A stretch of DNA of 63,708 bases, counting the filler, from Reticulomyxa filosa (Eukaryota; Protista; Foraminifera): NCBI GenBank assembly GCA_000512085.1. It is 16 parts of 16 records of this genome, joined end to end, with 100 filler letters (N's around TTAATTAATTAA, not from the genome) between each part and the next. Parts side by side here need not be neighbours in the genome. Positions count along the whole stretch, not along the records: positions 50,343 to 51,508 come from ASPP01002065.1; positions 51,609 to 53,238 come from ASPP01028595.1; 14 more parts are not named here. The stretch is one strand, 5' to 3'. The notes under the pieces were generated by a model. It did not search any database, was not told the origin of the DNA, and worked only from the letters and a program-made list of their open reading frames with translations. A program made the translations under genes and the position numbers. This document shows, in pieces, positions 1 through 63,708 of this stretch (the stretch's first letter is position 1; each line of letters begins with the position of its first letter).

Positions 1-1569
1 ACAGCACAAACTCGCATGATTTTCACAAAGGGTATTTTTGATTGGTCAATATTTTGTTAATTTTAAATTTGGCTTGACAGTAAACTTATATCTTCTTTGA
101 TCGTCCATATAGTCATATTGTGAGATGCCGTTTGCATTCCAAACTTTCTTTAGATTTTTTTTTAAAACTTTGAATTCTAATAAGTATCAATTCAGATTAC
201 TTTTTATTTACAATGTGAACAACTTACGTTAAGTAAAAAAAAAATATATATATATAATAATATTTTTAATATTATTAAAAGTTATTATAATTATATTTAT
301 ACAAAAAATAATTTATTTTAATTTTGAATTTAATATTATTTCTAAAAAATTTATTTCTAGTTCAAAATATTTATAAATTGATTTACTAATTTATAATATG
401 TTGTAATATCAATTGATATATCCATCATACATTTTATTCATAAATAATCACATATACTAACTCCTGTAAAGGGGTTTAAACTAGATTTTGTAAAATACAC
501 TTTCATTAGCTTGCCCTTTTTTTAGGGACATAAAGTAGACTGGAAGTAGTAACATGTTAGTTTAAGTTCTGCAATTAGACAGAAACTCAACAGTAAAACT
601 AATCCTATTGGCACTCCTTGTGTTGCCCAAGTTGGATAAAATATTTGTAAAATTTAAGTTTATATTTATTTTTTTTGTAAGAAAATGAACACAACATACT
701 AGAAAATCATTGCAACCTATGCTCATGGTGAGCAATTTCTCTAGAAATATGACTTTGTTCGAATCCATGATGTTGCATTAACAAAATAATGTTTATATTA
801 AGAAAAGGTGCATTTATGAATCATTTCAATATAGTAATAAAAAAAATGCAGTATATTATATAAAAAATAGTTATATTATTTTCAACAAAGATATCTAATC
901 ACAAAATATATAGTAATATAATTTGGTCGATTTATTAATAATATTTGGAAATATCATAATCATTTTGCCACAAAGAAGCGAAAATAAAGATGTTTGCCAT
1001 GTTAATGTTCAATAGTTATGCAAAATGTTTATGATATCATTTTGCAAGAACAACAAAAAAATGGTTTAAATGCAAAAAGTAAAATATCAAATATGAATGA
1101 TAATAAGATGTTATATCCCAATGAACTTTAGGCAAAGTTTCCATTTAGATTTGTTGGAACAAATTTAGATTTAATTTGCTTTTAGTGTGACTTTCCGTTA
1201 ACATTATTATCGGTGTTAGTTGAAACCCTTCCATCAGCAGCATTGTTTCGCCACGAGCCAATATATCCTCTTTTCTTTCATTTGTTTGATTTGAAGTTTT
1301 TATGATTGCATATTACCTTCCAAGGAATCATTTCTTTAATGATGAAGTCAAAACTAATTAAACCAAAAAACATAAATTAGAATAACAAATCAGAAGTTGA
1401 AGTTTGTTGTAATTCGTTCTGGCCAAATATGAATACAGTGGTTGTGAACTTGAAAAATGTAACTAGTAAGTGTTCTCAACCGCAGTATGCGAATGTCGGT
1501 TGTGCAGATACTGAAAGTAGCGCCGGAAGGAGATTTAAAGTATTGATGATGAACATGTTAGACCAAGTC

Positions 1570-1820
1570 TAGAAGAGCTTGTAGTACAAGTCCCTATTCT
1601 AAAGGCTTGAACTCGGGAGGACCCGAGGAACCCCCCAGTGGGTTAAACTTTTTTTAAACCTTCTTCACTTTGCCTTGTTTATTTTTTCCTCTTTTTCGTG
1701 TCATTTCTCTTTAATTTGTTTTAATTTACTTGTTTGTTGAAAATCAGGCTCTTTGAGCAAAAAGGCCCTTTCGTATTACAATTAGTGCGAACTCTTTTCT
1801 GGCTGACGTCTCACAAGCTG
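1570..1820. repeat. Dispersed repeat family A, copy 1
   Basis: Shares collinear blocks with 39425-39670: caagtcc..tgaactc, cagtgggttaaactt, ttcgtattaca, gacgtc.cacaa. Confidence 0.75.
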
Positions 1821-3454
1821 TTCAATTTTCTTCAAAACTGTGTGCTTACCAGCAGATCAAACGGTGTTCTTCTAAAAAAAAAAGGAAATATCATCTGCAA
1901 CAACCACGACTACCAGTCCCATACATTGTCTTTATATTTTTCTCTTTTTTACCATTCGATTGAATTTTGTATGGTTGTTTCAATAGAATTTTTTTAGCAA
2001 AATTTTGGAAAGAAGTTATTGAGAAACGCATAAGCAACTATCCATTATGTTGTACATATTAAACTAACTTTAATCAAAAAAGTTAGTTCATATAGCACAG
2101 ATGAATTGTTATGCGGCGAAACTTACATATTTCAATTTTAAATGTAGGAAATCAGAGTTAAGTCTTTTGAAAATGTTAATCAATTCATTTATAGGAGCTG
2201 CTTGTTCCAATTATTATGAATGGCTTAATTCCATTTTTTGAAAATATCCCAAATGTTTTTGTTAAGTGAAATTAATAGGAAAAAAAATGGTAAAGGCAAA
2301 TTGCTTAAAGAAGAAAAAGGCAAAAGAGGAAAATAGGGAGGTTATCCAGCTTTGCAAAATAATAAACAGATTTTTTATTGCATTTTGTGTATCAAACGTG
2401 AACAAACACATCATTCAGGAGTGAACTGAGCAAAGAAAACTTGCTCTTTTCCCCTCCTCGTCTGAATACTAAGGACAGACAAAAAAAAGGGGAAAATCAA
2501 AGAAGAAATGCAACAAGAAATTTTTAAAAATTGTCTTATGAACGTCTAAATTTACTGATGATGTGAAATAAGATCACTATTCCAATAAATCCCAAGCTCA
2601 TCATCAAAACCATTGATGGCCCCCTGTGTTAATTATTTTGTGTTTTTGAATATTTTTCTAAGGAAAACAAATAAACAAACAAAAATGATGTGTTTTTTGT
2701 TGTTGCATAGTTAACAGCTGGAGTCCTGGTGTATCACTGCTATAAACTCTGACAGCATTATTGGCTGGTTGTGGACCTCCCGCTTTGATCTTTCTTTGTT
2801 TGACAACTGGTCCTCTTGGCTATTGAAAAATTTGTTTTTTCGTGTAAAAACATTTCGCTCGTTGTGTACCAGAAAATTCGCTCTTTTGTTTTCACTCTTC
2901 AAGCGACGCTAAAAAAGATTTAAACGTAATACGAACTAACTGACCATTTTCAATCAAGATTATCCACAATAACGAAAGAAGCAAGATTATAATTTAATTG
3001 CAAAGCTCCAATTGGGGTGATTAAAAGTAGGATTGAGCTTTTCAATGTATACGTGAACCTTTGGAACCCAAAAGCGTCGATTGATTCCCTCACAAATAAA
3101 ACGATTTGGATTTTTGTTTGCAATTTAGAATTTATGATACTAATTAAAATTTTTCCTTTATGGGCTGTTTAATACATCTTCTTATTGTGGGGAATTTCTG
3201 CAATTTCTAAAATAATACAAGATTGTGTTTGAACGACAAAATATCAATTGTATTAACTACTTACACTTCAGCTATAAAAAAAGCTGTAAAACCTTTCATC
3301 TATATTAAAAATTGACGTCTTTTTTCTTCGGGCGGACGTACCACAAAACATTCAAGATTTCGGAGTAAAAAAAAGGGAAATAACTTAGATTGAAAGATAA
3401 ATATATATATGGTATTGTTCTTTTGTATTTTTTCTTTTAGAAGATGTTGAAGAA

Positions 3455-4432
3455 ATGGTTTAAAAACTTTTGACATTACAATTTTGGGGGTACAGAGTAA
3501 TACAAAAGGTGAATTACTGAAACTGCTGGTGATAGGTCCTCACCAAAGTGGCAAAACCTCAATAGTCTATCGATACTTGCATCGAGCATTTAATGAATCT
3601 CAGGAGGTAACAATAGGGATGGATATAGCTTCCAAAACAGTGAAAGTACATGATGAAATATTAAATATACAATTATGGGACATTGCAGGACAGGATAGAT
3701 TTATTGCCCTTGCTCCAGTTCAGATACACATAAAATGCATGCACAAATCTAATCAATAGATTTAACTAAAAAAAAGGGGGACATTGCCAAAAAAAAAAAA
3801 AAAGAAAGAAGGGGGGGGGAAACAAAAATAAAAAGACATATTATAGAAATGCGTTGGGGGCAATAGTAGTATTTGATGCAACAAACAAAGAATCATTAGA
3901 AAAAGCATTGAAATGGAAAGAACATTTAGATGACAAAGTCTGCTTGAAAAATGGGGACCATATTCCGGCTGTCTTATTCGCCAATAAAGTTTTCTTATTT
4001 CGTTTTGTTTTTTTTGTTAACCTTTTTGTGAATAGTGAGCCCCAACATATACATATACCATATATATTGTACATATTGTGCGTAATATATATATACATAC
4101 ATATATGTACATGTGGGATGCAATGTTATCAATCATGCAATTATGTATAATATAAACTGTGACAGTGGGATTTAATTGATGCAAATCCAGAAATGCAAAG
4201 CGTGACAGATGAGGTATTGCACGAGATGATAGAAGGACACAATTTTATTAATTGGTATCCGACGTCCGCCAAAAGTGAATTGAATGTTAAAAAAGGCATC
4301 AACTCTTTAATCCAACACATTGTGCGCAACACTAAAAATGGCAAGGATCAGGGAGATTCCAGATCTAGAGTTGATCTGCAAGCATCTGTTGACAATCCTA
4401 AGAATGATCGTTGTGGGGCGTGCGCGAGATAA
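3455..4432 (+). CDS. Rab32/38-like small GTPase (spliced)
   Basis: G1 GPHQSGKTS, TIGMD, WDIAGQDRF (WDIAGQ is the Rab32/38/29 signature), YYRNALGA, ANKWD across the intron, WYPTSAK, C-terminal CGACAR. Introns 3718-3835 and 3989-4165 keep frame. Probable start is ATG 3455 followed by a 38-nt intron (3458-3495); the start is less certain. Confidence 0.9.
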
Positions 4433-4877
4433 CGTGCACACGTCATTTACAAAATCAAATGATAGTCGCTTTTTCTTTTTTTTTTAAATAAACTCGCATT
4501 GAGCACATGAATCTTTTGTGTTCAATGCTTTTGTCTTCTTTCTTTTTTTTTATTTTGTCTGAGCACTCACTTCTTTCACGATATGATATTTACAGTTAAT
4601 TACACAACATTCAAGCGAATAATTCTGACTATTTTTTTTTCCAAGCAAGTTCAATTTTTTTTCTCCTTCTCCACAGCAATTTGTTTATAAAAAAATTAAC
4701 AAATGATGATAAATAAAAAAATTAAAAAATCTGGTACTAGACCTTTTTGTCAAACCCTTCAAAATGTATTTTTATAAAAAATATATACAAAATTTTGCTG
4801 TGCTGCATTTGTTATGAATAGTATAATTTAATAAAGTAATGCGTAAAAAGCATAATATATTTGGATTACTTGCCAAG

Positions 4878-4977
4878 NNNNNNNNNNNNNNNNNNNNNNN
4901 NNNNNNNNNNNNNNNNNNNNNTTAATTAATTAANNNNNNNNNNNNNNNNNNNNNNNNNNNNNNNNNNNNNNNNNNNN
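4878..4977. other. Artificial contig-join spacer (first of 15)
   Basis: 44 N + TTAATTAATTAA (stops in all six frames) + 44 N. Identical spacers at 9145-9244, 15728-15827, 17206-17305, 18549-18648, 30996-31095, 32451-32550, 35901-36000, 47873-47972, 50243-50342, 51509-51608, 53239-53338, 57959-58058, 59076-59175 and 60605-60704. Confidence 0.98.
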
Positions 4978-6160
4978 TTTTTTTTTTTTTTTTTTTTTTA
5001 CTTAGTTGCTTTTTAACATTCATTTTCCAAATGTTTTTAACGTAGTTTGTGATGGTGTTCTAATGCATTGCCTCACGAATTACTTTGTTTTGTGAGGACT
5101 GGGCATTTTTCTCAATTACTCTTTTGTATTCGACAACTGTTTCTTTTTGATCAGTTCAATTTGGATAAGAACAATACATAATGCACAAGAAAAAAAATGC
5201 TGAGGTTTATTCTCTTGCAATTCTGCTCTTCTTTTTTGTTTTCATTTTGTCACATTTTTATCTGCTTAACTCCCTTATTCAAAAACAGAAAATACAATTG
5301 AAAAAAAAACTCGGAAAAAAAATGAACCACGTCATAATTATTACTTTCGAAGATTGCATTTTTTTTACAAAACAACTTTTAGCATCCCTTTTGAATGCAA
5401 GCGGTGCTTATTTTTTTGGAAATTGTTGTTAAAATAACTCATGTTTGTAGCTGGACATGTTGCAGTGCATTCAATAAATTATCTGAGTTGTACTATAAAA
5501 AAACAAAAGTCATTTCTCAATTTTCCGTTATTAAATACCGTTTATTTTTTCTTTCGATGCTGGCAAAGACATAAAATGCTCTAATGCATTATATCTTAAT
5601 GCTTTTTTTTTCTGCTGACCAGTTTAGTTTATTCGCGCATGTGTTCTTGGATTTTTTGGTTTGAGTCCTAAGGGATCTTCAAAACTCTTTACTTAAAACG
5701 TTTTTGCTTCACCCTGAACACTTTTGTTATTCTTTTGCTTCATTTGCCTTTCTTTTTATTTGATAGCTTGTTATTTCGTGCATTTTAGGAACAAGCAACC
5801 GTCGTACACTTGCTGAGTGTTTGCCGTGTACTCACCTCAACGGCCAACTGTTGACCGTTTATTTTATTTGATTGAAGCTATTAAAAAATTGAATTTTTTA
5901 ACTTGGAGTACTTTAAATGTAGAGTATATTTGCCCACTGCATATAACTATTTAAGTTTACTTCTAGATTAACATTTTCAATTTAATGATATCACAAGACT
6001 TCACCATAAGCGACTTGCAATTAGATTCGGGTTCCTTCACAAACAATATATTTTTAAAATAAACTAAAAGTATAAGTTGAAAGTAAGTAAACAACAAACT
6101 TAAGTCAGAGTGAAGTGCTCAAAGGGAAAAAAGACCTTCTTTTTGTTTCTGGAGTTTCAA

Positions 6161-8770
6161 ATGAAAACTCGGATGTCCAAAACTGACGAACCAAGTATGG
6201 CATTATTTTTCTTTGTATTCTTGTGCATTTCGTTTTAAATAAAAACTATTTTTGTTTTGACTGAGGGTAGTTAAAAAGAAGTGTGACCGGGAAAAACTTG
6301 GAAACGTGTTGTTCGATTTGACGAACGCGCTGATAAACGTAGCAGACTTGCTCACAGATGTGTATGTGTTAGCACAATTTTATATAAAAGGCCGAATGAA
6401 TTTTTTTATGTTAGTTTGGTGATATTAATACTGGCACAATTGGCATATTGCTTCGCCTTTGTGGTAACTTTTTGCTCTGGAAAAAGCGCGGGAGCAAAGT
6501 TTTTTTTTTTTTTTTGGTAATGCCGATATCGTGGTCAATATCATTTATGCTTTATTTTACAAGCGATGAAAAATCATCTTTTAGTGCCTTCGTGACAAGA
6601 TTGGGATTTCGTGTGGCGAATAGTCCTAATCATGGTTCAAATGCTTCCAAACTGAAAAAGTGACTTTTGATCTATTTTTCTTGCAACAACAAAAAATTTC
6701 TTTGTTTCTCACAAAACAATGTATAGATGGGCAGCGCAGAAGTTTCACGAGCATGTTTGTTGACCTCGTTATATTTGCGTGTACACATATATACATATAT
6801 GTGCTTATCGTATTACATTTGCACCCAACAAAAAAAAAAAAAAAGAGATATGTGACATATTTTGGAAATGCAATGCCATTTATGTGGTCTTGTGGTTGTT
6901 GTGTCTTTGCAATATATACATATACGTGTGAATATGTATGAACTAGATGGGTTTTATTTTGGAAGCAGTTGTCGAAGGTTTTAATTTTATTTTTTTTTTT
7001 TTAAGACTTTTGTTTTTGAATGACCATAGCGAATATTGTGAACAAGTGGACAATTTTACAAACATCAAACAACAGCGTTCCCACAAGCGATATTGCAAAT
7101 GACAGCGCTTGTGCTGTACAATGAGGCCAATACAATATCCATCATCTCCATTCTAGTCTCCATGGCAAGCGTTTCCACCAAATCCTTGGTATTCATCAAG
7201 GCTCCTGAAAAGTATACTTTCATTTGGTCTTGGCTTTGCATTGTCACCGGTTTCGTACTTTTACTTATATTATATGCATATATGGGTGTATATTATATAT
7301 AAAAATATGAAAGCTAATATATAATAATAATAATAATAAATAGATTTCTTTGGAATATTTTTCACCGTGTCGTTAGTATTCCATCCGCCAAAAGTTGGCG
7401 GCGTCACATATGATCTTATGGCTACTCTTTTCTTTTATAAAATGGTGATCACAGTTTTGCCGCTTACTTTGTGGACAGCTTGCAACATATTTGTGACCTG
7501 GATTTTTGTATTCTTTTTCGACTACACGAACACTGCCGCAAATCATGGTCACGCCACCGCAATATGTCACATCATAATGAGCTGGATCATTGGACCCATT
7601 TGTTTCGTGGGTGGCACTATGCTTTTAGGAATGGCGTTTAGAAGAATGAAGAGGAGGAGGAAATTTTTTTTTTTTTTTTAAAATGCTACTTGATGAAATG
7701 AACTCTTCCATTGTCCAAACATCATAAATATGAAAAGACTTGAAATCGCGGTTTCTGTGTATATTGCACTTGCAATTGGCATGTTATCAACAAAACGAAT
7801 GCGGCTTAGTTTAGCATTTTGTGTTGGTTGTCTCACTTCAACGTGTAATGTAATAACATACAACTATAAAAAGATACGGAATCGGAATCCAGAGCATTAG
7901 AAGAATTAATTGATTTTGTACAAGGACGGGACGCAAATGTGCGTCTGGCATGTGCGAATCACGAACTGTATGTTAAAGCCGATTATCTGCGACAAGAGGC
8001 TAGCACTTTGTACCAACATGTTACACTGAAAAAACTGCGAGAATATGGAGACTCTGATTTTATAAAGAGTTTGGATATACGTGTATGTATTTGTGTTGTA
8101 CTATTGATGAATCATTCTAATTTATTTTTTTTTTTTGCAATTTAAAAATTATGTACGTGTATACATTTGATCGAGGAAAGAGTTTAAAGAATGGTACTTT
8201 GAGATATGGCTTGAGGTGTGGCGCGACGATGTTCAACATTTTGAATGTACACCTCGGAGCCACCATTTTTGGGTAGCGTTGTATCGCATCATCGTTATAT
8301 TTTGGATGACGTTTTTCTTTGGACCCATATATTTGCTGTCACGATTTTTGAACGTATTATTTCCAGCAATCTTTCTAGTGTATGTGTATTGGTATGATTT
8401 GTGGAATTATGTTGGGACACTCCAGCTTGTAATGACCATTATTTATGTCACATTGTTGATCATTTTGGGACTCCTTTTTATCAAAGTCTTTTACATTCAT
8501 TTTCTCATATGGTTACGTCTTCTTTTTTTTTTTTTTGCGAGTGTTTAGTAACTCACTTGTTTTTATGTTTGAAATAATAGGCATATCTCTTCTTTGTCCT
8601 TAACTCGTTCGTCACCACTGTCTCGTATTAAGGAGCGTTATGAGCTAGTGAAAATTATTCCCGTTCGCCAAAAAATATTGGTGGAGTTTTTGGGACCGGA
8701 TGTAGGCGGTCTTGTGGAAAGCTATTTACCAAAACTTGAGAACGGTTCTTTTTTAGGTCCTCTTTTCTAA
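6161..8770 (+). CDS. XK-related (XKR scramblase family-like) multipass membrane protein, multi-exon
   Basis: Spliced reading gives N-terminal ADLLTDVYVLAQFYIKG and LEAVVEAFPQAILQ (XK-family E-x-x-x-E-x-x-PQ-x-x-LQ motif, split by intron 6978-7075). Many hydrophobic segments lie in ORFs 7093-7302, 7367-7681 and 8216-8548. The last exon ends ...GPLF* at 8770. There is an apparent frameshift in the poly-T at about 6500. Confidence 0.7.
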
Positions 8771-9244
8771 TTTGAAAACTGCCCAAAGCTAATGAATAGA
8801 ACATTGTTGTTAGATAAAATCTAATATTTGGTCGTTTTATTCAACTGCCAAAAAGCTTTGTTGTTGTTAATACATTGCAAAATATAACAAAAATAAGTCG
8901 TGTGCTTTGCGTGACAAATTATATTCAAAGATCTCAATAGAGTGCACATTTAAGAATAATATCCCAATTGCAACAAATTGCTCAATTTAACTCCTTGATC
9001 AAGCATGTTTTATCAGCAAACTATTTTTGAAGAGGTAAACGCGTTAAATTTTCCTTTTCATAAGCAATTTTGCAAAAAAACCAAGACATAAAATAGAAAA
9101 AATTGTAGTTTAAAAAACAGCAAAAAATATATTCATTATCAAAANNNNNNNNNNNNNNNNNNNNNNNNNNNNNNNNNNNNNNNNNNNNTTAATTAATTAA
9201 NNNNNNNNNNNNNNNNNNNNNNNNNNNNNNNNNNNNNNNNNNNN

Positions 9245-9283
<39 letters not shown>

Positions 9284-9293
9284 CTTTGGTGCA

Positions 9294-11942
9294 ATGTCGG
9301 TGGACTTGGACTACTTGCAAGATACCAAAAATGTGACTGATAAAGGTGAGAGTTCAGTTGCGAAAGAAGGAAGAGACAAAGAGTCCGAAACAGACTTGTT
9401 AGATGCGCCTCGGGCGTCATCGGCACCAGCCCCTTCCCCCTCGCCAACATTGTCTCCAATGCCGTCAAGCGCGAATACAGCGATCATAAAGAAGACGGAG
9501 AGCAGGACGAAAGGCGCGACTCCATTGAAGAGGCACACCATTGGATCTACACCTACTGCCGTGACGAGTGAAGCCACAGTCAACACTGCAGCAGTATCCC
9601 AAAACAAAAATCAGTCATTGACCAAGAAAGTAAAGTCTGGTTATTACTGTCATTACTATACATATACATATATATATATATATGTATATATATTATATAT
9701 GTATATGTATATATTTTTTTTGACGAGAAAAGGCAAAGGGGGCGATATTTATTTAACACAATGAGTGACAATGTATTGTGATTAACATTTGTGCGTAGGA
9801 CTATGGAAGGGTGCATTGACAATAAAGACATCCAGTCCGATTCGCGCAATGTCGAAGCGCAACTCATCCCCATTGCCAGTGAGAAGTGGGAAGAGCACGA
9901 CCGTTTTGACAGTATAAAGTTGACAACAGATGACTTGTATCGAATAAAGCGAAATGCAGACGGAACCGCGCACGAGTTGACAATAATAATGCTCGGAGGG
10001 AGTCGAAGTGGGAAGACGAGTGTCGTGCGAAGGTTTGTGATGGATGTGTTCAGTCCGAAATACAAGCGTTCGGTGGGATGGAAGAAGTATCAGCGTCATT
10101 GCATAATGCCCATTGAGCTTCATGAACGAAGTTTGGCCGACACAAACGTGGACGTAATGTCCCGCGAGGCATCTCCGAATCCCGCTCCGTCCTCGGAACA
10201 AACGTATCTTTGGAATCATTTCGATTGGTCTGATGACGACATTGATACAATGGATAAGTCGCCATCGGACACGTGTGAAATGACAAGTGAGATAAGTGGG
10301 ATTGATTCGGACGTCAATGATAATGACAAGCCTATTACGACGACGACGACGACAACGAGAACTACAACAACAACAACAACAACAACAACAACAGCGACGA
10401 AACAGCGATTGAGTAATGCCAAAACACAACTTCGCATCACTCAAATGGACTTGGATATCACTTTGAATATAATTGACTTGGGCTTCCATGCCATTGCCGA
10501 CGATACCTTTTTTGAAAAGGTGAATGCGCTAGTCTTGGTCTGCGATGTGACCGACGCCTCGTCGTTGGACCACTTACTGTTCAAATATCAAGACTTTCTC
10601 AGCAAAGTGCCGCTGCTGCGTAAGCATCGCGCGTCGTCGGTATCCAGTGACACGCTGCGCCATTGCGCTGATCCCTCGCCTTTCATCCCTGTCATTGTCG
10701 CCGCCAACAAGTGCGATCTCAAATCCAAGCGCGTCATCTCTCATCAACATATTCGCACCTTTGTTCAAACCAAAATCCAACCCATTCTCGATGCGCATTG
10801 CTCGATCCATCAGAATTGTAACAATTCTACTCGTCATCAACACACTCACCAACATTCTCATTCTCATCCTCATTCTCATTCCCTTCGTCAGCCTCATCAA
10901 CATTCACATCAATATCCGCATCCACATCAATCTCAACATCCATATCAACCTCAACATTCATATCATCGTCAACTTCGAGAAGATGCCGACTTTGGAGAAT
11001 ATGATGAACAACTGTCTATTGACACCAATAGTGGCACGAATACTCCCAAACCCAATATCATGTCCACACCCATTACACCTTATCGATCCAGTGACATTGA
11101 CTATCATTCCAATGACAACTCTGCGCGCGGAGCGGCGAAAATGAAATTGATGAGTCCGTCCCCTGCTCTCGGAAATGACAGTCCTGTCAGCGTTTTTTCC
11201 AGACGTCAGTGTCATGACACTACCGTATGGAGTCCACCCTCTGTCGGCATGCTATGTGTTGATCAAGATGCCACTTGGAGTGATGACGAGTGTCATGATG
11301 CCACACCTTCAATTAGTGCCACGAATATCAATCCAAACCATCTAGACTCTGTCATAAAGGCAAAACTAATAGGCGATCCCTCACACAAAGAACTGAAAAC
11401 AGCGAAGCGATTGAAAGATATACTATTTCATTCACTTGAACCACAGGAAGACACTGGGAACAACGGAAGAGATCAAGAACAACCATGTCCGGAGGACGAT
11501 GACGAAAACGCAAATATTGATGCTAGAACTGACAGTGGCAGTGAAGACAAACTTGTTGATCAGGACTTGAATTCGGATCCTGCACACATCACCATTGTCG
11601 AATGTAGTGCTGCAAATGGAAAAAATGTTTCCAAAATTTTTGAAAAATGCATTCATAAGGTAAGAGGATGAAAGAAAAAAACAATTAGATATACATATAC
11701 TGTATGGGCTATACATACAAAAAACAAAAAAGCTTCTTCCATCGCGATTGACCGAAACGAAGCACAGGCGAAGGAAAACAACTGCGTTGGTTACGGCACC
11801 AATTTGGTTGCGGCAAATTGTGGATACGTTCACTCACTCGGATGAAGAGGACTCCTTTGTCACAAAAGAGTCGATTGAAAATGATAGAAGTGTTGTGTTA
11901 GACGATTACGAGGAAAAGATGCTGGAGTCCTCGCTCGATTAA
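9294..11942 (+). CDS. Atypical Ras-superfamily GTPase-like protein with large low-complexity inserts
   Basis: G1 GGSRSGKTS (9995), degenerate G3 IDLGF (10475), LVCDVTDASSLDHL, G4 NKCD (10706), G5 ECSAANGKNVSKIFE (11600). Introns 9635-9798 and 11660-11732 keep frame. No CAAX. The 5' end may extend into the gap. Confidence 0.8.
10337..10392 (+). repeat. (ACG)n/(ACA)n trinucleotide tract encoding poly-Thr
   Basis: Directly visible and in frame within ORF 9791-11671. Confidence 0.9.
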
Positions 11943-12860
11943 GGGTTAGTTATTTATGGTATTTTCATGATATTTTCGTATATTGGTTTTATTTTATTTT
12001 TTTTTGTTTGCGACTTAATACACAAGTGTTCAATACTCAATTTCAATCAACCCCATTGTATTTTTTTATTTTTTTAATTTATTTCTTGTCTTTTTTTTTG
12101 TTTGCTTCAATTTTCTTTCTTATTTTGTTTTATTCTTTCTTCTGATTATTTCCATGCTTCGAAGAAATGAACAAAGGATGAGATTGTGAATATCTACAAA
12201 CAAGTGTCTTTTTTTTAAGCTTTCTTTTTTTTTCCCCCTACGCTTTTTAGGGCTTTTTTTTGTTTTGTGTTGTTTTTCTTTTTCTTTTTCGTTTTTATTT
12301 TGAATATTTCCAAAACGTTGATGGTAATCGAACAATTTTTCAAGGTCGGACGCATACCATCAATTTAGAAAATTTGTGACCTTCAACTCCTGTATTTTTT
12401 CCTTTTTCTACTTGATCTTTTTCTTGTCTTAGAATAAGACAATATTTTACTCAATAACTCGAAATTAAAATCGCAACTGTTGAAATTTGAATTTTCATAC
12501 GAACTTACTGCTTCTTGGCTAGTTTCAAAAATGCTTACACAAAATAGCAAAAATTTTCAATTTTATGTACCATGTCCGAATATTCAATTACCTTTCGAAT
12601 TAAAAAAAAGAACACAATCCGGTAGAATCTGCATGCAAATGCTCCAAAAACACGACCAGCACAAAACGATAAAAATAACGTACTCATCCAAGAAATAATT
12701 ACAAACAACAAAAAGGAAAAACCGACTTTCAACATTGAACAAGACATCTCACTTCTTTTTTTTCCCTTCTTTCGCGCAATCTCACAATGCCATAGTCATC
12801 CAACAGGAAAGGAGGAAAGAGGCGACAGAACAACCGTGTCATGCAAATAAGAGGATCAAA

Positions 12861-14192
12861 TTATTTTTCCAAAATTAATTGCCGAATGGCTTGGACCATT
12901 TTAGTCAAAACATTTCCAGTAGTGTCATAATTATAATGATTGGTGATAACAGCATAATGACATTGTTTAAGCATTTCTCCAATTTGTTGTGGAGATAAAA
13001 CTTGATATTGATATTGGACGTCCTTGTCATCCTGACTATTTTCATTTTGAATGAAAAGTACGGAAAACCCTTGTTCTTTGCAAAGATTTTGTATTTCATG
13101 CGCTTTTTCAGTATTGACAACTAATTGTGGAGCATGTTGTGAGTTCACATTATCATTTTCTTTCTTGAATTTGTCAGTGGTGTACGGAACACCGAATATA
13201 GTGGCATAGTGAAGTAAAATTTTGCGGTGACGTTTTGTGTGTTCATCCGCGGCATTAAGTTGTCCTAACAGCTCTTCTTTCACTTGTGCAAGAAACTCGA
13301 GTTTTTTTCCCATGATTCTGTCCATATCAACATAATAGAACAATAACAAAATTTTGTTTTGAACTGCCTCCTCTATTTCCTCTTGTACAGATACGTCATC
13401 GGCATTATTCGCATCCATCAAACTGTGTTTATTATAATCAATTGTGCCAAGAGAGTTGGTTAATGTCGAAGTGGAAGAAGAGAGCGATCTTTTCGGATAG
13501 TAATAATGAAAATAAGTGTTGACATCATTTACATCATCTGCAAATATCAAATGCAGCAACAGTGGCAACAAAATGGTCAGCAAAAATAAGATGATCGAGT
13601 ACAACACCGCACTGCTTTGTCTCAAATATTTATTACTTTGATCCAATGAATAAATTTCCTTCACATAATAATTATTCAACGGAAGGGACTTTTGAGCCCT
13701 CCCTTTTCCTATAATGCCCCTCCTCCCCCAAAAAAAAAAAAAAAAGTTGCAAAAGGGACTGAAAAAAAGAGATTGAAATAAAAACACGTATTCGTCACAA
13801 TGGCCAAACAAACAAAACGATATGGGCGGAAGTGATCAGCAAATTGATGATATTTATCCACTTGCAAATCAGTATTCTCATGAATGAGCCCCTGATGAGG
13901 AACTCGATAAGGGGAAGATCCAGTAATATTTTGGTTTGGCATTGTTGAGAGCGCATTTCGTTGCATCTGTGATTGTTCAAACCAACTTGGCCTATCTACT
14001 GCTGAGTCACTATCCAACGATTCCACTTCTTCTTCATATCTATCCACAAATGTATCCATTCCATCATGTTGATACAACATTCTCACTAAAATTTGATTTT
14101 TTTTTTTAAAAAAAAAGGATGCATGTATGTCAAAAAAAAAACACAATAAAATGGTAACAATCGCTCATACCCTTCGTTTCTGATTTGCTCAT
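12861..14192 (-). CDS. Hypothetical single-pass membrane protein (3 exons)
   Basis: ATG at 14192 (MSKSETK), intron 14170-14086, exon in ORF 13709-14146, second intron at about 13825-13707, and a long final exon (ORF 12861-13811) with one TM helix, VLYSIILFLLTILLPLLLHLIF. Confidence 0.65.
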
Positions 14193-15409
14193 TTAATTTT
14201 TTTTCTAGATGAGAATTTAATCGTTTTGTTCTAATCATTTTTTATTTTATTCTCTTTTTTCCTTGTTCCAAGGTATAAAATAAACCATTTTTTAAAAAAT
14301 GGTACCTTTTTAATCGGATTACTGTGTTGTTATACGCACTTCGCATTTTCATCAACTGTGCTCTTAATTCACTTTTTTCGGCATCCGTCAAATTTTCTGT
14401 TTGTTCTTTTTTTTTTTTTGTAATATGTTGATATTATCTCAAAACGTTTTTATTCGCAGGAACACCCCTTCCTCTTTCTACTCAAATGTCCACTGAGCAA
14501 AAAACAAACTAGAACTCCGAAATTAATATATTGGATTTTTCTCCTCTCTTCGTTTTTTTGTGATAATAATACCGTTGTTGTAGGAAGTCATTGCAAATGT
14601 CGGCAAATTGTCTGTTTGAACGTCCATTTATTTTGTTTTCCAACAAAAATGCACGTGTTTTACGACACAAAGTGGTGAAACTATTCCCAAATAAAACCTG
14701 AGCAAAGTGTTGAATCGGACTCATCATCAATCATTTCATCTGAGCGGGTGTTCTGCAAACATCAAATTCATCTCAAAGTTTATCGTAAGAACTGGTGTTA
14801 TTCTTTGTTATAGAATTGTTATATGAGTATACACATCGTCTGCTTTTTTGTGAGAGTCTTTCACCTTTTCTTTTGAATGGAAATCATGTCTTTGTGTCGG
14901 AAACATTTAATACCCAATGGTAGAGTTTTTTTTAATTCAAACGCTCACAACGTCTCCTCCAAGTCAAAACGTTACAAACTTTAACTAAAACAGCTCTTTC
15001 TGCAAATTGTTAGTTACACTAAGATATATTGAAGAGAGGGCATTATAAATGATAAATCGGTCTATGGTGTAAAACAAGTCCTAATTTTTAAAAAATTTAA
15101 AATGTAGATACAGACCACATTAAAAAAAGTTTGTTATGTAGTCGTGATGGACCCCTTTTTATGGGGATCGTCAGGGGGAACAAAAAAATTTTGTAACAAA
15201 AAGTTGTGATTCTCATTTTTGAAAAATATTGAATGATTTTTTGGAAGACACAGCAATACATGCCAAGTCGAAGCCACGTACCTCATCCACAAAAAATACA
15301 ACACTGCTCCTCAACAATCCATGCAAACGGATATTCGACACTCAGGAGCACACACAAAAAAAACTTCTGAAAAAAAACAACGAAAAACCCCTATCGGTTA
15401 ATCGCATTT

Positions 15410-15727
15410 CTATGCGCTGGTCTTGGTGTCAAGGACAATTCCATCAGTGTTTTGAGGGGCATCAGCAACTTCAAAAATTTCAGATTCAGGAGCTTTGCCA
15501 TCGGCTTGAGCATTTTTAATGAATGTATTATACAAAATACCGGCACAAGCGCCACCAGTGAATTCCGCAATCCAAAAGACGTAAAAGTGGTAAACGTAAA
15601 AGGGTTCGTTTTTACCAGCAGCAGCAGAGGCAGCACAGACAGCCCCAACCCAAACTGCTGGATTGATGATACATCCACTGATACTACCAACAGTGTAGGC
15701 GGACAACATCAAAGTTGTACCTTTTTT
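15410..15727 (-). CDS. Aquaporin / MIP channel, 3' part only (truncated by gap)
   Basis: GSISGCIINPAVWVG (second NPA loop) followed by YVFWIAEFTGGACAGILY (MIP TM6 pattern). Confidence 0.85.
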   Translation of the reverse strand, partial: KKGTTLMLSAYTVGSISGCIINPAVWVGAVCAASAAAGKNEPFYVYHFYVFWIAEFTGGACAGILYNTFIKNAQADGKAPESEIFEVADAPQNTDGIVLDTKTSA

Positions 15728-17305
15728 NNNNNNNNNNNNNNNNNNNNNNNNNNNNNNNNNNNNNNNNNNNNTTAATTAATTAANNNNNNNNNNNNNNNNN
15801 NNNNNNNNNNNNNNNNNNNNNNNNNNNACTAATACAGCACAGGAGCACAGGAATAACTAATACATGATCAAATAACCAATAATCATCGACATCCATCTGC
15901 AATCAAAATGATACGACCACACCCAAAACGACGCCATTCTAAAATATCTCAGTATCGAACAATTCTTGCTCCTTTTTTTTGAAGTAAGCTCCAAACTTTT
16001 GGAATTTGAAAAAACTAAGAAAAAAAGAAAAGAGTTGTTTAACTAACTCTTTTGAAACGAAATTGATCCAGGAATCACCAATCTTTTCACCACTGGCGCC
16101 GGACACGGAACGAACTTAGTGCAAAGCTTTAGAAAAAGGGGAGGTTCCTCGCTAACACATTTCAATTTTCTTTAGTTGAAATGAAAAATAAATTTCTGTC
16201 AATATTTAAATTCATTCAATTTCAAATTAGAGAACACATAAATTCACAATTTGATGCGGAATAAGTAGGTGTAGAAAATGATTTGACTCTGTTGCAACAA
16301 GGATTTTTTTGAAAAAACAAATATTAGATATTTGATGCTGTTTGTGACTGTAAATTAATGAGGTTTCAAGAAGATCTTGTTATTACAGCTTGTTTCTAAG
16401 GAATAGTTTTTGCACATTCCTGTTAGTATTGTTGGTTTTATTGCATCACTTTATCAAATTTTGTTGAAGGAAAAAAACACATTGACTCATTCATCATTTG
16501 ATACAACTCCACTATTGCAATCCATATATTTGCAAATTTGCTTTAACACTTCAATTTTTGAACACATTAAAATTTTGATTGATAAAAAAGTAAGCATGGT
16601 ACGACTTTTTCCAAAATTAAGTCCAACAAGCAATAATCAAAATGTTCATACTACAACAATAAAAAAAAGTGCGTTTTGTTTCTCTGTCTTGCTGTTTGCA
16701 AAAGGAAAGTTTTGTGATCATGTGATACCTATTCAATACAGCTGTGTTTTTGAGAAAGAGCATTGCAAAAAAATGAATTGAAATAATTAATTTGAAAAAC
16801 TCAAAAGTTTTAATATTTGTTTGACGTTTGGATTTTGATGGTAGTGTACGCAATGTTGGTATTGTCGTTTTTGCATTGCAAATAATTTGCAAAAGGGGAG
16901 TTGTATGATTCTGTGCAATGTAATTGTGTTTTTCAAGGAAAGATTAGAACAAAAAAAGAAAAGAATTGTCTTTTAGTCCAAAATGAACAAACTTGTTTGT
17001 GATGTTTGCAAATTTGATCAACAGTCGGTCTACTCAAAATTGATTGATATAAACAACTTGTCCTTTTCAATGTGCAAAAATACGAAAAAATGCATAAAAT
17101 CTTCAGATACAAAATATCATTTTGTTCGTTCTGTTGAAAATAAATTCATTAGTATAAATATAGATATAATTGTTATTGATATTATTCATATGTTAGTCTT
17201 TTCTTNNNNNNNNNNNNNNNNNNNNNNNNNNNNNNNNNNNNNNNNNNNNTTAATTAATTAANNNNNNNNNNNNNNNNNNNNNNNNNNNNNNNNNNNNNNN
17301 NNNNN

Positions 17306-18548
17306 AGAAGAAGAAGAAGAAGAAGAAGGAAATGGTGACAATGATAATGATAATGAAAGTGAGGAGTCGAGTGAATGGATGCTGGTCGACACAACTGAAT
17401 CTCCTGAATACGATGACAATGATGATAATGATGATGTCTTCATCTCAACCAAAACCACTGACGAAGGGGAGGGAGAAAGCAGCGAAGAGTACTTGGACTC
17501 GACCAGTCTCGACATTGACACCACGGCCGCCACCAATGCCAGCTGGCCTTTGGATTGGTGGGAAGAGTTCATTCCGGAAGGGTTTGCATTCACGTTTTCC
17601 CTTGGACTGGAAGGATGCTATGGTGTGTGCGAGGGCGTAGGTCTGGGCTTGATTTGGGACGTCGCCAATCAGCGCATGTTCTTGTCTTTGGACAGCATTC
17701 TGCTGGGGATCAACTATCAGAAGGGTGTGCACGTGTTTGCCGAAACGGGATTCTTGCTCTTGGAAGACAAACATCTCACTAATACTTATTTGGACTTGGG
17801 ATGGCAGTTTGATTTGTGGGAAGATGCAAACACCTCTGTCAATGGTTTCTTTTTTTTTTTTTTTTTACTTATATTGTCAAATAATAATAATAATAATAAT
17901 AAAAAAACACACACACATTATCATAACTTTTTACACCTTTGGCAAACATTTTTTTTTTTTTTTTTTTAAAAAAATGCGATCTAGCGGTGCAAGTAAATGT
18001 AATGTGGAACTTGGGACACGACACAAAGTTGCTGCCTTGTGGACTAACCTTGCGATATGACATATTTGGCGTGGGGTCAGAGGAGTGGCCTTGCCATAAG
18101 CCTTATGACAGTCCCGAGCTTTTGGACGAAGGCAATGTGTCCTTGCCAGCACCTCAGCTGCCGACCAACGAAACGGTGTCGTTGATCACTACCAGCTTGA
18201 ACCAAGGAACTGAAATCTTTTCGTATTCGCAACCCACGTTCCGGAAATCAGTAACGACACCCAAGAAGAAGAAGAAGGCAGCACTCCTACGCAAGCAGAG
18301 TTGATGACGACGGTGGCGGAATCATTACCCAATGGATCTGTGTCGCAACCACCCACGACACCGAACCTGACGGCAGTGGAAGAAGGACAGTCCACAGACC
18401 TTCCTTCCGAATTTCCATTGACAAGTATTATTGATCTTCCTCCATGGTTTGAGGCACCCTATTGCGAAGGATTTCGAGTTTCTTTGCGACGAAAGAAAGT
18501 CTTGGCAAAAATGGATTGTTACGTTTGCTCTTTCACACACATACACAC
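17306..18548 (+). CDS. Partial hypothetical acidic Ser/Thr/Pro-rich protein with a beta-rich domain (bounded by gaps)
   Basis: GC-elevated open frames 17379-17844, about 17984-18240 and 18301-18515, joined by an AT-rich intron and one single-base indel. No family recognised. Confidence 0.55.
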
Positions 18549-18648
18549 NNNNNNNNNNNNNNNNNNNNNNNNNNNNNNNNNNNNNNNNNNNNTTAATTAA
18601 TTAANNNNNNNNNNNNNNNNNNNNNNNNNNNNNNNNNNNNNNNNNNNN

Positions 18649-21076
18649 AAAAAAATAAATAAATAATAATAATAATTTATATAAAATGAGAGAGAAAAAA
18701 CAAAACTCGATGTGCGGAAAAATCGGCGATATGACTATCGTCGAATTTATCCCATTCAAAGATTGCTCCTGGCTTGGTGTTATCCTCTTTCTTTTCATCT
18801 TTTTTTTCATCCTTTTCGTCTTCTTTTTTCTCTTCTTTGGTCGTTTCGTCCTTGCCTCCTTTGGCAACCACAGCCACAATGGTGGAGTGTTCATCGAATG
18901 TGGTGCATATTTGAAGGTCGCTCTTGTGATGGCCTTCGAAATGCCATTTCTTTATCACAACCGCAATGCTGTCAGTCCAATACGTGGACAAAGAGCTATT
19001 GAAAGCCTTGCACTCTTCTGAGTCGTCAATGCTTTCGATGTTCTTGCAAAATGACACCAATTCGTCCAACCACAAGCGTTCTGCCACTCTGCCTAGCTCA
19101 CTTGCATCCAATTTCTATTGTTAGCATTTCACACGTTTTCGGTTATAATAATAATAATGAATATATATATTTATATATATATAAATATATATATTCATTA
19201 TTATTGTTATTATTATTGTGTCAATGTGTTACAAAACTCCGACGTCACAGGTGCCTGTGTACAAGAACTGCAAAACATATACAAATTGGTGATGTTTAAT
19301 GACGTTGTGATCGATTTGAATGATGACAAAATCGGCATTCTTTTGCTCGTCTTCCTCAAGACCTCCATCCAAGCCTCCGGGCTCACCTTCATCTGCAATC
19401 TTTTTGCGAATGCGGATGAAGCCTTCGATGCCGTTTTTGTTGATCCTCTCCCACGTCCATTTGTCCAGGTAGTGTCCGTCTTCGCGCTCTCTTTGTTTGA
19501 GGAGCAGTCTTGGGATCTTAAAGTTGATTTTCTTGTCAGGATCGAACAGTTTGCGGAACACCTCACTCGACGCGGTCAACATCAGTTGGTGTCCATACAA
19601 CGGCTCATTCACAAACTCGATTTCTCGTTCCAACGACTCCCCGCCCTCTTCGCCGTCATTGTTGTCGTCATTATCTTTTTTTTTGGTCGTCACAAAGTCG
19701 AAGCGCACATCCGACAAGTGTTCATTGTTCACCAACTTTTTCCAGTCCTCGCTCACCCTCGATCCTTCTATATTCATCCACGGCGCATGTCCAGCTGCTG
19801 GTAGCTCTGGCGGGATTGGTTTGGGGGGCACCTTTTTTTGTAAAAAAAAAAAAAATTTTGAAATTCCCCTTTTTTTTTTTTATTTAAAAAAAAAAGTATA
19901 CATTTGGTTTGGCCTTTGATTCCGATTTTCCGATGGACCATCCAAACCCCGCACTTTTTTTAGCCTTGATATTAACCGACAGTGCAGAGCGTATAGCAGT
20001 ATCAAATAACAATTTTATATTGACCTATCGATTTATGATCGTGCTGAAATGATTCTCACCTCTTGGAAACTGTACTGCTGTTTCACACAAAACAAAACTG
20101 ATGTAAGTGAACTGGCGATAATGCATTGCGAAGCTCCTAGTTTGGTGGCCAGCGTCTCAGCATCTTTTTGGAGGACGAAATTGTTATTAATTTTTCGGGA
20201 AACCTCAAGATCGCCATAGAGATCCGACTTGAGACCGACCAAAAGGAAAGGAGTGCTTGGACAATGATGCCGTATTTCGGGGACCCATTTGGACTCAATG
20301 TTTTCGAACGATGATTTACTGACTACGCTGAAGCACACTAAAAATACATCTGTTTGCGGGTAGGACAGTGGTCTGAGTCGATCATAATCTTCTTGTCCAG
20401 CTTTTCGTATCAGTGTTGTTATTAACTTGGGGTTTATGGCTTTTTTTTTCCCCTCCCACTCATCGAAACACAGATCAAAGAAAAACCCATCAAAGGAGCT
20501 CATCAAAAAGATTTCATTTTTACCTGTATCCCAAATGCCCAGCCTTTTTTTTTTTTTTTGTGTGCATATGTTTGTGTTGCTTGTTTATTTGTCATTCAAG
20601 CAAAGGGGTGAAACGTGTACTGCTCGGACATTCTTATAATAGCATATACGCTACTCTTTTTTTTTTGTACGCAGCGTTGAAATAGTATACATACATATAT
20701 ATGTAATTGTCAACTGTTATGGGCTTTTCGTCAACCATCACATTGGCACTGTAATTATCGAACACCTTTTTTTTTTAAATGACTTGTTCGCAAGTATTGC
20801 AAAAATACAGGTCGGACATTTTTGTGGATATCCTTGTTTGGTCATAGATTAAACGAAAATATATGTATTCATTAGTAAACACACGAAGCACACACTGTTG
20901 GCACGTATTCTGATGGAAACGAGTTGGTAGTATACGATATGCACAGACACGACTTTCCAACGGCTCCTGTTGTTTTGTTTTGCACAGTTTGGACTATTCT
21001 TTCCAACGGACAAAAAACCGAAAATATCCTATTTTAACACACCATCGCCGACAATGACCAATTTCACGTTTTGCAT
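18649..21076 (-). CDS. RhoBTB-like protein (Rac-like GTPase + BTB domains), 3' end in gap
   Basis: [56 protein letters not shown] and [11 protein letters not shown]. Then Pro-rich [13 protein letters not shown]1 (LSDVRF...[17 protein letters not shown]...VLQFLYTG) and the start of BTB2 (KSDLQI...FSAHR). Includes a micro-exon at 20524-20543. Confidence 0.88.
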
Positions 21077-21969
21077 AGTTCAGAGACGTGATTGTTGAAT
21101 GATTTGGGATGGAATTAGTCTTTTTTAATCTTCGTTTTCTTTAAGCTTTCGGTGACAGTGTGCTCACAGAACAATATTGTTTGCAAGAAATACAACAAAA
21201 ATACACTCTATTTTTAAAAATATCTGCACAGTCTGAAGCTTCAAAGAAAGGATGAATGTATAGTAAGTCTTAGCGTAAATCATAGTTTATATGTTTCTGA
21301 TGAAGCGCTATTACAACATTTAAAAAAAGTGTGTTGCATGTGCGATTGTATATTGACTTATATTTGCTTTTTAATCTTTTAATAAAATTTTTTGAAATTA
21401 TCAAGAGATTCTAATGACGAACAAATACAAAAATATTTGAATGAAAATATCAAATATATTTATATGTTAAAAGAAAAAGTTATAAATTTATTCAAGTATC
21501 TACATTAAAAAAAAATTTTTTATATTAACAATTTGTATATTTGTAACTTCATATAAATATTTCAATTCTTTTTTCAAATAAATATTTATGCTCCGCAAAA
21601 AAAAGCACATGAAATACACTTTTTAAAATTTTTTTAAAAAAAGCTTATCTAAAAAAATATATTGTAAATGTTTTTAAATTAGATATAACACTACTTGACA
21701 GTAAAGTTGATAATCTGCGTTTTTTATTTAGTCATTTAAAAACCATGAACAAGTGGTTCAGTACCTTGGTTGATCGATAAGTAATTTTAAAAAGCATCAA
21801 ATTGTGCATTAAATATTATTGGAACCTAAATACATTTTTTTCGCATACTAAATAATTTGAAGCAAAATGTATTAAACAGCAAAAAAGTGAACCAAGAGCA
21901 AAGTTCAAGATTGAGGCTGAACGTTTGGTCAAAAATCGTTTGAAAATTTCTTCTCATTTATTTATCGGA

Positions 21970-22382
21970 ATGCCAACATACCAAATTATTGCGCCAAAAC
22001 GAGGAGGAGCTCGATTGACACAACAAGAATTTCAAGCATGCATTCAAGCATTGCAAGCCAAACAAACACTGGAAAAACAATACGGATGCACTTTGTTAAG
22101 CTATGCGTGGTCTGCAAATGCCACGACCTGCTTTATGATAGTTGACAGCAAAAGTCACTTTGGTTTGAGTGCTTTTCTGTCCAAGGTTATTCCATCTACA
22201 ATTGATTTGGACCTGAAAGTTGAAGCTTTGGTGACTATGCAAGAAATGCAACAAGCGTTGTACCAGGTAAGCTTTCTAACAATAGGGGGTTTTTTTGCAT
22301 GGTATACGTGCTTGAACTTAATTTTTTTCTCTTATAAAAAAATGTTTCATTAACATAGCAAATGAGCGAAAAGACCCAATAA
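21970..22382 (+). CDS. Small GYD/DUF3303-like (dimeric alpha-beta barrel) protein, 106 aa
   Basis: ATG 21970, intron 22267-22358 (GTAAGC..TAG), stop 22382. The pattern MPTY...EKQYGCTLLSYAWS...FMIVDS...ALVTMQEMQQAL resembles bacterial GYD-domain proteins (by eye). Confidence 0.6.
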
Positions 22383-22948
22383 ATTCTTCCAGCTATGTGC
22401 CCGATCACACTCAGCCTCATTATTTCTTTCCGTCTTCTTTATTTTCAAGGCTGATTTTTGTAACGTTTTTGTTGTGTTTTCCGATTTGAAGTGTGTAAAA
22501 TATTGAAGAAATTTGGAAGATTGTCTTTCGTTGCAAAAAATCATTGACAAAAACGTGTGATTTTGAGTTTGTTCAGTGCTGATATGGTATTACTGTTTTC
22601 ATTTTTTTTATGAAGAAATTCTGTCTCCTTTGAAAAGAACGAAAAAATGCAATACTCGTTTTGAGAACAGGTTGGAATCCTTAAAGTTTTTTATTCATCC
22701 ATCTTTTCTTCAAGGGGAATATCTCATAGTTTTTTCTCCTCAAAAAAAAAAACGAAGCCCCTTTGTGAGATACAACATTTTTCCTATTAAAAATCAGTGA
22801 TGTTCCTGTTGAATTAACTTGGATTCTTATGCCCAGATAAGTAATGCGAAGACTTTTTTTTCTCACACCAAAGACGATGTTAAGAAAAAAAGAACTCAGT
22901 CGCATCTGTACCAGATTAAAGTTACATTGGTGTACACAAGTTAGTTTT

Positions 22949-23709
22949 TCACAAAATTTGACACCGTTTTTTTCCGTCCGTTTTCTGTTGTTTTGGTGGT
23001 GTCCAATCGTCAACTAGTCGAATTTTTCGAACAACTTCATAGAAAACATCTTCATTATTGATTTTGTCTTTGGCACTTGTTTCAAAGAAGTTACAATATT
23101 CCCCCCAAGTCTTGGCTGTCATTCACACATACATCGATGTTTTAAAATCATTTCATATTATTGTATCGTTTTTCTATTGTGAAACGTACCTAGCTTCTCT
23201 CCTTCCTCTTTTTGAACTTGCCGATATTGCGCTAAATCACATTTGTTCCCGGCAATTACACTATGAATGTTACAATATAATCATACGGATTGATCTTGTG
23301 ATCCTATCTCACTCCTCTTATCACAAAGAGATACTTTGTTGCTCTTTTTTTTTTTAGAGCCACTTAACATTGGAATTTTTTCTGTGTCTTTTGCTCTGCA
23401 AAGTTTTTCGTATAGTGTTTGCATTTCCTCAAAACTTGTCTTTGACGTGATGCTATACACCAAAAGAAATCCCTTCCCGTCTCTCATCCATTGTTCGCGC
23501 ATGGCTGAAAACTCGTCCACGCCAGCTGTGTCCAACAGATCCACTGTGACTGGCGTGTTATCAACACTTATTAGCTTGCGATAAGTATCTTCAATTGTGG
23601 GGTCGTAATCATCTACAAAGTTCCCACTTGCCATACGGACTGTCAGTGCGCTCTTGCCTACATTGGCACTTCCCAGCACTACAATTTTATATTCCAAAAC
23701 TTCAGCCAT
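22949..23709 (-). CDS. Ras/Rap-family small GTPase (3 exons)
   Basis: EYKIVVLGSANVGKS, YDPTIEDTY, LDTAGVDEFSAMREQWMR; exon 2 IAGNKCDL; exon 3 FFETSAK; CAAX KKRCQIL* with stop at 22949. Confidence 0.92.
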
Positions 23710-38075: not shown

Positions 38076-39424
38076 TAAATATAAAATTTTTCCAAATTCT
38101 TTTTTTAGTGTTTGTTCTTTAAATGCAAAATAAGTTTGTTTTATTTGTTTTGTAAGCTTTTTTACAAGAAAAGATAAACTTGTTAATTCGATTTTCTTCA
38201 ACAAAAATGTGCACAATCGCTACGACTGATCCTTGTGAACTCTTTTGTTTTAAAAAATACTTATGAAAAATCGCTTTGTATTGAAACAACAGGTAAAATT
38301 AGAAAAAAAAAAAGTCTTTTTGTGACGATAATCAGGAAAGCTGAGGCGCTTAGCGGTCGTTTCAACAGAATGGAGAAAAAGGGACCACAGATGATTAAAA
38401 GTCCTTGCTGATAAAATACTTTTTTTTAAAAAAATAAGTTTCGAATTTTAATGATGTTTGGTTGGTTGTGCTTTAGGTCTTTTTGGGCTGAGAAATGATG
38501 AAAATCTAAAGTGGAATTGATTTTTTGCCACTTGGGCTTTGTGGAATTTTTTTGGTATCTTTAAATTTGAAATTGCTAATAAAACTTTCAACCTTTGAAA
38601 TGCCCTTCAATTTCAAATGCTAGAATTTCTAAACGTAAAAATGTTTGAAGATGAAAATTTATTAAGACTACAATCTTGAGTATGCTTACTTAGAACTTTT
38701 TCTACTTTTTTTTGAAATTCCGATTAGCATAAAAATAAGTATCACATTGGACATATTGCACTGATTTTGGGTCGCATGTGTAAAACTGTTTTCTCTAAGC
38801 AAGTTAAGTTAAAACGTGGTAGATTTTACGCACATTTAGTTTGAATTGTTGAACGAAAATTGGTTTTATTTTGTTTTAACAATTTGAGGAAGTGGTTTCA
38901 TTGTCAACTGGGTTAGACTGGACATGTCCACTTTCAGTGTCTTTGACAATTTCATTTTGTGTTACACAAGTGGGGTCTGTTGTATTACTATTGCTACGAT
39001 CATCTCCTTGAGACTGTGGAAGAAAAGCATTGGAAATCACTCTTTTGCTAAAAAGTAAAACACAAGTATTTTATTTTTTTAACTAGCCGGGGTCCCTTGC
39101 CCGATCGTCGAGAAGTCCATTGTTTATTTTTAAAAGAACAAACAACGAATGTCCAAAAAACGGTGATGTTGAATGACAAGAATGTTGTCACTAAAATGTA
39201 TCATGTTCAATCTTTCCCACTATCTTTTTTCAAAACGAAGAACGGTTTACAAAACCAAATCATCTTTAGGAGTATGACGTATATCACATTTGGAAATAGT
39301 GATATAATAGAATCTCATAGAAAAACAGTCATACAAGTATTTCCTTGAAGAAAAGGGAAATAGAGATTGAAATAACTATGCAAACAAATTCGTAAATAAT
39401 ACTCAAAATGGCTTCGAGAAATTG

Positions 39425-39670
39425 TAGAAACATGTAAAGCAAGTCCGTAATATAGATTACTGAACTCTAAAAGAGTTGAGAAGCCCACAGTGGGTTAAAC
39501 TTCTACACAAACTTTTCTTCCATCTTTGTTTGTGTTCTTTCTTTTATTATGTTATTCATCTTCTATTTACTTAATTTACCTTTGTTTTATCGAAAACAGA
39601 TCTCTTTTTGAGTAAAACTTTTCGTATTACATTTAATGTCGTCTCTTATCAGCAGCAGACGTCCCACAAA
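39425..39670. repeat. Dispersed repeat family A, copy 2
   Basis: Same-orientation homolog of 1570-1820. Confidence 0.75.
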
Positions 39671-40037
39671 CAGTATAGACAAATAACAATTCCAAAATTA
39701 TAACGCTTTGACTGAATGTTCTTTTTCCCAAAACTCAAGACAAAAAATAATTTTTCTTGATTTTTTTTACCACACTGTGGTTTTCTTTGGTTGATCGAAT
39801 TGGTTTTTATTTTTTCTTCTATTTAAGGAAGCAGATTGTATGAAATTTTTATTGTGGAAAATTTTTGTCTGATAATATCTAGTTTTCAATGTTACTAAGC
39901 ATGGAAAAACTCTAGAATGTTTTTTTATAGCTTTATTTCTTATGCAAAAAGGGCTTGTTAATTGATATTATGTTTAGTAGTATGCCTGATATGATTTTAG
40001 AACTGAAGAAAAAAAAAGGATGTTATACAAAAATATC

Positions 40038-42341
40038 ATGAAAGACAAACTAAGCAAACTGAACAAATTCAACATCCTAATACTTCAATTTTCTTTCGAG
40101 ATTTGGAAGATTTGCTTATTCCACCTTTTGAAAGATTTTTATTGATCGCTTTCAAACTCGGAAAGCTTTGCCTACTACACTTTCTGAAAGACAACAACTT
40201 CTTATTGACCCCTTTCAAACTCTGAAAGCTTTGCCCATTCCACTTTCTCATTCTCAGTGTATACTACACAAACACGAAATCCTCATTTGTGGAGGTAAAG
40301 ACGAAAGAGCTTGTTATTCTTATCATACACTCAAAAATGAATACAAGTTTATCTGTGAATATCCAAGTCATGTTACATTAGATGGACACTGTGTAGTGAA
40401 ACTGGTAAATAACAACAACAAAGACAACAATCAAATTACTTTGTTGTCTTTTGGTGGAAAATATAAACATACGTTGGTGATGAAATATGTAAGCATTTGG
40501 AATGACGAAGACAACAAATCAAAGGAATTAAATGAATTAAACAATTACAATGAATGGGTTCCTTTTACAGACAATTACAACCATCCAATTACCATTGGAA
40601 GCGATAATGAAATTTATGAAGGAGTGCGTGCAGTGATTGGTGGACGTAACAATAATTTGTTATTTAGCACTTATCTTTATTGTAATATTAGTGTGTTTGA
40701 TTTAAATACATATGATAAATTACCAGCTAATAATTATATTGAATATCATTGCTTTGTATCAAATTCAGAAAATGGACAAGAACAAGAAATGATGGATATA
40801 AATCAAGAAAAAAATACAAAAAATTATCAAATGTTTTTGTTTTATAAAGATATAGGACTGTCAATTCGATATAATGAAAATAGCAACACTTTTCAATTTC
40901 ATCAACTACTTGTTTGTGATGATATTGCGCCATTATTTAAATATGCATATGTATGTATCAATGATATTATCTTGTTCTTTGGTGGGTGGAATATCAATAA
41001 TGCTGCTGTTTCAAAATCAGTGCATCAGTATTTAATTCGAAAAAACAAATGGATGACATTTAAACACTTTTTACCCGATCCATTAGAGAATTGTGTTGCA
41101 ATACTGAGCAAAGAAGACAATAATATACATATCATTGGAGGAAGAGATGATAATAGGAAAACAGTATTAACTCACATAAATATAAAAGCGTGTGCATTGG
41201 ATACTCTGCATCTGGTAATGATTTGTCTTTTTATTTTTTTGATGATCAATAGAATAAATTATATTACATAAATTACAAATAATGAACAGTCAAAAAATGA
41301 AATAAAATGTATCACTCAATATTGGATTCGAGTTTTAACGATAAAATTAGGATGGATCGATGAATTTAACAAAATTGTTATCAACTATGTTAAGTAATAT
41401 TTTTTTTTGTAAATAAATGATTGTTATTATATAATTTGCATTTTCAAATAGGTAAAAGGTTATCAATTGTTAATGGTTTTACAAGGACATGACAAAGCAG
41501 TAAGCAGTGTAAGATTTTCTGCAGATGGTCGCAAGATTGTTTCAGTATTATATAATAATACTGTTCGAATATGGGATGTTTCATCGAGAGAACAGCTTCG
41601 AATTTTCAAAGGGCATACTAAATTTTTCTTTACTGCAAAATTTTCACCAGATGGGCATACTGTTGTTTCATGTTCAAGTGATGGAACAATTCGATTATGG
41701 GATGTCAATAGAGGCACTGAGATAATAAAATTACAAAGAGATTTTGATGAGATATGGGATGTTGATTTTTCTCCAAATGGAAGATATTTGTGTCAGGTTT
41801 TAAAGATAACACAATAAGATTATGGGATATACATTCTGGAATAGAAATGAATCAATTATTAGGACATTCAGAAAGTGTACTTAGTACACAATTTTCACCA
41901 GATGGTAAAATGATTGTATCATCATCAAATGATACAACAATTAATTTGTGGAATGTAGAATCTGGTGAATTATTGAGACAATTCAAAGGACATTCTCGTA
42001 GTGTAACACGTGCAAGATTTTCTCCAGATGGTAAATTTATTGTATCATGCTCAGCTGATAATACAATTCGAATATGGGATATTGAAACAGGAATATAATT
42101 GAAAATATTGAAAGAACATACAGGTTATGTGGATGATATACAATATTTTCCAGATGGTCAAACGATTGCATCATGTTCAAGAGATAGAATAGTTCAATTG
42201 TAAAACACAGAATTAGGGGAAAGAATACAAATATTGAACGGAAATTCTGATATGAAATGTGTGGATGTTTCTCAAAATGGGAATAAAATTATATTAGGCT
42301 ATAATGATTGTAAAATCCGAGTTTTTGGATTATTACATTAA
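40038..42341 (+). pseudogene. Kelch-like propeller + adaptor exon + WD40 repeats (disrupted)
   Basis: Kelch-like exon to 41214 (ILICGG, LLSFGG, VIGG, LFFGG, HIIGG), phase-0 exon 41290-41388, and WD40 exon from 41452 (GH..V.SVRFSADG...IWD repeats). Frameshift at about 41790, in-frame TAA at 42096 and about 42201, and frameshifts at the 5' end. Confidence 0.85.
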
Positions 42342-42619
42342 AGGATAAAATTTTTTTTAAGATGTAAGAATTGAAGTAATTTTTTGATTGTGTTCCTTTT
42401 AAATATAATTTTCTGAAGTGAGACTTTTCATTACATGATATTGAACTTTGAAATATTTGCATTTTGCCTATGTCTCAATATAGATGACAGTAAATAAGTT
42501 TCTATTTTAATTTCAAGAAAGTTGTAACATATTCAGTGTTTTTTTTGCGTTTAGTCACTCTTTTTGATTAAATTTTGGTAAAATTTCTCATTATCAAGCA
42601 AAACACACAATTAATGTAC

Positions 42620-42810
42620 GTTTATGCTCAGTTTTCATAAAATGGTAAAATGACTAATCAATACGATTTATGATATGTAATATTGGGAAAAAAATTAAGA
42701 GATTTCAAGGAATTCAAGTAGTTTTTATTTATCACCAGACGGAAATAAGCTGTTTTCGCTAGGTTTTGTTCGAGTATGAAGTATTAAAGTCTGGTGAAGA
42801 GATTAAAACA
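42620..42810 (+). pseudogene. Degenerate WD40 fragment
   Basis: YAQFS*NGKM and SPDGNKL remnants resembling the upstream FSPDG repeats. Confidence 0.45.
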
Positions 42811-43344
42811 TTTGAACCGATATATACCATTTTTATGTAAAAAATAAGTACGATCCATCCAAGAGAACAGACTTGTCCATTTTCTTATTTTTTAAAAATT
42901 TATCATGAATGAGCAATTCTGAATCAGTTTTTAAAATTTCTTTAATTGTTCAATTTTTATTGTCGCTCAATATTTTTTTTAATATTAAAATCTTGTTATA
43001 GAAAAAATCAGTTATAAAAATTTGTCAACGATACTCACTCTTTGGAAAAGCAACTAGAAAGGGAATATGTTTTATTTTGGCTTTCCAACTTTTTTCTTCA
43101 CTTTCGATATTCGAAAGCGTCATCTTTTTTTTAGTGAAGGGGTCGAACAAGAAAAAAGTTTGTTGTGTTTGTGAAGAAAACGATTACCTTTGTTTAGAAA
43201 ACTGAACTTTTTAAATTATCTTGGAGCTAAGATAACTTGTCTTAAATTTATTGTATTGAAAAAGAAAGAGAAAATATTTTTTCTTTGAAAAGTTTGATTA
43301 AAAGAAAAGTAAGCTGATATTAAACTTGTTTTATTTTGTTGAAC

Positions 43345-43590
43345 GTAAGTATTGAAAGATATGTTTTATCTTACTTTGTTGTTTAAAAAATTTGGAAAAG
43401 CTGCGTTCGATGTTTTTTAAAGAATTAAAAAATATAACCAATGAAAATTGTATCAAAATATCAAAATAATCTGCAAGATATTTCAAGTATTGTATTTTTT
43501 GTATATAATCGAACAATATTGTCTTTGTAATAATTCATGATATAAATCTTTTTTATTTTGAAGAACACTGAATATTATTAAAAAATTTAA
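43345..43590. repeat. Dispersed repeat family B, copy 1
   Basis: Collinear with 63245-63485 (atgaaaattgtatc.aaatatcaaaataa, caagatatttcaagt, taattcatgata, gaagaacac.gaatattatt). Confidence 0.85.
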
Positions 43591-43876
43591 AGAGTACTGA
43601 AGAAAAAGCTTGAACAAAGCAATAGCAACGTGTCAGTTGTGATTGAACAGATCACAGCCTCATTGCTGATTCAGAATGTAATTTATACTTTTACAAAACA
43701 CAATATGGTGCAGGAAGCAGAATTAACAATACTAAAATTTTTTTGTGAATACTCATTTCACTCCAAACAATTTTAAAAGGACGACTTTTTTTAAATGCAC
43801 TTCCCCCTTTTAAAAATCTAAACTACTTCATAGTTCCTTAACATTAACAATACAAATAACTAAATCTTTCAAAATT

Positions 43877-43943
43877 TTCCTCATTTGTGGAGGTATTTAT
43901 CAAAAGGCTTGTTATTCTTATCATATAATCAAAAAAAAATACC
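43877..43943 (+). pseudogene. Isolated Kelch-family first-blade fragment
   Basis: LICGGIYQKACYSYHIIK, a nucleotide match to 40281-40345 (cctcatttgtggaggta...gcttgttattcttatcata). Confidence 0.75.
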
Positions 43944-43984
43944 ATCTGATGAAAGTTGTATCTTTTTCCAAAATGTAAAATTTG

Positions 43985-44085
43985 TTCTGTTAATCATATT
44001 TGCTCACAACATAACAAAACGAATACAAATATTCAATATGGACATATAATTCAACAAATTTATGATTTTATTTTTTTAAAAAGAA
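43985..44085. repeat. Dispersed repeat family C, copy 1
   Basis: ttctgttaatca.atttg...aacaaaacgaatacaaat shared with 58757-58835. Confidence 0.65.
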
Positions 44086-45091
44086 AATAAATGGTTTTTT
44101 TGTAACAAGATTTAATAGTTTTTCTTGTTGTTGCAAAAAAAGAGTTTAAATCTGTAATTGTATTTTCTATTGTCTCTTCAAGTGACATTTTGTATTTTGA
44201 GTTTGGACATAACAACAAAAGTTCAAAAAAATATAAAAAATCACATGAATATGTTGTATATGTTGGATTACTTTTCTTATATCAGTAAATTAAACAATAT
44301 TTATTACATCATTATTAGCACTGTCACTATTATCAATACTAGTTGATATTAACAATGCTAATAATACATCAGATTAACTTTTGTATTCGTTATCGTGTAA
44401 TAACTATTTCTGTATAATATTTTTCCAAAGCATATTCAAATGAACATCTTTTTAGAAAATGTATATTAAATTATCGCTTGAACATTAGCATGATTATTTT
44501 GAAATATATTTAAATATAATTAATGACTAATGTAACTCAAAAGAAAAAAAGATAACTGAGTTGCTTCAATGTATGCTAAGATAACAATTGGTATTTGAAT
44601 CAAATCAAGATTATTTTAAGAATTTTCTTTTCAATTAATTACAATTATATCACTTATAGTTATAACAATTGTATATAATAGTAATTGTGAGAAAATAAAA
44701 TTCAGGATCCAGGTATTCTATTATTTGTCGAATCCTTAAAATTAATTTTATTTACATATATTATCTGAATCCTGAATTTTTTTCTGGCAAAAATCTATTT
44801 ATAAAGGTGTTTTCAATGATATTTTGACGACTTATGATTTGACAATTAAAATTGTCAAATTTATGCAACTTCTTAACATAAAATATTGTCAAATGATGTG
44901 AATTTTAACATAACAATAAACTGATAATGTGCATTAAATTAAATTGTGTTTATATCAAATTGATTGAATAAATGTCAATGATTTTATCTTATTCTTGGTT
45001 GTTGGAATGTTAAGTTAAAGAAAAAGATTGTTATTTCAAATTCAATTGATAAAGTAAATGGACGACATTACAAAATGCTATACAAACTGCA

Positions 45092-45590
45092 TTGATGCAA
45101 TGTGTAGCATTTAATAAAAGAAATAAATTTGTATATGATGTTGGTGATTACAACGAACAACAAAAAGATATATCACAAAACATGAAAATGTATTTTGATG
45201 ATATTAAACAACAGGTAACAATATGTAAAATAAAAGTGATAAAAAATGCATTTAGTGAATATAACATTAAAGATGTTAGAAGCCTAACAGTGTGAAGAAT
45301 ATATTACTAAATTCTATGAGATATTCTATACTAAATTGGGATATACTTTTGTTTTTCTGAATGATAAAGTGACTTTAAATGATATTGAAAATCTTCTACA
45401 AATATTAAATTGACAAACAAATTTGTACAAATATGATGGATTGATCGTACTTATTTGTGGACATGGATGCGAAGACATGTTATTAACAAGAGTAAAAAAT
45501 ATATATCAATAGGACAATTATGTGATATATTCGTTTCGGATAATCTGAAAATGTTTTGTGATTTAACGAAAATATTTATAGTTGAAAGAA
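45092..45590 (+). pseudogene. Caspase-like (peptidase C14 p20) pseudogene
   Basis: KVIKNA, FYEIFYTKLGYTFV, YDGLIVLICGHG (CGHG at 45456-45467), then DLTKIFIVE (about 45560-45586), truncated just before the expected ACRG. Stops and frameshifts are present. Paralog of 51609-52029. Confidence 0.75.
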
Positions 45591-46119
45591 TAAATTTGAG
45601 TGTGGTTTTGTTGTAGATTTTGTGTTGTTTAAGAATTGTACAAAAATATTTTTATGGTGTTTTAATTAGCAAAAATTTGGTCGCTTTTGGTATTGAAAAA
45701 AATTAAAAAAATTCTATGAATCAGAAAAAAAACTGTATTTTATCATCATAGAGAAAAACAATAAAAATAAAATAAAAGTTGGAATTTAAATAGTTAGTAA
45801 CAATTTCTTATTGTTGGAGAAAACGCATTAATAACAGTTAACTTTTATTGTGAAAATTTCACACAAAATAATGCTTTTCAATTGTTACTAAAAAATATTT
45901 ATATTTTGTTATAAATATTATATGCAAATACACTTTGATCTTGTGATCTAGCAAAAATGAATTTATAATCACTAAATGTTGAATAATTGATGCTCCATAC
46001 AATGAGCATATGCATAATTAAAATTTTGATTAATTTGGACGATTTAAATAAATCAAATACAAATTTAGGTGGATATTGAGTTATAGGTCCAAGTCTTTAA
46101 GACCATCCTCAAACATATT

Positions 46120-46480
46120 AGGCTAGTTGAAGATGATGTGGCGGTCAAAGTCGACTTCAAAAATGCTTTTAACGCATATAGAAAATCAATAGTTCTCAAA
46201 CTGGTGGGAAACAAATAACTGAAATGTTCGGATACTACATCACACACAACAATCTTCTTACCAAACAAATATATGATACAATCACGTTCGAGAGTCCACT
46301 TACATCATGCATATATACACTATTAAAGCGTGCAGGACTAAGTCACAAGCAGGAGGTCGTGCCACCAACAGCAACAACCGACCTGGAGATATCATGATTA
46401 GATTGTTCAACGATGACATGGATCGTACCTTCTTCGATATTGGAATAACACACAAAAATATAACAAACAAACTACCTGGG
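46120..46480 (+). mobile_element. Relic of an RLE-type (CRE-like) non-LTR retrotransposon
   Basis: RT motif VKVDFKNAFN (46144-46173), decayed RHN motif *YNHVRE (46274-46294), and, in frame with it, RPGDIMI...FFDIGITH (restriction-like endonuclease pattern). Confidence 0.7.
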
Positions 46481-46527
46481 AAGTCCATTGCCTTTTTTAT
46501 TTTATATGTAAATTTATGTCCAAACAG

Positions 46528-46785
46528 TCCGAAGAAGAAGTTATTCAAGTAATTGTGCAATACTGGATCAGTGTATTACACGCCAAATTTGGCTGGATAA
46601 ATGAATTAGAAAGAACTGTTGTCAATTGTGTTAATTTATTTGTATTTTCTTTTTTAAAAAAATAACAAACAAAAATATTTAAGCTGTTCAATTTATGTTG
46701 GCATGCTTCGATCGTCACTCAAATCAATTAATACGTTCGCTAGACATAATGGTATTATAAATGCAAACAGCAGTGTAAATATTGG
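46528..46785 (+). pseudogene. Adaptor exon plus decayed start of a WD40 exon
   Basis: AG/GT-bounded 102-nt exon 46528-46629, SEEEVIQVIVQYWISVLHAKFGWINELERTVVNC, homologous to 41290-41388. It is followed by MLRSSLKSINTFARH, resembling a WD40 lead-in. Confidence 0.7.
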
Positions 46786-47744
46786 TCATATGAGTGCAAA
46801 TGAACACGCAAACTTTAACATTTAGAACAGCATATTATAGAAGATGTAGCTAGTAGTATTGATATTAACGTTAACACATTATGTAATAATTTTCAATTAC
46901 CAATTCTTAATTTAATACAAAATCAAGGTGATAGTATGCAAAATCAAAGATTGTGACAAAATTATACATGTATGTGTAGTTCACAATGTGCTAATGAAAA
47001 AAAAAATTGTATGCCGAAAACCAAGGATTGAATGAAATCATTAATGCATACAAAAATCTTGAAGAATCAATTAAGTATTCTTGTAATACATTAGAACCTA
47101 AAAAAAGGACACATGCGGACAGTATAACAGATTATGACAAGATCGAAACGACAAAGACTAGCAAAAAATTTTGCCAATATACAAAAAAAGTATTGTAAAT
47201 AGAATTTCTCTATTATTTTGCTTATTAGTTAAAAGTGCAATTGAAATCAAAGAGAAAATATTTTTATTAGTGGATTTTAATCTTTTTTTCATATCATTGA
47301 ATAATCAAAAATTATTTTTAAAAGTCGTATTCTTTGTTATATTTTTTACAAAGTGTAATACGAAAGTAAGAAAGCTTTTTTGTTTCAAAAGACGTTTTAG
47401 TGAGAAAAGGGAGCTTACAATTTCTTTAAATCTTGTCAAAAATCAGTAGAATATCATCCTACATATGATACAAGAAAGTAATCAAGTATTTTAATAATAT
47501 ATTTAATATTTTTGCAAAATCAAAACAATTTTACTGTAACATAGTCCAAATTAGACAAGTCACACAACTATTGTATTTGCATGAATTTTGTATGGCCTAT
47601 CTTACTTTTATCAAACATCACAAATCTAATTTAAATATTTATAATTTGTTTTTTTGTTGAAGATTTTTATTTCATACAGTTAAAGATGATTACGTTTCAA
47701 TCTAAAATACAGCAGAACGCAAAGTAAAGTTGACACCTAAAACG

Positions 47745-47860
47745 GCACCTTATAGAAATGATTGATTTTCTACATGAAAAAACAACATTCAGACCTAATT
47801 TTTTTTAAAAAATATCTACAAATTGTGCACTTTTTAAATATCATTTTGGTTTTTTATTAA
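47745..47860. repeat. Arm of foldback family D (inverted relative to 50445-50556)
   Basis: gcaccttat..tgattttct.catgaaaaaacaa...aaatatctac.aattgtg...atatcattttggtttt matches the reverse complement of 50445-50556. Confidence 0.75.
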
Positions 47861-48957
47861 ATCTTTCCTAATNNNNNNNNNNNNNNNNNNNNNNNNNNNN
47901 NNNNNNNNNNNNNNNNTTAATTAATTAANNNNNNNNNNNNNNNNNNNNNNNNNNNNNNNNNNNNNNNNNNNNACAGGATGATATTAAAGAATTGAATGAA
48001 AATCAAATTAATGAATATAAAAAAGAAAATAATCAATCATATTCAATGGTAAGTTTTATAAAAATTTGATTGTGGATAATACAATTTGATTTTGTGATAT
48101 TTGATCAAATAAAAGATAATTATATATTGTCAAAGGAAACGAACGTGAAGATTATTGATTGTTATGCATGAAGTTTATGCATTTAAAAATAAAGATGCTA
48201 TTCGTTTATACTATGGTTTAAGAAAAGTAACCATTTGAGTTTGGGAATAAATTAGTTATAATTTTTGACTTCGAAGTTCTCTTTTTTTTGCGAGAGAATG
48301 TTGTTTTCATTATTGAGAGTCATGTCATCAATGTCAGTGTTATGAAGATGACGAGATGAATCGCGATCCACACTTTTCGAGTCATCCAATAGATGCATAT
48401 TATCATGTCTGCCAATCAGCTTTGTGCAGCATCCATAAAAGCAAGTCTACTAAATCCATTTCTGCTATTTGCATTTCATCAGAGATCTTTCTAGGTAGAT
48501 ATTTGAACTTTCAGGAGTTAACTTTATTTTCATTACTTTGAATGATCAAAAATTGTCAAAATTTATTAACTTAAATATTATTTTCTTTCAAAATTAATAT
48601 AGTAAGTTTTTTTTATTATCTTTATTATATTTTACGATTTTATAATTATATATAATATTTTCTTTTTACAAAAAAAAATCTTGGTTTTCTAGTATACATT
48701 GCTAGGCCCTATTTCGATATATTCATGCTGTCGTGTCTATGGAAAGCATTATTGGCTTTACTTTTTAAAAAATTAGTTGTACATACTAAGTCTCAACAAA
48801 TACAAAAAGAGCTCTGGAGTAAACAATTTCAAATTTAATATCTTTTTACCAAATTTTTACATATATATTCTATTAAAGATTAATTTTAATGAAGAAAGTT
48901 GTACTTGGAATATCAACTTTTTTATATTACATTGTAAATGTTTCTGATGATTATTTT

Positions 48958-50242
48958 TCAATGATACAAATTAAGTAATGTTATTATTTCTTTGTTATTA
49001 TCTTCATTAATCACATACAATTCCTTCTTATTTGATCTGATATTACAAAATAGAATCGTATTATCCGATGATCCAGAATACAAATATTTATCATCATTAA
49101 ATGAAATAATTAGAACACAATCAGGATAAAGTTGTAAATTAATCATTAAAAAATAATAATTTGTAATATTTTGATATCGATCATATGTTATTTCATTCAA
49201 AGCAATTACAGGATCCTTTATAATTGAATTGGATAATGGAAATAAATATTCTTTTGGAGTATCTTGTTGTGAAAATAACTTTATTAGAATCAATCGCACT
49301 AAATGGATATTTATTACAAATTTCAACTATATCTATCAAATCATTTTTTGACATTTTTGATAATGATTTTCTTTTTTTTAATGATTTCATTGTATTAATT
49401 TATTTTCCAAAGTATTTTCAATGAAAATTGCAATCTCTTGTGAATTCTACTCTTTTTTCATCAATTTCTGTAATTTATTAAATCCTTTCAATACTTTGTT
49501 ATTAAAATCTTGGATCTGATTATTGTTCAATACATTTTTTGTATAATTTAAAATTGATTCGTTCACTTGATTTTTCAATTTTATCTTTTCCAAACATTTT
49601 TCATAAATTTCTTGTTGTATTGATTTTTAATATTCTAATTGTGGATGGAATGTCATTCATCCAAATCAAATCCTTTTTTCTAATTTGCTGAAATTCACCA
49701 TTAAAATTCCAAATATTATCACAATTTATTCTATTTAATTTCATTCTCTTTTCTTCATCCCATTCTTTCAATTTCTTTTCCAATGCTTCAATTTGTGTTT
49801 TCATTTTTTTCCCATTCCTCTGGAATTTCTATTTCATCCTTATTTTCTTTTTCAAATGGAATTATGTATGGTTTTTCTAATTTCATTTTATTCATTTCTT
49901 TTTTTTAATTAACACACATTTGGCATTTTTAATAATTCATATTAACATGCATTTTCTGTTTTTTATCTTTTGCATTCCATCCATCAATGACATGAATATT
50001 TGCAAAACATTTAGATACTTCCATTAGCAATTTAAATTTGCATTCATTTCATGTTTTCTCTTTCATTGAATACCTATGTACATTCCTTGTTCTTTCATAT
50101 TTGCTATTTATTCCTCCAAGTAAAAAAATAAAATCGTAAAGATATACCAAATGAATAAATAGTGAAATCATTCAAAATAAAACAAATTGGTAATTTTTCA
50201 TACTGAAATATTTTGTTTTGTTCATCATATTTTATTAATAAT
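48958..50242 (-). pseudogene. Kelch-like propeller (3' blades) + linker + U-box + WD40 fragment (disrupted)
   Basis: LLIKYDEQNKIF..FLLGG..VHRYSMKEKT*N (about 49950-50242) aligns to the other Kelch copies. TPKEYLFPLSNSIIKDPVIALNEITYDR (49177-49263) matches a U-box start, and YLYSGSSDNTI is a WD40 piece. Many lesions. Confidence 0.75.
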
Positions 50243-50349
50243 NNNNNNNNNNNNNNNNNNNNNNNNNNNNNNNNNNNNNNNNNNNNTTAATTAATTAANN
50301 NNNNNNNNNNNNNNNNNNNNNNNNNNNNNNNNNNNNNNNNNNTTTTTTT

Positions 50350-50494
50350 AAATATCTACGAATTGTGTAGTTTTTAAATATCATTTTAATTTTAGTTTTT
50401 ATTTTTCATCAAATGAAAGATTCAAATGTTTGAAAAAATTTCGAAAAACTAAAACCAAAATGATATCTAAAAACTACACAATTCGTAGATATTT
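50350..50494. repeat. Near-perfect palindrome / foldback element (family D)
   Basis: Arms 50350-50400 and 50444-50494 are reverse complements at 48/51 positions, with a 43-nt loop. Confidence 0.9.
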
Positions 50495-51240
50495 TTTTAA
50501 ATAAAGAAAATTTTGATTAAATATTGTTTTTTCATGGAGAAAATCAAATAAGGTGCGTCAAAGAGATTGGAACATTGATTTGGTTATTTAAAGATTCAAT
50601 CGCCAAAGAAGAACTGCAAGAAAAAATATAGCATCATTGTGAAAATATTGAAGCAACGATTACATGTCTTGTCCAACAATTAATTGAAAAAGAGGTATTC
50701 AAATAAGAAGTGAATGAAACTAATGACATTAACAAGATTGTATAAAAGGAAATGGAAAAAGCAGAAATTGGAGGAATCAATCTACAAGGGTATTGCAAAG
50801 GTTGTAGTAATTCAAAAAAAAATTGTATTTGCATTGTATCGATCATAACGTAAGTTAACACAATTATTATTTTATTTCTTTTTCAATGACACAAATTCCA
50901 TTAACCTCTTTTATCAAATACAATTTATTCTTACGTCCCACTTTTATCTCTCGATTCAGATAAAATTGTATTTGCATCACCAATATTTTCTAATTTATTT
51001 GAAATAATATCTATGATCTTTTGAAGACAATGAATTGTTTTGCTGTTTCAAGATAGACAGATAGTATATCCGTTGCCGTCAATCACATCGTTGTTGCTAT
51101 TGGTTTGCAATTAATTGAATCCATTGAATGTTGCAAAAATATTTGAGACTTAGAAACAGAAATAACTTAATACAAAATAAAAAACAATAAAAATTTCATG
51201 AATCACTAATTTCTTTCAAAAAAAAAAAACAACAAAAATT

Positions 51241-53238
51241 TTATGAAGATTTTCTTTGTTGAAAAATAATGTCATAATCAGTTGTGTCTTGGCTTTCCAC
51301 ACAATACCATTCACCATTTCTATTCTCACGAATATCTTGTTTGATATTGTCCAACATTTTCTTCAATGGATATCCACTTTTGTATTTGGATTTGACAACC
51401 CTTGTCATGCAATTACTTAACAATGAAAAATCAGCAACTTGATGTCCTTGAGTAGTTGACCAAATGGTCAAAAATCCATCGTCATTATGTCCATATAATG
51501 GCATATCTNNNNNNNNNNNNNNNNNNNNNNNNNNNNNNNNNNNNNNNNNNNNTTAATTAATTAANNNNNNNNNNNNNNNNNNNNNNNNNNNNNNNNNNNN
51601 NNNNNNNNTACCTTTATGATCACCATGCCCACATATGATCATTACTAGAGCATCATACTGATTTTTATTTTCTCCAAGCTGCTTGGCCACATTATCTGTA
51701 AAGTCTTCAATTTTTTTTGCATCAATATATAATTCTTCATTATGTACAAATTCATAGTTCAAATTTTTTTTAAACAATTCTTGAAAGTCATTAAGCTCGT
51801 CTTTCACAGCTGAAAGTTCACCAAATGACTTATATTCACAAACAGCAATCATAGCCACCAATGCATTTTTAATAACTTTTGGCACTCTAAGAGGTTGCGA
51901 TCGTTGTATTTTGAAATAAGGCTTTCTAATTTTAAATTCTTTCTCAACAGCTTCATCAGATGTAATAATATTATCCTTCACATCCGCCAATTCGAGTCTC
52001 AAATTTTTTTCTCGCATGTCTCGAATCATCTCGGAAATATATGTATATACATTTATACATATATTTATTTATTTAATAAAAAGTATTCAAACATCAATGT
52101 CAGCTTCAATGCTCGTAGGTATGTCTTCATCTGCCACTTTGGCATCTCCAACCGTATCTTGAGCCTCAATATGATCTATCCATTTGCTCACATCCATTTT
52201 GATGTGTGTATTGATATCTTTCGAGTTTCCATTGCCGCCGAGGATATGGACAAAAGTGTTGTCTGCACTCAACACCGCTGTGCATCCCTTCAGCGCACTG
52301 GGCAAAGTGCAGTCAAATTTAGTCCATTGCTTTGTGGTCATCGAATAGCCATGCACCACATTGATTTGCTCTATCCAGGTAGAGCCTCCAAAAAACAAGA
52401 TCTTGTCACGGACACGCACAAAGCCATAATCATAAACTCCCTTAATATCATCACAAACTCCAATCTCACGAAAGTCAAAGGAGCGATTTTTTTCATCATA
52501 TTGAATCAACAATCCCATTTCTTTTCGGAACAATAACATTTCATTGATAGCTTTTTTTGCATTGGCATTTGTGCGTGCCATTTTGTCGATGCCTTGATCG
52601 CCATTCGACACAAAGCAGTGATAATTTGCACACACTTTTAGCTCAAATTTGCCTTTTGCTTCACGTTCAAATGTATTCAAATTAAACACTGCAATATATT
52701 TTGGATAGTATGTAATGAACAACAAATGATTATTACTTCCACCAACCAATGCACGTGCGCACCGATAATCATCCTCCTCTGTTCCAATCTTTTTCTGACT
52801 TTTCACCCATTTGTTTACATTTTCATCTTCCATTACCTTGCTGCTGCTGCTGCTGCTTTCGTCATCCCAAACACTCTTATATTTCATTTGCAAGGTGTGC
52901 TTCTTATCTTTATCCCCTCCACCAAATGATAACAGTGTAATCCCACTCCAATCTTTATTGTCCGGCAATCTCACCACACAGTGTCCCTCTAATTTCAATT
53001 TCTCGGGATAACTGCAAATGTATTTGTACTCGTTTTTTGCTGTGCTATACGAGTAACAGTTATTGTTCGAATCCCCACCACAAATCAGTATCTCATCTTT
53101 GTATATCACACACTGGCATCGAGACAACGGAGTGGGTAAACTACGCAAGGCTTCAAGCGCTGGCATGTTGTCTGTAGTCAATGTGTCGCAAATTGAACCA
53201 TTTTTACCTGTTGGATGTGCTACGCGTTTAAAGATTGG
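51241..53238 (-). CDS. Kelch-like propeller fused to a caspase-like (peptidase C14) protease
   Basis: Uninterrupted Kelch exon (open from the gap at 53238 to 52093) and phase-0 intron 52092-52030 (GTTTGA...CCGAG). Exon 52029-51609 carries NALVAMIAVCEY...YDALVMIICGHG (p20 with catalytic His). After gap 51509-51608 comes the p10-like DDGFLTIWSTTQGHQV...S, ending at 51241. Confidence 0.78.
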
Positions 53239-53338
53239 NNNNNNNNNNNNNNNNNNNNNNNNNNNNNNNNNNNNNNNNNNNNTTAATTAATTAANNNNNN
53301 NNNNNNNNNNNNNNNNNNNNNNNNNNNNNNNNNNNNNN

Positions 53339-53668
53339 TTTTTTTTTTTTTATGGCCCATTGCGTAGATTTTTTTTTTTTTTCGTTCATTGTTTAGATTT
53401 TTCTTGCGTTTGTAAATACTGCCAACCTTTCGTAAGCGCAAATTGCAACTGTAACTGTCGGCTTTTTGTTGCCAATGCTAAGCTGCAATACTTTGGGATG
53501 TCCAGCAGAGGAGTTTTTTGGATCACTTGATTCCTTCCTCACATTTATCAAGTATGCAAATAGGGCAATTAAAACGTAAAGCATTGCAACGCAGGTCAAC
53601 GACAGTGCACAGACACGGCGCATTCTGAAGGACCCAGTCTCAAGCTTCCGCTGTTTTGACTGTATCAT
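53339..53668 (-). CDS. 5' end of a type II membrane protein, possibly a GT2-like glycosyltransferase (truncated by gap)
   Basis: Short basic N-terminus, TM helix, stem, then PTVTVAICAYER, similar to the first GT-A strand motif (VSVxIxxYNR). Confidence 0.4.
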
Positions 53669-54193
53669 CTGCGCTATTTGCTGCAAGGCTTGACGCGATA
53701 CAAAGCAAAACAGAGAAAATTTTCTTTTTCTACAAAATCGAGAAAAAAAAGGTATTTTTGTTTCTGATGAGACGTCCGTACGTACGAAGGAAGCTTACAA
53801 TCTAGCTTGCTTAAAGTCATTAACAGCTGGCTGTGGTCACTGTAAGCGTAAGTATCGAAAGAGTTCAGGATTGTTGAATGACTCAAATTGCAAAGTTGCA
53901 AATAAAAATTTCAAAAGTCAATGGCAAAAAAAATGTAAAAAAAAAAATGGTTCTTTTATTTTTGTTGGGAATAATGCAAGTACTCGATTTCAAAGTGTTA
54001 ATAATCAGCCGTGTTTTATTTAGTGGTGCTGTGCTATCATCATTAGTTTAATTATTTGAAAAAAGAAAGAACAAGTAGTATATGGTTAGAACGTATGATA
54101 ATAAACACAGAAGCCTTCGTAAATTTTGGTTTGATAGGTCCGTGGTTTAGTCCTCTCCTTTTTTTTTTTGTTTTAGGAGTAGAATATTCGATC

Positions 54194-54470
54194 TCAGTCA
54201 ACAATTTCCATTTCTTGTGAGACATTCATTCCAGCAAACATATCCTCTGCATCGTCAGTTTGCGTTGTCGGAATGGATGACTCTGTTGTGTTCTGTATGT
54301 ATGTGTTTCACCAACATAGGATAGTATAATCACAATGAATATTCCAACAAAAAAATAAAACAGAATGAGCAATTGCAGCAAAGAAGAAAGGAATGATAAT
54401 AGAAATATAGAGTCGTGTGAAAAAAAAAAAAAAGCCTGTACTTGTGTTGTAACATTATTGTCATGTTCGC

Positions 54471-54513
<43 letters not shown>

Positions 54514-57500
54514 CTCTGGCTCTGGTTTCTCTGCATGTTCGTTTCCCTTGTCAGTATCCGTATGTTCCGCAGTCGGGACAGTTTGGGTTTGCAACGTGGT
54601 TGGGGATTGTGCTTTCGATTTGCTAAGTTCCGCTTCCAATTCGGCTACTTTTTTGGTCAGTTCTAGTTTGGTGCCCTTGAGTTGTCCAGCTGTATCGTAG
54701 TTGTCCGTTTCCAATGCCTAAAGTCGGACACAGCAATACGAATTATTTACTCCTCAACATTATTGAGCACATTATAAAAAAAAAAAATATTATATTATGT
54801 AATATATGTATACTTTTTGAATTTGTGTGGTAATATTATTCAATTGATCACGAAGACTGTTCAATTGATTGGTAATTTCTTCAGCGGACAAAACAGGCCT
54901 TAGGGTTGGTTGTTTTTGCTGCTGTTGTTGCTGTTGTTGTTGTTGCTGTTGCTGTTGCAACTTATCCTTTGGCGATAAGGAATTGTTAACGTGACTGACA
55001 ACATCTTGTTTCGTTTCGGGCTCTTCTGGACGAGGAGACGTAATATTCAATTGGGATGTGGCAGGACGAGTATCCGGATTCCATCCGTATTGTTTGGACA
55101 AGGTCGTAATCTCCTCCAAGCACTCTTTAAGTTCTTGTGACAGCACGGACTTTTCCACTTCACTTGTCGCTTTTAAGGTGGTGTTGCTGTCACTCGACTG
55201 CTGCGAAAGCGCCGACTCAAGTGACAGCTTTTGGTCTTGCAGCAAACAGAATCTGGCATTGTCAATCTTTGCTTGGTAATCACGAATTTCCCTTTCCAAT
55301 TGCTTTTCTTTCTCCGTGACTTCGGTGCTTTGTATTTCCAATAATGATCTCTCTTGGTTCAGTTGATCCAAATCAGTCAATGCTTTTTTCTATACTCAAA
55401 AAAAAAAAAAAAAAATAAAAAAAAAAGTCAATGTATTTTTTTTTTTGATATCCAAAAAAATCAATTTAAAATCAATGGTTAAACTCTTTGTTCGGTTTTT
55501 TGTTGGATTTGTGTGTGCAATTTCCCCGCTTCTTTGTAGTTTTCTTCGGCGACGGCCAGGGTTTTTTGTGACAATAGCGCTGGCAGCGTCTCATCCGCCA
55601 CTTGCACAACTTCTCGATAGTGTGCTGCTTTCGCCTCGATTTTCTTTAGTTCGTTTTGCACATTGGTTTTTTTGGTGACTATTTGAGCGAGTTGCGATTG
55701 CGCTTGGCTCACGTGACTTCGCAATTGTGTGTTTTCCTCTTCCCATCGACCCAGGCGCTCGTCACTTTGTTGTAATCGGCTAAGCGTTTCCACTGCTTTC
55801 TGTCATTCACAAATTACACAAAAAGATACAAAATTAAAAGGGGTCTCCTCCTCCTCCCCCCTTTTGCAAATTGAAATAATGAGTTTTTTTTTTTTTTTTT
55901 TTTTTAAAAGGGTATTCTAAACGTCAACATAAGCTTGGATATCATGCAATTCTTGTTGATAGCCCTCTTCCACATTATGGGCATTTTCTCTTTGTTTTTC
56001 CAAATCGGTTTGTTTGTTTTGCAATTCCTGTGAGCATTGTCACATTTATGTGTTATATAAATAAATAAATATATATATATAAAGATACATTTGAACAAAA
56101 TACTAAACAGTAGTATTGGTTTGTAATTTTTGTTTGACTTTTTCCAAGCCCTCTTTTTCGGTCATAATTTCATTGATTTGAGTGTTGTAATTAGCACGAA
56201 TATGTTGTACTTCATCTTTGAGGGAAGAGATAGACTCTTCGATCCCTTTCACTTGCTCTTGTTTTTCGGCCACTTGTTTCAACAGCTGTGTGATTTCCTC
56301 CACGAGAGCATCTCTCTTGCCGATATTGGTGTTCAGCACCGTTTGCACTGGGTCGGTTTCATTCGTGATGTTCTCTTCTATTTTTTCCAGTCCTTGTTCA
56401 TATTTTTCCATTTCATGTCGATTGAGTGACATTTGTTGTTCGATATCTGCCAATGTGTTACTCACCTGTTCTTCTTCGTGGTCAATGCGTTCATTTTCTT
56501 CTCGAGAATATTTTTGCATTGACTCTTCCTTTTTTTTTTTTTTTTTTTTTTGTTTTAAAAAAATCTTTTTTTGTAATTAAACAAAAATGTATAGAAAATG
56601 TACATATGTACATATATATATTTAAATCTCAGTAAATACACACACATACACAAATGTGAAACTAACATGTTTCAAATGAAACGCTTGCAACTTTTGCTGG
56701 ACTTCTTCCGCCTTTCGGATCAAATCTTTTTCATGACGTGACTTTTCCTTTCGGGTGGTAAGTAAAACAGTTTGTAGCTTTTGGATTTTTGATTGGATGT
56801 CCTTCGCCGTGATCTCACAACGACTTATCACATTTTTATGTTTTCAGCATCTTCAAAGTTGTTTTCATCAAAGCTTGCGTCTTCAATTGGGCCGCATTTC
56901 TGCTCTTTTCATTTTCCTCTTCCAATTTTTGTTGCAGTTGATTCATTTCTTGTTTTGTGCGGCTCTTTTTTTTTTTTTTTAATTAAAAAAAAGGGGGGGG
57001 GGGTATCACATTTTTCAATGAAATTTTTTCATTTGTAAAGTCGTACAATAAGTGATATATATATATATATGTATATACATATATATATTACTTATGTTTG
57101 TTATGTAACAAACCTCTTTTTCCAAAGTGACTTTCAAGGCGTTCCACAATCGATTTTCGGCTCTTTCATAATCTTTTTGGGTGCGCTTGACTTGTCCCAT
57201 GATTGAGCTGTCATATTTGATGGACGTGTTACTGGTGGATTCAGTCTCTGGCGGCAAAGGCACAGACACGGACGATTCTATACTTGAGCGTTCTTCCAAC
57301 GCTGGGTTTTTCGTCGGCAATTGGCTATTGGTGATATTCAGATTTGCGAATACATCCTCCCTTGCCGGCGTCACATTGGTTTCCTCACCATTTATGTGTC
57401 CATCTTCTGCTGATATTACATCACTCACTATCGACTCTATTCATTTCATCATTAAAAGCAAGCAAAACATTTCTCATTTTTAAAATAAAAGAATTATACA

Positions 57501-57912
57501 TATACATATATATATATATATATATATGTATTATGTTGTGAATTGGGGGTTGTTGCATCAAATAAAGGAAGAACAATAACCTTGTGGGGTCTTGGATAAA
57601 AAGTTGAAAGCACTGCCACTTTGTCCATCAGATATGAAATTAAACCCTGACGAGGTCGAAAGTCCAACCTGTTCAGTCGGCGTTGCGTCTTCCTCCGTTT
57701 TCATCTCCGACACACTTTTTCTGGCACTTGTGTTCGTTACTGTTAGTCCACTGCCCGTTTTGCCGGCTTGGGTGTCTTTCGTTGGCGGCTGAAAAGCCAG
57801 CGGTTCCGTCACGTTCTATTCGATGTCAATCATTATTGTTGTTATGTAATTTTTTTTTTTAAATATACGAATTTGCGATTTTTTTTTTTTTGAATTGTAT
57901 TATTTGAGACAC

Positions 57913-57944
<32 letters not shown>

Positions 57945-57958
57945 CCCTTTTTTTTTTT
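54194..57958 (-). CDS. Large multi-exon coiled-coil protein with UVR-like motifs (5' end in gap)
   Basis: Chain of exon ORFs at 57558-57812, 57015-57428, 56622-56960, 56103-56519, 55479-55793, 54790-55380 and 54226-54714. Last exon ends ...EMEIVD* at 54194. Contains poly-Q and (EP)n tracts. Confidence 0.75.
54473..54527 (-). repeat. Hexamer repeat encoding (Glu-Pro)n
   Basis: (TCTGGT/TCTGGC)n on +, in frame EPEPEP on -. Confidence 0.9.
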
Positions 57959-58058
57959 NNNNNNNNNNNNNNNNNNNNNNNNNNNNNNNNNNNNNNNNNN
58001 NNTTAATTAATTAANNNNNNNNNNNNNNNNNNNNNNNNNNNNNNNNNNNNNNNNNNNN

Positions 58059-58385
58059 TGAAACTTGTTGCCTTGTAACTTTACTTTTCGAAAATTCGCA
58101 ATATTCGTGTTGTTGGATTGGGCATTTGCCATTGTTTTGTTTCAAATAGCTTTGCAGACATTCCTCTCCAAATAAATACACTTGTCCTGCATTTTCGTGT
58201 TCATCACAATGTAACTCCACTGCGTTGTTTGCCATTTGCTTACAAATATAGCAGAATAACGGATTCAATTTCTCTGCTTTGTTGGTCAACAAAACCCAGT
58301 CTTTGTCATAACAACCAGAACTGGAAAATGTCTCTTTTTCATGTTCCAGGTTTTTTTCATCTCTTTCCACATTCAAGGCCAACAT
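58059..58385 (-). CDS. N-terminus of a RING-like / TRAF-type zinc-finger protein (truncated by gap)
   Basis: CYICKQMANNAVELHCDEH...GEECL..YL....GKCPIQQH..C: a degenerate RING Cys/His spacing of the kind seen at TRAF-like N-termini. Confidence 0.65.
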
Positions 58386-58756
58386 AATCCTTCTTTATTA
58401 TGATGAAGAGTTTTTTTTCTCCAAAAAAAAAAGTTGTATTTAAAAAAAGGGAGAATCTGAACTTTATAAAGTGACTGTTTTTTTAAAAGGTGTAACAATT
58501 TCAATGAAAAAAAGAGCAAGTTTATAATAAAAAAAACAACAAAATAGTCATTCCGAAAGAAGAAAGGTGGATGCCATTCTAGAGTTATCGATGTAAGTAT
58601 TGCAGTTGCGACACTATTTAAGTTTATTATTATGTATTGCAATGAATCACATTTTTTTGCAATTATTTCTTGAATTCTTTTTTCCAAGATTTCTTGTGAA
58701 TAACAAAGATAGCAAGCAATTGACATTAAATGTTTTTTGAAATAATGTAGGATTTT

Positions 58757-58835
58757 CTTCTGTTAATCACATTTGTTTTACATAACACAACAAAACGAAT
58801 ACAAATGTTTTTTGATGATTTTCATTTTTTTAAAG
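58757..58835. repeat. Dispersed repeat family C, copy 2
   Basis: Homologous to 43985-44085. Confidence 0.65.
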
Positions 58836-59175
58836 ACAATATTTATATCCATTGATTTAGTTTGTTTGAATTGACTGTGTTTCTTTCTCCAATTATGTTT
58901 TGTTATTTCATTTGTCTAGAGTCTCTTTGCATATTCCATCGATTTTTTTTGTGTTTCATCAACCAAATAGAAAATGTCAACGTAAAACACCTTTTTCGTT
59001 TTTTTAAAAGGGTCACTTCTTTTTAAAAAAATTAAACTTAAAAAACTTCAGTAACATCAACAACATGGGTAATCANNNNNNNNNNNNNNNNNNNNNNNNN
59101 NNNNNNNNNNNNNNNNNNNTTAATTAATTAANNNNNNNNNNNNNNNNNNNNNNNNNNNNNNNNNNNNNNNNNNNN

Positions 59176-60604
59176 ATCATCATTATCATCATTATCATCA
59201 TTATCATCATTACTGCTATTGCCATTGCTATCATTATCTTCTGTTTGTTCTTGTTCCGCCACTGCCTCTTCGTCATTGTCATCAGTTTGTTGGCCCTCGT
59301 CCTCGTTTTTCTTTTCGTCGGATGGTTGTTCGCTACGAGACTCAGGTTTGTCCTTCATAGCTGCTTTGATTTCCAAATTCCACAGCCTCAAACACATAGA
59401 ATAGTCGGGATTTGTGATATCCTTTCGAATGATAATCGACGCGCATTTGAGCTCCAGGTCTTCCTCGTCTCTGTCTGCGCTGTCTATATTGTCTCTCTGT
59501 TTATTTTCATCGCTATCATTTTCATTATCTGTACGATGTCTCGAGCCTTTCGTTACTGGTTTAGTTGTTTTGCTGTCCAAACGTTCTTGGATCTGGTTTG
59601 TTTTTTCAGGACTGTCACTTTGTGTGTCATCATCATTATCATTATCATTATCATTATTGCTATCATTATCGTTATCGTTATCGTTGTGATTCACAAGAAC
59701 AAATTCTTCGTTGCCACTGGGCATATCATCACTGTTACTCTTTTCTCGAGTCGACTTTGAGTGAGAGTGTTTTGGTGCTTTGGGTCGTGACGTTGTGGTC
59801 GTTGTTTTTGGTTTTGGTTTTGGTTTTGGTTTTGGTTTTGTGTTTAACTTTGACGCTGCTGCAGTTTGGCTTTTCTGTGGCGCGTTTTTATTCTGTGAAG
59901 GATTTTGTTTGGAAGAGTCATCCCACTCTCGCGATTCAAGCCATTGGTCTAACTCTTTCTTTTCACGAGTGCTAAAAGTCACTTTGCTTTCGATCAAGTC
60001 TTCTTCGTTATCATTATCATTACTAGCATCACTATTGTGGGAGTCATAACCGTCTTCTTCTTCTTCTTCTTCTTCTCTCATAAGCTGTTCTAATTCATTT
60101 TCTTCATTGTCGAGGATTTGCTCAATATTTGTTTCATCCCTCACAGCGTTGTTAAACATATCACTGCTGATATTATCATCATCCACATTTTTGTCCTCTT
60201 CTCCATCGTCATCGTCATCGTCATCGTCATCACCATTGTCATCGTCATCATTGTCATCGTCATTGTTTTCATCGTTTTCATCGTTTGAGATGTGTTTTAT
60301 TCTCGGCTTTTTCCTATCAACCAACGATTGAATAGTTTCCAGCGTTCTCTCGTTCGTCAAAGAATTTTCTTCGTCGTCGTCGTCGTCGTCGTCGTCGTCC
60401 ATCATAAAGGAAAACTCATCTCTCTCTTCCTCGTCTTCTTTGCTCTTTGTCCGAGTTGCATCACTCTTCTTCGGCATCTTGGACTGGGCTTTCACTGACT
60501 TTGCCACCTCGACGTTCTTTTTGATCGCTTGTCTGTCCCGATTCTCGTCATTACTGCCATCGTTTTCATCATTGCTGTCATCACCCTCTCCATTGCTGTC
60601 ATCA
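59176..60604 (-). CDS. Partial highly acidic low-complexity protein (both ends in gaps)
   Basis: Frame open for more than 440 codons; D/E/N tracts and (KP)n, with a small globular island LELKCASIIIRKDITNPDYSMCLRLWNL. Confidence 0.75.
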
Positions 60605-60704
60605 NNNNNNNNNNNNNNNNNNNNNNNNNNNNNNNNNNNNNNNNNNNNTTAATTAATTAANNNNNNNNNNNNNNNNNNNNNNNNNNNNNNNNNNNNNNNN
60701 NNNN

Positions 60705-61625
60705 ATATTTACATTCAAACAATTTCATCCAAGAAAGGAAATAAATAAAGTTTATTCTGGATGAATTTTATTCATTTGTAATTTGAAAGATATTGACATA
60801 AACAATATTGTCAGCACAATATAAATATTGTTATATTGATACATCAATTAATGGCCATCTTCAATATGTTATTTACATTAATATATGTCTTACTTTCGTA
60901 AAAAAAAGTGTTATTCATGCACTTATTTTCGAAGGTATTATCATTATACTTAATAAAATTTTTTGCACAATTCAATAAGTGCGAAATTTCAATTTGTACT
61001 TAGATAACAAGAAAAAGATTTATGTTCATATGTTCAATACAGAATTTATTTATTGCGACATATGTAATTCACCAAAGTTATTGCTATTTTTATGTTCATT
61101 TGTATAGCAAATTGATAAATCAACATTTATCAAATTTTATTTTTTATTTCTGATAAAATATCAGATAATTTTATTCAAATCGTTTTTAATATGCCACAAA
61201 TAATGGAACATACAATTCAAATAAGCATTTTATCGTCGTAATGGATCAATTAAAAATTATTTTCAATTGTATCTGAACAAGTCCATTTTTCAAAAATTTA
61301 TTAAAAGTTTTAAAGAAATTGTATAGAAAAAATTATCATTATTTAAATATGTTGTACCACGCTCGAAAATAAGCACATGAATAACACGTTTTTAAAATTC
61401 TTTTATTCAACAGTTTTTATTTTTTATTTTGTTTTGAACAGAATTGTTTTTTGCAACAAAGTTTGAATTTTATTGTGAGTAAGATATCTATATATGTATA
61501 TAAAACAACAAATTGAATATGACAATCTTTATTTGTGTATCATTCCAACAATTACTGCTAGCATTGCAAAAAATTCATCCAAATAAACTTTTTTTTCCTT
61601 CGATGAAATCGTTCACATGTAAATC
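60705..61625. mobile_element. About 920-bp degenerate foldback (long inverted repeat) element
   Basis: 60908-60932 vs 61363-61387 are reverse complements at 23/25; 60747-60769 vs 61570-61591 match with a 1-nt indel; the outer atttacat/atgtaaat pair; small central hairpins. Confidence 0.75.
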
Positions 61626-62499
61626 TGAATATTATCAAACTTGCATTTTCATTAACATTAATGCTTTTACATGAATGATATATTTATTTCAAATAAATAA
61701 GCGACTCTTCATTATTATTCTTACAGCATGTAATTCCATAGACAAATCACAGTCTTTTCTCTATGACTTTATAGTCTTTTGGATAGTGAATCATCTTTGG
61801 AAAAAATGTATTTAAATGCACTCATTAATTGTACATTATCATAAAGTGAATAACTAGGTGGCTGGTCATATTATGGAAAAATTAAAAGAAAAATTGATAT
61901 TGTTAAAGAGAGTTGTAAAAAAAGAAAAAAACAACTTCATTTTTTTAATCAATCCTTACGACACGTAAGCCATTGAAATATTTTCTCATCGAAATAAGGG
62001 ATTTGCAGAACAATCAAATGATCGAGATTTTAAAAAGATGTTGTACAATTCAATACAACGTATTTATCACCATCACTGCCACTACTAAGCAGATGAAATC
62101 AAAACATTGTGAAATGCGAGTGCAAGAGCTTGATTTGTTCATTATTTACTTTTTATAAGATTTTTAGAATTTGAATTATACTACATTTTTTATCATTGCA
62201 TTCTTCATATCCAATTTTTTGTAAACAATATTTCACACTTACAAAATACTTGATTCAACATTTTCATTACATTTGACTTGTCAATTGTTGTATTAAAATT
62301 ATATCAATGGTGTGTTTAAAGATTGGAGTAATTGTGTTACAATTGTATTCAATTAATTTTCAAAAGATAGATTATTCAAATTATTTATTCAATTGCTTTG
62401 TTTGAATCTAATCGCCTTTTATCAACACAAGCTTGTTCATTCCAGTTTTAAGTTTTTTTCATATTTTTGTTCAAGCTTTTCCACAAGAAAGATATTGCA

Positions 62500-63170
62500 C
62501 AATGAAACTTGTCGATAATGGAAAAATAATGGCATCGACGAAATTATTGTGTTGTCTTCTGTACAAAGGAATTCACAACGCACGCATTGACAATAAAATA
62601 TGTAAATGGAATCAATCATCGTTTGCCACTTGTCACTTCTCACATTGACAATGTTAATGTATTTCAATTAGATCAATTTCAATTTATTAAACACGCCATT
62701 TTATCAGTCTTGTGGTATAAATGTTCCTGATTTGTATTCAAATCTGAAATGGAGCAAAAGAGATGGTCGGAAAAAAAAAAAGTAAAAGGAGAACGAATGA
62801 CGCTGTTCTATAACATTGGAAATGATAATGTGTTTGAGTGCCTGAAATTGTATGTATTTAATATATGCAAACACTCCGTTTTTTATTTTAAATTTGTGTT
62901 GATTGCTATGACATATTATTTTAAAACTTTATTTTGGTCAGCTGTAAATCAGTCCCCTTTTTTTAAAAAGAAAAGCTTAAGCAATTGTTTGCCCAAAAGA
63001 AAAAAATGTCATCCATCACTCACTTCATTCCGTTCAAGTAACTGCTTCTCTCTTACAAGTCTCCAATGAATTGAAAAAGAAAAAGGAGACAAAGGATATT
63101 GTACATGATTTAAATTTGTGTTATGGTTCATCCAAAGGTCCAATTCGTATTTGGGGATAATTTTCTGTTT
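62500..63170 (-). mobile_element. Possible highly decayed piggyBac-like transposase remnant
   Basis: Ordered fragments across frames: KYELDLWM, RLV...VMDDIF, NGV..ID(Q)LK, VRSDKW, IVNACVVNSFV. These resemble piggyBac DNxF, GVD..DQ, RSxKW and xVNAY motifs. Confidence 0.3.
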
Positions 63171-63244
63171 TATGAAATAATAAATAAAAAATTTTTTTGT
63201 TTTGAAAAGTTTTATTAAAAAAAAATAAGGTGATTTGATTGAAT

Positions 63245-63485
63245 GCAAGCATTGAAGGATGGTTTTATTTTGCTTTGTTGTTTCGAAAAATTGAAATAGT
63301 TTTACCAATTTTTTTTAAAGACTTGAAAAGCATAATTAATGAAAATTGTATCCAAATATCAAAATAAATTACAAGATATTTCAAGTGTATTTTTTGTATA
63401 ATCGAGTAAGATTGTTTTTGTATTAATTCATGATATGATTCTTTTCTGTTTAGAAGAACACGGAATATTATTTAAAAACTTGAAA
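63245..63485. repeat. Dispersed repeat family B, copy 2
   Basis: Same-orientation homolog of 43345-43590. Confidence 0.85.
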
Positions 63486-63708
63486 TATTGTTGCTGCCAT
63501 TGAACCTTATTGAAGAATGCAGTGATAGAATAAAAAAAATACAAAGCAATAATGAATTGTTTTAGATGATGCATCAATCAAAACACAATAAGAGAAGTGA
63601 ATGTGATCATAGATTAATTGTGGCTACAAGAAAAGCATTATAAATAGACTTTACGAAATAGAAATGTTTGCTTGCATCAAGTATATTGGAAAACACCATG
63701 ATGGCAAA

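Follow-up and report, generated by a model that had tools for sequence, protein, structure and literature searches.

Introduction

Plant F-box-Kelch proteins and nematode F-box and MATH-BTB proteins belong to large substrate-receptor families that evolve by birth and death and vary in their binding domains. Fungal and animal NLRs, such as the fungal NACHT-WD40 allorecognition proteins, combine a hypervariable repeat sensor with exchangeable effectors. WDSUB1-type ligases carry a propeller, a SAM-like region and a U-box, in that order. The KLHDC2/3/10 cullin-2 receptors pair a Kelch propeller with a C-terminal Elongin-binding helix. As far as the available text of each source goes, Reticulomyxa caspase-like proteins have been placed as the sister group of animal caspases (Klim et al. 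2018, PMC5982838; PMC10565124) and used as the outgroup (PMC10959488; bioRxiv 10.1101/2023.12.11.571055).

We analysed a window of 63,708 nucleotides (pieces of the Reticulomyxa filosa genome joined end to end) and, within it, a 13-kb region at 40038..53238. An earlier note had described there one Kelch-like family whose propellers are followed by swappable WD40, U-box or caspase modules. This observation proved largely real and was partly confirmed, with corrections. The family shares with NLRs a hypervariable repeat sensor with exchangeable effectors; unlike in NLRs, the sensor is an N-terminal Kelch propeller, and the scanned proteins lack a STAND NTPase. It differs from F-box-Kelch proteins in having no N-terminal F-box and in a propeller that would also drive a protease and a single-chain U-box ligase. 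Compared with WDSUB1-type ligases, the order of parts is the same; here Kelch replaces WD40, the coiled coil is long and the SAM-like match is weak (E=0.09). The four copies belong to a several-hundred-member Kelch family with a hypervariable face and alternative back ends, and we consider it about 60% probable that this family serves as a recombining repertoire of cytosolic sensor-effectors directed at foreign proteins.

Results

Four Kelch copies in the 13-kb region

The following features were identified:

40132..41214, + strand: copy 1 exon, complete Kelch propeller in an open frame (Kelch_2 27.2 bits, cut-off 21.3)
41215..41289, + strand: intron, phase 0, 75 nt, GT..CAG (identical site in public model P0087)
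41290..41388, + strand: adaptor exon, 33 codons, symmetric phase 0-0 (profile E=1e-18)
41389..41451, + strand: intron, phase 0, 63 nt, GT..TAG (public gene model agrees on the sites)
41452..42341, + strand: WD40 repeats, broken (Pfam WD40 E=4e-27 and 1e-29)
43799..43959, + strand: copy 2, first-blade remnant (E=2e-6)
45029..45190, + strand: last-blade remnant, probably of copy 2 (E=1e-4)
45294..45488, + strand: decayed remnant of a caspase p20, absent from the earlier note (E=2e-9)
46543..46629, + strand: isolated adaptor-motif remnant (E=5e-8)
47873..47972: assembly spacer, adjoining a repeat element
49144..49257, - strand: U-box remnant (Pfam E=0.011; family profile E=2e-15)
49286..49934, - strand: linker, coiled coil and SAM-like region of copy 3, interrupted by stops, frameshifts and deletions
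49935..50242, - strand: frameshifted final third of a U-box-class propeller (copy 3), truncated by a contig end
50243..50342: assembly spacer inside copy 3, adjoining a repeat element
51241..51507, - strand: caspase-like small subunit (p10), Asp at the caspase-3 Arg207 position
51509..51608: assembly spacer, with about 55 codons missing here, the catalytic Cys among them
51610..52029, - strand: second half of a PB1-like domain and caspase-like p20 with catalytic His (PB1 profile E=1e-11; caspase E=1e-22)
52030..52092, - strand: inferred phase-0 intron, 63 nt, GT..GAG, with in-frame stops inside (putative splicing)
52093..53238, - strand: copy 4, complete divergent propeller and acidic tail in an open frame

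A single profile of a six-bladed Kelch family matched all four copies, at 40213-41187 (+, E=2e-155), 43874-43951 (+, E=2e-6), 49935-50247 (-, E=8e-7 and 2e-4) and 52189-53154 (-, E=2e-110), which upholds their homology; Pfam Kelch exceeded its cut-off in copies 1 and 4. Copies 1 to 3 are broken.

The region consists of four contigs, with an identical assembly spacer of 100 nt at each join. Every propeller-to-effector junction itself falls within a single contig. Clustering of the copies within 13 kb, as first proposed, is not established, since the contig joins fall inside repeats or multi-copy sequence and the locus tags of annotated members did not cluster significantly (p=0.06-0.13, n=146). 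Pairs within 1, 5, 10 and 20 tags numbered 2, 5, 9 and 17, against 0.5, 2.7, 5.5 and 11.0 expected.

In copy 1, the predicted order of propeller, adaptor and WD40 was borne out. The adaptor is a two-helix motif with two invariant Trp residues. The 5' leader is duplicated and out of frame, and the WD40 exon is interrupted by a frameshift near 41790 and by stops at 42096 and 42201. Copy 2 had been described as followed by nothing; the last-blade and p20 remnants downstream on the same strand overturn that description.

Copy 3 lost its 5' two thirds at the contig end, and the remainder runs through three reading frames with several stops. From 50241 to 49126 it is collinear with Kelch-U-box relatives, in agreement with the proposed linker and U-box. 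The U-box itself is decayed (16.3 bits, below the Pfam cut-off of 21.4), and the propeller junction has no intron, here or in its class. The domain exceeds the cut-off in five relatives, while that of the window is a broken remnant. The SAM-like region gave one weak match, an Sfmbt chain of 89 residues (E=0.092) that we take to be a SAM domain; Pfam SAM had no match in the relatives scanned.

For copy 4, removal of the 63-nt intron (52092-52030) yields 522 stop-free codons leading in phase 0 into caspase p20. This favours the proposed caspase fusion, although the splice is putative and its acceptor atypical: GAG holds the sole AG there, whereas the six other confidently placed introns of the window end in AAG, CAG or TAG. 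The public model of this gene (P0001) is unspliced and ends at a TGA within the putative intron. A phase-0 intron right after the propeller had been claimed for both readable copies; the phase holds in copy 1, where the public model agrees, but the intron of copy 4 lies about 32 residues further on. The PB1-like match covers profile positions 32-73 of 80, and the helical linker is absent. Mean identity to the family, which averages 61%, is 42% for the p20 half (an outlier) versus 63% for the p10 half beyond the spacer (typical); the join across the spacer may therefore link two paralogues. The p10 piece alone had no match in the PDB.

We rejected a transmembrane receptor reading of this subfamily, as the best 19-residue hydropathy reached 0.96 for copy 4 and no more than 2.1 for 15 others, whose highest value falls in intron-like text.

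A large family with alternative back ends

Database searches returned 313 near-length and 82 longer relatives, and the family comprises 320 clusters at 50% identity (E<=1e-30). Together with the three broken copies, this fits the birth-and-death repertoire envisaged in the earlier note. All architectures come from predicted gene models of one fragmented assembly. Among 308 Kelch proteins, the back end was WD40 in 59, adaptor only in 58, coiled coil only in 31, caspase type in 25, U-box type in 6 and TPR in 4; none was found in 125. All named relatives are from Reticulomyxa filosa; of 108 new representatives, 30 were looked up and all 30 belonged to this species, in listings that it saturated. 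Relatives numbered 0 among 190 listed pattern matches in viral contigs and 1 among 313 in metagenome contigs. The metagenome contig (L001) carries an intronless Kelch-adaptor gene, so intron content varies. In the relative P0186, a stretch of intron-like text links the protein to a cyclophilin.

These counts bear on whether the family consists mostly of debris left by neutral duplication in a genome rich in repeats, its fusions being chance neighbours or gene-prediction chimeras without a common function. The broken local copies and further fragments nearby, the 125 of 308 models without a downstream module, the unspliced copy 4 model and the P0186 fusion would all fit. Yet models on different contigs repeat the same domain order (20 for the caspase, 5 for the U-box), 28 of 32 relatives retain the catalytic Cys, and variability is limited to one face, with strands and bottom loops conserved. 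We regard debris as decidedly unlikely.

Swaps map to the end of the propeller exon

The caspase label required 13 changes for 17 rows on the propeller tree, and a single clade of caspase-bearing propellers was rejected when deep members were included (AU p=0.017 and 0.004). Within the main clade only, monophyly of caspase-bearing blades 1-5 was not rejected (p=0.054). A centred Mantel test of propeller versus caspase gave rho 0.11 (p=0.21; controls 0.40 and 0.67), and the uncentred test was positive (rho 0.45-0.63). For the caspase module, then, propeller and effector trees are incongruent, as the note had anticipated. By column, class signal was absent in 1-270 (z<=1.7) and strong in 271-326 (z=4.2 and 13.8), and in blades 1-5 likeness between the caspase and adaptor classes equalled that within them. 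The tail encoded in the propeller's own exon predicts the downstream module in 33/33, 8/8 and 4/4 cases for three tail classes (45/45 in all). Because the swaps fall in the last blade and in the tail encoded by that same exon, the sequences point to recombination inside the propeller exon, not intron shuffling, as their origin.

The mechanism first put forward was exon shuffling, with the shared phase-0 intron as the main route to different effector exons. Phase-0 donors after the propeller exon are indeed conserved (a read-through Val occurs in 35/67 adaptor-type and 23/42 coiled-coil tails, most others being spliced models), the adaptor exon is symmetric, in copy 4 a phase-0 junction connects an unusual tail with a caspase exon, and L001 shows that intron content varies. 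We nevertheless consider this route unlikely: a tail within the propeller exon already predicts the module, class signal comes from the last blade, the distance from propeller to intron is about 8 residues in one class but 30-50 in other classes, and the U-box junction is intronless.

All three modules recur among the 308 proteins, but the claim that all are swappable fails for the U-box. Because its junction lacks an intron and the propellers that bear it form one clade (99*), the module appears fixed, in what is probably an older fixed subfamily. That clade, the main-clade AU result and the positive uncentred Mantel test would also suit a few ancient fixed fusions that expanded separately and serve a giant multinucleate cell in ordinary proteostasis or in developmental signalling, with the scatter being star-radiation noise; the nearest solved folds are likewise housekeeping cullin receptors. 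This is hardly probable, given the AU rejection with deep members and blades 1-5 as alike across the caspase and adaptor classes as inside them; moreover, fixed self substrates would hardly account for hundreds of one-face variants.

The propeller varies on its binding face

The predicted structure of the relative P0047 (pLDDT 88.6) has six four-stranded blades with Kelch motifs and aligned with a Kelch domain over 263 residues (Z 28.0, rmsd 2.2). In Kelch domains, the BC and DA loops form the substrate pocket, according to the available text of PMC3597819. In 109 sequences, 30 of the 30 most variable columns sit in these loops, supporting the proposed variable binding propeller. Columns above 2.5 bits numbered 31/111 on the top, 1/67 on the bottom and 0/137 in strands. 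Top-face variability held in 5/5 subsets (Fisher p 2e-6 to 0.007), with aromatic residues at 20% versus 2% in the comparison; the overall top-versus-bottom test in 81 deep-branching rows was not significant (p=0.16). Relaxed constraint may explain part of this pattern.

KLHDC2/3/10 were among the best fold matches (Z 24.7-27.1), at an rmsd of 4.5-6.3, and the adaptor has no sequence match. KLHDC10 is also at the top of the Foldseek list obtained with the caspase-class model; the ranking therefore comes from the propeller, which fills the fold lists. The first adaptor helix superposes on the post-propeller region of KLHDC receptors, of which the caspase-class model falls short. The adaptor profile did not match F-box or SOCS/BC boxes, found three unrelated PDB matches (E at least 0.78) and gave no usable Atlas match; the motif is too variable for a locus scan. 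F-box had no match in the scanned proteins, and the adaptor is C-terminal. NACHT/NB-ARC was absent from the window pieces and from the 22, 12 and 8 relatives scanned, a set that took in a minority of the WD40-class relatives. Three WD40-class relatives carry NACHT in their source name only.

A caspase-like protease with a predicted Arg specificity

Relatives match Pfam PF00656 (E=1e-18) and have the caspase fold, and the best solved matches of the protease profile are effector caspases (E=9e-10). The catalytic Cys motif occurs in 28/32 relatives; in the window, the His is present and the Cys position falls in an assembly gap. The basic S1 pocket of animal caspases (Arg64, Gln161, Arg207) is missing. 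Asp occupies the caspase-3 Gln161 position in 27/28 (never Gln) and, by ungapped extension past the end of the HMMER alignment, the Arg207 position in 22/24 (never Arg); the Arg64 position is variable. In the available text of PMC4626109, the equivalent sites of the Arg-specific MALT1 are Asp462 and Glu500. Aligned through caspase-3 numbering, with the third site placed by ungapped extension, the family shows a MALT1-type acidic S1 at the three anchor positions. Because acidic residues replace the Asp-binding Gln and Arg of animal caspases, we predict cleavage after Arg, as in MALT1. The family has the caspase fold and the His-Cys dyad, and the enzyme is probably not Asp-specific. The linker carries Arg-Gly in 20/28 relatives.

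In place of a CARD/DED death-fold or short prodomain, the protease has a Kelch propeller, a helical linker and a beta-grasp domain (TM 0.62-0.69 to beta-grasp models; PB1 in 6/10 rows, below the tool's naming bar). Pfam PB1, death and Ig domains had no match in the relatives scanned. The module also occurs behind TPR arrays (5/30) and a Ras domain (1/30). The family resembles MALT1 in its acidic P1-anchoring residues (PMC4626109, available text) and would share activation by clustering. Unlike MALT1, it lacks death and Ig domains, has the Kelch and PB1-like prodomain, is nearer caspase-3 in sequence and counts dozens of paralogues. Published Reticulomyxa caspase-like proteins share its species label and Peptidase_C14 fold. 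The available text of that work mentions neither Kelch or PB1-like prodomains nor the substrate pocket, which is acidic in this family and makes Asp specificity unlikely.

Discussion

In the repertoire that we favour, individual propellers would use their BC and DA loops to bind different targets. Once a caspase-class propeller has engaged its target, the protease would be clustered by way of the helical linker and the PB1-like domain; the resulting dimer would first cleave itself at the conserved Arg-Gly linker and go on to cleave substrates after Arg. In the U-box class, the target bound by the propeller would be ubiquitylated directly. A cullin ligase may be recruited by the adaptor, which is the weakest step of this scheme. 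New sensor-effector pairs would arise by ectopic recombination or gene conversion in the shared propeller exon, with the crossover in or before the last blade. The selecting agent would probably be a pathogen, a prey toxin or non-self cytoplasm, the target being hypothetical.

The literature searched contained neither the Kelch-PB1-like-caspase architecture nor such a repertoire, although the genome paper of the species or its supplements may already list expansions, and we found no paper pairing 'Reticulomyxa' with 'kelch'. Single proteins are already public under generic names; the family-level logic is new.

More tentatively, the family could be a foraminiferan NTPase-free innate immune or self/non-self system, in which gene conversion re-couples hundreds of Kelch sensors under diversifying selection both to an Arg-specific, PB1-clustered caspase-like protease and to ubiquitin ligases, and in which the 33-residue adaptor would be a cullin-recruiting box that has so far escaped recognition. 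If this is true, the protist 'caspases' that root animal caspase trees would not be Asp-specific. The predicted Arg specificity bears directly on the published argument for true caspases in R. filosa. Cell-autonomous immunity in Rhizaria is almost unstudied, and one scaffold with one variable face and three outputs would provide testable candidates.

RESULTS

We compared the Kelch propeller sequences at four sites of the window. Every copy matched one family profile built in the analysis, which bears out the single Kelch-like family proposed in the earlier note. The window comprises 16 contigs, separated by 15 identical spacers of 100 nt each, and the four copies occupy a region covering four contigs (36001-47872, 47973-50242, 50343-51508, and 51609-53238).

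40132-41214 (+), copy 1: propeller followed by adaptor and WD40
43799-43959 (+), copy 2: remnant of the first blade
49935-50242 (-), copy 3: last third of a propeller, followed by linker and U-box
52093-53238 (-), copy 4: complete, divergent propeller, followed by a caspase-like protease

In copy 1, a phase-0 intron separates the open propeller exon from a symmetric adaptor exon of 33 codons, and another phase-0 intron precedes the WD40 exon. The reported order of modules was thus confirmed, but the WD40 module is not intact, as its exon carries one frameshift and two stops. At 40150-40250 (+), the first residues of the propeller are tandemly duplicated, which places the upstream leader out of frame. 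Copy 2 had been described as followed by nothing. Because the same strand carries remnants of a last blade and of a caspase p20 about 1.1 kb downstream, copy 2 would most simply be a decayed Kelch-caspase gene rather than a lone propeller. Copy 3 is collinear with Kelch-coiled coil-U-box relatives, in agreement with the proposed linker and U-box, but it is spread over three frames with stops and retains only the last third of the propeller. No intron was found at its propeller junction.

For copy 4, removal of a putative 63-nt phase-0 intron leaves 522 open codons that run from the propeller through half of a PB1-like domain to a caspase p20, as expected for the proposed junction; the public gene model, however, ends without splicing. 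The intron acceptor is GAG, the sole AG present, and differs from those of six other confidently placed introns in the window. Since the p10 beyond the spacer is typical of the family (63% identity), whereas the p20 is an outlier (42%), and the catalytic Cys falls within the spacer, the join between p20 and p10 is uncertain. The Kelch copies within the window are mostly decayed.

To place these copies, we tabulated the downstream domains of 308 gathered Kelch-bearing proteins; the counts refer to the best-scoring matches listed and are not genome proportions. Among these matches, WD40 was found in 59/308, the adaptor only in 58/308, a coiled coil only in 31/308, a caspase-type end in 25/308 (20 with the protease domain), a U-box-type end in 6/308 (5 with the U-box), and a TPR end in 4/308. 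No module was found in 125/308, many of which are models ending at an intron. The WD40, U-box, and caspase architectures of the earlier note therefore recur among Kelch relatives. TPR arrays (5/30) and a Ras domain (1/30) also precede the protease module. Further arrangements were seen in public protein relatives.

P0200, P0201, P0206, P0207, P0211, P0195, P0213: PB1-like/caspase module after TPR arrays, a Ras domain, or an ARM region
P0155: Kelch, then a different caspase-like domain, then TPR
P0125, P0127, P0128, P0137, P0166, P0182, P0227, P0254: shared N-terminal domain before the propeller, which we take to be ADP-ribosyltransferase (ART)-like; no Pfam match in the five relatives scanned
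P0143: a different ART-like domain, at the C terminus

The U-box scored above the Pfam cut-off in 5 relatives, and the region ahead of it gave a single weak SAM-type match. The adaptor has two helices with two invariant Trp residues, and sequence searches linked it to no known box. The first of these helices overlaps the region that follows the propeller in KLHDC2/3/10, whereas a caspase-class model showed no such overlap. At the N terminus, 57/255 family members start with Met-Gly, and 42/255 match an N-myristoylation pattern. These features suggest that the proteins are tethered to the cytosolic face of a membrane, and no transmembrane helix is evident. At 59030-59075 (+), a contig ends with a family-typical leader and a Met-Gly start before the spacer, and a further copy may lie in the gap. 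An additional decayed piece of the same propeller family lies at 62599-62814 (+) (E=1e-8).

The propeller was modeled confidently (pLDDT 88.6) and matched Kelch domains (Z 28.0, rmsd 2.2). An excerpt of PMC3597819 describes the Kelch substrate pocket as formed by the BC and DA loops. In 109 main-clade sequences, 30/30 of the most variable columns fell in these loops, and columns above 2.5 bits numbered 31/111 on the top face (the BC/DA-loop side), 1/67 on the bottom, and 0/137 in strands. This pattern was kept in 5/5 subsets, and aromatic residues occupied 20% of top sites versus 2% of bottom sites. In 81 deep rows, an overall rank test of top versus bottom variability was not significant (p=0.16). 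The strongest argument against neutral debris comes from this top-face variability, which was measured by column and not as dN/dS.

The protease profile was nearest to effector caspases among solved structures. According to an excerpt of PMC4626109, caspase-3 anchors P1 Asp through Arg64, Gln161, and Arg207, and MALT1 anchors P1 Arg through Asp365, Asp462, and Glu500. Unlike caspase-3, the Reticulomyxa family has Asp at the Gln161 site (27/28) and at the Arg207 site (22/24), resembling the acidic anchors of MALT1, and the residue at the Arg64 site varies. Arg-Gly occurs in the protease linker in 20/28. Based on these Asp residues and the Arg-Gly linker, Arg specificity and self-cleavage are predicted. 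The domain preceding the protease is a beta-grasp in the predicted model, and its likeness to PB1 (TM 0.62-0.69) is below the bar for naming.

To locate the exchange, we compared 12 caspase-class with 33 adaptor-class propellers. Between-class identity equaled within-class identity over columns 1-270 (z<=1.7) and dropped only over columns 271-326 (z=4.2 and 13.8). The module can be predicted from the tail that the propeller exon itself encodes in 33/33, 8/8, and 4/4 rows of three pattern-defined classes, the other rows being of mixed class or unclassified. Phase-0 donors are conserved, with a read-through Val in 35/67 and 23/42 tails, and sit at varying distances from the propeller. For these reasons, recombination or conversion inside the shared propeller exon fits better than the exchange at a phase-0 intron suggested earlier. 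True exon shuffling may still account for the symmetric adaptor exon.

A tree of 191 propellers (3 dropped for low coverage) places the U-box-class propellers in a single clade (99*), which argues against a swappable U-box. The caspase label requires 13 changes for 17 rows and the WD40 label 25 for 45; for both, the clustering still exceeds that of shuffled labels. A single clade of caspase-bearing propellers was rejected with 40 rows (p=0.017) and, under a mixture model, with 28 rows (p=0.004), the latter set holding 12/17 caspase rows, including the long-branched copy 4. For blades 1-5 of the main clade alone, p was 0.054. Propeller and protease show correlated raw pairwise identities (rho 0.45-0.63); with the per-sequence rate removed, the correlation was 0.11 (p=0.21, n=10), compared to 0.40 and 0.67 in within-domain controls. 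Judging from the clade tests and the rate-corrected correlation, the caspase and adaptor/WD40 ends, unlike the U-box end, have probably switched partners.

Genome-wide statements on the family rest on predicted proteins. R. filosa was the annotated source of 119/119 named relatives among 120 matches listed, of 82/82 and 30/30 relatives in two other sets of listed matches, and of 30/30 looked-up representatives from 108 new ones. The pair of propeller and adaptor occurs beyond one assembly, since a 1.2-kb metagenome contig (L001, 52-1209, +) carries both in an intronless gene (32% identity). Annotated members showed no significant clustering by locus tag. The proposed 13-kb cluster, which spans four contigs joined by spacers, is not upheld.

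The window also contains ordinary genes, namely Rab/Ras-like GTPases, one of which carries a long insert rich in His/Gln, an aquaporin-like piece, a GTPase-plus-BTB gene, and a kinesin. Dispersed repeats form three pairs with 77-82% identity.

3451-4432, 9782-11671, 15413-15727, 19232-20584, 23281-23715, 26842-30973: ordinary genes
47762-47853 / 50451-50547: repeat pair near the ends of the contigs flanking copy 3
43257-43591 / 63173-63484: repeat pair
43963-44033 / 58734-58809: repeat pair
50343-50520: palindromic in appearance, resembling a miniature transposon
46130-46200 (+): short stretch similar to a reverse-transcriptase motif from non-LTR elements
53393-53794 (-): beginning of what is probably a type II membrane protein, heading to the spacer that lies upstream of copy 4; Pfam gave no informative match
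58059-58394 (-): RING-like fragment cut by a spacer (Pfam RING families, E=0.007-0.2, below cut-off), which we liken to another expanded R. filosa family

DISCUSSION

Excerpts of previous studies regard proteins of R. filosa as caspases and as sister to those of animals (PMC5982838, PMC10565124), or use one as an outgroup (PMC10959488; bioRxiv 10.1101/2023.12.11.571055); these excerpts do not mention Kelch, PB1, or the pocket. Others describe many duplications and a fragmented assembly, with no mention of Kelch in the excerpts (PMC11069148, PMC13746701). A literature search for Reticulomyxa together with kelch, whose scope did not include the species' genome paper, found no paper.

NLR and F-box repertoires work in a manner comparable to the Kelch sensor-effector system, although neither a NACHT or NB-ARC NTPase nor an F-box was found in the proteins scanned. 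The architectures form a genuine and recurrent set; the evidence is good for a diversified binding face and moderate for exchange of partners between propellers and effectors. The repertoire idea of the earlier note is sustained, unlike its intron mechanism, its swappable U-box, and its 13-kb cluster.

Follow-up and report, generated by a model that had tools for sequence, protein, structure and literature searches.

The 63,708-nucleotide stretch of Reticulomyxa filosa DNA analysed here (the window) carries, on a 1630-bp contig, what is likely one spliced chain joining a Kelch propeller to the p20 part of a protease, a divergent and shortened member of a foraminiferan caspase-fold family for which cleavage after Arg or Lys is predicted; the p10 across an artificial spacer probably comes from a different paralogue. 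A first-pass annotation of this DNA had presented the locus as an apparently intact Kelch-caspase fusion. The locus does not stand alone: databases already annotate the family to which it belongs, and full fusions of Kelch to a C14 protease are present in GenBank/UniProt (e.g. RFI_04124). The worthwhile result lies at the level of the family, a set of caspase-shaped, modular and probably Arg/Lys-specific foraminiferan proteases. The window copy is shortened, split across contigs and probably chimeric at the spacer, which makes it ill suited for study; the complete member to work on is RFI_04124.

Kelch exon and protease frame on one contig

The Kelch-like exon is unbroken, as had been claimed. 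Its minus-strand open reading frame (53238-52090) contains no stop codon and stays open up to the contig end at 53238, with a score of 20.3 bits against Pfam Kelch_1 (cut-off 20.1) and E 2e-9 against other propeller models. From the reading frame and the Pfam matches we placed exon 1 at 52093-53166 on the minus strand, with a likely ATG at 53166, encoding a Reticulomyxa-type Kelch beta-propeller and a tail of ~30 amino acids. A structure model of a paralogue's Kelch domain, folded in place of that of the window, matched the Kelch domains of KLHDC10, LZTR1 and KLHL proteins (E 1e-14). Upstream lies an artificial spacer (53239-53338), and the 5' UTR and promoter are beyond view. The exon-1 tail was also considered as a remnant of the small helical domain of the paralogues, an idea that we dropped: the match to the end of that domain was weak, its best score being met by 52 of 2000 shuffles and its mean score by 249 of 2000, with a profile E of 0.33. 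Elsewhere in the window, a second Reticulomyxa-type Kelch reading frame lies at 40132-41268 (plus strand; 44% identity to the Kelch domain described here and 61% to that of P0042), and two WD40 fragments, each in its own frame, follow at 41452-42095 (plus strand). A single 629-codon frame at 9782-11668 (plus strand) has a Ras-family match N-terminally and long low-complexity inserts.

Downstream of exon 1 we predicted a phase-0 intron of 63 nt (52030-52092, minus strand; GTTTGA...GAG), which contains in-frame TGA and TAA codons. Its donor GT is at 52092, and its acceptor AG at 52031-52030 is the first AG 3' of the donor. Twelve donor-acceptor pairs preserve the frame, the other acceptors being AAG at 51976 or 51922 and GAG at 51943. 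Among five introns in other window genes, read by eye, the donor was GTT in four, and the acceptor was AAG in four, CAG in one and GAG in none; judged against these, the predicted intron has a typical donor and an atypical acceptor. The intron proposed at first pass holds in part, in its GT and AG ends, its length and the open frame after it, and is called into question by the unusual acceptor and by a public gene model that stops at a TGA. Introns with degenerate sites (five, by eye) were observed at 3400-4500 and 26800-28300 of the window; GTT served as the donor, and the AAG acceptors were A-rich and had no pyrimidine tract before them.

Exon 2 would open within the beta-grasp (PB1/ubiquitin-like) domain of the family, of which it has the C-terminal half (51904-52029, minus strand) but neither the helix nor the first two strands, as judged by alignment and by comparison with the secondary structure of P0042 (residues 582-662). 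The p20 large-subunit segment follows at 51610-51876 (minus strand) and runs up to the catalytic His-Gly in ICGHG, with the His codon at 51627-51625 and the frame ending YDALVMIICGHGDHKG (ICGHGDHKG) at 51610. The p20-like domain reported at first pass is confirmed by this ending and by similarity to PF00656 proteins of R. filosa (E 3e-20 to one such protein; 41% identity to P0001). The p10 piece shares 70% identity with P0001. By this homology and the catalytic His-Gly motif, the window copy falls in clan CD, peptidase family C14, an assignment that holds through relatives and not through a direct profile match: the p20 and p10 pieces taken singly had no match to PF00656 at E<=1, and the paralogues score 50-73 bits on it.

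Whether Kelch and p20 form one working gene can be judged from their divergence. The window Kelch domain, at 42-47% identity to eight others of R. filosa, branches off outside this group, and the window p20 shares 36-52% identity with the p20 of seven Kelch fusions; this equal divergence from the paralogues supports a single gene on the 1630-bp contig. The p20 segment retains 40 of the 49 columns that are conserved at >=80%, versus 25 of 88 other columns, and in simulations of neutral decay to 50% identity only 3 of 500 sequences stayed free of stops. Conserved columns and an open frame, set against simulated decay, point to selection on the p20 frame.

The alternative is a Kelch gene that stops on its own at the TGA at 52089-52087, with a protease relic behind it that is unspliced and truncated at its 5' end, in which case no fused protein would be made. 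Public annotation lists the Kelch frame as a separate 359-aa protein ending at that codon. No annotated protein among those of at least 246 aa that we searched contains the window p20, and the p20 piece started from either ATG had no exact match in the public protein collection. The unusual GAG acceptor that splicing would need, the step in GC3s from 0.40 in the Kelch exon to 0.22 in exon 2 (p 1e-4), and the missing helical domain and half beta-grasp all speak for the same reading. It is harder to reconcile with a p20 frame that is still open, with all its indels in-frame and its conserved columns kept at ~45% identity, or with a distance of only 60 nt from the stop codon to the next ATG. Kelch fusions are moreover frequent in this protease family, and several paralogue gene models hold intron-like, Val-initial retained stretches at roughly the same place (by eye). 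We consider two separate units quite improbable.

The spliced Kelch-p20 chain that we prefer would still be a shortened one. The absence of visible lesions had been stressed at first pass, and the frames are indeed open, but the copy is without the ~100 amino acids of linker and helical domain that are present in most full paralogues, and without the first half of the beta-grasp domain. Whole modules are dispensable in paralogues (P0062, P0070, P0053); a half domain was found in no other, and the one in the window copy may not fold. By its sequence the copy is a shortened and divergent family member that is not intact by the standards of its family.

Spacer and ownership of the p10 segment

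The catalytic Cys had been supposed to lie hidden in a gap at 51509-51608. This region is a standard 100-nt spacer between separate contigs and not a sized gap: it is one of 15 identical spacers (44N-TTAATTAATTAA-44N, with stops in all frames), and its flanks are separate public contigs of 1630 and 1166 bp that correspond exactly to the two window segments. If the flanks belonged to one gene, a stretch of ~59 codons (177 nt) with the Cys motif in it would be absent. The adjacency assumed for the two contigs reduces to their order and orientation, which are correct for p20 and p10 across the spacer and suggest some assembly link, though not its length. All 14 complete window segments are longer than 1000 bp, and 5 of 37 family matches lie on shorter contigs, which may mean that contigs below this length were left out.

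The p10 small-subunit segment (51241-51507, minus strand) includes the dimer strand and the L5 Asp codon at 51432-51430. Its frame (51507-51244) contains GFLTIWSTTQG and ends at a stop codon at 51243-51241, and the public collection lists it as an 87-aa protein on the 1166-bp contig. A p10 on the same strand had been noted at first pass, and this stands; that it completes the same protein probably does not. The window p10 shares 92% identity with P0041 and clusters with it and P0028 (SH-aLRT 96, end branch 0.04), and the window p20, on an end branch of 0.8-1.1, was placed in a different clade. The trees comprised sequences of this family; P0074, P0085, P0035 and P0067 were excluded throughout, P0063 and P0056 also from the AU and split-gene tests, and P0054 and P0059 also from the split-gene test. 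Across 26 paralogues the affinities of the window p20 and p10 were negatively rank-correlated (rho -0.44, p 0.02), whereas 25 of 26 real genes gave a positive correlation, and the p20/p10 identity gap was +0.17, versus -0.04 ± 0.06 in real genes. The p20 is identical to P0041 in 13 of 23 shared columns, against 92% for the p10 (Fisher p 2e-4); in real pairs with p10 identity >=0.8, the p20 match was as low as that of the window in 1 of 16. Since the p10 is 92% identical to a paralogue while Kelch and p20 are both divergent, it probably derives from a different gene. The tree tests are suggestive in the same sense, and on balance we favour a p10 that belongs to a different paralogue than the Kelch-p20 chain.

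The alternative is that Kelch, p20 and p10 form one gene, with ~59 codons hidden in the spacer and with recombination or gene conversion among paralogues as the cause of the mismatch between its halves. Pieces in proper order and orientation across a spacer would be rare by chance ordering, the GC3s of exon 2 and p10 agree (0.22 vs 0.23), and module shuffling is visible in the family. An AU test, run with fast searches and noisy, did not reject one clade for the window, nor for any of 14 split true genes, and the placement conflict of the window (6.9) was exceeded in 2 of 15 real genes split likewise (9.1 and 9.8). A single gene must nevertheless contend with flanks that are separate contigs, with the disparity between p10 and p20 towards P0041 described above, and with divergence that affects Kelch and p20 and spares the p10. 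Tandem paralogues do exist, P0046 and P0019 being consecutive locus tags (RFI_12165 and RFI_12166) on one 6224-bp contig, and at several other spacers a reading frame enters and does not continue beyond (by eye). We regard a single gene as rather unlikely and retain the reading of a Kelch-p20 chain beside a probably foreign p10. The end of the p10 contig farthest from the p10 segment holds a 51-nt inverted repeat (50350-50400 and 50444-50494; 94% complementary, 43 nt apart), of which a related copy lies at the end of another contig (47799-47867), possibly a small mobile element.

A modular protease family with a predicted basic specificity

The architecture of Kelch and C14 protease in one chain exists in R. 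filosa, as read from its predicted proteins. A homologue search with P0001 gave 37 matches, 36 of them named R. filosa and one from JGI, and the long-form search (>=894 aa) found five fusions, two of Kelch-C14 and three of TPR-C14. The homologue searches covered length windows of >=246 aa (for the p20 piece), 171-546 aa and >=894 aa; lengths of 547-893 aa were reached only via a profile search of 1.84 billion representatives (50% clusters), which yielded 3242 matches at E<=0.001, and fusion counts are therefore lower bounds. A scan of 46 long representatives revealed more Kelch fusions and also TPR, TRAF finger, PB1, SAM, MATH and kinase partners. A full or near-full Kelch propeller accompanies the protease in at least six R. 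filosa models (P0042, P0046, P0047, P0049, P0053, P0070), and two further models retain Kelch ends only. The combination also occurs in P0062, whose 731 amino acids on a 2268-bp JGI contig (metagenome) leave hardly any room for introns, and in P0142 and P0162 of Bolivina argentea, from a protein set that we take to be transcriptome-derived. The one-chain fusion claimed for the window is in this respect a real architecture, although the p10 next to the window copy is probably not its own. A metagenome scan produced two weak loci among 162 stretches.

Other N-terminal modules were observed on the same protease. In R. filosa these are TPR arrays or a TRAF-type zinc finger (P0043, P0044, P0045, P0052, P0057), and in distant relatives a PB1 domain (Bolivina, P0173), MATH and SAM domains (Nonionella stella, P0152) and a kinase (ENA, P0165); the distant partners suggest a foraminifera-wide modular family. 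In a model of P0042 (pLDDT 78.8) the propeller is followed by a long helix, the small helical domain, the beta-grasp and the protease. The beta-grasp resembles PB1 and ubiquitin in Atlas structures with a TM of 0.67-0.73, a value to be taken as a lead. The Trp-rich helical domain ahead of it (P0042 residues 485-548) is duplicated in some members (P0047, P0072) and had no usable match among Atlas structures.

We assessed the fold of the protease with a model of P0013 (pLDDT 88.8). It matched caspase-8 with a VIA Z of 25.3 (rmsd 2.5, 212 aligned), MALT1 with Z 20.2 (rmsd 4.0, 211 aligned) and AtMC4 with Z 17.9 (rmsd 3.4, 208 aligned), the metacaspases overall giving 12.6-17.9. A dimer model of P0013 residues 78-321 scored 0.33, with 0.01 for the best control, and placed the interface at residues 302-312 in the last strand (pLDDT >=78), where runs shared >=60% of contacts. 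This score barely passes a mark that 21 of 30 homodimers of solved structure reached and none of 23 monomers did, and the model may reflect memory of caspase dimers. Of 52 core paralogues, 44 retain both His and Cys of the dyad and 8 have lost a dyad residue, and the Cys motif is mostly D-x-C-R, not the DxCH of metacaspases.

Specificity was predicted from the S1 pocket and the intersubunit linker. According to PMC4357240, caspases bind Asp through Arg/Gln/Arg, and MALT1 binds Arg through Asp/Asp/Glu (Asp365/Asp462/Glu500) at like positions. Counted over 57 core proteins at >=250 bits, the family has Asp at alpha1 in 46 of 52, at L4 in 53 of 55 and at L5 in 37 of 44, and Arg at two candidate L1 columns in 0 of 51 and 1 of 51. 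The change from caspase Gln to Asp at L4 was read directly from a PDB alignment. For L5 the register was obtained by counting without gaps from the ST..G motif, across a stretch where HMMER placed gaps differently, and the alpha1 Asp aligns also to an Asp of caspase-3. By this register the family has a pocket that appears acidic and of MALT1 type. The window copy shows Leu (not Arg) at L1, Glu at alpha1 and Asp at L5. Independently of the pocket, 34 of 36 core members carry [RK]G in the variable linker, where shuffled sequences gave 14.6 on average and 24 at most; for distant members the figure is 10 of 12, with a shuffle mean of 3.0. None of the 36 core members has D[GSA] there, the last four residues being excluded. 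Since the Arg/Gln/Arg pocket is missing, the MALT1 positions are occupied by Asp and the linker bears [RK]G, the family is predicted to cleave after Arg/Lys and not after Asp.

The word caspase, used at first pass, is in its biochemical sense difficult to maintain with an S1 pocket that reads as acidic. A true Asp-specific caspase with a Kelch prodomain instead of CARD/DED would account for the fact that all 60 PDB sequence matches listed are animal or reconstructed caspases, that caspases are the top fold matches, and that Klim et al. group Reticulomyxa proteins with animal caspases at 92-95% bootstrap (PMC5982838). It would leave unexplained that none of Arg/Gln/Arg is kept in the family and that its linkers carry the basic motif in place of an Asp site, and we judge it very improbable. 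The predicted Arg/Lys protease is the reading adopted below.

Proposed mechanism and comparison with known systems

In the mechanism that we propose, binding of a ligand or substrate by the propeller would cluster the protease, and two protease domains would then pair via the last beta-strand, as in caspases and MALT1, and become active. The paired proteases would cut their own linker at Arg/Lys-Gly, and the activated protease would cleave substrates after basic residues. The idea of a sensor-protease is consistent with the swappable N-termini, and from the modular expansion one might guess at a role in defence or quality control. A broader reading, which seems to us possible and which we put forward tentatively, is that foraminifera possess a lineage-wide modular sensor-protease system of caspase-topology, dimer-activated, self-processing Arg/Lys proteases with swappable Kelch, TPR, TRAF-finger, PB1 and SAM modules, expanded like an innate immune repertoire and structurally intermediate between caspases and paracaspases. 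If this were true, these proteins would not be the 'protist caspases' invoked in support of caspases in the last eukaryotic ancestor.

In Klim et al. 2018 (PMC5982838) and PMC10565124, Reticulomyxa proteins are named caspases on phylogeny, and PMC10959488 uses one as an outgroup in a caspase tree. In these three sources, Reticulomyxa 'caspases' are cited as evidence for caspases predating animals and used as outgroups. The main text of PMC5982838 does not mention kelch, TPR or specificity, and among the papers listed by searches of mainly open-access literature on Reticulomyxa or foraminiferan caspases we found none that describes Kelch or TPR fusions or the pocket. The pocket and linker signatures, as aligned here, question the published label 'Reticulomyxa caspases', and cleavage after Arg/Lys, if true, would alter the reading of the Reticulomyxa evidence for pre-animal caspases.

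The closest known systems are R. filosa proteins annotated as 'Caspase family p20 domain-containing', with Kelch in RFI_04124, RFI_12165, RFI_21820, RFI_03392 and RFI_22965 and TPR in RFI_00725, RFI_29501 and RFI_02778. The window copy has the same type of Kelch domain as these R. filosa fusions and shares their His-Gly motif, their p10 and a remnant of their beta-grasp. It is more divergent than they are, has no helical domain and only half a beta-grasp, is split over two contigs and carries no annotation as a fusion. With the animal initiator caspases (C14A: caspase-8, -9, Dronc and CED-3) the family shares its fold (Z 22.7-25.3), p20 and p10 in one chain, an N-terminal recruitment module and, by prediction, a last-strand dimer. 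Unlike them it has no Arg/Gln/Arg, carries [RK]G and not Asp in its linker, and uses Kelch, TPR or a TRAF finger and not CARD/DED.

With MALT1 (C14B) the family would share the acidic alpha1, L4 and L5 positions and a predicted dimer, along with the DxCR motif and a fold match of Z 20.2. The death and Ig domains of MALT1 were absent from the Pfam matches listed for the window pieces and for 8 + 46 paralogues. The activity of MALT1 needs no self-cleavage (PMC4357240), whereas the conserved basic linker site of the family suggests that self-cleavage occurs. Paracaspases are moreover defined, in PMC5756287, by the lack of a caspase-like p10, and the family p10 aligns to that of caspase-3. With metacaspases and bacterial orthocaspases the family shares accessory domains and, if the prediction holds, a basic P1. 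Orthocaspases self-process and commonly bear their accessory domain C-terminally (PMC5756287). The family differs from these enzymes in having DxCR and not DxCH, in its lower fold match to them (Z 12.6-17.9), in its predicted dimer and in the N-terminal position of its accessory domain.
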